A DNA stretch of 63,849 nt, filler included, from an uncultured Methanosarcinales archaeon (GTDB taxonomy: Archaea; Nanobdellota; Nanobdellia; Woesearchaeales; CAYXTQ01), in assembly GCA_964608065.1 (NCBI GenBank). It is 5 parts of 5 records of this genome, joined end to end, with 100 filler letters (N's around TTAATTAATTAA, not from the genome) between each part and the next. Parts side by side here need not be neighbours in the genome. Positions count along the whole stretch, not along the records: positions 1 to 14,513 come from CAZSMA010000034.1; 4 more parts are not named here. One strand, 5' to 3'. The notes under the pieces were generated by a model. That model saw only the letters and a program-made list of their open reading frames with translations. It ran no database searches and was not told the DNA's origin. The translations under genes were made by a program, and so were the position numbers. Numbering within the stretch: the first letter of the stretch is position 1; every line of letters begins with the position of its first letter. Below are positions 1 to 63,849 of this stretch, piece after piece.

Positions 1-121
1 CATCTATAGTCAATATATAATAACTTATATATAAATCTTTTTTTTTTTTTTTTAAAAAATTGCTAGAAAACTTTATATAATCTACTGAAATCTACTACTA
101 TAAAATTAAGAGGGGTTATTG

Positions 122-427
122 ATGTATAAAAAACAATATAAAATCACAGATGATGTTACAAAATTACTTTTTGAAGGTGGATGTGCTATTGTTAATAGAA
201 GTCATAATTATCCTAAAGAGAAAATAACTGTTAAAGTAGGTACCATCGAAATAGTTATAGAAAAAATAGCTGAAAAAAATACTAATCATTTAACTGGACA
301 AATTTTAAATATACCTCTTATTAAGGTAACTCCAAATCAAGAGACCTATAAAAAACACCCCTTTGTAATAGATTACTTAAGAAAAAAAGGCAATGAAGGG
401 GACTCAATTTTTTATTTTCCTATCTAA
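122..427 (+). CDS. hypothetical protein
   Basis: ~101-aa ORF with GAGGGG SD and upstream GAAAACTTTATATAA BRE/TATA; no recognisable motif. Confidence 0.5.
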   Translation: MYKKQYKITDDVTKLLFEGGCAIVNRSHNYPKEKITVKVGTIEIVIEKIAEKNTNHLTGQILNIPLIKVTPNQETYKKHPFVIDYLRKKGNEGDSIFYFPI

Positions 428-943
428 TCACTTAATCTTCAAACTATTAAACAACTCATCCTTATTCAATAAGGCTATTCCGGCTTTATTTCCAGTTATC
501 TCAACTTTCACTATCTTATCTGGCTTTTTCAAGTCAACATTAGGTTTATCTATAAATTCAGTTAATTTAATTATTAAATCTACTGTACTGCCACCTTTAC
601 TGAATTTCCTCTTATTCAAATCCATCATCCACTTATCTTTTTCCTTAATCTCTTTGTTGTATTTCTTCAAAGCACTCTGCATATCTTTGATATTAGATTT
701 AACCCATTTGTCTATTGGTGTCCAGTGGAATGTTTTCTCAAACAACTCTGCTAATTCATCTTTCTTCTTATTCAAATCCTTAACAGCTTTTTTACTATCT
801 TTAATTTTAATCTTAAACAAACCATCTATCTCTGAATCCAGAAATTTACCTTCCTGCTTTAACTCTTTAAGAACAGACTCAACTTCAGCTTTAGCGCTTG
901 CATAACAACTAGGTTCAAAGCTTACTAACAGATTAGGTTCCAT
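428..943 (-). CDS. stand-alone THUMP-domain RNA-binding protein
   Basis: C-terminal VDLKKPDKIVKVEI THUMP signature; AGGGGTGA SD. Confidence 0.8.
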   Translation of the reverse strand: MEPNLLVSFEPSCYASAKAEVESVLKELKQEGKFLDSEIDGLFKIKIKDSKKAVKDLNKKKDELAELFEKTFHWTPIDKWVKSNIKDMQSALKKYNKEIKEKDKWMMDLNKRKFSKGGSTVDLIIKLTEFIDKPNVDLKKPDKIVKVEITGNKAGIALLNKDELFNSLKIK

Positions 944-1070
944 ACTATCACCCCTTTAAATCAATAAGACTTTGAATTATAAATAGTTTTTGATTTTAAT
1001 TATTTATTTATGAGTAGTGACAAATAGAAAGATTTATATAGTATTTGATATTAACATATGTGATAGAACC

Positions 1071-1334
1071 ATGCTACCTAACTCGGAAGAAATTCTTTTG
1101 ATAAAGACAATGGCAGGAGATATGGATACAACACTTTTTAATCTTTTTTCAAAATATCAAAATAGCGAAACTCCAGAAAAAGAAAGACTAAAGAAAATCA
1201 TAGAACACAATCTTAGAACACTTGAAGAAACAGTTGGAATCCCTGTAGCTGATTTCTATAAAACATGTTTCAGTTTATTAGAAAATAAATATCCTAAACC
1301 TTATCAAACCACAACTCAAATGACTTCTCTTTAA
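1071..1334 (+). CDS. hypothetical protein
   Basis: ORF; TTTATATA box at ~1033 favours ATG 1071; overlaps the ileS 3' end. Confidence 0.4.
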   Translation: MLPNSEEILLIKTMAGDMDTTLFNLFSKYQNSETPEKERLKKIIEHNLRTLEETVGIPVADFYKTCFSLLENKYPKPYQTTTQMTSL

Positions 1335-4300
1335 CCAGTTCCTTGCTCTTAAACTCATGCCTTTTACTAGGATCTATCTGAGAAATCTTCAATTTACTGG
1401 CACCAACTTTCTCTTTTATCTGTTCACTAAATTTATTTAACATTTCAACTAATTCTTCATCAGTTTTAATAAACAAAACAATCTTATCCTTTTTCTGTAA
1501 CCCTGATTTCTTCCTTAAAGCCTGCACTCTTCTCATAACTTCTCTTGAATAACCTTCTGCCTCTAATTCAGGAGTTAACTCTTTATTCAAATAAATAAAT
1601 CCTTGTCTAAAAGAAACCTCTTCATAAGGTATTGGAACTTCTCTTTCAATTATCAAATGCTCTTTTACTATAGCAACTTTCTTACCATTAACATTTATCT
1701 CATATTTTCCATCTTTCTCTAAATGATTCAGCACAGTTTCAGCACTATCAGTGCTTAATCTTGCTATTATCTTAGGAGCTAGCTCTTTGAAATCAGGATT
1801 TATCTGCTTATAATCTGCTCTTACTTTTTGCTTTAATCCTGGCAATGTCTGCTGTACTTTAATTTCCTTAAAATTAGCCTGTACTTTCAATATATCTCCA
1901 AATTTTTCAATAGCTTTTACAGCTTTCTCATCTTTAGTGACTATAACAACTTCTTTCAAAGGCCATCTTACACCCATTTGAATTTTCTCCCTGCAAGCTA
2001 AGATTGATTGCAATGCTTGTTGTACAACACCCATATCCAGCTCTAATTCTTTATCTATAAACTTTTCATCATATTTAGGCCATTTATACAGATGAATACT
2101 TTCTTCTTTCAGCTTAAACTCTTTTCTTAAATCCTGATAAATATATTCAGTAATAAATGGAGCTATTGGAGCAAATAACTTTAATGTTTCAAACAAAACA
2201 TTATAGACAGTATACAAAACTTTTTTCCTGTCTTCTAATTTACCTAACGCTGTTTTCTCTCTAGTCAGCTGAATATAAGTTCTAGATAAATCTAAAAATA
2301 AGTCTTCTATAAGCCATGGAATCTCATCCATCTTATAATCATCAAATAATTTTGTAATTTTCCTCATACTGCTGTTTAGCTTGCTCAAAATATACTTTTC
2401 CTCAAGAGAAAATTTACTAATTTTAAGACTTGAAGGATTAACCTTTAATGTCTTAGCTAAATCTATCAAAAACTTATGTAAGTTCCATAATATCATCAAA
2501 TTTTTATGTTTTATCTTAAGATCATCAAAATTATAATTTATATCTAATCCTGGATTTGCTCCTCCAATCATATAATACCTTAAAGTATCAGCACCATACT
2601 TGTCAATAACTTCATAAGGAGAGATTATATTTCCTAAAGACTTTGACATCTTCCTCCCTTGAGAATCCTGTACAAAACCATGCATATAAACAGCCTTATA
2701 AGAAGGCTTTTGCATGCTAACCATACTAGCAACAAAAAGTAAATTAAACCAACCTCTGATCTGATCTTTTCCTTCTAATATAAAATCAGCAGGCCAGTAT
2801 TTTTTAAATAACTCTGTTTTCTGTGGATAATCCAAACAATTCCATGAAGTAGTTCCAGCATCAATCCATACATCCAAGATATCTGGAATTCTTTTCTTTA
2901 CACCACCGCACTTGCATGTTATTTCAACTTCATCAATATAAGGCCTGTGCAAATCATCTGGAACTTTATCAGCTAATTCTTTCAATTCTTTAATACTTCC
3001 AACAACCACATAATCTTTGCATTTATTACATCTCCAGATTGGAACAGCTGTTCCCCAATATCTCTGTCTTGTAATACCATTATCTCTTAGATTATCAAGC
3101 CATGAGTCAAACTGCCTGTTTCCAGCCCAGTCAGGCTGCCATTTTATTTTTTTATTAAGATTCCTCATCTTCTCTTTCATATCTTCAACTTTAAAGAACC
3201 ACTGCTTTGTTGTTCTGAATATGACAGGAGCCTTACATCTCCAGCAATGAGCATATTCATGCTCTACTTCTGTAGTTTCAATCAAAGCACCTGTTTCTTT
3301 TAAAGCTTCAACAAACTTTTGATCATCTTTCTTAGCAATTAACCCTGCAAATTTGCCCATATTCTCAGGAAAAACACCAAACTGGTCTAAGTTATTGAAA
3401 GGAGGAATCTTTTCCCTATGTCCAACTTCAAAGTCCTCAGGACCACAACCAGGAGCAGTATGCACTAATCCTGAACCTGCAGAAGTATCTACATATTCTT
3501 TAGATAAAACAACAGAATGTACTTTTGCTGAGTTTTTACTTAAATCATCATAAACTTGTTTTAATTCTTTATAGAAGGGGTGTTCATAATGAACTCCTTT
3601 TAATTTATCTCCTTTGAATTCTTCAATTATCTCTAATTTTTTATCTGCTACACCTTGTATCAAAGCTCCAGCTAAAGCTTTAGCTACTATCCAAACTTCA
3701 CTTCCAACTTTTGCTTTAACATAATCCAGATCAGGATTAACCATTACAGCTAAATTATAAGGGATAGTCCATGGAGTTGTTGTCCAGATTACCAAATATT
3801 CATTTTTTTCTTTTTTAACTTTAAATTTGACAAATATACTATTATCTTTAACATTTTTATACTCTAATTCATGTTTTGCAAGAGCTGTTGCACATTTCTG
3901 GCACCACTGCATTGATAATTTGCCTTCATACAATCTTTTGTTTTCATGTGCTTTCTTAACTAACCACCATTCACCTTCCATAAACTCATTTCTAATAGAT
4001 TGATAAGCATTTTTGAAATCCATCCATACTCCTAATCTTCTAAAGTCTTTGTTCATCATCTCCATGTTTTCAGTAGAAAACTTCTTGCATTCATTGATAA
4101 ACTTACTTACACCAAACTTAGGAACTTCATCTTTACTCTTTAATTTAAACTTAGCCTGAACTTTAAGTTCAGTTGGCAACCCATGCATATCATAACCAGC
4201 TCTGTCCCATACATCGAATCCGTTCATTCTCTTATATCTCATAACACAATCTTTTAGAGATTTGTTCCATGCTATTCCCAAATGAATCTTACCAGAAGTA

Positions 4301-4431
4301 TATGGAGGACCATCTAAAAAGTAAAAAGGCTTGCCTTTACCATTAGCTTTAGCGTATATTTTATTCTTTTCCCAAAATTCCAGCACAAAAGGTTCAATTT
4401 TGTGTGGTTCGTATTTAGTTAGTTTGTCCAT
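1294..4431 (-). CDS. ileS: isoleucine--tRNA ligase (archaeal/eukaryotic type)
   Basis: DGPPY..HLGI (HIGH), WTTTPWT editing motif, GKDQIRGWF, KMSKS. Confidence 0.97.
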   Translation of the reverse strand: MDKLTKYEPHKIEPFVLEFWEKNKIYAKANGKGKPFYFLDGPPYTSGKIHLGIAWNKSLKDCVMRYKRMNGFDVWDRAGYDMHGLPTELKVQAKFKLKSKDEVPKFGVSKFINECKKFSTENMEMMNKDFRRLGVWMDFKNAYQSIRNEFMEGEWWLVKKAHENKRLYEGKLSMQWCQKCATALAKHELEYKNVKDNSIFVKFKVKKEKNEYLVIWTTTPWTIPYNLAVMVNPDLDYVKAKVGSEVWIVAKALAGALIQGVADKKLEIIEEFKGDKLKGVHYEHPFYKELKQVYDDLSKNSAKVHSVVLSKEYVDTSAGSGLVHTAPGCGPEDFEVGHREKIPPFNNLDQFGVFPENMGKFAGLIAKKDDQKFVEALKETGALIETTEVEHEYAHCWRCKAPVIFRTTKQWFFKVEDMKEKMRNLNKKIKWQPDWAGNRQFDSWLDNLRDNGITRQRYWGTAVPIWRCNKCKDYVVVGSIKELKELADKVPDDLHRPYIDEVEITCKCGGVKKRIPDILDVWIDAGTTSWNCLDYPQKTELFKKYWPADFILEGKDQIRGWFNLLFVASMVSMQKPSYKAVYMHGFVQDSQGRKMSKSLGNIISPYEVIDKYGADTLRYYMIGGANPGLDINYNFDDLKIKHKNLMILWNLHKFLIDLAKTLKVNPSSLKISKFSLEEKYILSKLNSSMRKITKLFDDYKMDEIPWLIEDLFLDLSRTYIQLTREKTALGKLEDRKKVLYTVYNVLFETLKLFAPIAPFITEYIYQDLRKEFKLKEESIHLYKWPKYDEKFIDKELELDMGVVQQALQSILACREKIQMGVRWPLKEVVIVTKDEKAVKAIEKFGDILKVQANFKEIKVQQTLPGLKQKVRADYKQINPDFKELAPKIIARLSTDSAETVLNHLEKDGKYEINVNGKKVAIVKEHLIIEREVPIPYEEVSFRQGFIYLNKELTPELEAEGYSREVMRRVQALRKKSGLQKKDKIVLFIKTDEELVEMLNKFSEQIKEKVGASKLKISQIDPSKRHEFKSKELVKEKSFELWFDKV

Positions 4432-4594
4432 CTTAATCTTTTGTTTTGTTTTAATTTATATATATTTCTATCATATAAGTAATTTCTGGGTTTAGAACAT
4501 ATAACCCAGAGCTTAAGCTGTAATGATAGAAATTGCCATAATAATTGTATTTGGCATTTTATAGTTAGGATTATTGTTTTGTATTTAAAACTTA

Positions 4595-4744
4595 TTATTT
4601 CAGAACACACCCACACTCAAGACAAACATGGCCACCTTCTCTTTGATCGTACTTTGTGGTTACTCCATAATCTATCACAACCTCGCACTTAGGACACTTT
4701 TTCTCTAAGTTTTGCACATTATCAAAAAAATCTAGTTCTGGCAT
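4595..4744 (-). CDS. small CPxC..CxxCG zinc-ribbon microprotein (49 aa)
   Basis: Hand-translated MPELDFFDNVQNLEKKCPKCEVVIDYGVTTKYDQREGGHVCLECGCVLK*; GGGGA SD; own GAAAACTTTAAATA promoter; below ORF-track cutoff. Confidence 0.75.
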   Translation of the reverse strand: MPELDFFDNVQNLEKKCPKCEVVIDYGVTTKYDQREGGHVCLECGCVLK

Positions 4745-4780
4745 AACATCCCCCTATTACCCCACGAGACTTAGAAGTAT

Positions 4781-5155
4781 TTAAAGTTTTCGTAAGCTTA
4801 AGCCAGTGCTGTCTATTCCTGCTCTAAACTTAGCTTTCCTTGCAAATCCAAGAATTATTCCATCAACTAAGTTTCCTTTTAGTCTTTGGCTCACTTTATG
4901 TAGTGTAGTAAAATGAGGGATGGTTTCTAGTCCAATGTAATCTAATAAATAAGCATAGTCGGGCAATAACTCACAAAATCTTCTAAAGCCCATGCCATTA
5001 TGGTACTCACGTAGAGCAAGAAGTACAATATGTTGGTGTAATGTATAGGTCTTTTTAGAGAACTTATGGCCATATAGCCTTACTTGCTTTATTTTGATTG
5101 CTTTTAGTATATTTTTAGCAAATTTTATTAAGAATGTTTCTTTTTTCTTTTTCAT
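4781..5155 (-). pseudogene. IS5-like DDE transposase, truncated after the first catalytic Asp
   Basis: YTLHQHIVLL, PHFTTL and IDSTG motifs; only 124 aa. Confidence 0.8.
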
Positions 5156-5233
5156 GGTTGGGACACTCCAACCACCCCTCTTAGAGCCTTATGGCTCTTT
5201 GAGGGTTATAAATTTATAGGATTTCTACGGCCC
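4781..5233 (-). mobile_element. truncated IS5-family-like insertion sequence (left end plus 5' part of transposase)
   Basis: End GGGCCGTAGAAATCC resembles archaeal IS5-type termini; transposase fragment inside; no right end seen. Confidence 0.7.
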
Positions 5234-5242
5234 CGTAACTAC

Positions 5243-7693
5243 TCAAAAGAACTTCCCCAACTTCTCCTGGCCTTTTTTCTCAGATAAATCAGATTTATGA
5301 TAACCAAGTACACTAAAGATTGTTGCTACAGCAGGAATTATCTGGTTATTAACATAATAAACAGGATCATAATCATTTTGTTTGACTTCATCAGGCAATT
5401 TAGCTCTCTCCCTTATCAACCCTTTGCCTTTTGTTATAACATACTTCATAACAGTGCCTGCACTTATCTTTAAACCCCTATCCCTTAATCTTTTGGCAAC
5501 TGCAACATGAGGCCCTATAGAATCATAATCACTAATCTCTTTTTGCAGCTGTGTACGTATGATAACTTTATCTAATTCAATTTTATGGTTTCTTAAATCA
5601 TCTATTGTCTTTTTAACATAATTAAATGCTTTCTCTTTATTATTCTCTTTTAAAATAATATTAAGCACCTTTTCCTGAACTTCTTTAGCTACAATGCTCC
5701 AATTCCTTCTTACAGATTCAAATCCTCTAATCTTAATATTTCCATTTTCAGAAAGTAAAGCATACTTTTTCTTAGCTCCATAACCGGTTTCCTTAGCTGA
5801 AACAAATATTCCAGCAGGATAACTTCCTTCATACTCTAATTCCATCAATCCAGGCAGTTCTACATTAACAGATTCTGCAAACTTTTTAACATCCTTCTCT
5901 TTATTATTACCTACTAAAAGAAAAACACTGTCAGTGTCGGAGTACAAAACTTTAAATCCAGCTTCCTTTGCCTTATCAATAACTTTATGGATATAATATC
6001 TTCCCCAGGATGTAACTGATTTAGCACATTCAAGAGAATACCATCTTGCAGCAAAAAATCCTAGATAACCATAGAATGAATTTGCCATTAATTTCAGTGA
6101 TTGTTCACGGGCATGCAAAAAAATACTTGCTTCTTTTTTCCTACTCATCTCCTTAATCCTCATCCTTCTTGTAATCAATTCTTCAATTATAGATGGAATA
6201 AACCCTTTCTTTTTTTTGCAGAACCAGTACTTCTCATTATCCTCTATTGGAGGTTTTTCAGCCTTATCTCCACAACACTTGCAATTCAGAGTTTCCAGGG
6301 AAATATTATGAGAACTGATTATAGTTGGATACAAGCTCCTGTAATCAAAGATAACTATCTTTTTATAAAAACCAGGTGTCGGTTCATAAACAAACGCTCC
6401 TTTGTAAGTCTGCGTCCTTCTCTGCATTATATCATCATGGCCTGGCCTGTTCAATATCATCTCATTAAAATTTTTAGTCTGCTTTATCAAATACCATTCT
6501 ACTAACTGCGAAAAACCCATTCTATTGATATCATATATTGGCAATCCAACTATTTTTACTAACTCAATTAGATTAGGCAACAATTTTTCAGCCAGCCTAA
6601 ATGTCAGATAAGAATCATGCAGATTATACTTGCAGAATTCTTCTAATTTTTCTGTGTTTTTATCCCATGCTTCAGACAATTCATCTAAATCCACATCTAT
6701 CTTTTTCTCTTTTAATAGTTCTTCTGCAACAGCATTAAGACTATAAGTACTGGTTTCCAGGCTAGATTTCATTATTCTTATTATATATTTAAAAACATCC
6801 AGGTGGTTTATACTCCTTATTTTCGCTACTTCAGACTTTTTATTGACCTTTACCTCAGAATAATCCCAACCAATATCTAATTTTATCTTATATTTTTTAG
6901 CTCTTTCAGATAAATATGGAAAATCAAAACCATCTGAAAAATAACCTGTGATAATATCTGGCTTATAATGTTCTATTGTTTCTTTAAATTTCTGTATTAA
7001 TTCTGATTCCCCTTCTACAAACTCAATATAATCCTCTTTTGTCTTAAACCTTTTCCAGGTTATTACTTTTTTGAAATTTGTTCCATAAAAACTAAGCATG
7101 ATTATAGGATACTTCTCTGGCTCAATTGTTTTTCCTACTGGATTGTATGTTTCTATATCAAAAGCCAGTATTCTTGGCTTTGTTAATGTATCATCACTGA
7201 ACTGTTTTACAGAACTAGCTTTCAGGACAGGCACTTTGCTTTTGATATTGATAAATTCACCTTCTGCTTCAACTAAAGTCATAGGTGTTATTCCTTTATC
7301 TACTAAATATCTTCTTGAAAAAACAATATCATATTCATGAATAGATTCAATAATCTCCCATTCTTTTATAGTATCTCTTATTATAGGGACATCATAAGGC
7401 AGTTTTGTATAAACTTTTATAGCCACTACTTCCTTTCCAAGATACTTCTTGGTTATCATTTCTGTTTTAGTTACTTCTGCTGTAGTTTCATTTACCTCTA
7501 CTTTTATTTTCTCTAACTTCTCTTTTACACTTTTGCCTTTTTTAGGTATAACAATAAAATATGGTTCAAAAGAATCATCCATAACAGTAATCTGCTTTCC
7601 AGCTATTGTCTTTCCAAATAAGTAGATTGCTGCTCTATCATCTACTAATCTGTATGTAATATCCAAAGGAAAAAACTGTATTTTTTCTGGCAT
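5243..7693 (-). CDS. polB: family B DNA polymerase (archaeal PolB3 type)
   Basis: Exo DIET; polymerase DYRSLYP, KLMANSFYGY, YSDTDS; C-terminal PIP box QEKLGKFF. Confidence 0.96.
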   Translation of the reverse strand: MPEKIQFFPLDITYRLVDDRAAIYLFGKTIAGKQITVMDDSFEPYFIVIPKKGKSVKEKLEKIKVEVNETTAEVTKTEMITKKYLGKEVVAIKVYTKLPYDVPIIRDTIKEWEIIESIHEYDIVFSRRYLVDKGITPMTLVEAEGEFINIKSKVPVLKASSVKQFSDDTLTKPRILAFDIETYNPVGKTIEPEKYPIIMLSFYGTNFKKVITWKRFKTKEDYIEFVEGESELIQKFKETIEHYKPDIITGYFSDGFDFPYLSERAKKYKIKLDIGWDYSEVKVNKKSEVAKIRSINHLDVFKYIIRIMKSSLETSTYSLNAVAEELLKEKKIDVDLDELSEAWDKNTEKLEEFCKYNLHDSYLTFRLAEKLLPNLIELVKIVGLPIYDINRMGFSQLVEWYLIKQTKNFNEMILNRPGHDDIMQRRTQTYKGAFVYEPTPGFYKKIVIFDYRSLYPTIISSHNISLETLNCKCCGDKAEKPPIEDNEKYWFCKKKKGFIPSIIEELITRRMRIKEMSRKKEASIFLHAREQSLKLMANSFYGYLGFFAARWYSLECAKSVTSWGRYYIHKVIDKAKEAGFKVLYSDTDSVFLLVGNNKEKDVKKFAESVNVELPGLMELEYEGSYPAGIFVSAKETGYGAKKKYALLSENGNIKIRGFESVRRNWSIVAKEVQEKVLNIILKENNKEKAFNYVKKTIDDLRNHKIELDKVIIRTQLQKEISDYDSIGPHVAVAKRLRDRGLKISAGTVMKYVITKGKGLIRERAKLPDEVKQNDYDPVYYVNNQIIPAVATIFSVLGYHKSDLSEKKGQEKLGKFF

Positions 7694-7733
7694 ATTATAA
7701 CATTAGAAGCAAATTGTTATTTAAAGGTTGCTG

Positions 7734-9410
7734 TTACATCCTATCAGGAGCTTCTATCCCTAACAGATTTAAACCATTCTTAAGAACTTGCTTTACACAC
7801 ATAATCAAGCTTAATCTAGCTTCTCTAACATCTTTCTCAGCTTTTAAAACAGGCAATTTTACATAGAATGAGTTAAATGTTTGGCTTAATTCAATTAAAT
7901 AAGTAGCTATCAACGAAGGTTTATAATTATTTGCAGCTTCATCAACTTTATCAGGAAATTTGGATAACAAGCTAATCAGCTTCAATTCTAATTCATCTTT
8001 CAACAGACTATAATCAACTTTAACAGGAACTTTACCTTTACTTAATATAGAACTTATTCTTGTATGAGCATACTGAGCATAAGGCCCTGTTTCTCCTTCA
8101 AACTTAATGCTTTCCTCAGGATTATACATCATATCTTTCATTGGATCGTGCTTTAAGATATAGAACTTTATAGCTCCTAAACCTATCTGCTCAGATCTTT
8201 TATCAATTTCCTTCTGTGATAAACCTTTATGCCTCTTCAAAATCTCTTTCTTAGCCAGCTCAATCATCTCATCCATTAAATCATCAGCATCTACAACCTT
8301 TCCCTCACGACTTTTCATCTTACCTTCTGGCAAATTCACCATACCATAAGCCAGATGAAAGCAATTCTTAGCAAAAGAAAACTTTAACATCTTAAACAAT
8401 TCAAACAGCACTTTAAAATGATATATCTGCTCATTACCAACAACATAAATCATCTTATCCATCTTATAGTCTTTATATCTGATTCCTGCTAAAGCCATAT
8501 CTTGTGTAATATAAACAGCAGTTCCATTAGCTCTTATCAGAACCTTTTTACCTAATTTCTCATTTTCTAAATCAACAACAATACTTCCATCATCTTTTTC
8601 AAAAATCCCTTTCTTTAGACCATCCATAACTATTTTTTTTCCTTTAAGATAAGTATCGCTTTCATAATAGCTTTTTTCTATATTTCTTCCAAACCTTTTA
8701 TATGTCTCAAACATACCATCCACAGCCCATTTGTTCATTTTCTTGCTTAATTCTCTGGCTTCTTTATCACCATTCTCCCATTTTTCCAATAACTCCTGTG
8801 CTTCTTGCTCTAATTTTGGGTTTTCTCTGACTTTCTGAGCAAACAACACATAATAATCTCCAACAAAATGATCAGATTTTTTGTTTGGTTTTTTACCCTT
8901 ACCCCATTTCTTATAAGCAAGCATTGATTTGCAGATATGGATTCCTCTATCATTGATAATATCCACATCTTTGACATTACATCCTATAAATTTATAGATA
9001 TTTGAAAGACTTATTCCTAAAGACATGTTCCTTAAATGACCAAGATGTAAGGGTTTGTTTGTATTAGGTCCTGGTGATTCAACTAATACTGTTTTCTTTT
9101 CCTTTTGGCTTCCATACTTATCTTTTTGTTTAAGAACATCTTTAATAACATCATCAGCTAACTTTCCTTTATCACAGAAAAAATTCAGATAAGGCCCCTT
9201 AACCTCAACTTTATTTATCAAATTGCTTAATTTAATTTTCTTAGCTAAATCCTGCGCTATTTCATTAGGATTCTTTTTCAATGTTTTAGCTAAAACAAAG
9301 CATGGAAAAGCATAGTCTCCAAATTCTTGCTTAGGTATTTCTAAGTTAATTTCCTTTAATTTTGTTTCTTTCTTCAGAATTTTTATTATTTCTTTTTCAA
9401 AATCATTCAT
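7734..9410 (-). CDS. argS: arginine--tRNA ligase
   Basis: PNTNKPLHLGH, KMKSREG, GETGPYAQYAHTRI, DALR-type C-terminus. Confidence 0.97.
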   Translation of the reverse strand: MNDFEKEIIKILKKETKLKEINLEIPKQEFGDYAFPCFVLAKTLKKNPNEIAQDLAKKIKLSNLINKVEVKGPYLNFFCDKGKLADDVIKDVLKQKDKYGSQKEKKTVLVESPGPNTNKPLHLGHLRNMSLGISLSNIYKFIGCNVKDVDIINDRGIHICKSMLAYKKWGKGKKPNKKSDHFVGDYYVLFAQKVRENPKLEQEAQELLEKWENGDKEARELSKKMNKWAVDGMFETYKRFGRNIEKSYYESDTYLKGKKIVMDGLKKGIFEKDDGSIVVDLENEKLGKKVLIRANGTAVYITQDMALAGIRYKDYKMDKMIYVVGNEQIYHFKVLFELFKMLKFSFAKNCFHLAYGMVNLPEGKMKSREGKVVDADDLMDEMIELAKKEILKRHKGLSQKEIDKRSEQIGLGAIKFYILKHDPMKDMMYNPEESIKFEGETGPYAQYAHTRISSILSKGKVPVKVDYSLLKDELELKLISLLSKFPDKVDEAANNYKPSLIATYLIELSQTFNSFYVKLPVLKAEKDVREARLSLIMCVKQVLKNGLNLLGIEAPDRM

Positions 9411-10111
9411 AATTCTTCACTTTCTTTTTTATCTTTATTCAAAATTTCAATCTTAGTTTCTCCACCTAAAAAACTTTTAACTAAATCAGCTAACTCTTTT
9501 AATATTTTTTGCAGTTCTTTCTCTGTTACAGGCTCTAACCCTTCAACATACAATATTACATCTTTACTATCCTCTGTAATCCTTGTTTTATAGCATTCTC
9601 TCCAATTCCATCTTCTGCATAATACTTCAATATCATCTTTGTAAATAACTTCATTAGGATTAGGATTACTACTTTCCTGTTTTCCAATAGGAATGAATTT
9701 CTCATCACCTTTTGCAAATGTTAATTGAATATCTCCAATAACCTCATTCAAATCATCAGCACCCATTGGAACAAGATGTTTTAAACTCAAATAATTGTAC
9801 AAATCAACTAATTTATTTATTTTTGGCAATGTTTCTGCTTTCAAAATCCTTCTTAGCAGAGATTCAACAGAATTATGGTGTTTTTTAGGTTTTGCTCCAA
9901 AAGCAAGATAAGTAGCTCTCCATGGTGCAATTAACTTATGATTTGCAATATCTTCAGGAGTGAAATTACTTTTTATTAAATCCTCAATCTCTATCAATAA
10001 TTTGTAAATCTCTTTATCTTCACCTTTATTGTTAATACCTTTAGCAATAACTACTCCAACACTCAACTTTGGAAATTGTTCAAAGATTTTATTGTCTATT
10101 TTAAGTTTCAT
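9407..10111 (-). CDS. stand-alone B3/B4 (PheRS-beta editing-like) domain protein
   Basis: SVESLLRR, INKLVDLYNYLSL, GADDL, CRRWNWRE; 4-nt overlap with argS start. Confidence 0.88.
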   Translation of the reverse strand: MKLKIDNKIFEQFPKLSVGVVIAKGINNKGEDKEIYKLLIEIEDLIKSNFTPEDIANHKLIAPWRATYLAFGAKPKKHHNSVESLLRRILKAETLPKINKLVDLYNYLSLKHLVPMGADDLNEVIGDIQLTFAKGDEKFIPIGKQESSNPNPNEVIYKDDIEVLCRRWNWRECYKTRITEDSKDVILYVEGLEPVTEKELQKILKELADLVKSFLGGETKIEILNKDKKESEEL

Positions 10112-10190
10112 ATAAATAATAAGAAATAAAGATATTTATTAAGGTTGCGGTTTTCTAGATTACTAATTCTGTAAGGAATTATAAATATTT

Positions 10191-10475
10191 TCACTGAATT
10201 AGATGGTTTACTAAATAATCACTATATATCCCATGTACTATACCTCTTTCAACAAAACCATCATGATAACCCCCGTAGTACTTAATTGGTATTTTGTCGT
10301 TTCTATTATTCTCAACACCATCAGTTATTTGTTCAATGACTATTGTTTCTACTTCTCCAATCTTTGTTTTAACTGCTCTAACATCTCCTATTTCTAGTTC
10401 ATGAGTCTGTTTTCCAGCATTCGAAAGAGCTTTAATCAACAACGGCATTATTGATATTTGACTTTCTTTAGGCAT
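10191..10475 (-). CDS. hypothetical protein
   Basis: ORF; GAGGGGGG SD before ATG 10475. Confidence 0.55.
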   Translation of the reverse strand: MPKESQISIMPLLIKALSNAGKQTHELEIGDVRAVKTKIGEVETIVIEQITDGVENNRNDKIPIKYYGGYHDGFVERGIVHGIYSDYLVNHLIQ

Positions 10476-10606
10476 ATTTATCCCCCCTCTGATTTGCAAC
10501 GAAAAGAACTAGCATTTGCAATTCTTTCCAGAGTATTTTACATCTCTGAAGATAAAGAAATAGTTAAGGTTATATAAATATATTTTGTAATTAGAAAATA
10601 TAGTTT

Positions 10607-11764
10607 TCATTGTAGTTTTTTAGAAACAATCTTATAAGCATCTCTAAAAGAAATACCTTTCTTAACTAATTCATAAGCTTTATTGACTGAATAAATCTCT
10701 TTAGTGCATGCTTTCTTACAATTTTCTTTATTAACCTTTAGATTAGCTAAAACTAGATTCATTATTTTAACAGAATCTATTGTAATCTTAAAACATTTCA
10801 TCAAAGGCTCTTTAGTCAGCTGATAATCACGATTAAATCCAGATTGTAAATTCTTAATAATATTCATTACTTGAAAAACAAAGGATTCAACTACAGCAGA
10901 TTTTGCTCTAACTAATTCTAAAACATCTGGATTATGTTTATGAGGCATTATACTGCTTCCAGTGCAGAATTCATCTGGCAATGTAAAATATCCAAATTCA
11001 CCCATACTAAAAATAATTAAATCATTTGCTAACTTTCCTAAATCCTGCATAATCTGGCTTAAAGCAAATAATATTATACTTTCAAACTTTCCTCTGCTAT
11101 TCTGACAATAAAGGCTATTCTTCTGTATTTTACTAAATCCTAATAATTTTGTAGTTAATGCTTTGTCAATCTTTATATTAACACCATAACCAGCTGCGCT
11201 TCCTAATGGATTCTGATCATTAAGCTTATAAGCAGTATCCAATAACTTCAAATCATCTTCCAAAGACTCTTTAAAAGCCTCAAAATAGTCTCCAACAGTA
11301 TAAGGCATTGCTTTTCTTGAATGAGTATAACCTGGCATTTCAACACCTTTATACTTAACACTAATCTTTGTTAGTGTTTCAATTAAACTTAACACTAAAT
11401 TTTCCACTTCATTTAATTTATCCTTGCTATACAATCTTATAGCTGTTAACACCTGGTCATTTCTAGAACGAAAAGTATGAATCTTTTTCCCAACCTTACC
11501 TAAATAATTCTCAATAGCAGTATGACAATCCTCTTCTGATAAATTTATTTTGAATTTTTTATTTTCATTTATTTTTTTTAATTTATTCTCTATTTTATTA
11601 AATTCAGCTTTGCTTAAAATTCCAATCTTCACAAGCATTTTTGCATGCGCAATAGAAGCAATACAGTCATATTTCAATAAAGCTTTATCTATTAAATAGT
11701 CATTTCCAACTGTAAATTTCTCAATTTCCTTATTTAGTGTTTTTTTCTTTTGCCATAGTTTCAT
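10607..11764 (-). CDS. argH: argininosuccinate lyase
   Basis: True start MKLWQ; RSRNDQ, MPGYTH, GSSIMPHKHNPD signature. Confidence 0.94.
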   Translation of the reverse strand: MKLWQKKKTLNKEIEKFTVGNDYLIDKALLKYDCIASIAHAKMLVKIGILSKAEFNKIENKLKKINENKKFKINLSEEDCHTAIENYLGKVGKKIHTFRSRNDQVLTAIRLYSKDKLNEVENLVLSLIETLTKISVKYKGVEMPGYTHSRKAMPYTVGDYFEAFKESLEDDLKLLDTAYKLNDQNPLGSAAGYGVNIKIDKALTTKLLGFSKIQKNSLYCQNSRGKFESIILFALSQIMQDLGKLANDLIIFSMGEFGYFTLPDEFCTGSSIMPHKHNPDVLELVRAKSAVVESFVFQVMNIIKNLQSGFNRDYQLTKEPLMKCFKITIDSVKIMNLVLANLKVNKENCKKACTKEIYSVNKAYELVKKGISFRDAYKIVSKKLQ

Positions 11765-12953
11765 TCTGAACACCAATTTGTTGTTGCATTCCATACAGTT
11801 TGATAAAAGATTCAGCATCTTTTCCTGTCCATGAAGCACTTTGCGCATATGAAGCAATTTTCTCATTAATCAAGCTAAAAGGGCTTTCAACACCATAAAA
11901 CATAGCATTTTGTCCTTCTAACTTAACTTTAACCTTGCCTGTAACCTTTTCCTGTGTTGAATCAATAAACTTATCAATATCTTTTACAACAGGATCATAA
12001 TATTTACCCATATAAACTAAATCATTCCATTTTGCTTCTAATTGTTCTTTCACAACCATCTGTGATTTAGTCAAAACTAGTCTTTCAAGTGCTTTGTGAG
12101 CATTGATAATTAATATAATACCTGATGCTTCAAAAGCCTGTATTCCTTTTATCCCTAGTGTTTCATTCTCAATATAAAGCCCACGACCATATCCAAAAGA
12201 ACCTACTACTTTGTTCAGTTTCTCTAATATTTTTAATCCATCTAACTTTTCTCCATTCAAAGATACTGGAACCCCATTAACAAATTCTAATTCAATATAT
12301 ATTGAACCTTTATTCTTAATTTTTGATAATACCCAAACATCTTCTTCAGGTTCTTTATTTTCATCTATTTCTGAGCCTGAAATAGTTCTTCCAAACATTG
12401 AATCAGCTATTGTATATTTTTTTACTTTTTCATCTACTTTAAACCCTTTTTTCTCTAGATATTCAATCTCATCTTTACGCTTTATCATCACTTCTCTTAT
12501 AGGGGCTATAATCTTCATATGAGGAGCAAAACTCATAATACTTAAATCAATTCTTACTTGATCATTTCCAGTTCCAGTACAACCATGAGCAACTATCTTT
12601 GTTCCTTCTTTCTCAGCTATCTCTGCAGCATACTTTGCAAACATATACCTATCAGAACACATATGAGGATAAACTCCTTCATACAAAGCATTTGTCTTGA
12701 TTATTTTAGTTCCAATTAAATTAAAAAAAATCTTATTAGCATCAACAGTATAATGCTTTATAGCTCCTAGCTCTTTTGACTTATTCTCAATCTTAATCTT
12801 CTCTTCCTCACTTAATCCTCCTACATCAACTGTAAGTGTAACTACATCATATCCTTGTTCTTTTAAGTAAACAGTACAAAAAGATGTATCTAAACCTCCT
12901 GAAAATAATAAAATCACTTTCTCTTTTGGTTTAGTTTTATCTTTATGGTGCAT
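11730..12953 (-). CDS. argG: argininosuccinate synthase
   Basis: FSGGLDTS PP-loop, AHGCTGTGNDQVR. Confidence 0.95.
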   Translation of the reverse strand: MHHKDKTKPKEKVILLFSGGLDTSFCTVYLKEQGYDVVTLTVDVGGLSEEEKIKIENKSKELGAIKHYTVDANKIFFNLIGTKIIKTNALYEGVYPHMCSDRYMFAKYAAEIAEKEGTKIVAHGCTGTGNDQVRIDLSIMSFAPHMKIIAPIREVMIKRKDEIEYLEKKGFKVDEKVKKYTIADSMFGRTISGSEIDENKEPEEDVWVLSKIKNKGSIYIELEFVNGVPVSLNGEKLDGLKILEKLNKVVGSFGYGRGLYIENETLGIKGIQAFEASGIILIINAHKALERLVLTKSQMVVKEQLEAKWNDLVYMGKYYDPVVKDIDKFIDSTQEKVTGKVKVKLEGQNAMFYGVESPFSLINEKIASYAQSASWTGKDAESFIKLYGMQQQIGVQNETMAKEKNTK

Positions 12954-13236
12954 TTTTCATAGGATGATACTCTTTTAACAACAAATACAGTGGTTGTTCT
13001 CCAGATGGTGATTTGTCTATTAGATGATGCTCTGTTTTTCCTTTATACTCTGACTTTACATGAACACTAACTCCGCCTGTAGTATTACTAATTGCATATA
13101 CCTTTCCTATATGGGAAGGATATACTACTATTGCCGGTACACTGTTTAACTTTTCTAAGTTGTCTTCTTTCTTCACAGGAAAATCTGGATGCGTCCCATC
13201 TTCCTTAAAGCCTTTAATGATTTGGTTTATCTTCAT
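12943..13236 (-). CDS. hypothetical protein in the arg operon
   Basis: GGAGGT SD; overlaps the argG start. Confidence 0.6.
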   Translation of the reverse strand: MKINQIIKGFKEDGTHPDFPVKKEDNLEKLNSVPAIVVYPSHIGKVYAISNTTGGVSVHVKSEYKGKTEHHLIDKSPSGEQPLYLLLKEYHPMKNAP

Positions 13237-13245
13237 TTTCTTTCT

Positions 13246-13371
13246 TTAACCTCCAACTAATTTTATGACATCCTCTTTGGATATCAACTCAACTACCTTA
13301 TTATTCCCTAAAGGCGCCATACACATTGCCTTTATTTTCTTTATTTCATGTACAAGTTTTTGTTTTTTCAT
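13246..13371 (-). CDS. small hypothetical protein (41 aa) in the arg operon
   Basis: MKKQKLVHEIKKIKAMCMAPLGNNKVVELISKEDVIKLVGG*; GGAGGT SD; not in ORF track. Confidence 0.55.
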   Translation of the reverse strand: MKKQKLVHEIKKIKAMCMAPLGNNKVVELISKEDVIKLVGG

Positions 13372-13428
13372 ATTAATCAACCTCCAAATTATATATTTAA
13401 TAAATAAAAATAACAATGAAAGAATTCT

Positions 13429-13491
13429 TCACCTTCTTCTAAATTTATAACTATCAAAATCAACTGCTTCGATTTTATTTGAATTAATCAT
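13429..13491 (-). promoter_or_regulatory. putative arginine-sensing leader peptide MINSNKIEAVDFDSYKFRRR*
   Basis: 20-codon uORF ending AGA AGA AGG TGA, just downstream of a TTATAAATA box, followed by a T-rich tract, at the head of the argG-argH unit. Confidence 0.6.
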
Positions 13492-13611
13492 TTTTAATCA
13501 ATTATCTATGAATCATAACTTATTTATAACATTATTGACCTACTCAAAACAAAAATAAACAAAGATGTCCGAAACAAAACATTTATATACTAACAATAAT
13601 TTCTAACTACT

Positions 13612-14241
13612 ATGAACATTACAAAAGAAACTGAAAAATATATTCAGGAGCATCCAAGCATTAAAGAATCTGTGAAAAAAAGTTTAATTAATTACTCAAA
13701 GCTATCAAGACTTATTCTAAAAGAGCTTCAAATATCAAACAAAAACTTTGATGCAGTATTAATCGCATGTAGAAGGTATTCAGATAAACTGAAAATAGAG
13801 AAAAAATTTGAAAAACAGATAATAGATATGTTAAAAAAAACAAAATTAGAGATTAAAAACAAAATTATTGTAGTTATTTTAGAAAAAGATATTTATTATG
13901 AACATTTAAAAGATATTGAGAAAGAAGTTAAAAGAAAAAATGGTTTATTTAGGGCAATTGAAGGAGCAAATGCTATTACATTGATAACAAATGAAGAGTT
14001 TTTAGATAAGATTAAGGATATTTTTAAACATAAAATACTAAAATTAAACAACGATTTAGCAGAAATCACATTAAAAAGTTCAAAAGAAATTGAAAATACT
14101 CCTGGTGTAGTAGCTTACTTATATTCCTTATTTGGAGAAAACAATATTAACATATTGGAAACAATGAGCTGCTGGACTGATACAATCTTCATAATAAAAG
14201 AGCAGGATATAGCTAAAGTAATGCAGATTTTAAACTTCTAA
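13612..14241 (+). CDS. ACT-domain protein, putative amino-acid-responsive regulator
   Basis: N-terminal LINYSKLSRLI helical motif; C-terminal ACT (TPGVVAYLYSLFGENNINI, SCWTDT); divergent from the arg operon. Confidence 0.75.
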   Translation: MNITKETEKYIQEHPSIKESVKKSLINYSKLSRLILKELQISNKNFDAVLIACRRYSDKLKIEKKFEKQIIDMLKKTKLEIKNKIIVVILEKDIYYEHLKDIEKEVKRKNGLFRAIEGANAITLITNEEFLDKIKDIFKHKILKLNNDLAEITLKSSKEIENTPGVVAYLYSLFGENNINILETMSCWTDTIFIIKEQDIAKVMQILNF

Positions 14242-14411
14242 TCTTCTTCTTTCTCTTCTTTTTCCTTGCTTTCCTTCTCTTTTTCTTTTTTCTCTTCCTC
14301 TGATGCTTCTTCATATCCCTTCATAAAACCAGCTTCTTCTGGACTCATCTCTCCGTCATCTACTGCTTCATTCCTTTTTTCTTCATCATATACATCATCA
14401 GCATCTACCAT
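14238..14411 (-). CDS. small acidic protein (57 aa)
   Basis: MVDADDVYDEEKRNEAVDDGEMSPEEAGFMKGYEEASEEEKKEKE...; AGGTGA SD; not in ORF track. Confidence 0.7.
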   Translation of the reverse strand: MVDADDVYDEEKRNEAVDDGEMSPEEAGFMKGYEEASEEEKKEKEKESKEKEEKEED

Positions 14412-14513
14412 ATTCATTCACCTATATAGGGATTAAGTAATTTATTTATATAGTTTTCTAAATTTTCGGGTTTGTCCCAAATCTAAAGAATTATAAACCC
14501 CTACTGCTAAGAA

Positions 14514-14613
14514 NNNNNNNNNNNNNNNNNNNNNNNNNNNNNNNNNNNNNNNNNNNNTTAATTAATTAANNNNNNNNNNNNNNNNNNNNNNNNNNNNNNN
14601 NNNNNNNNNNNNN
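14514..14613. other. artificial contig-joining linker
   Basis: N44-TTAATTAATTAA-N44 (stops in all six frames). Confidence 0.98.
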
Positions 14614-14755
14614 AGTTTTGGTATTGTTTATGGTTGTTATTGTTAAGGAATATGAAGTGATTAAATAATTTTATTTTTTTTTTTTTTTTTTTTTAAAAAT
14701 TTTATTTAAATAGTAACTTTTTTATATTAGTTCTATTCTTATTTTAACAAAAGAG

Positions 14756-16168
14756 GTGTATATTATTAAATACAAAAATATTTTGTTAGCAATTCTGTTA
14801 GTAATTGGTTTAATTTTTCTGAGTGGTTGTAGTGGAGAATGTAAAGAAAATTCTGATTGTCCTTCTAAAAGCTGTTATACTGTAACATGTGAGAAGGAGG
14901 AATGTGTAGAAAAACCTGAGCTTAACTGTTGCGGGAATAATATATGTGAAGATGGGGAAACAAAATGCGACTGCGAGAGGGACTGTGGAAAATGTACTGG
15001 GGATATTGGAGAGTATTTGGGGTATGTGTGTGAGGAGGATGAGTGTGTTGCAGGCATTAAAGACGAAAATATAAACTCAACAAGTTTTACAGACAAGATA
15101 TTATTAAGAAATGTCGGAGATATATCTGCTACTTATATTTATGATCAGCCTTTTAATTTAGATGAAAGTTTGTTTAATGTAAGGTTTGTTTTAGAAAAAA
15201 AAAATAATGATATAGAATATATTAAAATAAACAAAGTCAATATTTACGAGCAATTAGATAAAAAGGGTACCCAGGTCCAGACTTATGGGGAGAAGATTAT
15301 TGACAGAGTCTTATGGGACACAAGAACAGATGTTGTTGATGATGTGATACTCTCTCTTAATATTACTGACAACACAGAAGAAAATAAACAACTGACAGTA
15401 GAAGTAATCTATGAATATGCTAAATTATATAGGGGTCAAACAACTGTTACAGGCGGAAGTTATAAAAAACAATTAAATGAAAATGTTGTGCTTGTGAATC
15501 CTGGTAAAGAACAAAAGTGCCCAAGCAGCTGCGATGATGCTAATTCCTGTACTGTAGATAGTTGTTCTGCTTCAACAAATTATTTCTGTGAACATACAGT
15601 TAAAGAAGGTGTTAGCTGCTGTGGCAACAATAAATGCGATACTGGAGAGGATAAGTGCAGTTGCCAGCAGGACTGCGGCTATTGTGAAAGAGAATTTGGA
15701 GAATATATTGAATATACCTGTGTGAGTAATAAATGTTCCAGCAGGTTAAGAGCAGGTGTTGTTCCAAAAACACTTATTGAAGAAGCTAATATGAAAGACC
15801 TAAAGATTGAGATGCAGACTACATTTAATGAACCCTTTGATATAAATCTTGACAATTATAAGGTTGATCTAGAGCTACAATACCTTCTAGCTGGTGTATC
15901 AAGTGTTAAATGCACTAAATTACAGGTTTTAAGCGGAGATGAGTTGCTTGCTGAAAAAACAATAATAGGCACTTTAAGCAAGGTTGGCGCTACTTATAGT
16001 TCTCAGGTTGGAGCAAGCTTTTCAATGAAAGATGTTGAAGAAAGCAAAAGTACAAATATAGAGTTAAATTGTAATTATGGTAAAACTAGTGGAGAAACAA
16101 CAACTAATATTGTTAAAACAGCTACTCAGAGTCTAGGAACTGTAACTTATGTTAATGTTGATGTTTGA
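14756..16168 (+). CDS. Cys-rich secreted/lipoprotein with internal duplication
   Basis: Signal peptide with LSGC; two CCGNNxC..GE.KC.C..DCG.C modules, each followed by an Ig-like domain. Confidence 0.8.
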   Translation: MYIIKYKNILLAILLVIGLIFLSGCSGECKENSDCPSKSCYTVTCEKEECVEKPELNCCGNNICEDGETKCDCERDCGKCTGDIGEYLGYVCEEDECVAGIKDENINSTSFTDKILLRNVGDISATYIYDQPFNLDESLFNVRFVLEKKNNDIEYIKINKVNIYEQLDKKGTQVQTYGEKIIDRVLWDTRTDVVDDVILSLNITDNTEENKQLTVEVIYEYAKLYRGQTTVTGGSYKKQLNENVVLVNPGKEQKCPSSCDDANSCTVDSCSASTNYFCEHTVKEGVSCCGNNKCDTGEDKCSCQQDCGYCEREFGEYIEYTCVSNKCSSRLRAGVVPKTLIEEANMKDLKIEMQTTFNEPFDINLDNYKVDLELQYLLAGVSSVKCTKLQVLSGDELLAEKTIIGTLSKVGATYSSQVGASFSMKDVEESKSTNIELNCNYGKTSGETTTNIVKTATQSLGTVTYVNVDV

Positions 16169-19100
16169 AGTTTTCATTAAAACTCCAAGTCATATTATTA
16201 TTCAAATTAACCCAATAACCATGACCTGGTTTAATTATTTTTAAAGTATTTAATGATTTATTTTTTAATGGAGAGTAAGATTTCCAACCATTGTTTTCAT
16301 AACCTAAAACATTAATTAAATCGTCACTAACATTTTTAAAAATATAGCTAACATTACTCTCATTTAAACTTGGATAACCAATTAAGGTATAGCCTTGCTC
16401 TAAATTAAATACAGGATTAACTGGTAATGTTCCATTAATAGTTAAATTATCCTCAGCTAACATTTTAATCCAAAATCCAATTGTTTCATTAATTTCAGAA
16501 TTATTATTCAATTGTAACAATTTATTATCCAAGTAAGTAAACATGTTTCCATAGTTTCCTTCTATTGAGGATAAAGTGTAAGATATTGTTTTGTTTTCTA
16601 ATACAATTGGGATGGAAATAAGGTTCCAGCCTTGGGATAAGTTTATAATAGATTTAGCAAAAACCATTATTGAATTATATGCTAAGTTATTGTCATAATT
16701 TTCTTCTATAAATGAGTTAAATGGGTAGATTAAAACATAAATGCTTTTATTACCATAAGTTGTGCTCCAATCAGTTGTAACATTTATTTTTGAATTTGAA
16801 TTAATATTAACGACTTTTTCATTTATTAAAGTTCCATAATTTCTTGGATCTTCATCATAAAATTTAATTGTAACATTTTCTAAATCAATATTTGAATTAG
16901 AATGGATAGTTGCTGTAATATTAATTATTTCTCCTGCAAAAGGATTATCTTTAGAAAAATAGATTTCTGAATTATTAATATATAAGTCAATTGGTTCATA
17001 AACTTCTGTTTCAATTGTTGATTGCCTGTAAAAATTTGTGCTATCTAAAGTTCCATTTGCAATAACATTTATTTCATAAATTCCTAGTGTATTTGTATTG
17101 TTATAGACATTAAAGTAAGAACCATCATTTGCTTGAGCATCTCCGTTAGTTCCATCATCATATAATAAAATTTCTTCTATGTTGTTATTTGGATTTTTAA
17201 TTTCTGCTTTAACAAAAGCATTTGTTATTGGATTATTAAAGTTAGTTAGATTAACGTTTAATCCAATTGATTCATTTAATCTATAATTTGATTGATTTGG
17301 TAAAATTAAAATCTTTAAATCTGTATCTAATATGACTGTAAATGTATAATCTGTTTTTATTCCATTTTCCAGAATTACTTTTGCTTTCCATAAACCTTGT
17401 TGAGGATATTCAACAATGTAGCTTTCTGTTGTTTCATTAATTGTTCTATTGTTTGGATAATAAGTAATACTATCTGTTAAATAATTTATCTCAGTTCCAT
17501 TTGGTAAAGTTAAGTTTAAGTTTAATTCAGCTGATTCATTAAACCAACTTAATAAAAATAACGCTTTATCAGTATAACTTATTGAAACATTATATGTATC
17601 ATAATCAGATTCTATTTCTTCTGTTTCATATGACGCTTCTTGGATTTGAGATACATTCTCTTCAAGGATTTCTGGTTCTGTAATCTCTGTTTCGTTTTCT
17701 AGTAATATATCTTTTACTTTTAAATAAACATCAAAACTTTCATGTAAACCTGGATGACTTACATTATATTTTGTATGATAAGGATAATCAATATTGTCTA
17801 ATTTTAAACTTTTTATTCTTACAAATCCATCATCTTCTCCAGCTAAAAAAAATGATGTTAAAAAGAAACCTTTTGTTCCTCCAATTGTTGCATGAGTTAT
17901 ATCAGGAGTTAAAATATCAGTTCCCTTAAATTTTAATGGATTACCATAATTTAACATATTAAGAAAAAAACTGTGTGGTGTCATTTGTTTTCCTGCTTTT
18001 CCAACTGCGAAATCTGCAACTGTATCAATCAATTTCAATTTTATTATAAATTTACTTAGTATTGATAAAGCATGTTTTCCATAAAATAGTTCTGAGCCAT
18101 GGTTTGGTGTTCCAAGCATGATTAGTTTTCTAACATTATTTTTATAACCGAATCTAGTGTACCATCTTGAAACAAGACCACCCATGTTATGTGTTACTAA
18201 ATCAATTTTTGCTGCGTTTGTAATAGTTTGAATTTGAGAGATTTCATCATCTAATTTTTTTGCATAATTAGTGATATCTCCATTTGCAGGAATTATCCAA
18301 GGCTCTAAATCAATTTCATAGATATTAAAACTATCATTCTTTAATCTCTCTTTTATAGTATACCATGTTCCATTTGGATCAATAACCCAATATCCATGAA
18401 CAAGTAAAACAGGACATCTTGTTGTTGAAGCATTAGAATCAATGCAGTCATCACCACCACATTTCATATCTTGGTGATTGTCATTATCATTATCAGCACA
18501 TCCAATAATTTTACAAATATTATTTTCACAATAATTTGATTCACAGTCAGAGTTTATTAGACAATGTTTTCCGTATTTACATGGAGGACAGGTTCCACCG
18601 CAGTCAATGTCTGTTTCGTCACCATTTTTTATTCCATCAATACAGTTTGGTATGGCTTGACATATTATATTTTCGGTTACATTATTGTTGTTTATATAAT
18701 AAATATTTGTATCATAAGGCATTGTATCTAAATCATAAGAAATTAAATTAGCTATCTTTGAAACATAATTTCTTTCATAGATAACTATATCATAACTTTT
18801 ATTAAAATTATCACAAGATTTGTCAATATCTCCATCTTTAGATAGTTTTAATATCAAGAAATCTCCATTTCCTTCACCATAAGAGAACGTTACTCCTCCG
18901 ACAATATATCCCCCATCTTTTGTTTGATGAATGTCATAAGCTCTATCTGTATTGCTTCCCCCATACCTACGTTGCCATTCAATGTCCCCTATAGGTGATA
19001 ATTTCAAAACTAGAAAGTCTTCGTAATATCCTTCCTTAACAACACCTACAACAATATATCCTTTATCATCTGTTTGGTGGATTGAATATGCTCTCTCAGA

Positions 19101-20033
19101 TTCACTCCCATCATATCTACGCTGCCATTCAATACTGCCATTATATGATAGTTTTAGAACCCATAAATCATCATAATCACCTCCTGCAACGATATATCCT
19201 CCTTCAATTGTCTTTTCAATAACGTTTGATTGGCCATGATGACCTTTACCATATATGTATTGCCATTCAATGTCCCCTATAGGTGATAATTTCAAAACTA
19301 GAAAGTCTTCATAATCTGTGTGCTTAATGACGCCTGCAACAATGTATCCTCCATCACTTGTCTGATAGATTGAATTTGCCCTTTCAGATCCACCCCCATC
19401 ATATCTACGCTGCCATTCAATACTGCCATTATATGATAGTTTTAGAACCCATATATCGCCAGAACCTTCGCCAGCAGCAATGTATCCGCCGTCAATCGTT
19501 GGTGAAATAGAATAAGCCCAATCTTTAGGATTAGTTCCATAATAAAAACTCCATTCGATATCTCCATTTGATTTAATTTTTAAAATCACCCAGTCCCACC
19601 AGTATGCGCCCCATACTCCTGTATCATAGATTCCAGCAACAATGTATCCGCTGTCACTTGTCTGTTTAATGGAATAAATTGTACCTGCCCTAGGATTTAT
19701 ATATTTTCGTTCCCATTCAATACTCCCGTTTGAGTAAAGTTTACATATCCAAAAATCACCTGTATTTTTTCCTGCAACAACGTAACCTCCATCATCTGTA
19801 TTTTGAATTGTCCTAGCCCAATCTTCATATATGCCTCCATAAGTTCTTGCCCATTGGGCATTGACGTTGAGAGACATAATTAAAGTAAAAATTAGGAAAA
19901 AAAATCCTATGAAAGTTGTTCTCTTTAATTTAAGATGTTTTTTTTTAATTATATCACTAACATAAGATAAAAATATAAAACACATTAGAAACAATATATT
20001 CTTTCCACTTAATATTCTAACTATCTTTTTCAA
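16152..20033 (-). CDS. large secreted multidomain protein (beta-propeller repeats, Cys module, alpha/beta-hydrolase-like domain, Ig/CARDB-like domains, C-terminal GWN modules)
   Basis: W.R.YGG/T.DGGYIVAG repeats; NGDETDIDCGG; PVLLVHG, THNMGG, LGTPNHGS; LYDDGTNGD; LSQGWNLISIP. Confidence 0.85.
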   Translation of the reverse strand: MKKIVRILSGKNILFLMCFIFLSYVSDIIKKKHLKLKRTTFIGFFFLIFTLIMSLNVNAQWARTYGGIYEDWARTIQNTDDGGYVVAGKNTGDFWICKLYSNGSIEWERKYINPRAGTIYSIKQTSDSGYIVAGIYDTGVWGAYWWDWVILKIKSNGDIEWSFYYGTNPKDWAYSISPTIDGGYIAAGEGSGDIWVLKLSYNGSIEWQRRYDGGGSERANSIYQTSDGGYIVAGVIKHTDYEDFLVLKLSPIGDIEWQYIYGKGHHGQSNVIEKTIEGGYIVAGGDYDDLWVLKLSYNGSIEWQRRYDGSESERAYSIHQTDDKGYIVVGVVKEGYYEDFLVLKLSPIGDIEWQRRYGGSNTDRAYDIHQTKDGGYIVGGVTFSYGEGNGDFLILKLSKDGDIDKSCDNFNKSYDIVIYERNYVSKIANLISYDLDTMPYDTNIYYINNNNVTENIICQAIPNCIDGIKNGDETDIDCGGTCPPCKYGKHCLINSDCESNYCENNICKIIGCADNDNDNHQDMKCGGDDCIDSNASTTRCPVLLVHGYWVIDPNGTWYTIKERLKNDSFNIYEIDLEPWIIPANGDITNYAKKLDDEISQIQTITNAAKIDLVTHNMGGLVSRWYTRFGYKNNVRKLIMLGTPNHGSELFYGKHALSILSKFIIKLKLIDTVADFAVGKAGKQMTPHSFFLNMLNYGNPLKFKGTDILTPDITHATIGGTKGFFLTSFFLAGEDDGFVRIKSLKLDNIDYPYHTKYNVSHPGLHESFDVYLKVKDILLENETEITEPEILEENVSQIQEASYETEEIESDYDTYNVSISYTDKALFLLSWFNESAELNLNLTLPNGTEINYLTDSITYYPNNRTINETTESYIVEYPQQGLWKAKVILENGIKTDYTFTVILDTDLKILILPNQSNYRLNESIGLNVNLTNFNNPITNAFVKAEIKNPNNNIEEILLYDDGTNGDAQANDGSYFNVYNNTNTLGIYEINVIANGTLDSTNFYRQSTIETEVYEPIDLYINNSEIYFSKDNPFAGEIINITATIHSNSNIDLENVTIKFYDEDPRNYGTLINEKVVNINSNSKINVTTDWSTTYGNKSIYVLIYPFNSFIEENYDNNLAYNSIMVFAKSIINLSQGWNLISIPIVLENKTISYTLSSIEGNYGNMFTYLDNKLLQLNNNSEINETIGFWIKMLAEDNLTINGTLPVNPVFNLEQGYTLIGYPSLNESNVSYIFKNVSDDLINVLGYENNGWKSYSPLKNKSLNTLKIIKPGHGYWVNLNNNMTWSFNENFKHQH
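18972..19453. repeat. exact intragenic repeats, 288-bp period
   Basis: 18972-19022 = 19260-19310; 19107-19165 = 19395-19453. Confidence 0.85.
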
Positions 20034-20147
20034 ATAAATCCCCCAACATTAATATTTTAAACATTAAATTATATATAATATATATAAATTTTACTATTAA
20101 AGAATAGATATCTGTTTTTATTTGAGAATACCAAAACCTTAATAAAC

Positions 20148-20295
20148 TGTCAAAAACCACCCATCATAGATGAGTGGAATGTTTTGATGTGCACATCAAC
20201 ATTGAGTGGTTTTTGATCATGCTCAGAAATTTTCCAGATAGAAAAAGTACCGGGTTTCCAGCCACCAGTTAAAAACTGGTGGAAAATTTCTGACA
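20148..20295. repeat. 148-bp multi-hairpin MITE-like element
   Basis: Termini TGTCAAAAA / TTTCTGACA; two long stems separated by CATG; nested hairpins. Confidence 0.65.
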
Positions 20296-20328
20296 TATTT
20301 AAATTATTATAATTTATAAGGTAATATC

Positions 20329-20919
20329 ATGAAAAAAAAAGGTTTAGAGCTTTCAATAAATTTTCTAATAGTCATTATATTAAGTATGGCGCTGTTGTTC
20401 ATGGGTGCGCTTTTTTTTAAGAATCTTCTTAGCGGCGCTAATAAAATAAAGGAGAATTATGATCAACAAACAGCAGAAGAGTTAGAGCTTTTATTAACAC
20501 AAGGTGAAAGGGTTGCAATACCTTATACAAGACAGGATGTGAGAAGAGGGGATACAGTTGTGTTTGGTCTGGGGATTTATAATGCTTTGGGAGAAAATTA
20601 TAATTTTAAAGTTGATGTCCAATGCAGTAGTGCTTTTGAAGGGACAGCTGAGATAATAGGTGCTTGTAATATATTCGATGAAGGTGGTATTGTATACAAC
20701 ACAATGGATCTTCCTATAAAAAATAATGACAGGCATACAATGCCAATAGCAATATATTTTTCTAATGATGCTGAATCTGCAACTTATGCTTTTAATGTTT
20801 GTGTCTGTTATAAAGATAGTACACCAGTTACCTGTCCAGAGTGTATAAGTGCAAATTTTCCAATACCTAGTGATATTTTATATGATTCTGTACATAAGAT
20901 GTATGCAACTGTTAAATAA
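20329..20919 (+). CDS. class III signal peptide (pilin-like) protein
   Basis: MKKKG|LELSINFLIVIILS: basic residues, Gly, then hydrophobic stretch. Confidence 0.75.
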   Translation: MKKKGLELSINFLIVIILSMALLFMGALFFKNLLSGANKIKENYDQQTAEELELLLTQGERVAIPYTRQDVRRGDTVVFGLGIYNALGENYNFKVDVQCSSAFEGTAEIIGACNIFDEGGIVYNTMDLPIKNNDRHTMPIAIYFSNDAESATYAFNVCVCYKDSTPVTCPECISANFPIPSDILYDSVHKMYATVK

Positions 20920-20924
20920 AATCT

Positions 20925-22616
20925 TTATTTATGTGTAAACCAGAAAATAAACTTATCTTTCTCTTTCTTGTCAAGACGGCAGAACGCCATTCTCTCAAAT
21001 TGTATAACAGAATCAACTTTTAGTTTTTTCACTGAATCTTCTGCTAAACCTTTTATAACTTTAGCATCAGGCATCAAGATTTCAACATCAACTAAGTCTT
21101 TGGAATAAGGAAGCCAGTGGATAATTGCTTCTCCTTTTTCCTTGTATTTCTCATGCTCTAAAGAATCAAACAAAAACTTATTCTTTTTCTTAACAAAATT
21201 CAAGCAATCCATTAATCTGTAAAGTTTGTTATCTTTAAATTCTTTATAATCTTTTTCAGTAATATAGAATTTGTCTTTTGTTTTAAAGTTTCTATAACCT
21301 TTTTTCTGGAATTCTGGATGTAATTTTAGTTTAATATTTTGTTCTGGAGCATTATCTATTGTGATTAATTTTGGTTTTTCTATAAAGAAATATCTTTCTG
21401 TTTTAGAATCTAAGATTCTTCTGTTTATAGTTGAGATTAAGCTCCAGTCAAGGTTAGTTTCTGATCTGCTTAAACCAACTTCCAGAGCTAATTCATAGAA
21501 TGCTTCTCTTACTATACCTCTCCTCTTTAAAGCTCTTAATGTGACTAATCTTGGATCATCCCAACCAATAACTTTTTTTTTCTCTATTAATTCTCTAATC
21601 TCTCTTCCTTTTGTTATTGCTCCTCTTATATTGAATCTTCCATACTGGATTATTGTCTGTTTTGGCAGATTGAATAAATCTTTAATATAGTCCTGAAGCT
21701 CTATCCTCATTGTTCCAAATTCTGAGCTTCTTAGAATATGGGTTATTCCAAGTGTGGAATCCTCAATTGCATTTTCAAAATCATACATAGGCCATACTGT
21801 GTATTTTGTTTTTTGTCTGTAATGTGGATGTGTGCAGATTCTCATAATAACAGGGTCCCTCATAGTGTAGTTTTTATGCTGCATGTCAATCTTTAATCTT
21901 AAAGAGCAATGACCATCTTTGTACTTCTTGTTTAGCATATTGTTCCATTCTTCTAAATTATTTTTGTTGTCTGTGTTCCTGCAGTTACATTCTGTTCCTT
22001 TAAACCTATGAGATTTCATTGCATCTCTGTCACAGAAACAGACATATGCTTTTCCTTGTTTGATAAGCTGTTCTGCCATTTCATAGAAGTTTGGTAAATC
22101 ATCAGATGCGAAAATTGTTTTGCTCGGCTTTATATCTAAGTAATCTAATACATCTTGGTTCATAGCATCAACATATTCCTGTGTAGAAGTTAAGGGATTA
22201 GTGTCTTCAAATCTTAAGATGCATTTTCCATTGTACTTTTTTGCGTAGAGGTAGTTTAATAAGAAACTTAAAGCATGGCCTATGTGATTATATTTGGATG
22301 GTTCTGGTGGGATTCTTGTGATAACTTTTCCTTTTACTGCGTTTTTTAGCTCTGGCAGCTCCTTTTTTTTTTGTTTTTCTTTTTTTTTTAGTAGTTCTGG
22401 AGCTAAATCTTTAAGTTTCTCTTTTTGTTGTTCAACACTTAATTTGCTTATTTCTTTTATAACTTTCAAAACTTCGTTACCAATTTCCTTAGCTTTTTCT
22501 CTTAATTCAGGGTTATCAGCAAAAATCTTACCCATGACAGCACCAGGATTAGCTTTACCATTGAACTGTACTGCATTCTGCAGAGCATACTTTAGGATGT
22601 TTTTTTTCAAGTCCAT
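20925..22616 (-). CDS. gltX: glutamate--tRNA ligase (archaeal)
   Basis: RIPPEPSKYNHIGH, RFEDTNP, GWDDPRL. Confidence 0.95.
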   Translation of the reverse strand: MDLKKNILKYALQNAVQFNGKANPGAVMGKIFADNPELREKAKEIGNEVLKVIKEISKLSVEQQKEKLKDLAPELLKKKEKQKKKELPELKNAVKGKVITRIPPEPSKYNHIGHALSFLLNYLYAKKYNGKCILRFEDTNPLTSTQEYVDAMNQDVLDYLDIKPSKTIFASDDLPNFYEMAEQLIKQGKAYVCFCDRDAMKSHRFKGTECNCRNTDNKNNLEEWNNMLNKKYKDGHCSLRLKIDMQHKNYTMRDPVIMRICTHPHYRQKTKYTVWPMYDFENAIEDSTLGITHILRSSEFGTMRIELQDYIKDLFNLPKQTIIQYGRFNIRGAITKGREIRELIEKKKVIGWDDPRLVTLRALKRRGIVREAFYELALEVGLSRSETNLDWSLISTINRRILDSKTERYFFIEKPKLITIDNAPEQNIKLKLHPEFQKKGYRNFKTKDKFYITEKDYKEFKDNKLYRLMDCLNFVKKKNKFLFDSLEHEKYKEKGEAIIHWLPYSKDLVDVEILMPDAKVIKGLAEDSVKKLKVDSVIQFERMAFCRLDKKEKDKFIFWFTHK

Positions 22617-22669
22617 TATTCTGAAATTAATTTATAGAAGTATTTAAAGTTTGTTATAAACCTAAATAA

Positions 22670-24706
22670 TCAGCTAGAATTAACATTCTTTATGGCTATT
22701 GTCCTTCCTACACTTCTAAATAAGTTATGCATGTCAGTCTGGTAATCAGGTTTGTCTTTGATCTTGCTTTTTAAGTAGTTCTTTACTTTTGCAAAATTCA
22801 GTTTTCCAAGAATTTGTGGTTTTTTTAAATGTGCTTCAAAGTATGCTTTTACTTCAACATCAAGGAATTGTTTTATTGAGGGTTTAGGTATGTTTCTTAG
22901 CTTTAGCATCCCTTCTTTCAGATAAGGTTCAATAAATTGTGACAAGGCTTCTAATCTTGTTCCTATGAATTCATAACCATTATCTAATTTCATCCTTATC
23001 TTTTCATACAATGATGATGGCTTTGGTTTTTCTATAATCTCGACACTTGCTATGTTTGATTCCTGAAGTTGTTTCCAGGAATATAATTGCCATGGTTCAT
23101 ACTTTTTATGATTTAATCTTTTTGCAATGTCTTTAGTTAAGCCTTTAAAATGTGTAAAGTTAGCACAGTTTGCAAGATAGGAACTAATTATACGCACATA
23201 TTTTATTGGTTTGGATGAAAATCTTTTAAATGCAATACTGTGTGCTTTAGGAAGGTATTTCAAGAAGGTTAATGCGTTTTCTCTTGTGAAAAGCCTAATA
23301 AGAAAATATGTTACAAATTGCAGGCTTTTCTTTAAAGAAACTCTCTTCATCATGAATGTAGGGTCATTTATTTCAAGTTCCCTCATAACTCTTTTAAAGA
23401 AAGCTTTTTCGTCATAGATTGCTTTTAAGATCTTTAAATAATCTTCTTCTGCTTCTTTAGCAGAGAAATTATAAGGGATAAAATTCATAGTTCCATCAGT
23501 ATTGTTTCCTGTGCATTCTTCCATGATCCTTTCTTCTTTTTTCAATCTCTTCCAGAGTTTTGTGTGATGTGCAGCAGTCAGAAGGCCAATCATAACTGTA
23601 GGGGCGTTTGTGGAATTGATGAAATTGATTAGTGATTCTGATGATTGTCTGGTGTCGTTGTCAAAACCATGAATCATACCTAAACTCACACCTGCTCCTG
23701 TTTCTTTTGAAATAAACCTTAAATTTTCTTTTATAGATCTCTCTGCACTTATATTCTGATATTTGCCTGTCTCTTGGAGTGATGCAATATTGTTTGTCTC
23801 AACCCCTATGAAATACCCTGTGAAGTTTGTTTTACGAAGCCAGTATCTTAGTTCTTTCATTACTGAATCATCTTCAGAAAGTCTCATAGTAAGTTCAGTA
23901 GATTTTGGAAAATGATATCCAATTTTTTTTTCTAGTTTATATATTTTTTTTAAGATTTCAATAGTTTGTTTTGGATTTCCTATAAAGTTGTCATCTACAA
24001 AAAATATTGAACCTCTGTAGCCAAGTTCATACATCTGTATTAGAGATGCCTCTGTATGTTCCCATGAAGCTATTCTTGGATTTCTTCCGAATCTTGTTGT
24101 TATATCACAAAATTCACAATCATGTGGACAGCCTCTGCTAATCTGAACAGCCATTGTAATATAGTTTTCCATGTTTATAGAAGAGAAGTCTGGCTGAAAA
24201 AATTTTTCAGGAGGTGTTATTTCTTTGCTTTTATAATATTTTCCGTATCTTTTGTCAGCAAGGTCTTTTAGAACCTTATCTATTACGAGTTCTGATTCGT
24301 TCTCTACAAGAATTTTTTTTTTTATACTTTTTCTTAAAGGAAATTTTTCATGAACAACAGTACCTCCTATAACTACAGGTATGTTTAGATCAGTAATAAT
24401 CTTAACATCTTCAATAAGTGCTTTTTCCTGTGCAATCATTCCTCCAATAAAAACATGGTCTGCATCTTTGATTAGTTTTTTTAAAGGTCTTTGATCAATG
24501 TTTCTGTCTATAAGAACCAGTTCTTCATAGTAAGGTTTTAAGTAATTGAACAGCCCCATTAACCCAAGAGGAGGGGATGCTCTTTTAGGAAGACCAAATT
24601 CTCCTTTTGGAACATAATTATTCAAAGTACGTTTAAAACTCCAAAAAGTGTTTCCATCAAAACGAGGATATATGAGAACTGCTTTTCTTGCTATTTTATT
24701 TGACAT
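22670..24706 (-). CDS. B12-binding radical SAM protein (DUF4070-like C-terminus)
   Basis: PPLGL B12-binding N-domain; SRGCPHDCEFC CxxxCxxC; FFVDDNFIGN. Confidence 0.88.
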   Translation of the reverse strand: MSNKIARKAVLIYPRFDGNTFWSFKRTLNNYVPKGEFGLPKRASPPLGLMGLFNYLKPYYEELVLIDRNIDQRPLKKLIKDADHVFIGGMIAQEKALIEDVKIITDLNIPVVIGGTVVHEKFPLRKSIKKKILVENESELVIDKVLKDLADKRYGKYYKSKEITPPEKFFQPDFSSINMENYITMAVQISRGCPHDCEFCDITTRFGRNPRIASWEHTEASLIQMYELGYRGSIFFVDDNFIGNPKQTIEILKKIYKLEKKIGYHFPKSTELTMRLSEDDSVMKELRYWLRKTNFTGYFIGVETNNIASLQETGKYQNISAERSIKENLRFISKETGAGVSLGMIHGFDNDTRQSSESLINFINSTNAPTVMIGLLTAAHHTKLWKRLKKEERIMEECTGNNTDGTMNFIPYNFSAKEAEEDYLKILKAIYDEKAFFKRVMRELEINDPTFMMKRVSLKKSLQFVTYFLIRLFTRENALTFLKYLPKAHSIAFKRFSSKPIKYVRIISSYLANCANFTHFKGLTKDIAKRLNHKKYEPWQLYSWKQLQESNIASVEIIEKPKPSSLYEKIRMKLDNGYEFIGTRLEALSQFIEPYLKEGMLKLRNIPKPSIKQFLDVEVKAYFEAHLKKPQILGKLNFAKVKNYLKSKIKDKPDYQTDMHNLFRSVGRTIAIKNVNSS

Positions 24707-24821
24707 TGGACTGATTAATAATATCTTGTATATTAATATTACCATTTACCGAAAAGTATATAAAGAAGTTTATCCTGAATATGAACACTACAAAAGACTA
24801 AAGGGGTTTTTTTTATTGAAT

Positions 24822-25037
24822 ATGGTTACAAGAAAAACTAGTATAATTCCGAAAGCAGCTGCTGCAAGAATTCTGGTTAAATCTGGAGCTAAAAGGGTTA
24901 GTGATAGTGCTGCTGCTACATTCTCTGAAGTGATTCAAACTATGGCAGAAGATATTGCTGAAAAAGCAAATAGGATTGCTATTCATTCTGGAAGAAAAAC
25001 TGTGCAGGATGGAGATGTTAAGTTAGCTGCAAAATAA
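24822..25037 (+). CDS. archaeal histone (HMf family)
   Basis: IPKAAAARILVKSGAKRVS...HSGRKTVQDGDVKLA; true start 24822. Confidence 0.93.
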   Translation: MVTRKTSIIPKAAAARILVKSGAKRVSDSAAATFSEVIQTMAEDIAEKANRIAIHSGRKTVQDGDVKLAAK

Positions 25038-25092
25038 AAGTTTTTGTTTCTTTTAGAAAATATTAAATATATGATTATTATCTTATTATATT

Positions 25093-25725
25093 ATGGCTTT
25101 TTTTTTTGATAAAATTGATAGAAAAAAAGGTAGGAAAATATTTTTAAGTACATTGGAGTTACCTAAAAAAGAGATAAAAATACTTTCAAGCTATGCTTTT
25201 ATAGATGATATAATAAAAGATCCAGACTTATTTCTAGAAAATTTAAAAGTTTTTGAACCTCAATTAATAGGGGTTTCACAGAGTACGATTGAAAAATTAA
25301 AAAAATATGCTGTGGATAGATTTAAAAAAAAAAAAGAGATAGAAGAAGTTAAACCTGCTGGCTTAAGAATGGAATATGTAGGACCAACAATTGAAGGCTG
25401 GAAAAAATTTATAGTTTATGAGGGTTCAAAAGAATTAGGTTCGGCTCATATAGATGAAATAAAGTTTATAAAAGACGGTAAATGGGTAACTGAAGGGGTA
25501 AATCTTTCATACATACAAGCTTCTGAAAAACACAAAGGATACGGAACAAAAATTGTTCAAGTAATGATTGATTATGTGAGAAGAAAAGGACTTAAATATG
25601 TAACTTTGGCAGCATTTGAACCAGAAAGTACAGCAATTGCAGAAAAATTAGGATTTGTAGAGTACGGCATTGTACGGGAGGGGGAACATAAAGGAAAACC
25701 AAGATATAGACTTGATTTACAATAG
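25093..25725 (+). CDS. GNAT-family acetyltransferase domain protein
   Basis: HKGYGTKIV acetyl-CoA motif; AEKLGF. Confidence 0.7.
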   Translation: MAFFFDKIDRKKGRKIFLSTLELPKKEIKILSSYAFIDDIIKDPDLFLENLKVFEPQLIGVSQSTIEKLKKYAVDRFKKKKEIEEVKPAGLRMEYVGPTIEGWKKFIVYEGSKELGSAHIDEIKFIKDGKWVTEGVNLSYIQASEKHKGYGTKIVQVMIDYVRRKGLKYVTLAAFEPESTAIAEKLGFVEYGIVREGEHKGKPRYRLDLQ

Positions 25726-25794
25726 CTTTATTTATATGCAAAGTAAAACTAGTAAAAATATTTATATATCATTACTAATTCTTTAATCTTTTAT

Positions 25795-25927
25795 GGGCAG
25801 GTAATTCAGTCTGGTGATTGGTTACGTTTGTAACTGGTCGGACAATAGAATGCCTGGTTGGCAATCAGGTTGCCCCGGGTTCAAATTTGAAGAAAGTTCA
25901 TCTTCGATGAAAGTCCCGGTCTGTCCA
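25795..25927 (+). tRNA. tRNA-Ala(GGC) with two non-canonical introns (D-loop ~25815-25845; T-loop 59/60, 25886-25913)
   Basis: Acceptor GGGCAGG/TCTGTCC-A with G3:U70; anticodon arm CCTGG-TTGGCAA-TCAGG; both introns fold into BHB-like motifs. Confidence 0.9.
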
Positions 25928-25932
25928 TTTAA

Positions 25933-26262
25933 TCATCTCATCAAAGCCCAATAATCTTTACTTAGTACATAAGTAACAGCAGTACCATCTATCTCCTCTG
26001 GTCCTCCCCTGATATATCCTGATTTCTTACCATACTTTGAACGTTCTTCTCCATCAGGATTTTTAACCTCTGCACCAGTCTTAAAAAAAAGTTTATTAGG
26101 AGGTTTAGAAACTAAAATGTCGATGCCTTCAATCAATTTTGTTTTTTTATCTTTCTTTGCTTTGTCATATAATACGACAAAAGCGTCACAAGCAGATGTG
26201 AATCTAAGACGGTTTTGGTTATGCATGTCCTTTACTTCTTCACCCGAAACATACGTTCTCAT
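25933..26262 (-). CDS. hypothetical protein
   Basis: 109-aa ORF with upstream TTTATAAA box. Confidence 0.55.
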   Translation of the reverse strand: MRTYVSGEEVKDMHNQNRLRFTSACDAFVVLYDKAKKDKKTKLIEGIDILVSKPPNKLFFKTGAEVKNPDGEERSKYGKKSGYIRGGPEEIDGTAVTYVLSKDYWALMR

Positions 26263-26360
26263 AATTGACCAAAATGCGTTTCCATTTATAAATATATAAC
26301 CTTATTAGTTATATTTATATAATAAATGTTTTTAACAAAATTAAATTGGAGGTGGTTAAT

Positions 26361-26516
26361 GTGAAGTGCGCGTTTGTGGATCGCGAATGTAGTAATGATT
26401 GTATTGCATTCAGACCAGAACAAGAGCTGAAATGCTTTATGATGCAGAAAGCTGACAGAACAACACAGCTTTTGAATTTCGTGGAAAAAAAGCTTGACAG
26501 ATTGCTGGAAAAGTGA
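26361..26516 (+). CDS. small 4-Cys protein (51 aa)
   Basis: GTG start after GGAGGTG SD; MKCAFVDRECSNDCIAFRPEQELKCF...; not in ORF track. Confidence 0.65.
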   Translation: MKCAFVDRECSNDCIAFRPEQELKCFMMQKADRTTQLLNFVEKKLDRLLEK

Positions 26517-26525
26517 GGTTAAGTT

Positions 26526-26910
26526 ATGAAGCAGAGCTTTGAAGAGTTAGTTAGGGTTATTGAAAAACTAAGAAGCAAAGATGGATGTCATTGGGATAAA
26601 GAGCAGACTATGGAAAGTCTGATGGAAAAGATTAAAGAAGAGGTTGGTGAACTGCAAGAAGCTTTAGATAAAAAAAACAAATGTCCAAGAAGAGATTGGA
26701 GATGTTTTATGGTGTTTGTTCCTGATGATTGAGATAGCTAAGGAACGGAAAGAGTTTAAAGTGAAAGATGTTTTAGACAGTATGAAAGAGAAAATAATAA
26801 GAAGGCATCCTCATGTTTTTGGTGACAAGAAAGCTGCAAATGCAGAGGAAGCTTTGAAATGTTTTTTAGAGGCTAAGGCAAAGGAGAAAACATCATTTAT
26901 GAAAAAATAA
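26526..26910 (+). pseudogene. mazG: MazG-family NTP pyrophosphohydrolase, frameshifted at an A8 run
   Basis: LRSKDGCHWDKEQT and EEVGE in one frame; EEIGD and RRHPHVFG in the next; shift at 26670-26677. Confidence 0.85.
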
Positions 26911-27291
26911 GTAATTCTTATCATTAGATGAATACATTCTTACTGTAATGCCCCTACAATCTATGCTTTTTTCCCCAAATGCCCCTTTATCTTCCATTAA
27001 GTTGTAAGCAATTTTAGAACTTACTGCAAAAGCAACTGTTTTTTTATTATCTAAGGCTTTTTGAATAAATCCATCAATATTGTCCTGATTTAAAACTTCA
27101 CTTAATAACTTCTCAATAATAATACTTTGTCCACTTAATGATTTATTTAACTTAAGTACATCTAATATATTATTTGAAAAATGATAGATTAATCCCGATC
27201 TGATAGAATACCTCAAGGCTCTCTCTGGAGAAGGGATATGAAAAGACAATATATAAGATATCTTGCCTGCAAATTCTTCCCAATGTGCCAT
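26893..27291 (-). CDS. hypothetical protein
   Basis: 132-aa ORF, no motif. Confidence 0.5.
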   Translation of the reverse strand: MAHWEEFAGKISYILSFHIPSPERALRYSIRSGLIYHFSNNILDVLKLNKSLSGQSIIIEKLLSEVLNQDNIDGFIQKALDNKKTVAFAVSSKIAYNLMEDKGAFGEKSIDCRGITVRMYSSNDKNYLFFHK

Positions 27292-27394
27292 TTAGTCTAA
27301 AATTCTATTTCAATATTTAAATATTACCATTTTAAAGTAACTATGACTTCAAATCAATAAAATATTTAAATCAATAATAAACCTAATATTAAAC

Positions 27395-27976
27395 ATGAAA
27401 ATCTCGCTTGTAACCCAAAACAAATACAAATTTCGGGAAGTTAAGGAGATATTAGCTAAATTCAACATTGAAGTTGAGCACATTAACATTGAAAAGCCAG
27501 AACAAGGTGCAACAATAGAGGAAATTGCAAAAAACGCAGCAGAAAAATTAGCAAAACAGCTAAATAAGACAATCATTGTTGAAGACACTGGTGTTTTCTT
27601 CCTTGCCTTTGACAATTTTCCAGGAACAAAGCCGAAAAAAGTTTTTGAAGATATTGGTTTTGAAGGGATATTAGACAAGTTAAAAGGAAAAAACAGAGAT
27701 GCTCAGTTTAAGACTGTTGCAGCTTACTGCGAGCCTGGCAAGGAAGCAATACTGTTTACAGGAGTTATAAACGGCACAATCTCAGAAGAAGTAAGAATGA
27801 AAGATAAAGATGTTTTGCCGTATGAGAAACTGTTTATTCCAGAAGGTTATGATAAAGTATGGGCTGAGATTCCTGAGATAAAACAAAAGATAAGCCATAG
27901 GGTTAAGGCTTTTGAAAAATTATGTAAATTTTTAAGAGGTACTGGAAAATCTGAGATTTTCGGTACCCCTTCGTAA
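27395..27976 (+). CDS. rdgB: Ham1/RdgB non-canonical purine NTP pyrophosphatase
   Basis: TQNKYK, VEDTG, FPG, KISHR. Confidence 0.92.
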   Translation: MKISLVTQNKYKFREVKEILAKFNIEVEHINIEKPEQGATIEEIAKNAAEKLAKQLNKTIIVEDTGVFFLAFDNFPGTKPKKVFEDIGFEGILDKLKGKNRDAQFKTVAAYCEPGKEAILFTGVINGTISEEVRMKDKDVLPYEKLFIPEGYDKVWAEIPEIKQKISHRVKAFEKLCKFLRGTGKSEIFGTPS

Positions 27977-27986
27977 ACTCAGGGGT
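27935..27986. repeat. short palindromic insert flanked by AGAGGT/AGGGGT
   Basis: GGTAC-TG-GAAAATC-TGA-GATTTTC-G-GTACC plus CCCCT...AGGGG. Confidence 0.5.
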
Positions 27987-27993
27987 GATTAAA

Positions 27994-28407
27994 ATGGAAG
28001 ATTGTATATTTTGTAAGATTCTAAAAGGAGAGATTCCTTGTAGTAAAGTTTATGAAAATAATAAAGTTCTGGCTTTTTTAGATATTGGGCCAGTTCATAA
28101 AGGACATACATTGGTTATTCCTAAAGAACACTATGAAACTATACTAGATATTCCTGAAGATTTGCTGAAAGAAGTTATAGCTGTTACAAAAAAAGTAAGC
28201 AAAGCTGTGAAACAAGGTGTAGAAGCAGATGGCATCTCTATTGGACAGAGTAATTTTAAAGCAGGTGGCCAGGTTGTTCCACATTTACATTTTCATATTA
28301 TGCCAAGATTTAGTGAAGATGGTTTGAAGTTCTGGCCTCAAGGCAAGTATGAAGAAGGAGAGATGGATAAATTTAGGGAAAAGATAGCAAAGTTTTTAAA
28401 AGAATAA
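27994..28407 (+). CDS. HIT-family nucleotide hydrolase
   Basis: CIFC N-terminus, GHTLVIPK, HLHFH triad. Confidence 0.93.
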   Translation: MEDCIFCKILKGEIPCSKVYENNKVLAFLDIGPVHKGHTLVIPKEHYETILDIPEDLLKEVIAVTKKVSKAVKQGVEADGISIGQSNFKAGGQVVPHLHFHIMPRFSEDGLKFWPQGKYEEGEMDKFREKIAKFLKE

Positions 28408-28426
28408 TAGTTTTTCTAAGCACTAA

Positions 28427-28567
28427 GGCGGTATAGCTTAATCTGGTTAGGGCGCAACAATTTTAATTGCGAGGCTCATATGTTTGAGCGATGAGGCTTA
28501 CGCCAATGATTAACTCAAAACCTACTGGGTTACGTTGAGATTCTGGGTTCAAATCCCGGTACCGCCA
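28427..28567 (+). tRNA. tRNA with CAT anticodon (probably elongator Met), two introns (30/31: 28459-28473; 37/38: 28481-28531)
   Basis: Acceptor GGCGGTA/TACCGCC-A; spliced arm CAACG-CTCATAA-CGTTG; T-arm CTGGG-TTCAAAT-CCCGG; BHB motifs. No initiator features; Ile2 not formally excluded. Confidence 0.85.
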
Positions 28568-28689
28568 TTCTTCTATTCCTTAAATACAAAGCTTTATAAA
28601 CGGTGCCTTGTTCTCTAGGTGATTAACATATAGGAGACTTGAAGTTGTTTCCTTTATGTAATATAGATATACGGAGGAATAAAACGAAA

Positions 28690-28851
28690 ATGGGAGATTT
28701 TAACAGAGGTCCAAGAGGAGATTTTGGACCTAGAGAAATGCATAAAGCAACTTGCTCTGAATGTGGTCAAGAATGTGAAGTACCATTCAAGCCTACAGAA
28801 GGTAAGCCTGTTTATTGCAGAGAATGTTATAGAAAAAAGAGAAGATTTTAA
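28690..28851 (+). CDS. CxxC-x17-CxxC zinc-ribbon protein
   Basis: REMHKATCSECGQECEVPFKP..KPVYCRECY; GGAGG SD. Confidence 0.9.
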   Translation: MGDFNRGPRGDFGPREMHKATCSECGQECEVPFKPTEGKPVYCRECYRKKRRF

Positions 28852-28890
28852 TTTCTTTTAACTATAGTATTTTTTCTAGATTTTTATTTT

Positions 28891-28941
<51 letters not shown>

Positions 28942-29041
28942 NNNNNNNNNNNNNNNNNNNNNNNNNNNNNNNNNNNNNNNNNNNNTTAATTAATTAANNN
29001 NNNNNNNNNNNNNNNNNNNNNNNNNNNNNNNNNNNNNNNNN
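28942..29041. other. artificial contig-joining linker
   Basis: N44-TTAATTAATTAA-N44. Confidence 0.98.
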
Positions 29042-29042
29042 C

Positions 29043-32000
29043 TATGGACTTAGTTGTGGAGATACTATATATGAAGATACAAAACTAAATGAAAGTATGC
29101 CAAGCTGTGGTACCAATACAATAAATATTGGCTCTGATAATATTACTTTAGATTGTGAGGGATACCATATAAATAGTGGTGGAGGTAGTGGGGTTTTTAT
29201 AAAAGAAAAAATAAATGTAACTATAAAAAATTGTAATATAAGCGGAGGTTCTTTTGGAATATATCTTGAGATGGGTTCAAACCATACAATTATTGATAAT
29301 ATATTAAGCGACCATGGAATAGGGGGTATAGGGGTTTACAGGAGTGATTATAATTTAATAAAAAATAACATAGCTTTATACAATGATGATTGTGGAATTC
29401 AAATATTTCAAGGTTCAGACTTTAATTTTGTTATTAATAACACAGCAAATAACTCAAATAGGTTTGGTATGTTGCTCGATTCCTCTAGCCGTAATAATAT
29501 AACAAATAATATATTTGGAGATAATAATCAGGATGGAATTTATTTTCAAGGAGCAAGTTCAAATTATTTAACTAAAAATAAGTTTGAGGGTAATAATCTA
29601 AGAGGAATTTACTTGTACAGTGGAAGTGGAAATATAATATGGGACAATATTTTCTTAAATAGCCCAACAAATGTTGAAGAAGGGGCAAATGGCAATAATT
29701 GGACATTAATGGATATAGGTAATCATTGGGATGACTTTGATTCTAATATAGGGTATCCTTATTATTATGAGATATTTGGAGGTGGCAATGGGATAGATAC
29801 GCATCCTTATGGTGCATATGAGCATAGTTGTGGTGATGTAATAACAGATAATGCTTATCTCACAGTGGATTTATTAAACTGTCCTGGAAACGGAATAGTT
29901 ATAGATGCTAGCAATATAATTTTAAATTGTTTTGGAAATACGATTTCTGTTAGTAAACACGGTATCTTACTTAATGGGGTAACCAATGTATCAATCACTA
30001 ACTGCCATTTAACTAACTCTGATTATGGGGTTTATTTAAATAATTCACAAAATAATATTATTTGGAATAATGGATTTGATTCTAATACTGTTAATGCATA
30101 TGAAGATGCCAATTCAATAAATAATAAATGGAATTTAAGCAGTACTGGAAATTACTGGGATGATTTTGAAGATAATTTAGGTCACCCTCATGATTACTAC
30201 ATTCACGGAGACGGAAATGGAATTGATTATTACCCTGTGGTCCCCATATATAATTGCGGTGATTGGTTAACCAAGGATACAAAGCTTTACAATCATTTAT
30301 TAAACTGTCCTGAAAATGGATTAAACATTGGTACAGAAAATATTACTCTTGATTGTAATTGTTTCATGATTAATTATAGCGGGCATAGCGTTAGAAGCGG
30401 TATTAATATCGATCATACTTCTGGTGTTACTGTAAAAAATTGTAATATTAGCAGTTATTACAGTGCAATCTATCTTTGGTCTAGTCATAATAATACCATT
30501 ATAAACAATAACCTAAGAAAGAATAGACGAAGTCTTTTTTCTCAAAGCGCTAATTACAACAAAATCATAAACAATCTTGCTGATAACAACACAAACAGAG
30601 GCATCTTTATTTACAGGGGTTCAAACAATAATTATGTTTTTAATAATAGTGCTAGCTATAATGTAAACTATGGGATATATTTACAAGATAATTGCGATAA
30701 TAATGAAATTGTGCATAATACTGCAAATAATAACTCCTATGGCATATATGCATATGATGCTCTGAATACAACTTATATTGACAATAATGTTCATAATAAT
30801 AGTCAAAGCGGTATTTTTTTTTGGAGGGAATCAAATAATCATTTGGAAGGTAATAATGCAAGTAATAATCAGTACGGAATCTTTGTTAGGGCGAGTAATA
30901 ATAATTTTACCAATAATATCCTAGAAGATAATGACTATGGAATTTATTCTGAATATGGTAACAGTAAATATACGGATAATAAGTTTATTGATAATAGGTT
31001 ATATGGTATTTATTTAACTGGATCAAATGGAAATTATTTTTGGGATAATAGCTTTGATAATCTTGGTACGAATGCATATGAGGAAAGCTGTACAAGTTAT
31101 TGGAATCTAAGTTATATTGGTAATATGTGGTCTGATATAGGGAGTAACCCTGGTTATCCAAATTATTACGAGATACCTGGTCCTGGTGCTGGCATTGATT
31201 ATCAACCTTTTTCTCATGGTTGCGGAGACACAATAAATGAGGACTTGATTTTGACTTTTGATTTAATAAATTGTCCTTCGGATGGATTAATTGTTGGCTC
31301 TGACAATATTACTATTGATTGTAATAATAGGATTATACAAGGCTCAGGAACTGGAAGTGGAATTTATTCTGCAGGTAGAAATGGTTTAACTGTAAAAAAT
31401 TGTAATATTATGGGTTTTGCAAATGGAATTAATTTATTAGCTAACTCGTATGGCGGTATAATAGATAATGTTATCAGCAATAATCAGAATGGAATTATAT
31501 TGAGTGCAAGTAGTCTAAATAATATATCAACTAATAGTATAAGGGATAATAGTAATGGTATTCATTTGGATGATAGTAATAATAATGATTTATCTAAGCT
31601 AACGGTTTATAATAACACAGTAGGAATAAAGTTGGAAAGTTCTGATGATAATTTTATTTTGTTAAATGATTTCCTAAATAATACAAATTATGGTGCTTTT
31701 TCAAACAATTCTCAGGACAATATTTTTTGGAGGAATAGATTTATTAGCAATGGTATTAATGCTTATGAAGAAAACAACATTAATTACTGGAATTTAAGTA
31801 TTACTGGGAATTATTGGGCAGATTTTGAATCTAACATTGGATATCCCAATTTTTATGAAATTTCTGGAATGGGAGATGGGATTGATTGGCATCCTAATGA
31901 CCAAGATGGGGATGATGTTTTAAATTCTGTAGATAATTGTATAGATACTCCAAACGCGAATCAAAGTGATATTGACAACGATTTGATTGGTGATGCTTGT

Positions 32001-32576
32001 GATAACTGTGTTAATGATTACAACCCTAATCAATATGATATTGATAAAGATGGATTAGGTGATGTTTGTGATCCTATAGAAGAAATAAATGTGTTGTTAG
32101 AAAGTGGATGGAACTTTGTTACACTACCTAGAGATAATGGAACTAGTTATGATTCGTCTACTTTTTCAGATTTACTTGGTGCTGACACAATAGTAAGGTA
32201 TGATGGAGAAAGACAAAAGTATTTTGGTTATGTTAGAGGTACTAATTTTAGTATATTTGATATTAGTTATGGACAAGGATTTTTAGTACATGTAACTGAA
32301 AACAAGAATATTACTGTCAATGGAAGCTATATCACTTCAGTACAGGTGAACGTATTCGCTGGTTGGAATATGTTAGGATGGCCTCATCCAGCCCCTACTA
32401 CTGCAGAAGACTTCGGACATTTACTTGAGCATCCCAAAATAATAGCTAAATTAGTTTCTCAAAATTGGATTAATTATAGTTATGGAAGTATGATTGGCAA
32501 TTTTGATATTAATGTTGGAGAAGGGGTCTTAATTTATGTTAATCAAAGCCAGGTTTGGAATATGAACATAGAATGA
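29043..32576 (+). CDS. secreted parallel beta-helix (NosD/PbH1) repeat protein with TSP3-like and GWN modules, 5'-truncated
   Basis: Frame open from contig start; four CG...GI.L...N...GN.W.DF modules; DNC...N.NQ.D.D.D repeats; LESGWNFVTLP. Confidence 0.85.
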   Translation, partial: YGLSCGDTIYEDTKLNESMPSCGTNTINIGSDNITLDCEGYHINSGGGSGVFIKEKINVTIKNCNISGGSFGIYLEMGSNHTIIDNILSDHGIGGIGVYRSDYNLIKNNIALYNDDCGIQIFQGSDFNFVINNTANNSNRFGMLLDSSSRNNITNNIFGDNNQDGIYFQGASSNYLTKNKFEGNNLRGIYLYSGSGNIIWDNIFLNSPTNVEEGANGNNWTLMDIGNHWDDFDSNIGYPYYYEIFGGGNGIDTHPYGAYEHSCGDVITDNAYLTVDLLNCPGNGIVIDASNIILNCFGNTISVSKHGILLNGVTNVSITNCHLTNSDYGVYLNNSQNNIIWNNGFDSNTVNAYEDANSINNKWNLSSTGNYWDDFEDNLGHPHDYYIHGDGNGIDYYPVVPIYNCGDWLTKDTKLYNHLLNCPENGLNIGTENITLDCNCFMINYSGHSVRSGINIDHTSGVTVKNCNISSYYSAIYLWSSHNNTIINNNLRKNRRSLFSQSANYNKIINNLADNNTNRGIFIYRGSNNNYVFNNSASYNVNYGIYLQDNCDNNEIVHNTANNNSYGIYAYDALNTTYIDNNVHNNSQSGIFFWRESNNHLEGNNASNNQYGIFVRASNNNFTNNILEDNDYGIYSEYGNSKYTDNKFIDNRLYGIYLTGSNGNYFWDNSFDNLGTNAYEESCTSYWNLSYIGNMWSDIGSNPGYPNYYEIPGPGAGIDYQPFSHGCGDTINEDLILTFDLINCPSDGLIVGSDNITIDCNNRIIQGSGTGSGIYSAGRNGLTVKNCNIMGFANGINLLANSYGGIIDNVISNNQNGIILSASSLNNISTNSIRDNSNGIHLDDSNNNDLSKLTVYNNTVGIKLESSDDNFILLNDFLNNTNYGAFSNNSQDNIFWRNRFISNGINAYEENNINYWNLSITGNYWADFESNIGYPNFYEISGMGDGIDWHPNDQDGDDVLNSVDNCIDTPNANQSDIDNDLIGDACDNCVNDYNPNQYDIDKDGLGDVCDPIEEINVLLESGWNFVTLPRDNGTSYDSSTFSDLLGADTIVRYDGERQKYFGYVRGTNFSIFDISYGQGFLVHVTENKNITVNGSYITSVQVNVFAGWNMLGWPHPAPTTAEDFGHLLEHPKIIAKLVSQNWINYSYGSMIGNFDINVGEGVLIYVNQSQVWNMNIE

Positions 32577-34357
32577 AAAACATAATTAAAATGCTGTATT
32601 TAGTAATTGTAGTTTGTTTAGTTCTATCTACAGTGGGTGCTACTGGAATTAGTCCTGCCTCAAAGAAATACACGCTTTTACCTGGCCAAAATCAGACTTT
32701 TGATTTTAGAGTTACTGATACAGTAGCAAATAATATGTCAGTGCAATCCACAGGAGAGTTAAAAGAGTATATCATTCCTTACAACAACACAATTGAAGTT
32801 GAGATTCCAAACCAATGGTACTGGACAAATGTAACTATACACATGCCGGATGAAATTGACCCAAAGAGTTTCTATAGCAATTACATAAAAGTATGCCAAA
32901 ATCCAGATGAATTATGCCCTGATAGTCCAATTTGTGCAATTATATGTGCAATGATGAGGTTGGAAATCACAGTTCCATATTATGGAAAAATGGTAAGCGG
33001 TAGTATGTTTGTTTGGGATGAAACACCTCCAACTTTATTTATTGCCTTTAAAAATATAGGGGATAAAATCCTAGAAACATTGGATGGCAGTTTTAAAGTT
33101 TATCAAGGCGCTTTTATCGAAGAAGCTAGTATGGGGACTGAAATAAATGTGCCTATTGGATTTGATACTAATAGATTCGCAAATCCTAGCCACCAGTTAG
33201 AGAATGGAGAATATTATGCTTCAGTGCATTTTGATTATGATGGTGAAACAACAGATTCTGGAAGTTTGTTTAGCATAAATAATGGGCTATTGCCTTTACA
33301 AAAAATAGTTTGTTTACCCCATATAATAATCGGCAATGCTGCTTTTAAAGATGGGACAAATGTGACCGGGGCTGTTGTTGAGATTAAAAATATTAATACT
33401 GGAGAAATATTTGGGGGTTATGTTAATCTCGGAGTGAATTCTAGTTGGTATAATATTGATATTGGAACTACAAGAGGAACTTGTTGGAGTGATGATGATT
33501 TATTGGATATCACAGTCATGAAGTATAATTGGAAGGAAAACATTCAGTTGGTTGTTGATGGTAATTTGGGAGGTCAGGTTGCCCCTATTATTTACATAAA
33601 TAGAGATCCTGAAATTACAAGAATATATCCTAAGGATATTATTACAATATATGAGGGTGAAATTCAGTTTTTTAACATTAGCTATTTAGATTTTGATATG
33701 CATGATACTGTGTCAATACAATGGTACTTAGATGGTGTTCCAACTGTAACAACAAATGAATATACTTTTAATCCAGGTTTTGATTCAGTAGGCAATTATA
33801 ACATTACTGTTGAAATATCTGATGGTGTGTTTGCAAATTCTTATACATGGATTATAAATGTAATTAGCAGGGAATTAAGATTATATGAAGGATGGAATTT
33901 AATTAGCTTACCTGTACAACCCATAAACAATTCTATTGAAAAAGTCATTAAAGATCTTTCAGGGAAAATAATTGTACAAAACTATAATGGTAGTGATTGG
34001 AACTCATATGATTCAGAGATTCCATTTAATTTGAATACATTAACTAAGATGAATTATGGAAATGCTTATTGGATTAAATCTGAATTAAATCAGAGTTTAT
34101 TCTTTAATGGAATGATTAAAACAAACTATACTGTAAAAATGATTAATGGATGGAATATGGTTGGTTATAATAATTCAATTGGATTGTTGCCTGATGTTAT
34201 AAGTGATTTAACAACTCCAATTTTAGTTTGGACTTATTATCCTGAGGGCTGGAGAGTTTATGACACTTCTGGCAGTTTGCCAAACACTTTAGATAATATG
34301 AGTTCTGGCAAAGGTTATTGGATTAAATCTGAAGATGCGCAGGATTGGACAATATGA
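32573..34357 (+). CDS. secreted Ig/PKD-like protein with C-terminal GWN modules
   Basis: Signal peptide; YNITVEISDG; LYEGWNLISLP and GWNMVGY; ATGA overlap with upstream gene. Confidence 0.8.
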   Translation: MKNIIKMLYLVIVVCLVLSTVGATGISPASKKYTLLPGQNQTFDFRVTDTVANNMSVQSTGELKEYIIPYNNTIEVEIPNQWYWTNVTIHMPDEIDPKSFYSNYIKVCQNPDELCPDSPICAIICAMMRLEITVPYYGKMVSGSMFVWDETPPTLFIAFKNIGDKILETLDGSFKVYQGAFIEEASMGTEINVPIGFDTNRFANPSHQLENGEYYASVHFDYDGETTDSGSLFSINNGLLPLQKIVCLPHIIIGNAAFKDGTNVTGAVVEIKNINTGEIFGGYVNLGVNSSWYNIDIGTTRGTCWSDDDLLDITVMKYNWKENIQLVVDGNLGGQVAPIIYINRDPEITRIYPKDIITIYEGEIQFFNISYLDFDMHDTVSIQWYLDGVPTVTTNEYTFNPGFDSVGNYNITVEISDGVFANSYTWIINVISRELRLYEGWNLISLPVQPINNSIEKVIKDLSGKIIVQNYNGSDWNSYDSEIPFNLNTLTKMNYGNAYWIKSELNQSLFFNGMIKTNYTVKMINGWNMVGYNNSIGLLPDVISDLTTPILVWTYYPEGWRVYDTSGSLPNTLDNMSSGKGYWIKSEDAQDWTI

Positions 34358-34457
34358 TTTTAAATACCAACTATAGGATATAAAAAATTATATAGTTGAA
34401 AGTTTTAAGGGGGTAAATATCAATAGTTGGGGGATTGAAATTAAAAAAATTATACTT

Positions 34458-36512
34458 TTGTTATTATTTAGCTTCCTTTTAATATCTATTAATTCTAAGA
34501 CTGCTAACGCAACGCAGACTTTAACATTGACATTAAAAGACTCCTTAGTTAACTACATTTATGAAGGTTCTTGCAGCTATAACCCTAGAATTGATTGGTA
34601 TGACCTTAGAACATACATATACAACGCTAGCAACTATCTGGTTATTTATGATTCAAGTAGTGAGTGTGAGAGCTTTTTTAGTCTAGATCCAGGAAATTAT
34701 ACTATAACCATCACTGGAAGGATATTTTCTTATAGCTCATACATAACACAAAAAAGACAAATCACTATCACAGAAGGTAATGACTTATCTTATACATTCA
34801 CACTTAACGGAGGTAATCTAAACTTAACAACCAAGGATTCACTTGATAATTATATATACAGAAGTTCTTGTAGCTATACTCCTAACGTTTATTGGAACTC
34901 TCTTACAACTTACATCTACAACTCTAGTGATGCTCAAATAGCTTCTACCACAACTAGCTGTTTAACTAACTTCTACCTAGAACCAGGAGACTACACAGTA
35001 TCACTAACTGGAAGAATGAATGTTTACGGCCCATATTTAACACAAAGTAGAGATATAACTATAGTAGATGGCACTGACTTAAACTACAACTTCACCATGA
35101 ATGGTGGAAAACTAAACCTAACTCTAAAAGACTCATTAGGCAACTACATCTATGAAGGCGTTTGTAATGACAACCCTAAAGTCGATTGGTATGACATCTC
35201 TACACGAATCTACAACTCTAGCAATGCTCAAATAGTCTATGATAGTAGCAGTGAATGTGTAGATGCTTTTTACCTTGAACCAGGAAGTTATACAATTAAG
35301 CTTACAGGAAGAATATTTTCTTATAGCCCATACATAACACAAACAAGACAAATAACAATTACAGAAAGTGGTGTAGTCAACTATACATTCACAGTTAACG
35401 GTGGCAACCTTAACTTAACAACCAAGGATTCACTTGATAATTATATATACAGAAGTTCTTGTAGCTATACTCCTAACGTTTATTGGAACTCTCTTACAAC
35501 TTACATCTACAACTCTAGTGATGCTCAAATAGCTTCTACCACAACTAGCTGTTTAACTAACTTCTACCTAGAACCAGGAGACTACACAGTATCACTAACT
35601 GGAAGAATGAATGTTTACGGCCCATATTTAACACAAAGTAGAGATATAACTATAGTAGATGGCACTGACTTAAACTACAACTTCACCATGAATGGTGGAA
35701 AACTAAACCTAACTCTAAAAGACTCATTAGGCAACTACATCTATGAAGGCGTTTGTAATGACAACCCTAAAGTCGATTGGTATGACATCTCTACACGAAT
35801 CTACAACTCTAGCAATGCTCAAATAGTCTATGATAGTAGCAGTGAATGTGTAGATGCTTTTTACCTTGAACCAGGGAATTATAGAGTTAACATAACTGGA
35901 AGAGAAACAAGCACCAGTGACCTCCAATCACAAGAAATTCCTATCACCATTATCAATAGAGGTGATTGCTCAATGAACATTGATATTGAAACAGGACAAT
36001 ACACTAGTGATTGTTCAATATTAATTAATCAAATTTTATGTCAAGAGAATAATACTGTTTGGGAAGATTGCAGTGGTATTGCATATAATGATGTCTTATC
36101 TAAAATTAGAGTTAATTGTACTTTTTTTGTTGCAAATATTACAAGTGTTCATTTCAAATTAATCAATATTCCTGATAATTCAACCTTTATTGATGATTAT
36201 GGAACAAAGGTTGGTGATTTATGGATTTATGACAATGAAGATATTACTATTTTAGATTCAGGTGATTGGAGATTAGAAGTAGAGTGCGGAGTACAACAAA
36301 TTGGTCAAGCATCTAGTTTTACTATCTGGACAGTACCTTGGGGTCATTTATTAACTTACTTAATTAATCCAACAACACCACAGGAAATCAGAAAATACGG
36401 AGTTTTCAGTGTTACTGCTAAAATAAAATGTGTTGGTGGAGAATGCGGAGATGTTAAATCTAGTTTAGACCCCACAACTTATCAAGTTAAAAATAAAGAG
36501 GTGATAAAATGA
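34458..36512 (+). CDS. secreted protein with five ~98-aa tandem beta-sandwich repeats
   Basis: Repeats of LTxKDSLxNYIY..C...LEPG.Y; C-terminal CVGGECGDVKSSLDP module; start codon uncertain. Confidence 0.8.
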   Translation: MLLFSFLLISINSKTANATQTLTLTLKDSLVNYIYEGSCSYNPRIDWYDLRTYIYNASNYLVIYDSSSECESFFSLDPGNYTITITGRIFSYSSYITQKRQITITEGNDLSYTFTLNGGNLNLTTKDSLDNYIYRSSCSYTPNVYWNSLTTYIYNSSDAQIASTTTSCLTNFYLEPGDYTVSLTGRMNVYGPYLTQSRDITIVDGTDLNYNFTMNGGKLNLTLKDSLGNYIYEGVCNDNPKVDWYDISTRIYNSSNAQIVYDSSSECVDAFYLEPGSYTIKLTGRIFSYSPYITQTRQITITESGVVNYTFTVNGGNLNLTTKDSLDNYIYRSSCSYTPNVYWNSLTTYIYNSSDAQIASTTTSCLTNFYLEPGDYTVSLTGRMNVYGPYLTQSRDITIVDGTDLNYNFTMNGGKLNLTLKDSLGNYIYEGVCNDNPKVDWYDISTRIYNSSNAQIVYDSSSECVDAFYLEPGNYRVNITGRETSTSDLQSQEIPITIINRGDCSMNIDIETGQYTSDCSILINQILCQENNTVWEDCSGIAYNDVLSKIRVNCTFFVANITSVHFKLINIPDNSTFIDDYGTKVGDLWIYDNEDITILDSGDWRLEVECGVQQIGQASSFTIWTVPWGHLLTYLINPTTPQEIRKYGVFSVTAKIKCVGGECGDVKSSLDPTTYQVKNKEVIK
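34821..35875. repeat. exact 464-bp direct repeat, 591-bp period
   Basis: 34821-35284 = 35412-35875. Confidence 0.9.
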
Positions 36513-36583
36513 AAAATGAAACAATAAAGTTAGATAGATACGTAAAAAATTTTGTGAATAAAAAAGAGGTGATTTTAAAATGA
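36509..36583 (+). CDS. 24-aa linker ORF / gene remnant
   Basis: MKNETIKLDRYVKNFVNKKEVILK*; GAGGTGA SD; ATGA-coupled on both sides. Confidence 0.4.
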   Translation: MKNETIKLDRYVKNFVNKKEVILK

Positions 36584-36867
36584 AAGAGAGAAAGAAAAAA
36601 TGGTGGTTGATTGGAGGGGTTATTGGGTTTTTTTATAGTCTAGTTGGGATACTATTTACAATTGCATCAGCAACTGTAGGATATGATTGTCCTATTAAAA
36701 TCAAATCATTTGTTGATATCTTTTTTTATCCAGTGATAAGTACCTCATGTCTACTATTTTTTAGAGAAAAAGGATTTATTGGATTATTGACTTTCTCAAT
36801 TTTGAATCTAGTTATATTTAGTATAATTGGGGGAGCAATAGGAAAATTATTTCAGACCAAAAAATGA
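36580..36867 (+). CDS. small membrane protein
   Basis: Hydrophobic segments; GAGGTGA SD. Confidence 0.65.
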   Translation: MKERKKKWWLIGGVIGFFYSLVGILFTIASATVGYDCPIKIKSFVDIFFYPVISTSCLLFFREKGFIGLLTFSILNLVIFSIIGGAIGKLFQTKK

Positions 36868-38126
36868 ATTATAAAAAAATACAATTATTGCTTGTATTTT
36901 TAATTTTAATAATTGGTACTATATCTGCAAAATTAGATAATGACACCGCTGATGAAAAAATTGATGCAATAGTTGTATTTAAAGACGAAATAAAACAACA
37001 AATATTAGAAGAAAGAAACATAGAAATTAAAGATAACTTTGAAGATGTTGCTGTTTCTACAATAAAAGCAACAAAAAAAGAGATTGAAGAATTAAGAAAA
37101 AATCCAGATATTGAATCCGTAGAAGAAGATTTTAAAATAGAACCACCAAGAACACAAGTTTCAAGACAAGTTGCTAAAGCAACTGTTTCTATAGTTCCTT
37201 CAAAAAGAAAAGTTACAGAAAGTATTTTAGAGAAACAATCTGTAGAAGAAACACTTACTACTGAACAACTTATTCCCTGGGGTGTAGAAATAGTTAATGC
37301 TCCTAATGTTTGGTATGAAACAACCGGAAAAAACATTAAAGTAGCTGTAATTGATTCAGGCATTGATTACAATAATGAAGATTTAAAAGATAATGTTAAA
37401 GGTGGAATTTCTTTTATTGATGATGATTATATAGATACTTATGGTCATGGTACCTATGTAGCAGGTGTTATTGCTGCTTTAGATAACGATTTTGGTATTA
37501 TTGGAGTTGCTCCTAATGTAGATTTGTATGCAGTTAAGTTTATGGATGAAACTGGTGGAACAGTAAGTGATATAATAAAATCTGTAGAGTGGTGTATTGA
37601 TAATGAAATTGATGTTAAGTATGAATGTATTAATGGTAATATGGCTGGAAAAGATGTTTATTATGCCCGACTAAGGAAGAATTGCAGTGGTATTGCATAT
37701 AATGATGTCTTATCTAAAATTAGAGTTAATTGTACTTTTTTTGTTGCAAATATTACAAGTGTTCATTTCAAATTAATTAATATTCCTGATAATTTAACCT
37801 TTATTGATGACTATGGAACAAAGGTTGGTGATTTATGGGTTTATGATAATGAGGATATTACTATTTTAGATTCAGGAGATTGGAGACTGGAAGTAAAGTG
37901 TGCTGTACAACAAATTGGTCAAGCATCTAGTTTTACTAGTTGGACAGTACCTTGGGGATATTTAGTTTCTTACTTAATTAGTCCATTTACACCACAAGAG
38001 ATTAGAAAATATAACATTTTAAGTGTTACTGCTAAAGTAAAATGTGTTGGTGGAGAATGCGGAGATGTTAAAGCTAGTTTGGATCCGATAGCTTATCAAA
38101 TTAAAAATAAAGAGGTGATAAAATGA
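36864..38126 (+). CDS. chimeric, truncated S8 subtilase (propeptide plus Asp/His half) fused to the duplicated module
   Basis: VIDSGID and HGTYVAG present; catalytic-Ser motif GTSMA absent. Confidence 0.8.
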   Translation: MNYKKIQLLLVFLILIIGTISAKLDNDTADEKIDAIVVFKDEIKQQILEERNIEIKDNFEDVAVSTIKATKKEIEELRKNPDIESVEEDFKIEPPRTQVSRQVAKATVSIVPSKRKVTESILEKQSVEETLTTEQLIPWGVEIVNAPNVWYETTGKNIKVAVIDSGIDYNNEDLKDNVKGGISFIDDDYIDTYGHGTYVAGVIAALDNDFGIIGVAPNVDLYAVKFMDETGGTVSDIIKSVEWCIDNEIDVKYECINGNMAGKDVYYARLRKNCSGIAYNDVLSKIRVNCTFFVANITSVHFKLINIPDNLTFIDDYGTKVGDLWVYDNEDITILDSGDWRLEVKCAVQQIGQASSFTSWTVPWGYLVSYLISPFTPQEIRKYNILSVTAKVKCVGGECGDVKASLDPIAYQIKNKEVIK

Positions 38127-39073
38127 AAAACGAGATAAAAATACTAACTGGTTTGTTGATACTTGCATCTGTTTTGATAAGCGGATGTATAGAAACACCC
38201 ATTAAACCAGTTTGTGGTAATAATATAATTGAAGAAGGAGAAACAAGTGAAAATTGTTGTATAGATGTTGGTTGCCTTGAGGGCCAGATTTGTGAGAATA
38301 ATATTTGTGTATTGTCAGGAAAATATGAAGGTCAGACTGTACCAAAAGAAGATACACATGTTAATGAAGAGGAAATTGGTACAGGAGTAGGTGTTGCAGA
38401 TCCAGCTTCTATATACGCTGTTGAAATGGGATGCAAACATAAGTTAATTACTAATGAAAAAGGTCAGATTGGAATATGTATTCTTCCTGATGGAACTGAA
38501 TGTGAAGAATGGGATTTTTATAGAGGAAAATGCGGACAAGAGTGGTCTTATTGTAAACAACATGGGTATGATTTGAAAGAACTCGGACAAAATGAAGGTT
38601 GGTTTAAAGGAGCAGTATGTTTAGATAAAGAAAGTAATGAAATAGGAACTGTATATGATTTAATGGGATTGGGTGGAGAAAGAAAAAATAATTCTGAAGT
38701 GGTTACAGGGGGTATGATTGTTGGAGTTGCAGATCCAGCTTCTATATACGCTGTTGAAATGGGATGCAAACATAAGTTAATTACTAATGAAAAAGGTCAG
38801 ATTGGAATATGTATTCTTCCTGATGGAACTGAATGTGAAGAATGGGATTTTTATAGAGGAAAATGCGGACAAGAGTGGTCTTATTGTAAACAACATGGGT
38901 ATGATTTGAAAGAACTCGGACAAAATGAAGGTTGGTTTAAAGGTGGTATTTGCATAACTAGAGAAAAACATACAACAGGAACAATAAAACAAGAGTTAGG
39001 ACCGACAGAACGGGAGGTAGGGACAATCTATGATTTGATGAATCTAAGTACAAAGATAACATGTAAAAGATGA
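38123..39073 (+). CDS. lipoprotein with two DUF333-like domains
   Basis: LISGC; ADPASIY...GICILPDGTECEEWDFYRGKCG twice. Confidence 0.8.
   Translation: MKNEIKILTGLLILASVLISGCIETPIKPVCGNNIIEEGETSENCCIDVGCLEGQICENNICVLSGKYEGQTVPKEDTHVNEEEIGTGVGVADPASIYAVEMGCKHKLITNEKGQIGICILPDGTECEEWDFYRGKCGQEWSYCKQHGYDLKELGQNEGWFKGAVCLDKESNEIGTVYDLMGLGGERKNNSEVVTGGMIVGVADPASIYAVEMGCKHKLITNEKGQIGICILPDGTECEEWDFYRGKCGQEWSYCKQHGYDLKELGQNEGWFKGGICITREKHTTGTIKQELGPTEREVGTIYDLMNLSTKITCKR
38393..38943. repeat. exact 218-bp direct repeat, 333-bp period
   Basis: 38393-38610 = 38726-38943. Confidence 0.9.
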
Positions 39074-42000
39074 AATCAAAAGTATTAATAGGGCTTATTG
39101 CATTTTTTATATTATCAATTTTAATAGCTTCAGCAAGTGACTTACCGGTCTATTTTGATTGGAGGGCTAAAGATGGAAAAAATTGGATGACTTTAGTAAA
39201 ACACCAAGGTAATTGTGGCTCTTGTTGGGCACATAGTACTTTAGGAACTTTTGAAGCACAATATAACATTGATAAAAATAATCCTAATTATAATTTCGAT
39301 CTTTCAGAACAGTATTTAGTAGCAGATTGTTATAGTTATGGTTCTTGTTGCGGCATACCTGGAACAAACCTTGGTCCAGTGTTAAATTATATGAAAAATG
39401 AAGGGGCCCCTGATGAAAATTGTTTAAATTATGAAGATAGATGGGGTTGTACCTGTAGTGGAGGAAGTTGTGATACAAACTGTAATTATAATACAAGTAA
39501 ATTTTCAAACTGTAGTGATTTTATTTGTTCTGATAGATGCGATGATTGGGAAAGCAAATTATATAAAATAAATGATTATGAGTCTATTTCTAGCAATAAA
39601 GAAGCAATTAAAAGTTATCTATATGAAACAGGACCTATTGCGGTTGTTATGTATTGGGATGGTGTTGAAAATTTGAGCGCCAAAATTTACACATGCTCTC
39701 CAGATGGCGGTTCTGGGGGATATCATGCTGTAATTATAACAGGATATAATGAAACAGGTGATTATTGGATAGTTAAAAACAGTTGGGGGGCCGATTGGGG
39801 ACCTTATGATAATGGATACTTTTATGTTGGTTTTGATGAATGTTCAATACAAAATTATGCTTATGGTGTAAGTGTTAAAAAACCAATTATTAACATAAAC
39901 TCTCCTACAACAGATTCTCCAGTTACCACAGGAACACCTGATAATCCACAACACATTACAGTTAAAGTTAATGCTAAATATCCAGATGGCTTTCCAGTTA
40001 TCGGTTTGAGTAGTGATGATTTTAATATCACTATAGGTGGGACTTTAGAGGGTTTTGATTATCCTGTTGGAGAAACTGGTAATGCTACTGAAGCCAATGA
40101 TGGTGATGGTTGGTATAATTCACAAGAGTTTGGTGAACCAAATCCCGACTTTGAAAATAAACTTCACCTTGGTGAAGATTGGAATAGTGAATCTGGAGGA
40201 GACACAGATTGTGGAGCATCAGTATATGCTACCTCAGATGGAACAATAGTTTATGCTGAAGATGCAGGTTCTGGGTGGGGTAATGTTACCATTATTCGTC
40301 ATCAATTACCAAATGGAACAGAAGTTGAATCTTTATATGGACATCTACAGAGTATGAGTAAGACCAGTGGAACTGTTAAAAGAAGAGAACAAATAGGCAC
40401 TATAGGGAAAAATGGTTGGGATTATTGTCATTTACATTTTGAAATAAGATTTTCAAATTGCCCTGAATGGGGGGTTCCAGGACCAGGGTACAGTTATAAT
40501 ACCACAGGTTGGACAGACCCCTCAGATTTTATTGATGAAAATCGTCCTAGTTCTGGGAAGAAAAAAAGTAAACCATCTTTATTCACTCTCACATCTGGTT
40601 CACTTGGAGAATACATCCTTGGTGTTTTGCCACCAACACAAGACAGTATTGGTTTGTATGATTTGAATGTAACTTTAGTAGGTAAAACAAGTGCTTTAGA
40701 GGAATCCTGTATAAAATACATTGAATCAACTAGTGTTGATGTTCCTTTGATAATTGACATATCTGGCAGCATGAGTACAAATGACATGCCCCCTTACGCT
40801 AACAGAATTGAAGCTGCTAAAGCTGCTGCAAAAAGTCTTTTAGACTTTACTGATTTAGGTGACAGGTCTGCTTTGATTTCTTTTGTAAGCAGTTCTGCAG
40901 TAAATCTTCATTTGACAAATGATTTGGAGTCTGTAAAAAGTGCAATTGATACTTTATCTGCTAGTGGTTCAACTGCTATGGGAAATGGTATTTATGATGG
41001 TGTTAACGAGTTATTAACCAATGGAAATCAAAGTCATCTATGGTCTTTAATATTGCTTACAGATGGCTGTTGGAATGTAGGGAGTAATCCAATTACAGCT
41101 GCAGAATATGCAGCCACTAACAGCATACCAATTTATACAATAGGCATTGGTGATAGCCTTTGTGAAACAGATTTAATTACTATCGCAAGCATTACACAAG
41201 GCACTTATCAGTATGCTAAGCAAGCCTTAGATCTGCACTCCATTTATTTAAGCATGGCAGGAATGATAAAAGGGGAAGCAAAAGTAGCAAGTGAAACTGA
41301 TGTGATAACGCAAAATCAAACATGTGAGCAAAGTGTTTTTGTGGATGATTCTGTAAATGAATTCAGATTCAGTGTAAATTGGTTAGGTTCAGATGTAGAC
41401 ACTTTCTTGTATTATCCAAATGGAACCCTTGTTGATCCTAATACAGATCCTAACATAGAATATTCAGGAAATTTAACAAAACCAGAATGGTATAAAGTAG
41501 TTAATCCTGAAACAGGTTCGTGGAATGTCAGCATTTACGGAGAAGATATTCCTGTTCCTGAAAATTATTCGTTTATTTCTAGTGTTAAAACAAACTTGAC
41601 TTTAAAAGTTATTATAGATAAGACAGATGTTGATTTAGAAAGTCCTATAAAGATTGTTGCAAGCATTATGAATGTATCCGATCCTGTAATTGGAGCAAGT
41701 GTTACAGCTGAGATTATAAAACCAGATAATAGTTTAGATCTATTAGTCTTAGATGATAAAAATAATGGAATATATGAAGAATATTATACAAATACAAACC
41801 TAATAGGGGGTTATACAATAAAAGTATATGCAGAAAAACCAGGAGAATTCATAAGACAAACTAATACGCAATTTATTGTAGAGGATTTTGCTAATGAAGT
41901 AGATATAATACCTAATTATTGGAACCTAAGCCTTGATTTAGGAGACACAACACATAATACATTTAATGTTTCTGTAAGTCCTGATGCTAATTTGTCTTCA

Positions 42001-42784
42001 GATTTTATTGCTTTAATTCATTCTACAACATTAACAAGCGACGAAGGACATGTTATAGAAGAAAGTGCTTGGAGTTTATCTAAAGACACACTTATAATAA
42101 CAAAAGGTAGTTCTGAAACATTTAATGCAAGTTTAGCAATTCCAGGCAATGCTAAGCCAGGATCATATATTGGAGCAATAATAATCAATTCAAATATTGG
42201 AACATTTAGTGTAAACATAAATTTAAATGTTAAAGGAAAAGGAATTATTCCAATGGATAGTGGTAAACCATTTTTTACTTATAACCAAAATCCCGTTTAT
42301 CCTGAAAATTTAACATGTTTGAATAATATGCATGATGGTGATGAGTGTGAGCAAACATGGGTGGTTAATACAACAGGAAATATAGATACTACTTACGAAT
42401 TCTTTGTAATATATGAAGGAGTAAAATATCCTCTTACTTCAAGTGAGACTGATAGAGTTAATATAACAATAATAACTATGTGTATAGATAATGATGGTGA
42501 TGGATTTAATGTAACTGGTGACGCCTGCGGACCTGTTGACTGTAATGATACAAATACTACAATATATCCTGGAGCAACTGAAATTTGTAATGGTGTAGAT
42601 GATGATTGTGATGGGGTAATTGATGAGGGTTGTTCCATATTGTACTATAACATCCAATTATTTACTGGTTGGAATTTATTTTCTATTCCATTAAATTTAT
42701 TGAATAATAGTTTAGGTTATGCTTTGTCTTCAATAGAAGGAAACTATGGAAACATGTTTACTTACTTGGATAATAAATTGTTAC
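39070..42784 (+). CDS. secreted multidomain peptidase: papain C1A + M23 + vWA + Ig + Cys/Asp motif + GWN module, 3'-truncated
   Basis: QGNCGSCWAH, YHAVII, KNSWG; HLGED, YGHL, HLHFEIR; DISGSM, LLTDG; DCND...PGATEICNGVDDDCDG; LFTGWNLFSIP. Confidence 0.88.
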
Positions 42785-42884
42785 NNNNNNNNNNNNNNNN
42801 NNNNNNNNNNNNNNNNNNNNNNNNNNNNTTAATTAATTAANNNNNNNNNNNNNNNNNNNNNNNNNNNNNNNNNNNNNNNNNNNN
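42785..42884. other. artificial contig-joining linker
   Basis: N44-TTAATTAATTAA-N44. Confidence 0.98.
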
Positions 42885-43786
42885 GTTTCTGTTGGAAAAC
42901 CGCAGATTATGTCTGTTGAGATAGTTAAATCTGGAATACTTAGTCTGAATTTTTTAACAACTTCTTTGAAATCTTCTATATTATATTGCCTGTTCATTAA
43001 TTTTAGAATTTCATTGTTGCCAGACTGTACTGGGATGTGTAAGAATTTGAACATTTTTTCATTTTTGTAAATATTGATTAAACCATCTGAATATTTTTTA
43101 ACATGGTTTGGGTTAATCATTCCTAATCTTACTTTAAAATCACCATCTATAGCTAATATTTTTTTCATTAAGTCGACAATGTTGTTGTTTTCAAAATCAT
43201 ATTGGCCGTTATCCTGGGAAGTTATCCATATTTCTTTTACGCCATGGGTTAAGTGTCTGTTGACCTGTTCGATAATATCATTTACAGGATAAGAAAATAA
43301 ACGGCCTTTAACATAAGTTACAGAACAATAAGAGCATTGAAAATTGCAGCCAGAACTTATAGGAACTATACCAATGATCTTGTTTTTCATAACTCTTGGA
43401 AGATTTAGTTTTACTTCCTTTGTTTTTGCTATGATAGTTATAGGATTATCATTGATTGTTTCTTCAACTACAGAAACAATCTCTTTTATATTGTGTGTGT
43501 TGATTAAAGAAGCTTCAGGAGCAATCTCTTTTGCTTCTTCAATGATTTTTTTTGTTATACAGCCTGCTATTACTAATTTTTTAAAAGGAAATTGTTCTTT
43601 TGCTAATCTTATTTCTTTCATAGCTTTAGATTCACCTTTAACTGTGCAGATGTTTAATATGATTATATCAGAATCTTCTGCTTTAGAAACTAGTTTGAAT
43701 CCTGCTTTAGCTAATATTCCCTGCATTATTTCTGATTCGCTGAAATTTACAGTGCAGCCGAATGTTTTAAATGAGATTTTTTCCAT
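42885..43786 (-). CDS. mtaB: tRNA methylthiotransferase (MtaB/MiaB family), 3'-truncated
   Basis: TFGC, NICTV, IAGC N-domain; GCNFQCSYC; HIPVQSG; DIICGFP. Confidence 0.85.
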
Positions 43787-43878
43787 GATTCTTATGGTGT
43801 TAATAGCCTATTTAAATGTTTTCTTATATCTAACAATAAAACCAAAACCTATGAAAAACATACTGTTTTTCAAGGTTC

Positions 43879-43899
43879 CGAAAATGCAAAGCGTTTTCG
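43879..43899. repeat. hairpin CGAAAATGC-AAA-GCGTTTTCG abutting a TATA box
   Basis: Inverted repeat immediately upstream of TTTATAAA (43905). Confidence 0.45.
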
Positions 43900-43936
43900 A
43901 TAACTTTATAAACTAACCATAATACAGAATAGTAAA

Positions 43937-44305
43937 ATGAGCACTAAGAAATACAAGACATATAATGGTAAAATAATAATAGGATTATCTGAAAATATAA
44001 TCATAAAAGGGCCAGAAGGGACTAAAGAAGTAGCTGCAAAGGTAGATACAGGAGCAACAAAATCATCTATAGATTCAAGTTTAGCTGCATATTTAAAACT
44101 AGGTCCAATAGTAAGAACAAGATTAGTTAAATCAGCGCACGGAAACAGCATAAGACCTATGATTGAGGTTGAGATTGAACTAGCAGGCCAAAAGTTAAAA
44201 GAACAGTTCACAATTGCAGACAGGGCTCATATGAAATATAAAATATTGATTGGACAGAATATTTTAAAAGATTATTTTTTAATAGATCCGTCAAAACTCC
44301 CGTAG
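43937..44305 (+). CDS. RimB-like retropepsin-type protease
   Basis: AKVDTGATKSSID, DRAHMKYKILIG; adjacent to rimK. Confidence 0.85.
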   Translation: MSTKKYKTYNGKIIIGLSENIIIKGPEGTKEVAAKVDTGATKSSIDSSLAAYLKLGPIVRTRLVKSAHGNSIRPMIEVEIELAGQKLKEQFTIADRAHMKYKILIGQNILKDYFLIDPSKLP

Positions 44306-44348
44306 GAGTTTTTGGGATCCTCAAAATTCATAGAATTTTGTTGGACCC
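44285..44348. repeat. double-hairpin insert bounded by GATCC/GATCC/GACCC
   Basis: CAAAACTCC-CGTA-GGAGTTTTTG and CAAAATTC-ATA-GAATTTTG. Confidence 0.55.
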
Positions 44349-44360
44349 TTCAAGATTACC

Positions 44361-45455
44361 ATGAAAGCAGCATTAATAAGTCAAGGAAGTGTAAGTTCAA
44401 AGTGGACATTAGAAGCTATGAAGAAGTACTTTAAAGAGGTTGATGATATCAACTTAAAAGATATTGAAGTAGATGTAGACACAGGAAAGCTTGAGGTTTT
44501 GCATAAAGGAATACCTTTACCAACAGACTATAATTGTATTTTTGCAAAAGGCTCATTCAGGTATATGCCGCTTTTACGTTCTATTACAATTGCCTTACAT
44601 CATACAACTTATATGCCAATCAAGCCAGAAGCTTTTGAGATTGGCCATGATAAATTCTTAACACAACTTGTTCTTCAAAAAAACAATATACCAATGCCAA
44701 AAGCTTATTTGACTGCTACTTCTGAATCTGCTAAAAAAATATTAGAAACAATAAATTATCCTATTATCATGAAGTTTCCATCTGGAACACAGGGAAAAGG
44801 TGTTATGTATGCTGAAAGCTTTGCAACTGCTAACAGTATGTTGGATGCATTAACTGCTTTAAACCAGCCTTTTATCATACAGGAATATGTTGAAACAGAT
44901 GGAACAGATACAAGAGCGTTTGTAGTTGGAAACAGGGTTGTAGCTGCATACAAAAGAGTAGCACTTACAGGAGAAAAAAGAGCAAATATTCATGCAGGAG
45001 GAATTGGAGAGCCTTGTACACTGCCTCCAAAAGCAATGAAAATTGCAGTAGCATCTGCAAAAGCAGTTGGAGCAGAGATTTGCGCAATAGATTTATTAGA
45101 AGATGTTAAAGGTCATGTTGTTTTAGAAGTTAATTTAAGTCCCGGATTACAGGGAATAACCCAGACTACTAAAATTGATGTTGCTGATAAGATTGCTAAA
45201 TATCTTTATGAGAAAGCAAAAACTGCTTCTGAAAGTAAAGAAGTAAGCACTAAAGATATATTAGAAGAGATGGGTATTGAGAAGCCGGAGCAGATAAAAG
45301 AGATTATTACAAATTTGGATTTCAGAGGCGATAGGATATTATTGCCTAAAGCTATAACTAATATTTCTAAACTTAAAGAAGAGGATGAAGTAACTATTGA
45401 TGCTGATGAAGATATAGTTATTATAAAGAAATTTATAGATGGGAAAAGAAAATAA
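44361..45455 (+). CDS. rimK: RimK-family ATP-grasp ligase with C-terminal AbrB-like extension
   Basis: GTQGKGV, IIQEYV, DTRAFVVG, RANIHAGG, LEVNLSPG. Confidence 0.88.
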   Translation: MKAALISQGSVSSKWTLEAMKKYFKEVDDINLKDIEVDVDTGKLEVLHKGIPLPTDYNCIFAKGSFRYMPLLRSITIALHHTTYMPIKPEAFEIGHDKFLTQLVLQKNNIPMPKAYLTATSESAKKILETINYPIIMKFPSGTQGKGVMYAESFATANSMLDALTALNQPFIIQEYVETDGTDTRAFVVGNRVVAAYKRVALTGEKRANIHAGGIGEPCTLPPKAMKIAVASAKAVGAEICAIDLLEDVKGHVVLEVNLSPGLQGITQTTKIDVADKIAKYLYEKAKTASESKEVSTKDILEEMGIEKPEQIKEIITNLDFRGDRILLPKAITNISKLKEEDEVTIDADEDIVIIKKFIDGKRK

Positions 45456-45506
45456 AAAAATTTATATACATTCTATATTTGTAGAGATTGTTTTGGGAGG
45501 ATAACT

Positions 45507-46298
45507 ATGATTTATGAATTATTAGCTAAGATTAAAGAGAATAAACCATTAGTACATCATCTTACTAATTGGGTTACAATCTATGATTGTGCGAATATAA
45601 CAAGAGCTATAGGCGCATTACCTGTTATGGCTCATGCAAAAGAAGAATCTGCTGATATGGCTTCTATTGCTTCAGCTTTAGTTCTGAATATTGGGACTTT
45701 AACTCCTGAGTTTGTTGATTCTATGATTAAAGCTGGAAAATCTGCTAATAAAAAAAACATTCCTATTGTTTTAGATGTAGTTGGAGTTGGAGCTACAAAA
45801 TTAAGAGATGACAAAGCTTTTGAGATATTAGATAATGTTAAAGTTAGTATTATAAAAGGAAATTCTTCAGAGATTGCTAAATTAGCTGGAGAAGATGTTG
45901 TGACTAAAGGTGTAGAAGCAACTGAAGTTGAAGCTAATTTAATTGAAGTAGCAAAGAGATTAGCTAAAGAAAGAGACGCAACTGTTGTTATAACAGGAAA
46001 AGAGGATATTGTTACAAATGGCGAAAAAACATTTATTGTGAAAAACGGCCATGAGATGTTAGGAAAATTTGTCGGAACAGGTTGTATGGTTGCTTCTGTT
46101 ATTGGCAGTTTTGCAGCTGTTGAAAATGATTATGCAAAAGCTGCTATGGCTGCTTTAGTTAGTTTTGGAATAGCAGGAGAACTAGCAGCTAAAGAATCAA
46201 AAGGTCCTGGAAGCTATAAAGAGAATTTTTATGATGAAGTTTATAATTTGGATAAAGAGAAAATAGATTCTATGAAGAAGTTTGAAGAATTAAAATGA
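45507..46298 (+). CDS. thiM: hydroxyethylthiazole kinase
   Basis: [27 protein letters not shown]. Confidence 0.95.
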
Positions 46299-46912
46299 TA
46301 GATTTTGATCTTTATTTTATAACTGACAGAAACTTAACAAAAAAAAATATAATAGAAGATGTAGACAATGCAGTTAAAGCTGGTGTTAAGGTTGTGCAGT
46401 ATAGGGATAAAGATGTTTCAACAAAAGAAATGTTAGAGATTGCTGTTAAATTAAAAGGAATATGCAAGGATAAAGCATTGTTTTTGATTAATGACAATGT
46501 AGATATTGCTTTAGCTGTTGATGCAGATGGAGTTCATCTTGGACAGGATGATATGCCTTATGATAAAGCAAGAAAATTGTTATGCAATAAAATAATTGGA
46601 TTGACAGCACATAATGTTAAAGAAGCCTTAGGGGCTGAGAAATTAGGGGCAGATTATATTGGTGCTAGTCCAATATTTGAGACTTCTACTAAATTAGATG
46701 CAGGCAATGCTGCTGGGATTAAATTGATTGAAGACATTAAAGCAAAAGTTAATATTCCTGTTGTTGCTATTGGAGGTATTAATTTGGATAATATGGAAGA
46801 ATGTTTGAAAGCTGGAGCTGATGGTTTAGCAATGATTTCGACAATAGTTAATAAAGAAAATGTTGAAGAAGAGTGTAGGAAAATTAGAGAGGTTATTTTG
46901 AAATACAAATGA
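46295..46912 (+). CDS. thiE: thiamine-phosphate synthase
   Basis: [28 protein letters not shown]. Confidence 0.95.
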
Positions 46913-48144
46913 CACAACTGAAAAAAAGCAGAGAAAATAAAATAACAAAAGAGATGAGAATAGTTGCTAAAGCAGAAAAACATAGTTTAGATTTTATAAG
47001 AAAAAACATTGCTAATGGTAAGATTGTAATTCCTGCTAATAAATTTCACAAAAATCTGAAACCAATTGGAATTGGTTATAGATTAAAAACTAAAATCAAC
47101 GCAAACATCGGAACTTCTCCATACAAATACAATATAAATGAAGAATTAGAAAAATTAAAAATTTCTGTTAAACATGGTGCAGATGTTGTGATGGATTTAA
47201 GCACTGGCGGAGACTTGAATAAAATAAGAAAAACACTGATTAAAAATTCTCCAATACCATTCGGAACTGTTCCTATATATCAGACTGTTGTTGAGAATGA
47301 TTTGTTAAATATAAATTCTGATAATTTATTAGATACAATTGAACTGCAAGCAAAGCAAGGTGTTGATTTTGTTACTGTCCATGCTGGTTTGACAAGAAAT
47401 GCAATTCCTTTGTTGAAGAGAAGATTAACAGGAGTTGTTTCTAGAGGGGGGAGTTTTTTAGTTAAATGGATGAAACACCATAAAAAAGAAAATCCACTTT
47501 ATTCTAATTATGAAGCTTTATTGGATATTGCACATAAATATGATTTAACCCTCAGCTTAGGAGATGGTTTAAGACCTGGAAGTATAAAAGATGCAACAGA
47601 TAAAGCACAGATACATGAATTAAAAATATTGGGAAAATTAACTAAAAGGGCATGGGAAAAAGATGTTCAGGTTATGATTGAAGGTCCAGGCCATGTTCCA
47701 ATAAATCAGATTGAGAAAAATATCAAAATGCAGAAGAAATATTGCTATAATGCTCCATTTTATGTTTTAGGTCCATTAGTTACAGATATTGCACCAGGTT
47801 ATGATCATATAACTGGAGCTATTGGAGGCGCATTAGCTGGTTATTATGGAGCAGATTTTTTATGTTATTTGACACCAGCAGAACATTTAAGGCTACCTTC
47901 TATTGATGATGTTAAAGAAGGTGTTATTGTAACTAAAATAGCAGCTCATGCAGCTGATATTGCAAAAGGTATTAAGGGAGCAATTGACAGGGATCATTTG
48001 ATATCTAAGTATAGAAAACAGTTTGACTGGGAAAAACAGTTTTCTTTAGCTATTGATCCTGATAAAGCTAGAAGTTATAGGAAGGAAAGTAAGATTAAAG
48101 ATAAGGTTTGTACAATGTGCGGTGAATTTTGTAGTATGAAATGA
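46909..48144 (+). CDS. thiC: phosphomethylpyrimidine synthase
   Basis: KINANIG, MDLSTGG, GTVPIYQ, EGPGH, CTMCGEFC. Confidence 0.96.
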   Translation: MTQLKKSRENKITKEMRIVAKAEKHSLDFIRKNIANGKIVIPANKFHKNLKPIGIGYRLKTKINANIGTSPYKYNINEELEKLKISVKHGADVVMDLSTGGDLNKIRKTLIKNSPIPFGTVPIYQTVVENDLLNINSDNLLDTIELQAKQGVDFVTVHAGLTRNAIPLLKRRLTGVVSRGGSFLVKWMKHHKKENPLYSNYEALLDIAHKYDLTLSLGDGLRPGSIKDATDKAQIHELKILGKLTKRAWEKDVQVMIEGPGHVPINQIEKNIKMQKKYCYNAPFYVLGPLVTDIAPGYDHITGAIGGALAGYYGADFLCYLTPAEHLRLPSIDDVKEGVIVTKIAAHAADIAKGIKGAIDRDHLISKYRKQFDWEKQFSLAIDPDKARSYRKESKIKDKVCTMCGEFCSMK

Positions 48145-48174
48145 CTACCCTTCCATTGTCTAAATTTTAGTATT

Positions 48175-50034
48175 TTACATTAATCTTTGCTTAACTGTTC
48201 TGATTCTTTCTGCTACTGGTATTTGTTTACTGCCATCATAAATGTCTACACAACCCTTGTTTACTTTAGTTGCCCATTTGACAGCTTCAGGAAACTCTTC
48301 TCTACAGTACATTAATTGAGGAATTGGAAGAAAACCAGCTTTAAGGATACTATATAAACCTTCTGGACTATATGGGTTTTGAATACATTCTTCAATTGCA
48401 GATAAAACAACCTTAGCTCCATTAACAAGATAATTTGTTCTATCTTTCAATTCAGAATTTTCTGATATATCCTCCACTTCACCCCTTTTCTTTAAATTGC
48501 GATATAAGTCAAGAGCCCTCCTCGTAATTTGAATGCTTTCATTAATAACTTTTGGATTAGCTAAATCGTTTCCTTCAGAGTAACTTACAACGTGTATAAT
48601 ATCTGGACTTTGTATATTATACGCTTCAATATCATCCATAAGAGCTGTAACCGCTGCAAGCTGAATTTTTGCTTTTACTGGATCATGTGAAAGATAATCA
48701 AGTCCTGCCCTAGTTTGCAGATATATTCTGAAACTTGAATCTTCTAATTCTCTCACTAAATTAAGTGTTGCTCTAGTCTTTGCGAGATCATTTACACCCC
48801 ATGTGTATTTAGGAACATTAAGCATTGTTTGCAATATCATATCTTTTACCCCTTTTTTTTTTGCAACTTTTGCAGCAATAACCGCAGAGACAACATAACT
48901 TATATCATCTCCTCCTCTGAAAGCAAAGTGATGTGGTACATTTGGTTCATAAGGTTTTCCTGTTGATGCTATATACTCCAAAGTGTCAAATTGTTCTTTA
49001 AGATTATCCATAACTGAGTTGGGCCCTCTTCCATCAATTTGTGAGAACCACCATAAAGATAAAGCATGCCATGCAATATTTATTGTAGATTCGTACATCT
49101 CAGCAAGCTCTCTTATGTTTTTGGTGCCTGCGTAGGTTCTAATTAGCATAGGCCTTGATATATCAAATATCTCATTGTACTCTTCAGGAGAACTTATCGG
49201 AACCCCTCCCCCATTAGGTAATCCATTCCAATTTCCACCGAATCTTTCTTGTGTTAATTGTGATGTTCCTATTGAGAGCACATCAAGTAACCCTTTTTCT
49301 GCTAGTAGCTTTGACCATTCCATAAATTGCCTTACTGCTTCTTTCCTATTCTCTTGATATGGGCCAGCATGTGCTCTTATTATTGGAGGAAAATTTCTTG
49401 TTTTTCCATGTTGTATCCTATCAACTAGTTTCTCATTTTTAGTTCCAAAATTTCTTGAGCCGGAGTTATCAACTGGTGAAACAGAACTATAATCTGCCCT
49501 TTTTATTACATCATTGCCAAATTCATCTAATGCTCTATCATAAGGGTGTTGCCAAATTTTGCTTTTTGGAGCCATGCTTGGATCAATCTTGAATATTTTT
49601 AGACTTTCATTAGGAGTTTCATCACCATAAAAAACACCTATATCCCCTCCATAAATTTGCTTAATCCTTTCACACGCAGCAGGTAATCCTGCAAAATAAA
49701 CTGCTTTTATTTTACCACCATATCCTTCTAAAAGTTTTTTATCTCTTAATTGATACATCAATTTCCTAAAAATAGATACAGCATCATCAGGATTTAGCCT
49801 ATAACTAAAACCCAGGACTGTAACTTGGTTTTCCAGAACCCATTTTTGGATTAGTGATGAATTATTTGCATTACTTGGATTGGAAAAAGCTCTCGAAACT
49901 TCTGGATTTCCAATCACTGTTGTAAATCCTGATTCTTGTAAGATATCATCAATAGTTGATATTCCAAGCACATGCGCATCTACTTCTGTCTTAACTAATC
50001 CAACAATATCGGAAGGTTTCATTGGTTTTGGCAT
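48175..50034 (-). CDS. cobalamin-binding protein (N-terminal DxHxxG domain plus large C-terminal domain), putative AdoCbl mutase
   Basis: EVDAHVLG base-off/His-on motif and GFSYRL; no CxxxCxxC. Confidence 0.7.
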   Translation of the reverse strand: MPKPMKPSDIVGLVKTEVDAHVLGISTIDDILQESGFTTVIGNPEVSRAFSNPSNANNSSLIQKWVLENQVTVLGFSYRLNPDDAVSIFRKLMYQLRDKKLLEGYGGKIKAVYFAGLPAACERIKQIYGGDIGVFYGDETPNESLKIFKIDPSMAPKSKIWQHPYDRALDEFGNDVIKRADYSSVSPVDNSGSRNFGTKNEKLVDRIQHGKTRNFPPIIRAHAGPYQENRKEAVRQFMEWSKLLAEKGLLDVLSIGTSQLTQERFGGNWNGLPNGGGVPISSPEEYNEIFDISRPMLIRTYAGTKNIRELAEMYESTINIAWHALSLWWFSQIDGRGPNSVMDNLKEQFDTLEYIASTGKPYEPNVPHHFAFRGGDDISYVVSAVIAAKVAKKKGVKDMILQTMLNVPKYTWGVNDLAKTRATLNLVRELEDSSFRIYLQTRAGLDYLSHDPVKAKIQLAAVTALMDDIEAYNIQSPDIIHVVSYSEGNDLANPKVINESIQITRRALDLYRNLKKRGEVEDISENSELKDRTNYLVNGAKVVLSAIEECIQNPYSPEGLYSILKAGFLPIPQLMYCREEFPEAVKWATKVNKGCVDIYDGSKQIPVAERIRTVKQRLM

Positions 50035-51172
50035 TTAAATCCTCTGAGTTGTTAACATTCTTTGATTTGATAATATTCTCTAACTCTTCTCTAACATTCT
50101 TTCTTGACAATCCCAATTTTTCCAGAGTTCTCCCTTTTTTTCTGAAATCAATCCCTAACTCAGTACTTCCTTCATTTATAAGGCTGTCAATTGTAGGGGT
50201 ATGAATGTCAAGCGCATCGCCAAGAAGAGCAATTGGTACAAGACCAGTAGGGATATCCTCTAATAAGTATCTATGATTTAATGTTTTTGGTGCTTTTATA
50301 CCCTTATAAGCAGGATTTGATTGTATCATTGTATGTATATCATATAATGGTAATCCATATCTTGACTTCATCCATTGCGGTACAGATGGAACCTTTGTTC
50401 CTAATGCGTTTGCTATTTGTTGAATTTCATAATCAACTTGTTCCATAATTCCAGCTACTTTCTTTGTGACACCATCTGTATAGAATTCAAAGTCTTTTTC
50501 TTCTAGAATCGATTTCTTATTTCCCAAGATTATTGCTGGATGGAATACTGCGCCTATATTGCCTACACTAGTCTCTATAAATGAGTCTGCTGCAATAAAT
50601 CTAGGAGTTTTAGGGTAAGGAGAACTTATTTTGTCTATTAAATATTCTGTATCGTCTTTTCTTAACGCAGATACAGAGACCTCATTTTTTACACCTTTTA
50701 TATCTGCAACTCCTGGTTCAGGTGCTCTTACAGCATACATTAAAGTGTTTGCTTCTCCTACAATAACATTTGCATTACATCCATTTTGTTTAAGTGTATT
50801 ATAAACCTCTAAAGCGCCAAATGTTCTTCCAGGATTAAGAAGTATTATCTGACCATCTTTTAAGTAAGGAGCCATCTCTTTCGCTATATCTTTGTGTCCT
50901 GTTGCTGTTGTAACTACCATAATAATATCTCTGTCTTCAAGAGCCTTTGAGATATCAGTTCCTACATAAGATAAATTACCTTTACCTTTTAATTGACCTA
51001 TTAGTGTTATACATCCTAAATCTTCTATTTGTTTAATTTTATTATCCCATTTATTATTATGAGGTCTATTCCAAAGTGTAACATCATAACCAAGAAGTGC
51101 TAAGTTACCAGCTACACCATGACCCCCACAGCCAGCACCGATTACTGCGTATTTAGATTTTTCATGATTCAT
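49991..51172 (-). CDS. NAD(P)-dependent opine (octopine/nopaline) dehydrogenase family protein
   Basis: IGAGCGG Rossmann motif; LNPGRTFG; FHP; RYLLEDIPTGLVP. Confidence 0.88.
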   Translation of the reverse strand: MNHEKSKYAVIGAGCGGHGVAGNLALLGYDVTLWNRPHNNKWDNKIKQIEDLGCITLIGQLKGKGNLSYVGTDISKALEDRDIIMVVTTATGHKDIAKEMAPYLKDGQIILLNPGRTFGALEVYNTLKQNGCNANVIVGEANTLMYAVRAPEPGVADIKGVKNEVSVSALRKDDTEYLIDKISSPYPKTPRFIAADSFIETSVGNIGAVFHPAIILGNKKSILEEKDFEFYTDGVTKKVAGIMEQVDYEIQQIANALGTKVPSVPQWMKSRYGLPLYDIHTMIQSNPAYKGIKAPKTLNHRYLLEDIPTGLVPIALLGDALDIHTPTIDSLINEGSTELGIDFRKKGRTLEKLGLSRKNVREELENIIKSKNVNNSEDLNAKTNETFRYCWIS

Positions 51173-51323
51173 CTTAACTTAAATATCATTTGAAGAATAA
51201 GATTAAACGTTTTGTTTATTTATCCTTCATAATAGGAGATATCATCAAATATATATAATGTTCTTAAGTATTTCTTTGTAAAAAAGTAATATTTATATAC
51301 TTAAAGTAAAATATTACAAAATT

Positions 51324-52343
51324 ATGACAAAACATACAGGTTTGTCTGAGAAAGATAAAACAATTCTAAGACAATTAGAACTGGATTCCAGAAAATCATT
51401 TGTAAAAATCGGAAAAAAGACAAGAATGAGTCAACAGCGTGTAAGTTATTCTGTGCATTCAATGATTCAGAAAAAGATTATTGACGGATTCTACACTCTT
51501 ATAGATTATTCAAAACTAAATGCAATTAACTTTCGCGTTTATTTTAGAGTTACTTATGCGCATAAAGAAAAATTTAATAAGTTAGTAACTTATCTTAAAA
51601 AACATCCTAACACTTCATGGGTAGCCATTTGCGGCGGAAGATATGATATAGTTTGTGATTTTTTGGCGCCAAATACATCCAGTTTTAATAAATCTTTAAA
51701 GACAATCATAAGTGTATTTCCAAAACAACTTCAAAATTATACAATACTTACAACAATTGTAATGAGAAATTTTGGAAGAAAATATCTTTTTGATAATTCA
51801 TCTAATAATCCAAACGAAGTAATAATTGGAGGTGACAGGGAGCCAGAGCATTTTGATGATATTGATCTGAATATTCTTGATATGATATCAGAAGATGCAA
51901 GAATAAGTGCTGTTGACATTGCAAATAAACTTGATTTGACAACAAAAACTGTTATAAAAAGAATAAAAAAGCTTATTTCAAGTAAAACTATAACAGGATT
52001 TAAGCCCATATTGAATCTTAGTGAGACAGGTCATATAGAATTCTTACTTTTGATAAAATGTCATAACGTTTTTCCTAAATTAGAAGATGAGTTAGTCAAT
52101 TATCTTAAAAGACATCCAAATGTAGTCAGTCTTGTTAAAACATTGGGTGAATGGGATTTTGAGATCCATATTGAATCTAGGAATTGGTATATATATAGAA
52201 CTGTAGTGATGGAAATAAGGCAAAGATTTCCAATGTTGATTCAGGAAATGGATACAGTTCCTATCGATAACATAAATAAAACAAAGTATTTTCCTGCTTT
52301 TTTGTTGGAGAAGAACAATAACAATCTTCTTAATCATAAATAA
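51324..52343 (+). CDS. tandem Lrp/AsnC transcriptional regulator
   Basis: Two HTH+RAM units (DSRKSF..IGK; DARISAVDIA; GRYD; GEWD). Confidence 0.88.
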   Translation: MTKHTGLSEKDKTILRQLELDSRKSFVKIGKKTRMSQQRVSYSVHSMIQKKIIDGFYTLIDYSKLNAINFRVYFRVTYAHKEKFNKLVTYLKKHPNTSWVAICGGRYDIVCDFLAPNTSSFNKSLKTIISVFPKQLQNYTILTTIVMRNFGRKYLFDNSSNNPNEVIIGGDREPEHFDDIDLNILDMISEDARISAVDIANKLDLTTKTVIKRIKKLISSKTITGFKPILNLSETGHIEFLLLIKCHNVFPKLEDELVNYLKRHPNVVSLVKTLGEWDFEIHIESRNWYIYRTVVMEIRQRFPMLIQEMDTVPIDNINKTKYFPAFLLEKNNNNLLNHK

Positions 52344-52397
52344 AAATTTGATTAATATAACAAATTTTATATACAATAAAACAATTTAACATTTTCC

Positions 52398-53336
52398 ATG
52401 AAAATATCACAAATAGGTGGGGAGTTTGCTTTAATCAACAGGATTACTAAGAAAACTAAAGATAAGGATATTGTAGTTGGGGTTGGAGATGATACTGCTG
52501 TTTTAAAGTATAAGAAGAATAAATATCTTCTTTTCACAACAGACATGCTTGTAGAAAATGACCACTTCAATATTAAATGGGCTACACCAGAACAAATAGG
52601 AAAAAAATCTATAGAAGTTAATGTTTCTGATATTGCAGCTATGGGTGGAAAGCCAACTTCTGCTATAATTTCTTTGTGTTTAAAGAAAGACACATCTGTA
52701 GAATTTGTAGATAAATTATATAAAGGAATTTATAGCTCTGCAAAAAAACACAAACTAGAAATTATAGGTGGGGACATAACACATGGAAAGATAATTGTTA
52801 TAAATATTGCAATGTTAGGAGAAGTAAGTAAAGTCAATCTTTCTTTAAGAAGTGATGCTAAGATTAATGATTGGATTTGTGTTACAGGTAATCTAGGAGA
52901 GTCAACAGCAGGGTTAGAATTGTTGAGAAAAAACATTAAGGATAAAAAATATAACAACATAATAAAAAAACATCTAGAGCCAGAAGCACAGTTAAAGAAA
53001 GCTAATATTATTTCAAAATATTGCAATGCAATGATTGATGTTTCAGATGGATTAGCTTCTGAGGTAAAACATATTTGTGAAATGTCAAAACTTGGAGCTG
53101 TTATCTATAAAGATAAAATCCCAATTTCTAATTTAACAAAGCAAGCTGCAAAAGCAGTAAACAAAGACCCATATGATTATGCTTTGTATGGTGGAGAAGA
53201 TTTTGAGTTAGTGTTTACAACCAAAGGAAAAAATATGCATGTAGTTGGAAAGATTTTGCCAAAAAATAAAGGAATGTTTTTGTTTGATAAAAAAGGAAAG
53301 ATAATGTTAAAAAAAGGTTATGATCATTTTAAGTAG
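52398..53336 (+). CDS. thiL: thiamine-monophosphate kinase
   Basis: GEFALI, GDDTA, VNVSDIAAMGG, IDVSDGL, GGEDFEL. Confidence 0.95.
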   Translation: MKISQIGGEFALINRITKKTKDKDIVVGVGDDTAVLKYKKNKYLLFTTDMLVENDHFNIKWATPEQIGKKSIEVNVSDIAAMGGKPTSAIISLCLKKDTSVEFVDKLYKGIYSSAKKHKLEIIGGDITHGKIIVINIAMLGEVSKVNLSLRSDAKINDWICVTGNLGESTAGLELLRKNIKDKKYNNIIKKHLEPEAQLKKANIISKYCNAMIDVSDGLASEVKHICEMSKLGAVIYKDKIPISNLTKQAAKAVNKDPYDYALYGGEDFELVFTTKGKNMHVVGKILPKNKGMFLFDKKGKIMLKKGYDHFK

Positions 53337-53386
53337 AATATAGAAAACTTTATATACAATTGATTAAAGTTCTACAGTGTGGTATT

Positions 53387-54850
53387 ATGTGTGGTATAAT
53401 TGGTGTTTATACTAGTAAAAGAGAGGCAATGCCAGAGATATATGATGGGCTGCTAATTCTGCAACATAGAGGACAAGATGCTGCTGGTATCACAACTTAT
53501 GATGATGGTTTTCACACAGTAAAAGGCACTGGCTTAGTAAGAGACATATTTAACAAAGAACTTCTAAAAGAATTAAAAGGAAACATTGGAGTAGGGCATA
53601 CAAGATATCCTACTGTTGGAGGAGGAACTGCAGTTGATGCGCAGCCTTTTACAATAAATACTCCTTTTGGGATTTCTATGGTTCATAATGGAAATGTTAC
53701 TAACTACAAACCTTTAAAAGAAGAGTTATTGAAAAAAGATTTAAGGCATTTATACAGCACATGTGATGCAGAAGTCATACTAAATGTTTTTGCAAGTGAG
53801 CTTCAAAACCAGAAACCTAAAGATATAAAATCTGAAAATGTTTTCAAGGCTGTTGAAGGAGTTTTCAAAAGAGTAAAAGGAGCTTATACTGTTGTAGGTT
53901 TTATTGCTCAGAAAGGAATGTTCATATTCAGGGACCCTTGCGGGATAAAGCCAGGAATTCTTGGAGAAAAAGGAGAAGGAAAGGATAAGAGTTTTTTAGT
54001 AGCTTCAGAAAGTGTTGTTCATGATGTTTTAGGATATAATCACATGGAAAATATTAAACCTGGAGAAGCTGTTTTTATTGATAAAGATATGAAAGTACAT
54101 AAAAAACAGGTAGCTAAGCCTAACCACCATCCATGTATATTTGAATATGTTTATTTTGCAAGGCCAGATTCATTGATGGATAAGATAAGCGTCTATAAAA
54201 CAAGATTGAGGCTGGGAAATGCTTTGGCAAGGCAGTTCAAAAAAATGAATATTAAACCAGATGTTGTTGTTCCAATTCCAGAGACTTCAAGTACAGCAGG
54301 AATCACTTTAGCCCATGACCTAAATGTTAAGTACAGGGAGGGTTTTATTAAAAATAGGTACATAGCAAGAACTTTTATAATGCCTGACCAAGAACAAAGA
54401 GAAATATCTGTAAAGTTCAAGTTAAATCCTATAAAGCTGGAGTTTAGGGATAAAGAAGTTTTATTAGTTGATGATAGCATTGTTCGTGGGACAACATCTA
54501 AAAAAATAATCGATATTGCAAGAAAAGCAGGAGCAAAAAAAGTTTATTTTGCTTCAACATGCCCTCCTTTGAGATATCCTTGTGTTTATGGAATTGATAT
54601 GTCTACATATGATGAGTTTATAGCAAAGAAGCATTCAGTTAAGGAAATAGAAAAAATTATTGGAGCAGACTTATTGGTTTATCAGACAATGGAAGATATG
54701 ATCAAATCTGCACAAACAGGAAATTCTAATATAAAACATTTCTGCACTGCTTGTTTTGATGGAAACTATCCAACAGGAGATGTTACAGAAGAAATGATAA
54801 AATGTATAGAAGATGAAAGAAACTGTGCTCATAATAATAAAAAAGTATAA
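53387..54850 (+). CDS. purF: amidophosphoribosyltransferase
   Basis: MCGIIG N-terminus, QHRGQD, VDDSIVRGTT. Confidence 0.96.
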   Translation: MCGIIGVYTSKREAMPEIYDGLLILQHRGQDAAGITTYDDGFHTVKGTGLVRDIFNKELLKELKGNIGVGHTRYPTVGGGTAVDAQPFTINTPFGISMVHNGNVTNYKPLKEELLKKDLRHLYSTCDAEVILNVFASELQNQKPKDIKSENVFKAVEGVFKRVKGAYTVVGFIAQKGMFIFRDPCGIKPGILGEKGEGKDKSFLVASESVVHDVLGYNHMENIKPGEAVFIDKDMKVHKKQVAKPNHHPCIFEYVYFARPDSLMDKISVYKTRLRLGNALARQFKKMNIKPDVVVPIPETSSTAGITLAHDLNVKYREGFIKNRYIARTFIMPDQEQREISVKFKLNPIKLEFRDKEVLLVDDSIVRGTTSKKIIDIARKAGAKKVYFASTCPPLRYPCVYGIDMSTYDEFIAKKHSVKEIEKIIGADLLVYQTMEDMIKSAQTGNSNIKHFCTACFDGNYPTGDVTEEMIKCIEDERNCAHNNKKV

Positions 54851-54886
54851 ATACTAATTAATTCTAAATTTTCAACAGGTGATAAT

Positions 54887-56194
54887 ATGGTTAATGTTTT
54901 ATTAATTGGTTCAGGAGCTCGCGAGCATGCTATTGCAGAAGCTATTATGAACAGTCCTCAAAAACCAAAATTGTTTTCTTTTGTTAAAGCAAACAATCCT
55001 GGAATAAATTCTTTATCTGAAGATGTTCAAATAGGGGATTTTGAAGATTTAGATGCAATAAAAGCATTTGCACAAGCTAATGCAATTGATATTTGTGTTG
55101 TAGGATTAGAAGGTCCTTTAGAGATTGGAGTTGTAGATGCATTAAAAGAAATAAATATCCCTTCTGTTGGTCCTGTTAAAGCTTTAGCTAAATTAGAAAC
55201 TTCAAAATCATTTACAAGATTATTGATGCAGAAGTATAAAATTAAAGGAAATCCGAAGTTCAAGGTTTTTGAAAGCATGGACGGAATCTCTGAATTTTTA
55301 GATGAGGTTGGTGAATCTGCTATTAAACCAGATGGTTTGACTGGGGGTAAAGGTGTTAGAGTTCAAGGAGATCATTATCAGACAAAAGAAGAAGCTTTGC
55401 AATATTGTGAAGAAGTTCTGAAAGATCATCCTTCTGTTATTGTTGAGGAAAAATTAGATGGAGAAGAATTTAGTTTACAATGTTTTACAGATGGTGTCAA
55501 TGTTTTGATGACACCTCCAGTGCAGGATCATAAAAGAGCTTTTGTTGATGATAAAGGTCCTAATACAGGCGGAATGGGAAGTTATTCCTGTTCAGATCAT
55601 TTACTGCCTTTTTTAAAAAAGGAAGATGTTGATACAGCTTATGAAATAACTAAGAATGTTGCAGAAGCTATTCATAAAGAGACTGGTGAATTGTATAAAG
55701 GAGTGATGTATGGAGGATTTATTGTAACAAAAGATGGAGTTAAATTAATTGAGTATAATGCCCGTCTTGGTGATCCTGAAGCAATGAATGTTTTGCCTAT
55801 TTTGAAATCTGACTTTTTAGAGATTTGTCAGGGAGTAGTTAATGGAAATTTGAATGAAGTTAAGGCTGAATTTGAGAACAAAGCTACTGTTTGTAAATAT
55901 GCTGTTCCAGAAGGATATCCTGGAAATCCTGTTAAAGGTAAGATTGAATTAGGAGATGTTTCTGAGAATGTTAGAATATATTATGCTTCTGTTGATAAAA
56001 AGAAAGATGGGTTGTATATGTTAGGTTCAAGATCAATAGCTTTTGTAGGTATACATCCAAGCATAGAAGAAGCACAAGTTGCTGCTGAGAATGCTGTTTG
56101 TTCTGTTAAAGGCCATGTTTTCCACAGAGAAGACGTTGGAACTAAAGAGTTATTGGATAAAAGAGTTAGGCATATGGAAAAGATAAGGGGTTAA
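54887..56194 (+). CDS. purD: phosphoribosylamine--glycine ligase
   Basis: GSGAREHA, GGKGV, QDHKR, GPNTGGMG, EYNARLGDPE. Confidence 0.96.
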   Translation: MVNVLLIGSGAREHAIAEAIMNSPQKPKLFSFVKANNPGINSLSEDVQIGDFEDLDAIKAFAQANAIDICVVGLEGPLEIGVVDALKEINIPSVGPVKALAKLETSKSFTRLLMQKYKIKGNPKFKVFESMDGISEFLDEVGESAIKPDGLTGGKGVRVQGDHYQTKEEALQYCEEVLKDHPSVIVEEKLDGEEFSLQCFTDGVNVLMTPPVQDHKRAFVDDKGPNTGGMGSYSCSDHLLPFLKKEDVDTAYEITKNVAEAIHKETGELYKGVMYGGFIVTKDGVKLIEYNARLGDPEAMNVLPILKSDFLEICQGVVNGNLNEVKAEFENKATVCKYAVPEGYPGNPVKGKIELGDVSENVRIYYASVDKKKDGLYMLGSRSIAFVGIHPSIEEAQVAAENAVCSVKGHVFHREDVGTKELLDKRVRHMEKIRG

Positions 56195-56202
56195 TATTTT
56201 AA

Positions 56203-56357
56203 ATGACAAAAACATATTATTTTGATACTTGCATTTGGAGAGACTTTTATGAAGACAGGTTTGGTACAAAAGGAAGACCTTTAGGGAAATATGCAAGCAA
56301 ATTATTTATGCATATAATAATAAATAAAGAAATTCTTCTGTATTCTGAGTTTATAAT
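56203..56357 (+). CDS. PIN-domain (VapC-like) protein, 3'-truncated
   Basis: YYFDTCIW N-terminal PIN motif. Confidence 0.65.
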
Positions 56358-56457
56358 NNNNNNNNNNNNNNNNNNNNNNNNNNNNNNNNNNNNNNNNNNN
56401 NTTAATTAATTAANNNNNNNNNNNNNNNNNNNNNNNNNNNNNNNNNNNNNNNNNNNN
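56358..56457. other. artificial contig-joining linker
   Basis: N44-TTAATTAATTAA-N44. Confidence 0.98.
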
Positions 56458-56629
56458 CACCGGAAGAAAAATACTAAACCAATACATACTAGTCAAAAAC
56501 GCAAAAGTTTAGAAAACGAAACATTTATATATAATTCACTACAGTTTAGGAGTAGCAAAAGGGTGTTCTTAGACCAACTAGTTTAAGAAAAAATCAAAAA
56601 AGAGGCTGATTGCTGAATGGAGCAAAAAA

Positions 56630-57559
56630 ATGAGACTAACACAGGAAGTTACAGAGGACTTGCTAAAGGAAGTAGCAGGCGAAGACACAATCAAGTTAGT
56701 CGGGCTTCTAAAAGGCAAAGATAATGTTTCTGAATTCAAACTTGCAGAAAAACTGAGGCTTACAGTCAATACTGTGAGGAACATGCTCTACAGGCTTGAA
56801 GATCATAATCTAGTTTCATCAATAAGAAAAAAAGACCAGAAAAAAGGATGGTATATTTACTACTGGACATTCAACGATTCCCAGGCAAAAATGCTAAGTA
56901 GAGCTGTGAAACAAAAGAAACTGCTTAAACTCAAAGAAGTTTTTCACATAGAAAGTCAGGAAACATTCTACGTATGTCCTGGAAAATGTACAAGATTCAA
57001 ACAAGAGAATGCTATGGACTATGAATTTAAATGTCCAGAATGTGGGACACTATTGGATCAGGAAGATAATACAGAATTCCTTGAAACAATAAAGGCTAAA
57101 GTCTTAGAACTTGAAGAAGAATTGGCAAAACCTCTGATTGAAGTAAGAAAGAAAAAAACTAAAATTTCTAAAGGCACTAAGAAAGTCAAGAGAGCTCAAC
57201 CTAAGAAAGGTGGCAGAGTCAAGAGGGCTAAGCCTAAGGTAGGCAAGCTTAAAAGAATAAAGTCAAATCTTAGACTTAAAAAACTAAAAGTTACAAAGAA
57301 AGTCAAAAGAGCTAATCCTAAGAAAGTTAAGAGAACAAAGACAGCAAGAAAAAGATTAAAATCAAAAAGACCAAAACTAAGAATAAGAGTCGTCAAAAAA
57401 GTTAAGAGAAAATCAACAAGGAAAAAAGTTATAAAGAAAAAACCTGCTAAGAAGAAAATTGTGAAAAAGAAAGTAGTTAAGAAGAAAGCAGTTAAAAAAG
57501 CAAAACCAAAAAAGAAAAGTGTTCTAAAAAAAGTAAAAAGATTTCTAAGAAGAAAATAA
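56630..57559 (+). CDS. tfe: transcription factor E alpha with Lys/Arg-rich C-terminal tail
   Basis: Winged helix (SEFKLAEKL..VRNMLYRL; GWYIYYW); Zn ribbon CP..C / CPECG. Confidence 0.9.
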   Translation: MRLTQEVTEDLLKEVAGEDTIKLVGLLKGKDNVSEFKLAEKLRLTVNTVRNMLYRLEDHNLVSSIRKKDQKKGWYIYYWTFNDSQAKMLSRAVKQKKLLKLKEVFHIESQETFYVCPGKCTRFKQENAMDYEFKCPECGTLLDQEDNTEFLETIKAKVLELEEELAKPLIEVRKKKTKISKGTKKVKRAQPKKGGRVKRAKPKVGKLKRIKSNLRLKKLKVTKKVKRANPKKVKRTKTARKRLKSKRPKLRIRVVKKVKRKSTRKKVIKKKPAKKKIVKKKVVKKKAVKKAKPKKKSVLKKVKRFLRRK

Positions 57560-57569
57560 CTTTTTGAGA

Positions 57570-59132
57570 TTATTTTAAAGTAAGATTATAAAACCCATAA
57601 GAAAAATCTTTTTCTATCAATTCAAAAAAATAATGCTCTTTTAGTTTATCTTCAAATTTATTAGACTGTTGTAATCTGTCATACCACCAAAAATCTTTAA
57701 AAAGAATGGCATTTTTTTCAGATCCAATAAGGCCAAAAGATTCAAACTTATAAGGGCTGATTGATTTTTTATGGATTGTAGCAGTTATTATTGGGGTGTT
57801 ATAACTTATAATATAAACATCTGAAGGAAGTTTGTCATCCATTGACAAAACAAATTCATATTCGTTGTTGAGCCTATGTTTTGAAAAAATAAAATTTTTA
57901 GTTGGAACTAAACTCATTAAGAAAATTAATGCAATCAAGAAAATCAATACTTTTCTATTAATCGCTATATGTCTTAGAATAAAATTTATACTATTTATTG
58001 AGATTATTATAAAAGGTAAATATAAAATTATACTATATCTAACAGTATCTCCAGGATAAAGATTTCCCATATGATAAGTATATACTAAAAAGAATAACAG
58101 AAAAAAAGAAATATAATAATAAAATAGTTTCTTATTTTTCAAATAAGCTTCTATACTTCCTAATATAAACAGAAATGAGAGGATTAAGGGATTAAACTTA
58201 TAATTTAAAAATAAAACAAAATTGGATACAAAACCATGTTTAATATAGCTTATTTTTGTCAGTAAAGAACCATCCCATCCCATAAAATGGTTTGTAAGAT
58301 AAGTCTGATAAGAATTAAGAGATGTATAGTTTATTAATTGGATTAAGGGTATGAGCATTATAAAAAAAATGAGAATAGTGATTAAATATTTTGTATTAAA
58401 TAGTTTTCTAATTTGATTACTTAATTTAATCATCAAATAAAAAGAAAAAATAAATATCAGTAAAAAATTTTCAGGCCTAATTTGCACAGTATATAATAAA
58501 ATAATTAAAAATAATAAAAATGAGGCATACTTTTTGGTTTTAACATAAATTTCTAAAGAAATTATACATAATATCATAAAAAATAAAGAGAAGATTTCTA
58601 ATGAAGCTGATCCTGAATATTTTAAATGTACTGGGATAAAACTAAATATGAAAGCTCCAATTAAAGCAAAACTTGAATTTTTAAATATTAAAAAAATTAA
58701 TAAAAAAATAAAGATTATTGAAATGCTGCCTATAATTGCATTAGTATTAAAAGCGACCTGTTCTGAATCATTGAATAAACTAAACATTAAACTTAAAAAA
58801 GTATGGTACCCTGGCGGCCATTGCACCAACTCACAAGAGTTACATACTTCTGCCGATCCTGCAGCGCACGCGCAAAACTTGTTAGAATAAAATATGTTTT
58901 GAGCTATATTTATATGCTCAAATTCATCAAAGTATACTTGGTGGGTGTGAGGTATAATGAATAATCTTGCCATCAAACCACAAAAGAAGATTATAAAGAG
59001 AATAATCCATGTTCTTCGATCTATACTTTTAAACATTTTTAAAAAAATTTTAAAATTAAAAATAATAAGTATTAGTATAATTAACAGAATAAACTTCATT
59101 AATAATGGATACAATTGGATTAATGGCAACAT
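57570..59132 (-). CDS. GT-C fold membrane glycosyltransferase (ArnT/PMT-like)
   Basis: Many TM helices; YFDE loop, WPPGY, RPEN. Confidence 0.75.
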   Translation of the reverse strand: MLPLIQLYPLLMKFILLIILILIIFNFKIFLKMFKSIDRRTWIILFIIFFCGLMARLFIIPHTHQVYFDEFEHINIAQNIFYSNKFCACAAGSAEVCNSCELVQWPPGYHTFLSLMFSLFNDSEQVAFNTNAIIGSISIIFIFLLIFLIFKNSSFALIGAFIFSFIPVHLKYSGSASLEIFSLFFMILCIISLEIYVKTKKYASFLLFLIILLYTVQIRPENFLLIFIFSFYLMIKLSNQIRKLFNTKYLITILIFFIMLIPLIQLINYTSLNSYQTYLTNHFMGWDGSLLTKISYIKHGFVSNFVLFLNYKFNPLILSFLFILGSIEAYLKNKKLFYYYISFFLLFFLVYTYHMGNLYPGDTVRYSIILYLPFIIISINSINFILRHIAINRKVLIFLIALIFLMSLVPTKNFIFSKHRLNNEYEFVLSMDDKLPSDVYIISYNTPIITATIHKKSISPYKFESFGLIGSEKNAILFKDFWWYDRLQQSNKFEDKLKEHYFFELIEKDFSYGFYNLTLK

Positions 59133-59244
59133 TATATCAACTTAAATATGGCCTATTTTTATATTTATCTGAATTTTTATAGAAACAATAAGTATCTAAA
59201 ATCCAAAAATATTAAAAAACCTAAAGAAATCTCTATGTTTTATT

Positions 59245-60141
59245 ATGGTTATTCAGAAACTGGATATAAAGACAGGATTCATATGCAACAACAATTGTAA
59301 GTTCTGTGTACAAGCTGACAATAAATGCAGTGGTAATAGGAGCTTTGAAGAAATAAAATCAGACTTGGAAGAATTTAGAGATAAATGCTCAGGAGTAGTA
59401 TTCACAGGAGGGGAAGTAACAATTAGAAAAGACTTCTTTGATCTTGTAAGACTAGCAAAAGATCTTCGTTACGAATCCATCCAAATTCAAACTAATGGAA
59501 GGATGTTTTCATCTATGGAATTCTGCAAAAAAACAGTCAAAGCCGGAGCAACAGAACTCTGCCCTGCGATACATGGTTGCTGCGCTGAACAGCATGATTC
59601 GTTAACAAGAGCTCCAGGAAGTTTTGACCAAACTGTAAAAGGGATACAAAACGCAAAATCTATAGGATTAATGGTCATCACAAATACCGTCGTGGTAAAA
59701 CAGAACTACAAAGATCTGTCTAAGATAGCAAGGCTGCTTATACAGCTCGAGGTAGATCAGGCACAATTTGCATTTGTACATCCAATGGGCAACGCATGGA
59801 AAAACTTTGATGAAGTAGTCCCATCAATATCAGAAGCAGCACCCTACATATGCAAAGGGATTAGAATAGGTGCAGAATCAGGATTAAAAATGATGGCAGA
59901 AGCGATGCCTTACTGTCTGATGCAAGGCTATGAAGAATTCATCGCTGAAAAAGTGATACCTGACACAGCAATCCGGGGAGGAAAACATCAAAACACAGAT
60001 AATTTTACAGAACAGAGGAAGTCCCATGGAAAAGTTAAGTTCCTTCAATGCAGGGAATGCAAATGGGAATCTGTATGTGAAGGCCCTTGGAGGGAGTACC
60101 CTGAAAAAAGAGGAAACAGCGAATTCAAACCTGTAAAATGA
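59245..60141 (+). CDS. radical SAM protein, HxsC-like
   Basis: CNNNCKFC, FTGGE, QTNGR; C-terminal PYC and CRECKWESVCEG. Confidence 0.8.
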   Translation: MVIQKLDIKTGFICNNNCKFCVQADNKCSGNRSFEEIKSDLEEFRDKCSGVVFTGGEVTIRKDFFDLVRLAKDLRYESIQIQTNGRMFSSMEFCKKTVKAGATELCPAIHGCCAEQHDSLTRAPGSFDQTVKGIQNAKSIGLMVITNTVVVKQNYKDLSKIARLLIQLEVDQAQFAFVHPMGNAWKNFDEVVPSISEAAPYICKGIRIGAESGLKMMAEAMPYCLMQGYEEFIAEKVIPDTAIRGGKHQNTDNFTEQRKSHGKVKFLQCRECKWESVCEGPWREYPEKRGNSEFKPVK

Positions 60142-60213
60142 GAAATAGAACAAGGCTTAAATAAACTTCGCTATCGATATATTTAAATAAATTATATCTC
60201 CTTTTTTATAATT

Positions 60214-60828
60214 ATGAAAAACATATTATACATTGCCTTAATTTTAATAATTCTTACTTTTGGATGTGCTCAAAAACAAGTTAGCATAGAAAAAACTACA
60301 GATACAGAATTAAATGATTCTCTGAACTGTGAAAATCCTCAAAATGAAGCTGAAATAAAATCCTGTGGGCTTATAGGCACTGATTCTAAACTACAACAAT
60401 GTAAACAAAGGTCCAGCATGGACTTCACATTTTTCTGCATAGCACTAATAACTGAGGATGCAATAATATGTGAAGATATAGAAGATGTTCTCTATAAACA
60501 TATATGTAAAGCTATAATAAAACATGACCCATTGATATGCGAACAGCTAACCCTAGAACAGGAAATAGATATGTGCTTTACAGATATAGGTATGAATCTT
60601 GATGATAGAACTACTTGTAACAAAATAAAAGACAAAAACAAAAAAGAAGTATGTTTAGGTGTGGTTGATAGAGACATGGAAAAATGCTTCGAAGACGATT
60701 CTTATAAATCTGTATGTATCTTAAACATAATTGATTTCTCTGATGGAAATATTTCTTGCGAATCATTAGCTGATGAACAAAGAAGCCAAGAATGTTTGAC
60801 AATACTTCAAAAAATCGGTGAGGAATGA
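60214..60828 (+). CDS. Cys-rich repeat lipoprotein
   Basis: LTFGC; repeated C..I........C units. Confidence 0.7.
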   Translation: MKNILYIALILIILTFGCAQKQVSIEKTTDTELNDSLNCENPQNEAEIKSCGLIGTDSKLQQCKQRSSMDFTFFCIALITEDAIICEDIEDVLYKHICKAIIKHDPLICEQLTLEQEIDMCFTDIGMNLDDRTTCNKIKDKNKKEVCLGVVDRDMEKCFEDDSYKSVCILNIIDFSDGNISCESLADEQRSQECLTILQKIGEE

Positions 60829-60831
60829 CAT

Positions 60832-61920
60832 ATGATATTGTGGTTTTTACCTGTAATTTTAGCTTTAGGAATTTTAACATCATATACTGATATAAAGCAT
60901 GGGAAAGTAAAAAACAAGCACCTATTTTTTGCTTTGCTCTATGGGATCATAGCATACACAATTATAATTTTCATTAACTTAGGATACGTAAGGATAGATT
61001 ATTTTACTGAACTCACAATAAACTGCACTTTTGCACTGGTAGTCGGATTCATAATATGGTATGTTGGCCTTTGGACAGCAGGTGACGCAAAATTATTCTT
61101 TACCTATTCATTTTTAATCCCTTTATCAACTTATAGATATGGTTACGTGCCATATTTTTCTTCCACAAATATTCTTATTAACACTTTGATACCAATGTTT
61201 CTGTTCTTACTTGCTGTATTATTATTTAAGACCAGCCTAAGACAAAAGGCATATTTTTTCAAAAACGCATTTAAACCAAAACGTGTACTCCAATTAGTAA
61301 TTTTTCTATTCGCATTTGGCTGGATAATAACCTTATTATTTTCTTTATTTAAAATCCCTCCAGACTATTTCCTTATGATATTAATACTATTTATTTTTAT
61401 GACCCTCTTGGAAAAAGTAGTTTCAATTAATATATTTAAGATTGTTATAGTAATATCAATATTGAGATTTGCGCTGGATAGATCTATCTATTCTATTGAA
61501 TTCCTATACTGGTTTTTATTCATGGTTTTAATGTTTGTGATATTAAGATTCTTTGTTATTTCGATGGGATTTCACATCTTCACAAAAGAAGTAGATATTG
61601 CACTCTTACAGAAAGGCATGATACCTGCAGAGGGAGTATACAAAGAGAAAGACAGATATAAAAAACAGGCTTTTAGGTTCTATACATTACTAAACTATCT
61701 CTCAGAAAAAACAAAAAAGAGAGATTACCTTTTTGAATCAACTTCAGAAGGCTTAACAGAAAAAGATGTTAAAAAACTGAAAAATTTGGAGAAAAAACTT
61801 GGTTTTGAACACCTCAGAGTACAGCAAACAATCCCATTTGCACCTTACATGTTCTTAGGGGTTTTACTTACAATAATATTCCAAGGAAATGCTTTTTTAG
61901 CCTTGGTATTCTTGTTCTGA
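60832..61920 (+). CDS. A24 prepilin/preflagellin peptidase-like protein
   Basis: SYTDIKHGKVKN, WTAGDAKL, C-terminal IPFAPY. Confidence 0.85.
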   Translation: MILWFLPVILALGILTSYTDIKHGKVKNKHLFFALLYGIIAYTIIIFINLGYVRIDYFTELTINCTFALVVGFIIWYVGLWTAGDAKLFFTYSFLIPLSTYRYGYVPYFSSTNILINTLIPMFLFLLAVLLFKTSLRQKAYFFKNAFKPKRVLQLVIFLFAFGWIITLLFSLFKIPPDYFLMILILFIFMTLLEKVVSINIFKIVIVISILRFALDRSIYSIEFLYWFLFMVLMFVILRFFVISMGFHIFTKEVDIALLQKGMIPAEGVYKEKDRYKKQAFRFYTLLNYLSEKTKKRDYLFESTSEGLTEKDVKKLKNLEKKLGFEHLRVQQTIPFAPYMFLGVLLTIIFQGNAFLALVFLF

Positions 61921-61981
61921 TAGACAAATATACTAAACCGTATAAAAATTTATAAAGCTTTAGAAGTTCTAATTTTTTAAA

Positions 61982-62470
61982 ATGGATGAAGAAATTTCAA
62001 TGCAAGGAAATTTGGAAATAAACCAGAAAGAAGGATGTGTTATAATTTCTGTAAACCCAAAAATTTATCCTTTAGATGTAGTCTTGTCATCAGCATATAT
62101 TTTTACAGATAATTATTATGTTCTTGTAGATGGTGACCCTAACGAAGAGATTATGGTAGAACTAAGACCAAAGGATAGTGATAAAGACTTACAGAAACTT
62201 GGTAGGGATTTCAATAATGAGCTGATAAATTATGCCAATTATGCTGTGCAATCAATAAGAAATGAACAATTAAGAGGAGCAATACTTAATAGAGTGTTAT
62301 TAACAAATAATGTTACACCAAATGATTCTGTTAAATGCAATACTAATGATTATTTAGAGAAGGAAGCAAAACCCTGGCAGTTTGAAGACCCTGAAAAAAT
62401 AGCAGTTCCCTGGGATGAAAAATATGGAGAAAGTAAAGATAAACAAAATAAAGAATCAGGTCTTAGTTAA
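61982..62470 (+). CDS. hxsD: His-Xaa-Ser system protein HxsD-like
   Basis: IYPLDVVLSSAY.F.D..Y, DFNNELINY; next to HxsB. Confidence 0.75.
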   Translation: MDEEISMQGNLEINQKEGCVIISVNPKIYPLDVVLSSAYIFTDNYYVLVDGDPNEEIMVELRPKDSDKDLQKLGRDFNNELINYANYAVQSIRNEQLRGAILNRVLLTNNVTPNDSVKCNTNDYLEKEAKPWQFEDPEKIAVPWDEKYGESKDKQNKESGLS

Positions 62471-62648
62471 TTTTAATGAACAGTTCTATAAAAAGGGATT
62501 CATTGACCAAGCTATTCTTGACTTTAATGAAGTTTGCGAGGTTGATCAAACAGAAGATGGTTTATTATTAAGGCCTAAGGGAGAAGTGAACTTGGATATA
62601 TTAGGCTACGAATTTTACAATTATGTTTTAGGTCTTATGAAGAACTAA
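62415..62648 (+). CDS. second small HxsD-like protein
   Basis: FY....IDQAILDF and EFYNYVLGL resemble the HxsD pattern. Confidence 0.6.
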   Translation: MKNMEKVKINKIKNQVLVNFNEQFYKKGFIDQAILDFNEVCEVDQTEDGLLLRPKGEVNLDILGYEFYNYVLGLMKN

Positions 62649-62655
62649 CTATAAA

Positions 62656-63849
62656 ATGGCTGTAAGCTACTTCGGAAAGGAAGGGAAGTATGTCCCAAAT
62701 CATATAAGGATAAAAAAAATTAAAGAAGGATTTCTAATCACCAATGATTATGGTTCATGGGCGTACCTGGATGATGAAGAGTATAAACAATTAAGAAAGA
62801 ATGAAGTAAAAGAGCCCCTGCGTAGCCTTTTGAAAGAAAAAGGGATACTTCTTTCAGAGGATAATATGGAGAATGTGATTGAAGATTATCGGAAAAAATG
62901 CCAATACCTGTTTCAAGGAACATCTTTGCATATAGTTGTTCCTACACTTAGATGTAATATGAAGTGTGTCTATTGCCACGCTAATGCAAAGCCTCAAAAT
63001 GCTGAAAGCTATGATATGGATAAGCAAACAGCAAAGAAAACAGTTGATTTCATATTTCAAAGCCCATCAAATGCGATTACAATAGAATTTCAGGGTGGAG
63101 ACAGCTTATTAAATTTTGATATCGTGAAATACGTAGTCAATTACGCAAAAGGACTGAATAAAACAGCTAAGAAAGATCTCAGGTTTAGCCTAGTTAGTAA
63201 TCTGATATCGCTTAATGATGAGATGGCTGATTTTTTAATGAAAGAAAGAATAGGGTTATGTACATCAATAGACGGCTGTAAAATTGTACATGATAAAAAT
63301 AGGCAAGGGCATGATGAAACTGCCAATTGGATAAGAAAAATAAAAGAAAAAAACTATCGCATCAACGCACTCTTGTTAATCACAAAACATTCTCTGCCAT
63401 ATCATAAGGAGATTGTTAATGAGTATGTCAACTTAGGATTAGATACGATATGGGTTAAATCTCTAAATAAGCTCGGCTATGCAAAAGACAACTGGAAAGA
63501 GATCGGCTTGACTGCTGAAGAATTCTTATCATTCTGGAAAAAATCCCTCGATTATATAGTGGAAATTAATAAGAATACGCTCCTCAAAGAAAATTCTACA
63601 GTAATTATCCTGAGGAAGATTTTGAAAAAAAAAGGTTCTAACTTCGCAGATTTACAAAGCCCTTGCGGTGCGTGCATAGCTCAATTAGCATATGATTACA
63701 ATGGTGATATATATACTTGTGATGAGGGTAGGCAGTTTGACATATTTAAGGTCGGTACTGTAGATGATAAATATACAGAAATACTTTCATCTAACGAAAC
63801 AAAAAGTATAGTCGAGACATCTATAAATGACAACCCTGTTTGTGAAACC
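62656..63849 (+). CDS. hxsB: His-Xaa-Ser system radical SAM maturase HxsB-like (runs off window end)
   Basis: Hand-translated, absent from ORF track: GTSLHIVVPTLRCNMKCVYCH, FQSPS..ITIEFQGG, DLQSPCGA...QLAY.YNGDIYTCDEGR. Confidence 0.88.
   Translation, partial: MAVSYFGKEGKYVPNHIRIKKIKEGFLITNDYGSWAYLDDEEYKQLRKNEVKEPLRSLLKEKGILLSEDNMENVIEDYRKKCQYLFQGTSLHIVVPTLRCNMKCVYCHANAKPQNAESYDMDKQTAKKTVDFIFQSPSNAITIEFQGGDSLLNFDIVKYVVNYAKGLNKTAKKDLRFSLVSNLISLNDEMADFLMKERIGLCTSIDGCKIVHDKNRQGHDETANWIRKIKEKNYRINALLLITKHSLPYHKEIVNEYVNLGLDTIWVKSLNKLGYAKDNWKEIGLTAEEFLSFWKKSLDYIVEINKNTLLKENSTVIILRKILKKKGSNFADLQSPCGACIAQLAYDYNGDIYTCDEGRQFDIFKVGTVDDKYTEILSSNETKSIVETSINDNPVCET

Follow-up and report, generated by a model that had tools for sequence, protein, structure and literature searches.

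The locus studied here raises the question of whether a short ORF, lying upstream of and co-oriented with an arginine biosynthetic operon in an archaeon, is a leader peptide gene by which ribosomes report the arginine supply to the genes behind it. It is situated on the first contig (positions 1-14513) of the window, i.e. the whole N-joined stretch of 63,849 nucleotides that was analysed. Read along the minus strand, the locus consists of an operator-like block, a promoter, an ORF of 20 codons, a box, a U-rich tract, a GGAGGT sequence and an ORF of 41 codons (Table 1). A preliminary description had recorded the TATA box, the 20-codon uORF, the T-rich tract and the GGAGGT sequence on the minus strand, and all of these were read again at the same places. 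As was claimed there, the peptide MINSNKIEAVDFDSYKFRRR contains arginine solely as the three tandem residues that end at the stop codon.

The same description had placed the uORF ahead of an argG-argH operon. It does lie upstream of both genes on the same strand, but argG is not the first gene, as the 41-codon and the 97-codon ORFs intervene. Neither of these two was matched by searches of Pfam and NCBIfam, and a homologue of the 41-codon ORF was not found by tblastn in the related loci that were fetched. Another genome, G316, has a second arg locus with a 105-aa ORF, and the C-terminus of this ORF looks by eye similar to that encoded by the 97-codon ORF. The GGAGGT Shine-Dalgarno sequence was compared with the 3' end of the 16S rRNA of relatives, which reads ...GGATCACCTCCT. 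The start of argH was set by comparison with its homologues, which begin with MKLWQK. Beyond argH follow an ORF of 102 codons, a gene for a B3/4-domain protein and the ArgRS gene; gaps of 107 and 79 nt with TATA-like sequences occur here, and the leader is therefore taken to serve the unit up to argH. The OTC gene of the window's genome (G000) is located elsewhere and has no such uORF there.

Table 1. Features of the arginine leader locus, in coordinates of the window.
Feature	Position	Strand	Remarks
DUF7523 and tandem-ACT gene	13612-14241	plus	divergent; Pfam ACT_7 and DUF7523
Operator-like block	13536-13590	.	TGTTT/TGTTC ... GGACA/GGTCA half-sites; common to the divergent promoters
Promoter, GGTCAATAA element and TATA box TTATAAATA	13540-13521 (TATA 13529-13521)	minus	archaeal-type
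Leader ORF, 20 codons, MINSNKIEAVDFDSYKFRRR and stop	13491-13429	minus	ATG at 13491; 3' end of TATA 29 nt upstream
Tandem Arg codons AGA AGA AGG	13440-13432	minus	preceded by T, followed by stop TGA (13431-13429); proposed sensing site
Post-stop box cTTTCATTG (TTTCATTG = 13421-13414)	13414-13422	minus	contains CAU, complement of the start codon
U-rich tract TTTTTATTTATT	13410-13399	minus	candidate archaeal oligo-U terminator or pause site
Shine-Dalgarno GGAGGT	13385-13380	minus	serves the 41-codon ORF, start ATG at 13371
41-codon ORF, ends ...LVGG	13371-13246	minus	first ORF behind the leader; family-less
97-codon ORF	13236-12943	minus	overlaps the argG start by 11 nt; family-less
argG, argininosuccinate synthase	12953-11730	minus	Pfam PF00764 5e-47, PF20979 4e-48
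argH, argininosuccinate lyase	about 11764-10607	minus	Pfam Lyase_1 8e-50

In the genome to which the window belongs (1.40 Mb, 29% G+C) the ATG-ORFs of 8-40 codons were counted in six frames. This gave 14,914 small ORFs, of which 37 end in RR and two in RRR, one of the latter being the leader ORF. An ORF with an RRR ending at this place is beyond chance. Arginine accounts for 3.5% of the codons in a crude gene set of this genome and, since AGA and AGG are its major Arg codons, those of the leader are ordinary. The leader ORF has no Shine-Dalgarno sequence of its own. Judged from the spacing of the promoter, transcription is predicted to start at about 13499-13491, thus at or just before the ATG of the uORF and not downstream of it, and the ORF would be leaderless or nearly so.

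The recurrence of the leader was studied in relatives. A sample of 401 genomes of the same order was searched for ArgG, which was detected in 88, and a set of 22 argG-upstream regions was composed of the 2.5 kb upstream of the best 20 of these 88 matches, the window and the locus L002. The first ORF behind the conserved promoter ends in RRR, RR or RRx in nine of the 22, and 12 have their first gene directly behind the promoter or out of range. The candidate 'MNLTRKYLHMKQRR' in L036 (G169) was dropped, as it is an out-of-frame ORF within the start of argG. A second set was anchored on the divergent gene: with an alignment of the ACT protein as query, 305 related loci were found in a species-level genome collection and the best 80 of these were used. 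Apart from some that are labelled otherwise, the related loci carry the labels Candidatus Woesearchaeota, Nanoarchaeota or Nanoarchaeia, in keeping with the DPANN host named in the preliminary description. Among the best 80 of the 305 loci, 43 (counted manually) have a forward-strand match to ArgG, ArgH, OTC or ArgRS within 2.5 kb on the divergent side and six have an RR-ending uORF of at least 12 codons, one of them a duplicate of L019. Another 60 ACT-divergent flanks from the 401-genome sample yielded two leaders, one again a duplicate. Most arg loci that adjoin an ACT gene have no leader.

De-duplication left 15 distinct leaders from Woesearchaeota-type genomes of several families, which as related genomes are non-independent samples for all leader counts and biases given below. 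The ArgG proteins of the genomes with leaders are only 30-51% identical to that of the window; hence Arg-run uORFs at orthologous loci, the check that had been proposed at the outset, were found upstream of arg operons in distant relatives. Operons containing argG lie behind 12 of the 15 leaders, often after a Pfam-less protein of ~100 aa or after OTC. The leader of L147/L150 precedes genes for a radical-SAM protein, an aminotransferase and ArgRS, and ArgG was not found in that genome (86% complete). Two of the 15 precede a protein of about 285 aa with no known identity. The organisms that bear leaders are known from metagenome assemblies only.

A pattern search that was blind to the genes gave 33 matches in the 401 genomes versus 18 in a reversed control. 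Six of the 33 were known loci, 25 were fetched and two were left out as belonging to unpublished genomes. The 25 fetched matches included two true leaders adjoining arg genes and one match that was not found again, while 21 were without an ATG-uORF and typically lay within long open frames. L160, an ATG-uORF ending in RRF, was not counted, as it has neither a promoter nor an arg context. Where an ATG-uORF and a promoter were both present, the match preceded arg-related genes in all cases (8/8). An earlier order-wide pattern that included the T-run missed the window itself and gave much noise, since genes on the opposite strand commonly start at CAATGAA. When metagenomes were scanned with the pattern (at least 117 stretches, at least 80 loci), at least six matches passed a crude uORF filter, and no promoter or arg context was seen among the matches listed. 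A family-level search around G020 (eight genomes) gave no further leader.

Short ORFs are plentiful in AT-rich intergenic DNA and a purine-rich AGR run is also Shine-Dalgarno-like, which might suggest that the leaders are chance ORFs. Against this speak the rarity of the RRR ending in the window genome and the presence of the ORF at the same place in 15 lineages, restricted to arg-related operons. A functional micropeptide without a regulatory role fits no better, the peptide being unconserved past RR. Both explanations were disfavoured already and hardly deserve further weight.

The leaders share a common anatomy. A regex search for a TATA-like 8-mer was successful in 12 of the 15 leaders; its 3' end precedes the ATG by 20-30 nt in 11 of them and by 34 nt in L344. 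Two more leaders show a TATA box by eye. L139 has no TATA box at the spacing of a leaderless ORF but a Shine-Dalgarno-like sequence instead, and it entered the set of 15 only as a variant. The arrangement of a [AG]G[AT]C[AG]nTAA element with the TATA box is kept among the leaders. The distances between TATA and ATG form two classes, 20-26 nt and 27-30 nt. With the shorter spacing transcription would start at the ATG, whereas the longer one would leave a 5' UTR of roughly 4-9 nt, often UGAnUnAAA. The leader ORFs have 12-23 codons and their peptides are unconserved save for Arg-Arg, which occupies codons -3/-2 in 14 leaders and codons -2/-1 in the fifteenth. Codon -1 is Arg in eight leaders and L, Q, C or S in the others. 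The Arg codons themselves vary synonymously (AGA, AGG, CGG, CGA, CGT and CGC); the leader of G381, a genome with 52% G+C, uses CGA CGT. That Arg-Arg is fixed while length, sequence and synonymous codons vary indicates that the leader signature is a coding one. The reading that we prefer is that of a ribosome-mediated arginine sensor, to which, on comparison of the sequences, a probability of about 0.75 is assigned.

The sensor would share its promoter region with a second regulatory element. The last box of the operator-like block, TGTTT-N6-GGTCA, adjoins the TATA box, and the block is almost the same in G103 (L019) and in G001 (L296), a genome of the same genus. In G001, which is 91% complete and gave no ArgG match, operator and promoter are kept and the RRR ORF and the arg genes are absent at this place. 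Palindromes of the TTTGTTC-N6-GAACA type occur at the same location in L002, L023, L030, L037, L021 and L344. The block is thus a candidate binding site for the ACT-domain regulator encoded divergently. An AF2 model of this DUF7523-ACT protein (pLDDT 89.7) shows an N-terminal four-helix domain followed by tandem ACT domains, its C-terminal half resembling the regulatory domains of aspartokinases. The protein is probably an arginine-responsive regulator.

Two biases in the leaders fall outside the sensor model. T precedes the Arg pair in 14 of the 15 leaders, as compared with 42% NNT among the F, L, V, S, I and T codons, and the stop codon is TAG in 13 of the 15, as compared with 143 of 1123 stops (13%) in the window genome. 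By our own arithmetic both lie far past binomial expectation, which assumes an independence that related genomes do not have. Recognition at the nucleotide level could be responsible, in which case T-AGR-AGR-NNN-TAG-N4-7-TTCATTG as a whole might be a nucleic-acid signal, either a second operator of the ACT regulator or the site of an RNA-binding attenuation protein or termination factor, and the control by arginine would then lie with that protein alone. The block is strongly conserved at the nucleotide level, neither bias is required by coding, the conserved gene of an amino-acid-binding regulator adjoins, palindromic operators lie upstream and ATTGTT(C) within the box resembles an operator half-site. 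However, an ATG at the predicted transcript start opens the reading frame of the block in all 15 leaders, and that frame stays free of stops up to the block although the lengths differ; the Arg positions of the block accept CGN, as the codons of G381 illustrate. Besides, the spacing of the box is fixed to the stop codon and not to the promoter, and neither a TATA sequence nor a matching second half-site was found at constant, operator-like spacing, so that the box as a second promoter or operator was kept only as an explanation of low probability.

The strong preference for one stop codon, TAG, also bears on an arrest peptide comparable to TnaC or to the fungal arginine attenuator peptide. At high arginine, the nascent ...RR(R) together with free arginine would then stall the ribosome at the stop codon, and expression downstream would fall. 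Such a peptide would suit the position of Arg at the extreme C-terminus, directly at the stop, and the hydrophobic or small residue before the Arg pair. Yet known arrest peptides are conserved, unlike the Arg leader peptides, in which neither sequence nor length is conserved beyond RR. Seven leaders have a non-Arg residue between RR and the stop, and tandem cognate codons are the hallmark of sensors of tRNA charging. An arrest peptide is accordingly thought to be even more improbable than a nucleic-acid signal.

To return to the ribosome-mediated sensor, the sequences behind the leader stop may indicate its output, since a post-stop box and a T-run are enriched there. TTCATTG occurs within 16 nt of the stop in nine of the 15 leaders, starting 4-7 nt past the stop in all nine, and TCATT is present in 11. 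A run of T5-8 lies within 45 nt of the stop in ten of the 15. By itself the 7-mer TTCATTG is frequent, the window genome having 434 copies; in the ACT-anchored flanks (best 80 of 305) it was found in forward orientation in nine of 80, in four of these nine directly behind an RR-uORF. Archaeal transcription ends at oligo-U (oligo-T) tracts and with FttA/aCPSF1. Given this, and the T5-T9 runs that were found directly behind the 16S rRNA genes of three relatives, the U-tract may be an archaeal terminator. The spacer that separates the leader from the next gene is as short as about 32-47 nt in G161 and G381, and three leaders have no room for a terminator.

Several other functions of the box were considered and rejected. 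Pairing with 16S rRNA was dismissed, as CAATGAA is absent from the 16S genes of three relatives (the G000 assembly is without a 16S gene). An antisense small ORF starting from CAATGAA would read MKEFFTFF and stop in the window but MN and stop in G020. If the TTG of the box served for initiation, the next gene would be read in frame only in the window and in G217, with immediate stops elsewhere. Finally, a bypass by +1 frameshift was discarded, as the +1 frame of G020 closes just past the box.

With respect to RNA structure, a weak stem, GTGAAG/TTTCAT, had been noted behind the uORF. It appears as GGUGAAG/UUUCAUU in the minimum-energy fold of the window's leader, but it is weak and RNAalifold gave 0 pairs in 12 aligned leaders. 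As a general element this local stem was rejected, as it is confined to the leader of the window, the sole leader with a TGA stop. A consensus structure around the stop did not emerge from the RNAalifold alignment of the 12 leaders, and mutually exclusive terminator and antiterminator hairpins were found neither in this way nor in a scan for bacterial-type terminators, which gave 0. Rfam 15 has no match at the gathering threshold near the locus and none at E≤1 in 13330-13620.

The post-stop segment does pair recurrently with the 5' end of the transcript, the AUG with the CAU of the box and the flanking A's with U's. In 13 leaders the cognate duplexes of 5' end and post-stop segment have a mean energy of -7.58 kcal versus -6.56 kcal for non-cognate ones (permutation p = 0.044), and lineage-specific complements between the two are found in L100, L147, L031 and L019. 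The AUG of the uORF is paired with the post-stop region in eight of 13 minimum-energy folds versus 3.7 expected from tail shuffles, and in seven leaders the T-run starts 0-7 nt past the 3' arm of the helix, as read manually from the coordinates. The tail shuffles also revealed that A/U-rich ends often pair by chance. When whole leaders were folded, their energies were unremarkable (z from -2.06 to +1.38), and in the minimum-energy fold of the window's leader the local stem is preferred and the closing helix absent. These observations lend modest to marginal support to a helix that may close the leader between its 5' end and the post-stop box. Such a helix would explain why a CAU-containing sequence is kept at a fixed distance from the stop. 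An inner helix between the Arg codons and the interior of the uORF was unsupported (permutation p = 0.10, mean z = -0.36).

It is from the conserved anatomy that we infer translation of the leader, stalling, the helix and termination, which together suggest the following mechanism. The 20-codon ORF would be a translated leader peptide gene through which the downstream arg operon is informed of how much charged tRNA-Arg is available. Transcription would begin at the ATG or a few bases before, and the first ribosome, trailing the polymerase, would meet two or three Arg codons immediately ahead of the stop. When Arg-tRNA is plentiful, the ribosome would terminate and leave; the naked UUCAUUG box could then pair with AAAAUGA... 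at the 5' end, so that the leader forms a long hairpin immediately before the U-tract, where the polymerase would terminate or be terminated. When Arg-tRNA is scarce, the ribosome would be parked on the Arg codons with its leading edge at the stop, abutting the box, and would thereby keep the helix from closing, or a factor from binding to the box, allowing read-through into argG-argH. By established footprint geometry, a ribosome that has the first or second Arg codon in its A site should cover the mRNA as far as roughly the stop codon. The box would then lie immediately beyond the ribosome during a stall, but would be partly covered by it during termination. Since the box would thus be masked by a ribosome that has reached the stop, the model requires rapid release or pausing of the polymerase.

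The initial proposal that stalling on the Arg codons controls termination gains from the recurrence of the Arg leader in 15 distinct forms, but its termination part is limited by the T-run being present in only ten and by the leaders that leave no room for a terminator. Five of the 15 leaders lack a run of at least five T's and the spacers of G161 and G381 are short, which implies that termination is not a universal output. For the whole chain of sensor, closing helix and termination the odds are, in our estimate, slightly less than even.

The same Arg-codon stalling sensor could instead have a post-transcriptional output, whereby the parked ribosome alters folding and exposes the start of the first gene, or shields the 5' end or a cleavage site from RNases and so prolongs the life of the operon mRNA under arginine limitation. 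Both forms have precedents in bacteria, as far as the available texts on the mycobacterial poly-Cys ORFs and on Salmonella orf34 describe them. Together with these precedents, the leaders without a T-run and the very short spacers make this a serious rival; moreover, several leaders have a downstream gene beginning with AUGAA, to which the UUCAU of the box is also complementary. Yet duplexes between the post-stop segment and the downstream ribosome-binding site and start were no better than those of shuffles (fraction 0.14-0.88, at least 0.49 in nine of 14), no RNase site is known that would serve an output through mRNA stability, and the T5-8 runs of the other ten leaders would be unaccounted for. 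On balance a post-transcriptional output is considered the less probable of the two, termination at the U-tract being preferred as the output of the sensor.

In bacteria, attenuation by leader peptides follows, as textbooks explain, from the coupling of transcription with translation. Archaea couple both processes too but end transcription in a different way. No archaeal leader-peptide attenuator was found in the literature searched, which did not extend to subscription journals. What the comparison of leaders points to is a real, conserved and arginine-linked leader ORF and, with it, ribosome-mediated attenuation in a domain without a described case in that literature. Archaeal uORFs have been detected by ribosome profiling and are left uncharacterised in the available parts of those reports (PMC7261190, PMC11456600). 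We think it somewhat probable that the present leaders represent the first archaeal leader-peptide attenuator, in which a leaderless ORF with terminal Arg codons parks the ribosome against an 'anti-start' box and a U-tract. This attenuator would be layered on an undescribed ACT-domain regulator with ARG-box-like tandem palindromes, would occur, with a patchy distribution, in at least nine families of a single DPANN order and would control argG-argH, OTC and, once, an ArgRS operon. If this is true, DPANN archaea with their reduced genomes control a salvage-type arginine pathway at two levels, through a DNA-binding regulator and through a ribosome sensor. With its ~110 nt, the conserved leader would be a compact object on which ribosome control of archaeal termination, leaderless regulation and the partner of the box could be tested, and its pattern could serve as a search template for archaeal leaders of other amino acids.

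The closest textbook counterparts are the bacterial trpL, hisL, leuL, pheL, thrL and ilv leaders. Like the Arg leader, these consist of a short ORF with tandem cognate codons near its end and a U-rich tract before the first structural gene, and the position of the ribosome is thought to decide on read-through. The Arg leader differs from them in its archaeal, DPANN/Woesearchaeota-type host, in its (near-)leaderless ORF without a Shine-Dalgarno sequence, in having neither 1:2/2:3/3:4 alternative hairpins nor a G+C-rich terminator stem, and in the position of its Arg codons directly at the stop, followed by a conserved primary-sequence box. We know of no arginine attenuator in enterobacteria, where the arg genes are under ArgR. 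In E. coli pyrBI and pyrE a single terminator structure is disrupted by the ribosome that translates the leader close behind the polymerase. The model for the Arg leader likewise has a single structure that would be disrupted by the leader-translating ribosome; pyrBI and pyrE differ in that UTP, rather than an amino acid, is sensed via pausing of the polymerase and in that they have a local, G+C-rich hairpin. In fungi, the arginine attenuator peptide is encoded by a uORF of arg-2/CPA1, at the stop codon of which ribosomes behave in an arginine-dependent manner. It shares with the Arg leader the position of the uORF ahead of an arginine-pathway gene, but its sequence is conserved, it has no Arg run and it senses free arginine, whereas the Arg leaders conserve only RR.

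Two bacterial systems resemble the Arg leader in other respects. The leaderless poly-Cys short ORFs of mycobacteria (the 'Cys ribulon'; Canestrari et al., bioRxiv 10.1101/834739), as presented in the available part of that preprint, act on translation. They too are the leaderless first cistron of an operon of the cognate pathway, carry tandem cognate codons, occur in several operons per clade, and are proposed to have a stalled ribosome that blocks an RNA duplex. Domain of life and amino acid differ, and the mycobacterial duplex is described as sequestering the downstream ribosome-binding site in what is translational control, whereas for the Arg leaders such a duplex is unsupported and a U-tract is common. 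In the speF leader of Salmonella, according to the accessible portion of Ben-Zvi et al. (2019; PMC6386406), orf34 senses arginine by ribosome pausing at two consecutive Arg codons, its outputs being Rho termination, unmasking of the ribosome-binding site and RNase G-dependent decay. As described there, orf34 has 34 codons, lies in a long bacterial 5' leader and regulates ornithine decarboxylase rather than arginine synthesis; what it has in common with the Arg leader is the presence of consecutive Arg codons in an upstream ORF.

The nucleotide directly 5' of the Arg pair (Arg-Arg, at codons -3 and -2 in all but one leader) was a T in 14 of the 15 leaders, i.e. the distinct Arg-ending leader ORFs of Woesearchaeota-type genomes, and this gives an out-of-frame TAG. 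TAG was also the stop codon of the leader itself in 13 of the 15. The rare codon CGG was frequent in the leaders; it formed the final sense codon in L002, L023, L037 and L098 (fetched loci of relatives) and the second Arg codon in L344.

Several of the genes that follow the leader are listed in the table. In five genomes the first of these encodes a protein (MKFIKIQ...VEKIW...THEFLH...KWNKKLEKQYLEDE) that carries an HExxH-like motif and for which no match was found in Pfam or NCBIfam. In the window two orphan ORFs were found, of which the shorter forms a GGAGGT with its final codons, 13 nt upstream of the following start, and the longer extends over the first 11 nt of argG. Judged by eye, the latter and a 105-aa ORF in genome G316's second arg locus have similar C-termini (...MKNAP in the ORF of the window).

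Features located in the window and in a related locus
Feature	Position	Strand	Remark
Arginyl-tRNA synthetase gene	window 7734-9410	-	
Stand-alone B3/4-domain protein gene	window 9407-10111	-	
97-codon orphan ORF	window 12943-13236	-	between leader and argG
41-codon orphan ORF	window 13246-13371	-	between leader and argG; ends ...LVGG
Palindrome-bearing intergenic block	window 13536-13590		between ACT gene and arg operon
DUF7523 + tandem-ACT protein gene (ACT gene)	window 13612-14241	+	transcribed away from arg operon
tRNA gene	window 28427-28567	+	Rfam, 43.9 bits
HExxH-like protein gene (~90-115 aa)	L002 2902-3213	reverse	also L019, L023, L031, L037, L350

In L150 of genome G042 (oriented 311-2776) the leader is followed by genes for a 414-aa radical-SAM protein, a 330-aa class I/II aminotransferase and ArgRS, an operon that is arginine-linked; ArgG was not found in a search of this genome, the assembly of which is 86% complete. 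The arg locus L029 of genome G186 (oriented 1200-1250) is without a leader ORF. Its 5' UTR contains CCUCCUCUCC, able to pair with AAGGAGGGG, the OTC gene's ribosome-binding site, and may be a riboregulator of a different kind.

Elsewhere in the window, the stop of the B3/4-domain gene overlaps the start of the arginyl-tRNA synthetase gene, and the two genes appear to be served by a TATA-like promoter of their own, without a Shine-Dalgarno sequence. The B3/4 domain otherwise occurs in the PheRS beta subunit, whereas here it forms a protein by itself. Because the Rfam match to the tRNA spans 141 nt, this gene probably contains an intron; ARAGORN reported no tRNA over the entire window. The 16S rRNA genes of G217, G316 and G020 (L174, L175 and L176) end in ...GGATCACCTCCT and are directly followed by runs of T8, T5 and T9, respectively, which is consistent with oligo-T being a termination or processing signal in the Woesearchaeales.

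On the side divergent from the ACT gene, a forward-strand match to ArgG, ArgH, OTC or ArgRS was present in 43 of 80 related loci (by our count). The DUF7523 + tandem-ACT protein of the window is a candidate for a new archaeal arginine regulator. In L296 of the same-genus genome G001 (oriented 215-340) the operator and promoter are preserved almost letter for letter. After the promoter a Shine-Dalgarno-led short ORF takes the place of the RRR leader and the arg operon, and about 200 nt of additional AT-rich DNA lies between the operator/promoter and the ACT gene. The palindromes between the ACT gene and the arg operon of the window are arranged in tandem, are of the TTTGTTC-N6-GAACA type and are reminiscent of paired ARG boxes.

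Follow-up and report, generated by a model that had tools for sequence, protein, structure and literature searches.

The Hxs system was reportedly described in silico by Haft and Basu in 2011. That work is cited in PMC9062424. PMC13128918 (2026) reports for E. coli antiphage defence by HXS, N-terminal cleavage of HxsA dependent on HxsB, HxsC and HxsD, a +8 Da modification on SHRSS, and an effector that requires its peptidoglycan-binding domain. The same paper presents the proteobacterial HXS system as an envelope-located barrier to viruses, places 99.7% of systems in Pseudomonadota and gives the gene order D-B-C-A in 99.6% of proteobacterial systems; within it the words archaea, peptidase, prepilin, A24 and glycosyltransferase each occur zero times.

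Pseudomonadota HXS proteins are covered by the models TIGR03979 (HxsA), TIGR03978 (HxsB), TIGR03977 (HxsC) and TIGR03976 (HxsD), and variants by the NCBIfam models HxsA2 (NF038296), HxsA3 (NF038309), HxsA4 (NF038313), HxsC4 (NF038332) and HxsD_rel (NF038315). The names HxsA3, HxsA4 and HxsC4 were absent from the literature searched, and PADLOC, which has no Hxs model, gave only generic radical SAM matches to pVip. In MAGs of Woesearchaeota, Nanoarchaeota and Aenigmarchaeota, NCBI annotation already uses the name HxsB. Given these names, and the modification, cleavage and defence reported in PMC13128918, the statement in an earlier note on this DNA that Hxs systems are bacterial and of unknown chemistry is outdated.

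Gene set of the archaeal locus

We analysed positions 57570 to 63849 of the window (the whole stretch of DNA, 63,849 nucleotides). With a probability of roughly 55%, we read this region as the 5' part of an HxsA3/HxsA4-type Hxs maturation system with a leader-cutting protease, from a small archaeon of symbiotic type among the DPANN (Nanoarchaeota/Woesearchaeota-like). The core genes of an archaeal Hxs variant were identified by NCBIfam and Pfam scores, and all seven genes claimed by the earlier note are present where it had placed them (Table 1). HxsB and HxsD_rel score above their curated cutoffs, HxsD and the HxsC-like enzyme below.

Table 1. Features of the hxs region, in window positions.
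Feature	Position	Strand	Size and basis
GT-C fold membrane glycosyltransferase (PMT_2/ArnT-like)	57570..59132	-	520 aa; Pfam PF13231 37.5 bits vs 26.1
GT-C/hxsC intergenic region, AT-rich	59133..59244	.	112 bp; sequence read directly
HxsC-like radical SAM enzyme	59245..60141	+	298 aa; NCBIfam HxsC4/HxsC sub-cutoff matches, Pfam Radical_SAM
Cys-rich secreted protein, putative lipoprotein	60214..60828	+	204 aa, 15 Cys; N-terminal hydrophobic segment with Gly-Cys at its end
A24-family (GxGD-type) intramembrane aspartyl protease with Arc_PepC-like domain	60832..61920	+	362 aa; Pfam, conservation
HxsD-like small protein	61982..62470	+	162 aa; TIGR03976 43.6 bits (cutoff 50)
HxsD_rel small protein	62415..62648	+	77-aa ORF; NF038315 44.7 bits (cutoff 41)
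HxsB radical SAM/SPASM maturase, 3'-open	62656..63849	+	TIGR03978 383.1 bits (cutoff 370), invariant residues

That these genes stand together is not due to chance, since members of the same families surround hxsB in other genomes too. Our comparison set was 80 fetched hxs loci (designated by L numbers), 22 of them in the archaeal HxsB clade, and the three accessory genes (A24 protease, Cys-rich protein and GT-C) recur with this branch of Hxs in other genomes. The intergenic region presumably holds the promoters of both divergent genes; positions 56000 to 63849 matched no Rfam family. Flanking genes in the window (TFE, purine genes, thiamine genes and tRNA synthetases) are housekeeping genes and do not have the character of a defence island.

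The locus resembles the HXS system of E. coli and other Pseudomonadota in having an HxsB above the curated cutoff, an HxsD and an HxsC homologue; relatives likewise encode HxS-repeat proteins next to hxsB, and the substrate carries an N-terminal export signal. It differs in gene order, which is D-B-C-A in nearly all proteobacterial systems and in an Aeromonas plasmid but in the window is HxsC-like, Cys-rich, A24, HxsD, HxsD_rel, HxsB. The window also has a second HxsD-type gene, an HxsC-like enzyme far under the HxsC cutoff, and three added conserved genes, for the A24-like, Cys-rich and GT-C proteins. The precursors of the relatives differ as well: they are small (76-190 aa), have a long conserved leader, lack a peptidoglycan-binding domain and do not match TIGR03979.

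HxsB is represented by its first 398 of about 460 residues and passes its cutoff despite the roughly 60 C-terminal residues that lie beyond the window end (full-length relatives 70% identical to it have 456-468 aa). We found 823 HxsB relatives; the closest fetched one, L001, is 55% identical and sister to the window at a support of 99. The CxxxCxxC motif of HxsB is C100/C104/C107 (62953-62976), and GGEP does read GGDS (residues 147-150), as the earlier note had remarked. Among 83 HxsB ORFs, QGG is followed by EP in 77, by DS in one, the window's own, and by D plus A, T or C in three others.

The HxsC-like enzyme (CxxxCxxC motif C14/C18/C21) has HxsC4 as its best NCBIfam match, at 158.8 bits against a cutoff of 500; it scores 117.5 bits with HxsC (cutoff 267.9) and 79.2 bits with Pfam Radical_SAM. 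Judged by these sequence scores, it is a homologue outside HxsC and HxsC4 as delimited by the curated cutoffs. Orthologues 40-50% identical to it occur in archaeal and bacterial Hxs loci. HxsD orthologues lie upstream of hxsB in most loci, and paired HxsD-type genes also occur in L001, L002, L004-L010, L012-L014, L024, L049, L050, L052 and L054. The true start of HxsD_rel is probably an internal Met, since the ORF overlaps hxsD by 56 nt.

The A24-family protease and the precursor leader

The A24 family of MEROPS comprises type IV prepilin and pre-archaellin peptidases such as PilD, TadV/CpaA, FlaK, PibD and EppA. The window protein scores 25.4 bits with Pfam Peptidase_A24, just below the gathering score of 26.5, and 25.0 bits with Arc_PepC, above the 23.4 required; on sequence evidence its own A24 membership is thus marginal. 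Peptidase_A24 was matched by 22 of the 25 members of its family (best E 1.4e-11), and D20, N28, W81, G84, D85 and K87 are invariant in all 25. The predicted catalytic residues are D20 (60889-60891) and D85 of A-G-D-x-K-L (61084-61086). Searches of the PDB by sequence and by profile gave no hits; with the AF2 model (pLDDT 86.8), the best PDB fold found by Foldseek was FlaK (3s0x), a weak match (E 0.79, prob 0.85, TM 0.51). The protein is polytopic like the A24 prepilin peptidases, with the first Asp in the first helix, and the substrate would share with theirs a charged N-region, a Gly/Ala junction and a hydrophobic segment. In contrast to theirs, the gene lies inside a radical SAM cluster and not with pilin or archaellin and assembly genes, Pfam detected no N-methyltransferase domain in the window protease, and the candidate substrate would be an HxS-repeat protein, not a pilin, with about 30 leader residues before the junction.

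The protease is a conserved part of this branch of the Hxs system. The earlier note had proposed co-occurrence as a check of the link between the A24 peptidase and Hxs, and the link held: a profile search found an A24-like gene in 29 of the 80 loci, namely 18 of the 22 archaeal-clade loci and 11 bacterial ones, and in 0 of the 32 loci of the Myxococcota/Pseudomonadota branch. On the HxsB tree, A24 is present in 30 of the 49 rows of one half, a half that contains the archaeal clade with 19 of its 23 rows positive (window included), and in 0 of the 32 rows of the other. The A24 label changes 12 times on this tree, against a mean of 24.4 for shuffled labels (0/500 shuffles as low). In 13 loci the gene lies directly upstream of hxsD-hxsB, the same arrangement as in the window. 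The bacterial loci that carry it are labelled Omnitrophota, Paceibacterota, Saccharibacteria, Elusimicrobiota, Planctomycetia and Bacillota. A dedicated protease of the Hxs system appears to be unreported; the Hxs system itself is already known, and the protease is one of the additions in this variant.

The earlier note saw no HxS-repeat precursor, and we agree: six frames of the whole window contain no run of H-x-S repeats, and a profile of the relatives' precursor leader found nothing there (best E 0.78). The absence of a precursor is explained by the window end, which falls within hxsB. Among the 22 archaeal-clade loci, 12 have a precursor directly after hxsB, of the HxsA3/HxsA4 type and not a canonical HxsA (TIGR03979). 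Across the 80 loci we found an HxS-dense ORF in 50 and a leader-type precursor in 48. L001, in which no leader-type precursor was found in the 9.8 kb after hxsB, speaks against our reading. The relatives' precursors match HxsA3 or HxsA4 from model position 1-2, which means that this leader is part of the curated models. Two precursors exceed the cutoffs of 65 or 55 bits (L011, 65.4 bits; L032, 96.1 bits) and the rest, among them most of the archaeal ones, score 23-52 bits.

The junction of the leader is G or A in all 25 precursors from A24-positive loci, in contrast to Ser in 7 of the 24 from A24-negative loci; this contrast tracks one deep split of the tree and so represents one or two independent events. 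In the canonical HxsA of the Aeromonas plasmid the signal peptide is of the usual short kind and a long leader is lacking (leader profile -0.9 bits); the annotated hxs locus of that plasmid contains no A24 gene. Modelled as a complex, the L014 protease and the first 60 residues of its cognate precursor scored 0.73, against 0.00 for the best of three controls. Among solved complexes 116 of 157 attained this mark, as did 2 of 215 mismatched pairs; the counts apply only roughly here, because the alignments were our own. The runs share at least 96% of contacts, with a partner pLDDT of at least 70. The modelled interface includes D22, N30 and residues 84-91 (W86, G89, D90) of the L014 protease, and on the precursor side contacts are best defined for residues 25-36, the stretch across the junction. 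The model sets the leader on the catalytic Asp residues. In it a hydrophobic helix packs against a membrane protein, an arrangement that models may produce readily, and the controls were perhaps not membrane proteins. Cutting of the leader by a prepilin-type peptidase is plausible.

Proposed maturation pathway and rival readings

The substrate that we propose is a small His-rich protein with HxS repeats, whose gene most likely lies right beyond the window end. Its leader, of about 45-50 residues, would consist of a basic N-terminus, a near-invariant F-L-x-S-E-E-G-K-I-S/T-K motif, a [K/R]-x-[G/A] junction, and a hydrophobic segment of 14-18 residues, after which come small-x-small and then a conserved His. 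HxsB, the HxsC-like enzyme and the two HxsD-type partners would recognise the acidic-Gly motif and, by analogy with E. coli, act on the repeats in the cytoplasm, modifying their His/Ser. The hydrophobic segment would then insert into the membrane, and the A24-like protease would cleave the leader at the cytoplasmic face in the manner of a prepilin peptidase, most likely at the G/A junction ahead of this segment. The His-rich part would come to lie outside the cell, where the Cys-rich protein may bind it and GT-C may O-glycosylate it from a polyprenyl-phosphate-linked donor. The trimmed substrate is probably a His-rich surface protein.

The earlier note envisaged a RiPP-pilus hybrid, in which a radical-modified, glycosylated, pilin-like substrate is cut by the A24 peptidase, retains the hydrophobic N-terminus and forms a fibre on the cell surface. 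An A24-family protease is indeed conserved in this Hxs system, JGI names several members of its family CpaA or FlaK, and the basic N-region, G/A junction and hydrophobic segment are like those of class III signal peptides. The acidic-Gly motif is also, as we take it, reminiscent of the Flp/Tad prepilin leader. In L006 an HxS protein is fused to a Peptidase_S74 intramolecular-chaperone domain (E 3.6e-12), typical of trimeric fibres, and Pfam Collagen was matched by 8 of 26 precursors, because H-G-S repeats are Gly-X-Y triplets; but many archaeal precursors have H-S-S repeats, without the Gly needed for a collagen-like helix. The leader departs from the classical class III pattern in that Lys and ten polar residues come after the invariant Gly of E-E-G, and its hydrophobic segment is short, with a signal-peptidase-like site behind it. 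We detected neither an assembly ATPase or platform protein nor any other gene for a pilus or archaellum in 67 proteins of six loci (NCBIfam), in 65 neighbour ORFs of 11 archaeal loci (Pfam) or among the annotated ORFs of the window, and Flp_Fap or any other Pfam pilin family matched 0 of the 26 precursors (E<=5). With no pilus assembly genes accompanying the cluster, the pilus reading is not supported, and we consider it quite improbable. What stands of the proposal that the cluster modifies, processes and glycosylates a pilin-like substrate is the Hxs variant with an A24 protease; glycosylation is only suggested.

It is also unlikely, if less so, that the A24 protein and GT-C serve ordinary housekeeping of the envelope, as the prepilin or pre-archaellin peptidase of the cell and a surface glycosyltransferase, and are mere neighbours of the hxs genes, HxsA leaving through Sec and being processed by signal peptidase I. 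DPANN genomes are compact and unrelated genes are often adjacent in them, and GT-C lies on the opposite strand in the window. In most precursors small-x-small precedes the conserved His that follows the hydrophobic segment; it resembles a signal peptidase I site, so an A24 cut would be unnecessary for export. Half of the leader-bearing loci (24 of 48) have no A24-like gene in the fetched DNA, including L019, L021, L026, L028, L034 and L038 with full 10-kb flanks; either the system can therefore do without the protease, or the gene for it lies at a greater distance. Against mere adjacency, the order A24-hxsD-hxsD_rel-hxsB is identical in the 13 archaeal loci although their HxsB is only 44-51% identical to that of the window, and in bacteria under six phylum-level labels the protease lies inside hxs clusters of differing gene order. 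It is absent from 32 of 32 loci with leaderless or Ser-junction precursors, the complex model passes its controls, and NCBI has no family name for it.

For a maturation system with its own protease, the most likely role by analogy with the proteobacterial system would be that of an envelope-located barrier against viruses, and this is the least secure step. Antiphage defence is the only experimental function for any Hxs system (PMC13128918), and no recurring metal transporter or regulator was found in the loci examined. A product without antiviral role, a modified extracellular peptide rich in His that would bind or take up metals or mediate contact between episymbiont and host, with the Cys-rich protein as partner or receptor, seems doubtful to us, but the mature region is His-dominated and begins with the conserved His after the putative signal cleavage site, the flanking genes are not defence genes, and a secreted Cys-rich partner is conserved. 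The peptidoglycan-binding domain that the E. coli effector requires is absent from the archaeal precursors, an observation that sits poorly with the defence analogy.

Cys-rich protein and glycosyltransferase

NCBIfam has no family for the protease, the Cys-rich protein or GT-C of the window, L005, L006, L007, L011, L032 and L050, apart from a weak LA_3751/3752 glycosyltransferase match of the window GT-C (25.8 bits), and Pfam has none for the Cys-rich protein. A profile of the Cys-rich family matched in 10 other loci, and in the bacterial loci L017, L019, L041 and L050 its gene lies between hxsB and hxsA. Cluster representatives of the family number 650 at E<=0.001, of which 138 reach E<=1e-10. 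Its AF2 model is an all-helical alpha-helical repeat (pLDDT 76.3) that matched no PDB fold (best E 0.58).

GT-C is transcribed divergently from hxsC. Like PMT_2/ArnT proteins it is a multi-span membrane protein with a first-loop Asp-Glu motif (residues 69-70), in which E70 is invariant and D69 is present in 8 of 9 homologues; it differs from them in having no curated NCBIfam match beyond the weak one above, and its hxs linkage extends to only 8 of the 80 loci. GT-C homologues do recur with Hxs, and in three of these loci the homologue touches Hxs genes: directly after hxsA in L006, between hxsC and the protease in L050, and directly before a second hxsA in L007, where ArnB-, ArnC- and ArnD-like genes (polyprenyl-phosphate amino-sugar donor synthesis) lie beside it. 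These gene neighbourhoods suggest that the substrate may be glycosylated, and other sugar-modifying genes adjoin hxsA in L010, L012, L014, L015 and L016.

Gene content of the cluster and probable location of its precursor

All of the genes that the earlier note had listed between 57570 and 63849 were confirmed by ORF listing and by comparison with NCBIfam and Pfam (see table). The six plus-strand genes are tightly packed, and the glycosyltransferase (GT-C) gene diverges from them across a 112-bp AT-rich spacer. The upstream neighbour of the cluster encodes transcription factor E alpha (NCBIfam). The remaining genes of the window have archaeal housekeeping roles (a family B DNA polymerase, a histone, tRNA synthetases, and enzymes of purine and thiamine synthesis), indicating that the host is an archaeon and that the region is not a defence island. 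An Rfam scan of 56000-63849 found no family, and PADLOC (2023 library, which has no Hxs model) detected only generic radical-SAM similarity to pVip among seven window proteins and two precursors.

Genes of the cluster, with scores against curated family models
Feature	Position	Strand	Family matches
GT-C membrane glycosyltransferase, 520 aa	57570-59132	-	Pfam PMT_2 (PF13231) 37.5 bits, gathering score 26.1
HxsC-like radical SAM enzyme	59245-60141	+	HxsC4 NF038332 158.8 (cutoff 500); HxsC TIGR03977 117.5 (cutoff 267.9)
Cys-rich protein, 204 aa, 15 Cys, signal-peptide-like N-terminus	60214-60828	+	no Pfam/NCBIfam family
A24-like polytopic protein	60832-61920	+	Peptidase_A24 PF01478 25.4 (gathering 26.5); Arc_PepC PF06819 25.0 (gathering 23.4)
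HxsD, 162 aa	61982-62470	+	TIGR03976 43.6 (cutoff 50)
HxsD-related second small protein	62415-62648	+	NF038315 44.7 (cutoff 41)
HxsB radical SAM/SPASM maturase, first 398 residues	62656-63849	+	TIGR03978 383.1 (cutoff 370)

Membership in the Hxs family was assessed with curated models and with related loci fetched around hxsB in other genomes (L numbers). HxsB scored above the TIGR03978 cutoff in NCBIfam despite about 60 absent C-terminal residues. The HxsC-like enzyme was below both of its curated cutoffs (TIGR03977 and NF038332), with HxsC4 as its best model, and none of the HxsC-like proteins scanned in L005, L011, L032 and L050 passed the NF038332 cutoff (62-161 bits). HxsD orthologues from L005, L007, L032 and L050 reached the TIGR03976 cutoff of 50 (50.2-67.3 bits). 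The reading of GGDS in place of the usual GGEP in HxsB was correct, and the replacement is rare: 77 of 83 HxsB ORFs have EP and one has DS, three further ORFs among the 83 have D at the first of the two positions, and two database relatives (P0001 and P0077, alignment A1) have GGDA.

The closest relatives of the window's HxsB are archaeal. They are 55-70% identical to it, those with names come from Woesearchaeota, Nanoarchaeota or Aenigmarchaeota MAGs, and the archaeal relatives are already called HxsB at NCBI. On the HxsB tree, 22 fetched loci and the window form an archaeal clade with support of 100. This DPANN clade also holds the HxsB of L052 (labelled Aminicenantes) and of L003, L009, L011, L025 and L065 (labelled Methanosarcinales), a placement indicating that these bin labels may be wrong or that the genes were transferred.

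The precursor gene most likely lies beyond the end of the window. The earlier note saw no His-Xaa-Ser-repeat precursor, and this was borne out by a six-frame scan of the whole window for H-x-S density, which found no repeat run, and by a leader profile built from the precursors of relatives, which found nothing in any stop-to-stop frame (best E 0.78). The window stops about 60 codons short of the end of hxsB and, because it ends inside this gene, the usual site of the precursor falls outside the view. Of 599 candidate stretches, one genome per species, 588 were confirmed as related loci and the best 80 of the 588 were used. Fifty of these 80 have an ORF in which 40 residues contain four or more H-x-S, and 48 have a precursor with a conserved leader (its N-terminal part). 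Within the archaeal clade, 12 of the 22 loci have the precursor directly 3' of hxsB, and three (L004, L007 and L024) have it at another place in the fetched DNA; it was not found in seven, including the window's sister L001 and also L065, whose contig ends just past hxsB.

The precursors of the archaeal relatives differ from canonical HxsA. They have 76-229 residues, their alignment to HxsA3 (NF038309) or HxsA4 (NF038313) begins at the first positions of the model, with scores mostly under the cutoffs, and the relatives' precursors had no match to TIGR03979, the model of canonical HxsA, at E<=0.01. In contrast, the canonical HxsA of an Aeromonas plasmid scored 227.3 bits with TIGR03979, has a short ordinary signal peptide, and did not match the leader profile (-0.9 bits). 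Canonical HxsA has neither the long leader nor a linked protease, one of three lines of evidence on whether the protease acts on the precursor. In two CPR loci (L032:11389-18543 and L040:7906-15203), hxsB is followed by an array of seven to eight HxsC-like radical SAM paralogues, a sign that one HxS protein may be modified many times in succession.

Linkage and enzyme features of the A24-like protease

The A24-like protease is a conserved part of the Hxs system, and its link to hxsB is real. The linkage claimed from the window extends well beyond it: a profile built from the window protein found the family in 29 of the 80 loci, and in 13 archaeal loci the gene is directly upstream of hxsD, the hxsD-related gene and hxsB, the same order as in the window. 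One half of the HxsB FastTree, comprising archaea, CPR, Elusimicrobiota, Omnitrophota, Bacillota and one Planctomycetia-labelled bin, has the family in 30 of 49 rows, and the other half (Myxococcota, Pseudomonadota and Bdellovibrionota) has it in 0 of 32. The distribution of the protease requires 12 changes on the tree, compared with a mean of 24.4 when the labels were shuffled.

The residues expected of an aspartyl protease are intact. The catalytic D20 and D85 (the second Asp in A-G-D-A-K-L) are invariant in 25 of 25 family members and in 35 of 35 sequences of a wider alignment, as are N28, W81, G84 and K87. Pfam A24 matches 22 of the 25 members at E<=0.01 (best 1.4e-11). An AF2 model of the window protein (pLDDT 86.8) had the GxGD protease FlaK (3s0x) as its best PDB fold at ranks 1 and 2, a weak match (E 0.79-1.2, TM 0.51 on the target, 141 columns). 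Searches of PDB by sequence did not recover FlaK: the protein alone had 0 matches, and the family profile had five unrelated ones (E 0.19-2.3). The identical protein is labelled 'hypothetical' at NCBI, some relatives are labelled CpaA or FlaK at JGI, and NCBIfam has no model for the family. At L004:16510-17973, an exosortase-family gene (PF09721) adjoins the A24-like gene.

The precursor leader and its possible processing

The leaders of the aligned precursors share a fixed order of elements. A basic, P-K-I-K-K-K-like stretch is followed by the motif F-L-x-S-E-E-G-K-I-S/T-K, about eight polar residues, and a [K/R]-x-[G/A] junction. Then come a hydrophobic segment of 14-18 residues, usually a small-x-small sequence before a conserved His, an H-x-N-S-hydrophobic motif beyond this His, and finally the H-x-S array. 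The F-L-x-S-E-E-G-K-I-S/T-K motif is near-invariant, with its Glu and Gly present in 26 of 26 precursors. This acidic-Gly motif was found both with and without a protease gene nearby and, because it is independent of the protease, it is more likely a handle for the core enzymes. We take the leader to resemble those of Flp/Tad pilins; homology was rejected, since none of the 26 precursors matched Pfam Flp_Fap at E<=5, and the likeness stays a motif-level analogy.

The residue at the junction varies with the presence of the protease. Among 25 precursors from protease-positive loci, it is Gly in 22 and Ala in three. Among 24 precursors from protease-negative loci, it is Ser in seven, all of them in the protease-free half of the tree. 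In evolutionary terms, the pattern of Gly or Ala versus Ser counts as one or two contrasts rather than 25.

Structure prediction supports, without demonstrating, binding of the leader by the protease. We modelled the protease of L014, a locus with both genes, with residues 1-60 of its own precursor. The predicted complex scored 0.73 and the best of three controls scored 0.00. Of 157 solved complexes, 116 attained this score, as did two of 215 mismatched pairs; the counts apply only roughly to this model because custom alignments were used. Three runs shared at least 96% of contacts, with a partner pLDDT of at least 70. The predicted interface includes both catalytic Asp residues (D22 and D90) and the W-x-x-G-D segment, and the best-defined contacts are with precursor residues 25-36, which span the junction. 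Models of this kind may place a hydrophobic helix against any membrane protein.

Together with the linkage, these features make a prepilin-peptidase-like cut of the leader plausible. Against it, a protease is missing from the examined DNA of half of the loci that have a leader, and the leader departs from the textbook form of a class III signal. The small-x-small sequence before the His would also allow a cut by signal peptidase I during export. In a reading that we consider less likely than not (probability of about 0.35), His-Xaa-Ser surface proteins matured by radical SAM enzymes have acquired a leader peptidase of their own, drawn from a distinct clade of GxGD (A24) intramembrane proteases. 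One and the same cut would then remove a RiPP-style leader and process a class III signal peptide, and the module (protease, Cys-rich helical-repeat partner and lipid-linked-sugar GT-C) would be common to DPANN archaea, CPR and several other bacterial phyla.

The earlier note went further and proposed a RiPP-pilus hybrid, in which a pilin-like exported substrate is radical-modified, processed and glycosylated. Its protease linkage stands; the pilus part is improbable. A search of 67 proteins from six loci, 65 neighbour ORFs from 11 archaeal loci and 41 ORFs from the window found no assembly ATPase or platform genes of pili, archaella or Tad systems, and none of the 26 precursors, the putative substrates, matched a pilin family. 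The one hint of a fibre comes from a Woesearchaeota HxS-repeat protein (L006:6850-7419) whose C-terminus is an intramolecular-chaperone domain of the Peptidase_S74 type (E 3.6e-12), like that of trimeric phage tail fibres, and from H-G-S repeats, which are formally Gly-X-Y triplets and therefore give Pfam Collagen matches in eight of the 26 precursors. Many archaeal repeats are H-S-S, however, which together with the lack of assembly genes and pilin matches makes us rate the pilus reading low.

Partner genes, the known system and other parts of the window

The Cys-rich protein belongs to a large family that recurs near hxsB. A profile found it in 10 other loci; the gene is between hxsB and hxsA in four (L017, L019, L041 and L050) and after hxsC in L024. 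A word-indexed search for relatives returned only the protein itself, and an exhaustive profile search returned 650 cluster representatives at E<=0.001 (138 at E<=1e-10). The predicted structure is an all-helical repeat (pLDDT 76.3). Foldseek against PDB gave nothing significant, just generic helical repeats, and the look-alikes in the ESM Atlas (scores 0.89-0.92) are archaeal clusters without a name, recognised at less than the reliable level.

Glycosylation of an exported Ser-rich protein, the putative acceptor, is a reasonable guess because GT-C and other sugar genes neighbour hxsA in several loci. The window's GT-C passes the gathering score of PF13231 and has the conserved first-loop acidic pair D69-E70; homologues were found in eight of the 80 loci. 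The GT-C gene is directly 3' of hxsA in L006, between a GT9 gene and the protease gene in L050, and directly 5' of the second hxsA in L007, after genes for ArnB-, ArnC- and ArnD-like and TviB/TviC-like sugar enzymes. This last stretch, from hxsB to the second hxsA (L007:11408-20699), is a lipid-linked amino-sugar module inside an Hxs locus, and also encodes a second large membrane protein and a further radical SAM protein. Other sugar genes adjoin hxsA in further archaeal loci: an epimerase gene and a radical SAM-GT2 fusion in L010 (the fusion directly 3' of hxsA), a deacetylase gene in L012, a GT28-like gene in L014, DegT and GT28-like genes in L015, and a DegT gene in L016. In addition to the radical SAM-GT2 fusion, L010 (5180-7009 and 8151-13184) encodes a 1678-aa protein with three radical SAM domains.

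The Hxs system itself is known, its archaeal members are already named in databases, and variant precursors are curated in NCBIfam. According to the available text of PMC13128918, E. coli HXS blocks phage DNA entry, HxsA is exported and undergoes an N-terminal cleavage that requires HxsB, HxsC and HxsD, HxsA carries a +8 Da change on SHRSS, and HxsC binds HxsD. That text places 99.7% of HXS systems in Pseudomonadota, does not name the protease that removes the HxsA N-terminus, and leaves the coupling of export to radical-SAM modification unexplained; the words archaea, peptidase, prepilin, A24 and glycosyltransferase are absent from its main text. The available text of PMC9062424 merely cites HxsB as an annotated cluster. 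In the literature searched, to which subscription journals are external, no paper joins radical SAM, prepilin peptidase and RiPP, and HxsA3, HxsA4 and HxsC4 are never mentioned. As far as that literature reaches, the conserved protease, the Cys-rich partner and the GT-C link appear undescribed.

The window's branch of Hxs encodes its own membrane aspartyl protease, with catalytic residues intact, beside the maturases. The protease and the model-docked leader are a directly testable candidate for the HXS processing step and, if the recruitment of an A24 clade is true, the kind of protease absent from the E. coli HXS story would be identified and the antiviral barrier extended to archaea. Hxs is common in DPANN archaea and CPR bacteria, groups outside the published survey. 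The results also point to two further unstudied partners, a GT-C enzyme and a Cys-rich secreted protein family of 650 or more cluster representatives. Should the role in defence carry over, ultra-small archaea would have an antiviral barrier at the level of the envelope.

Other features of the window lie outside the cluster. Runs of 44 N occur as four pairs at intervals of about 14 kb (14514-14613, 28942-29041, 42785-42884 and 56358-56457); they are masked stretches that break ORFs, e.g., ORF 56203-56409. At E<=1e-6, Pfam assigns no family to a 470-aa ORF (14756-16165, plus strand) or to a 1293-aa ORF (16155-20033, minus strand). Beside an archaeal histone gene, 22673-24745 (minus strand) encodes a radical SAM protein of 691 aa that has DUF4070 and a B12-rSAM-like architecture and is, by position, unrelated to the Hxs cluster. 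Very large secreted proteins are encoded one after another on the plus strand of 29097-42840: a NosD/beta-helix protein of 1159 aa, an ORF of 600 aa without a family, a PKD-domain protein, a subtilase, a DUF333 protein, and a protein of 1256 aa that combines papain C1, M23 peptidase, VWA and a MopE metal-binding motif. Together they resemble the sets of surface or host-interaction proteins that episymbiotic archaea typically carry.
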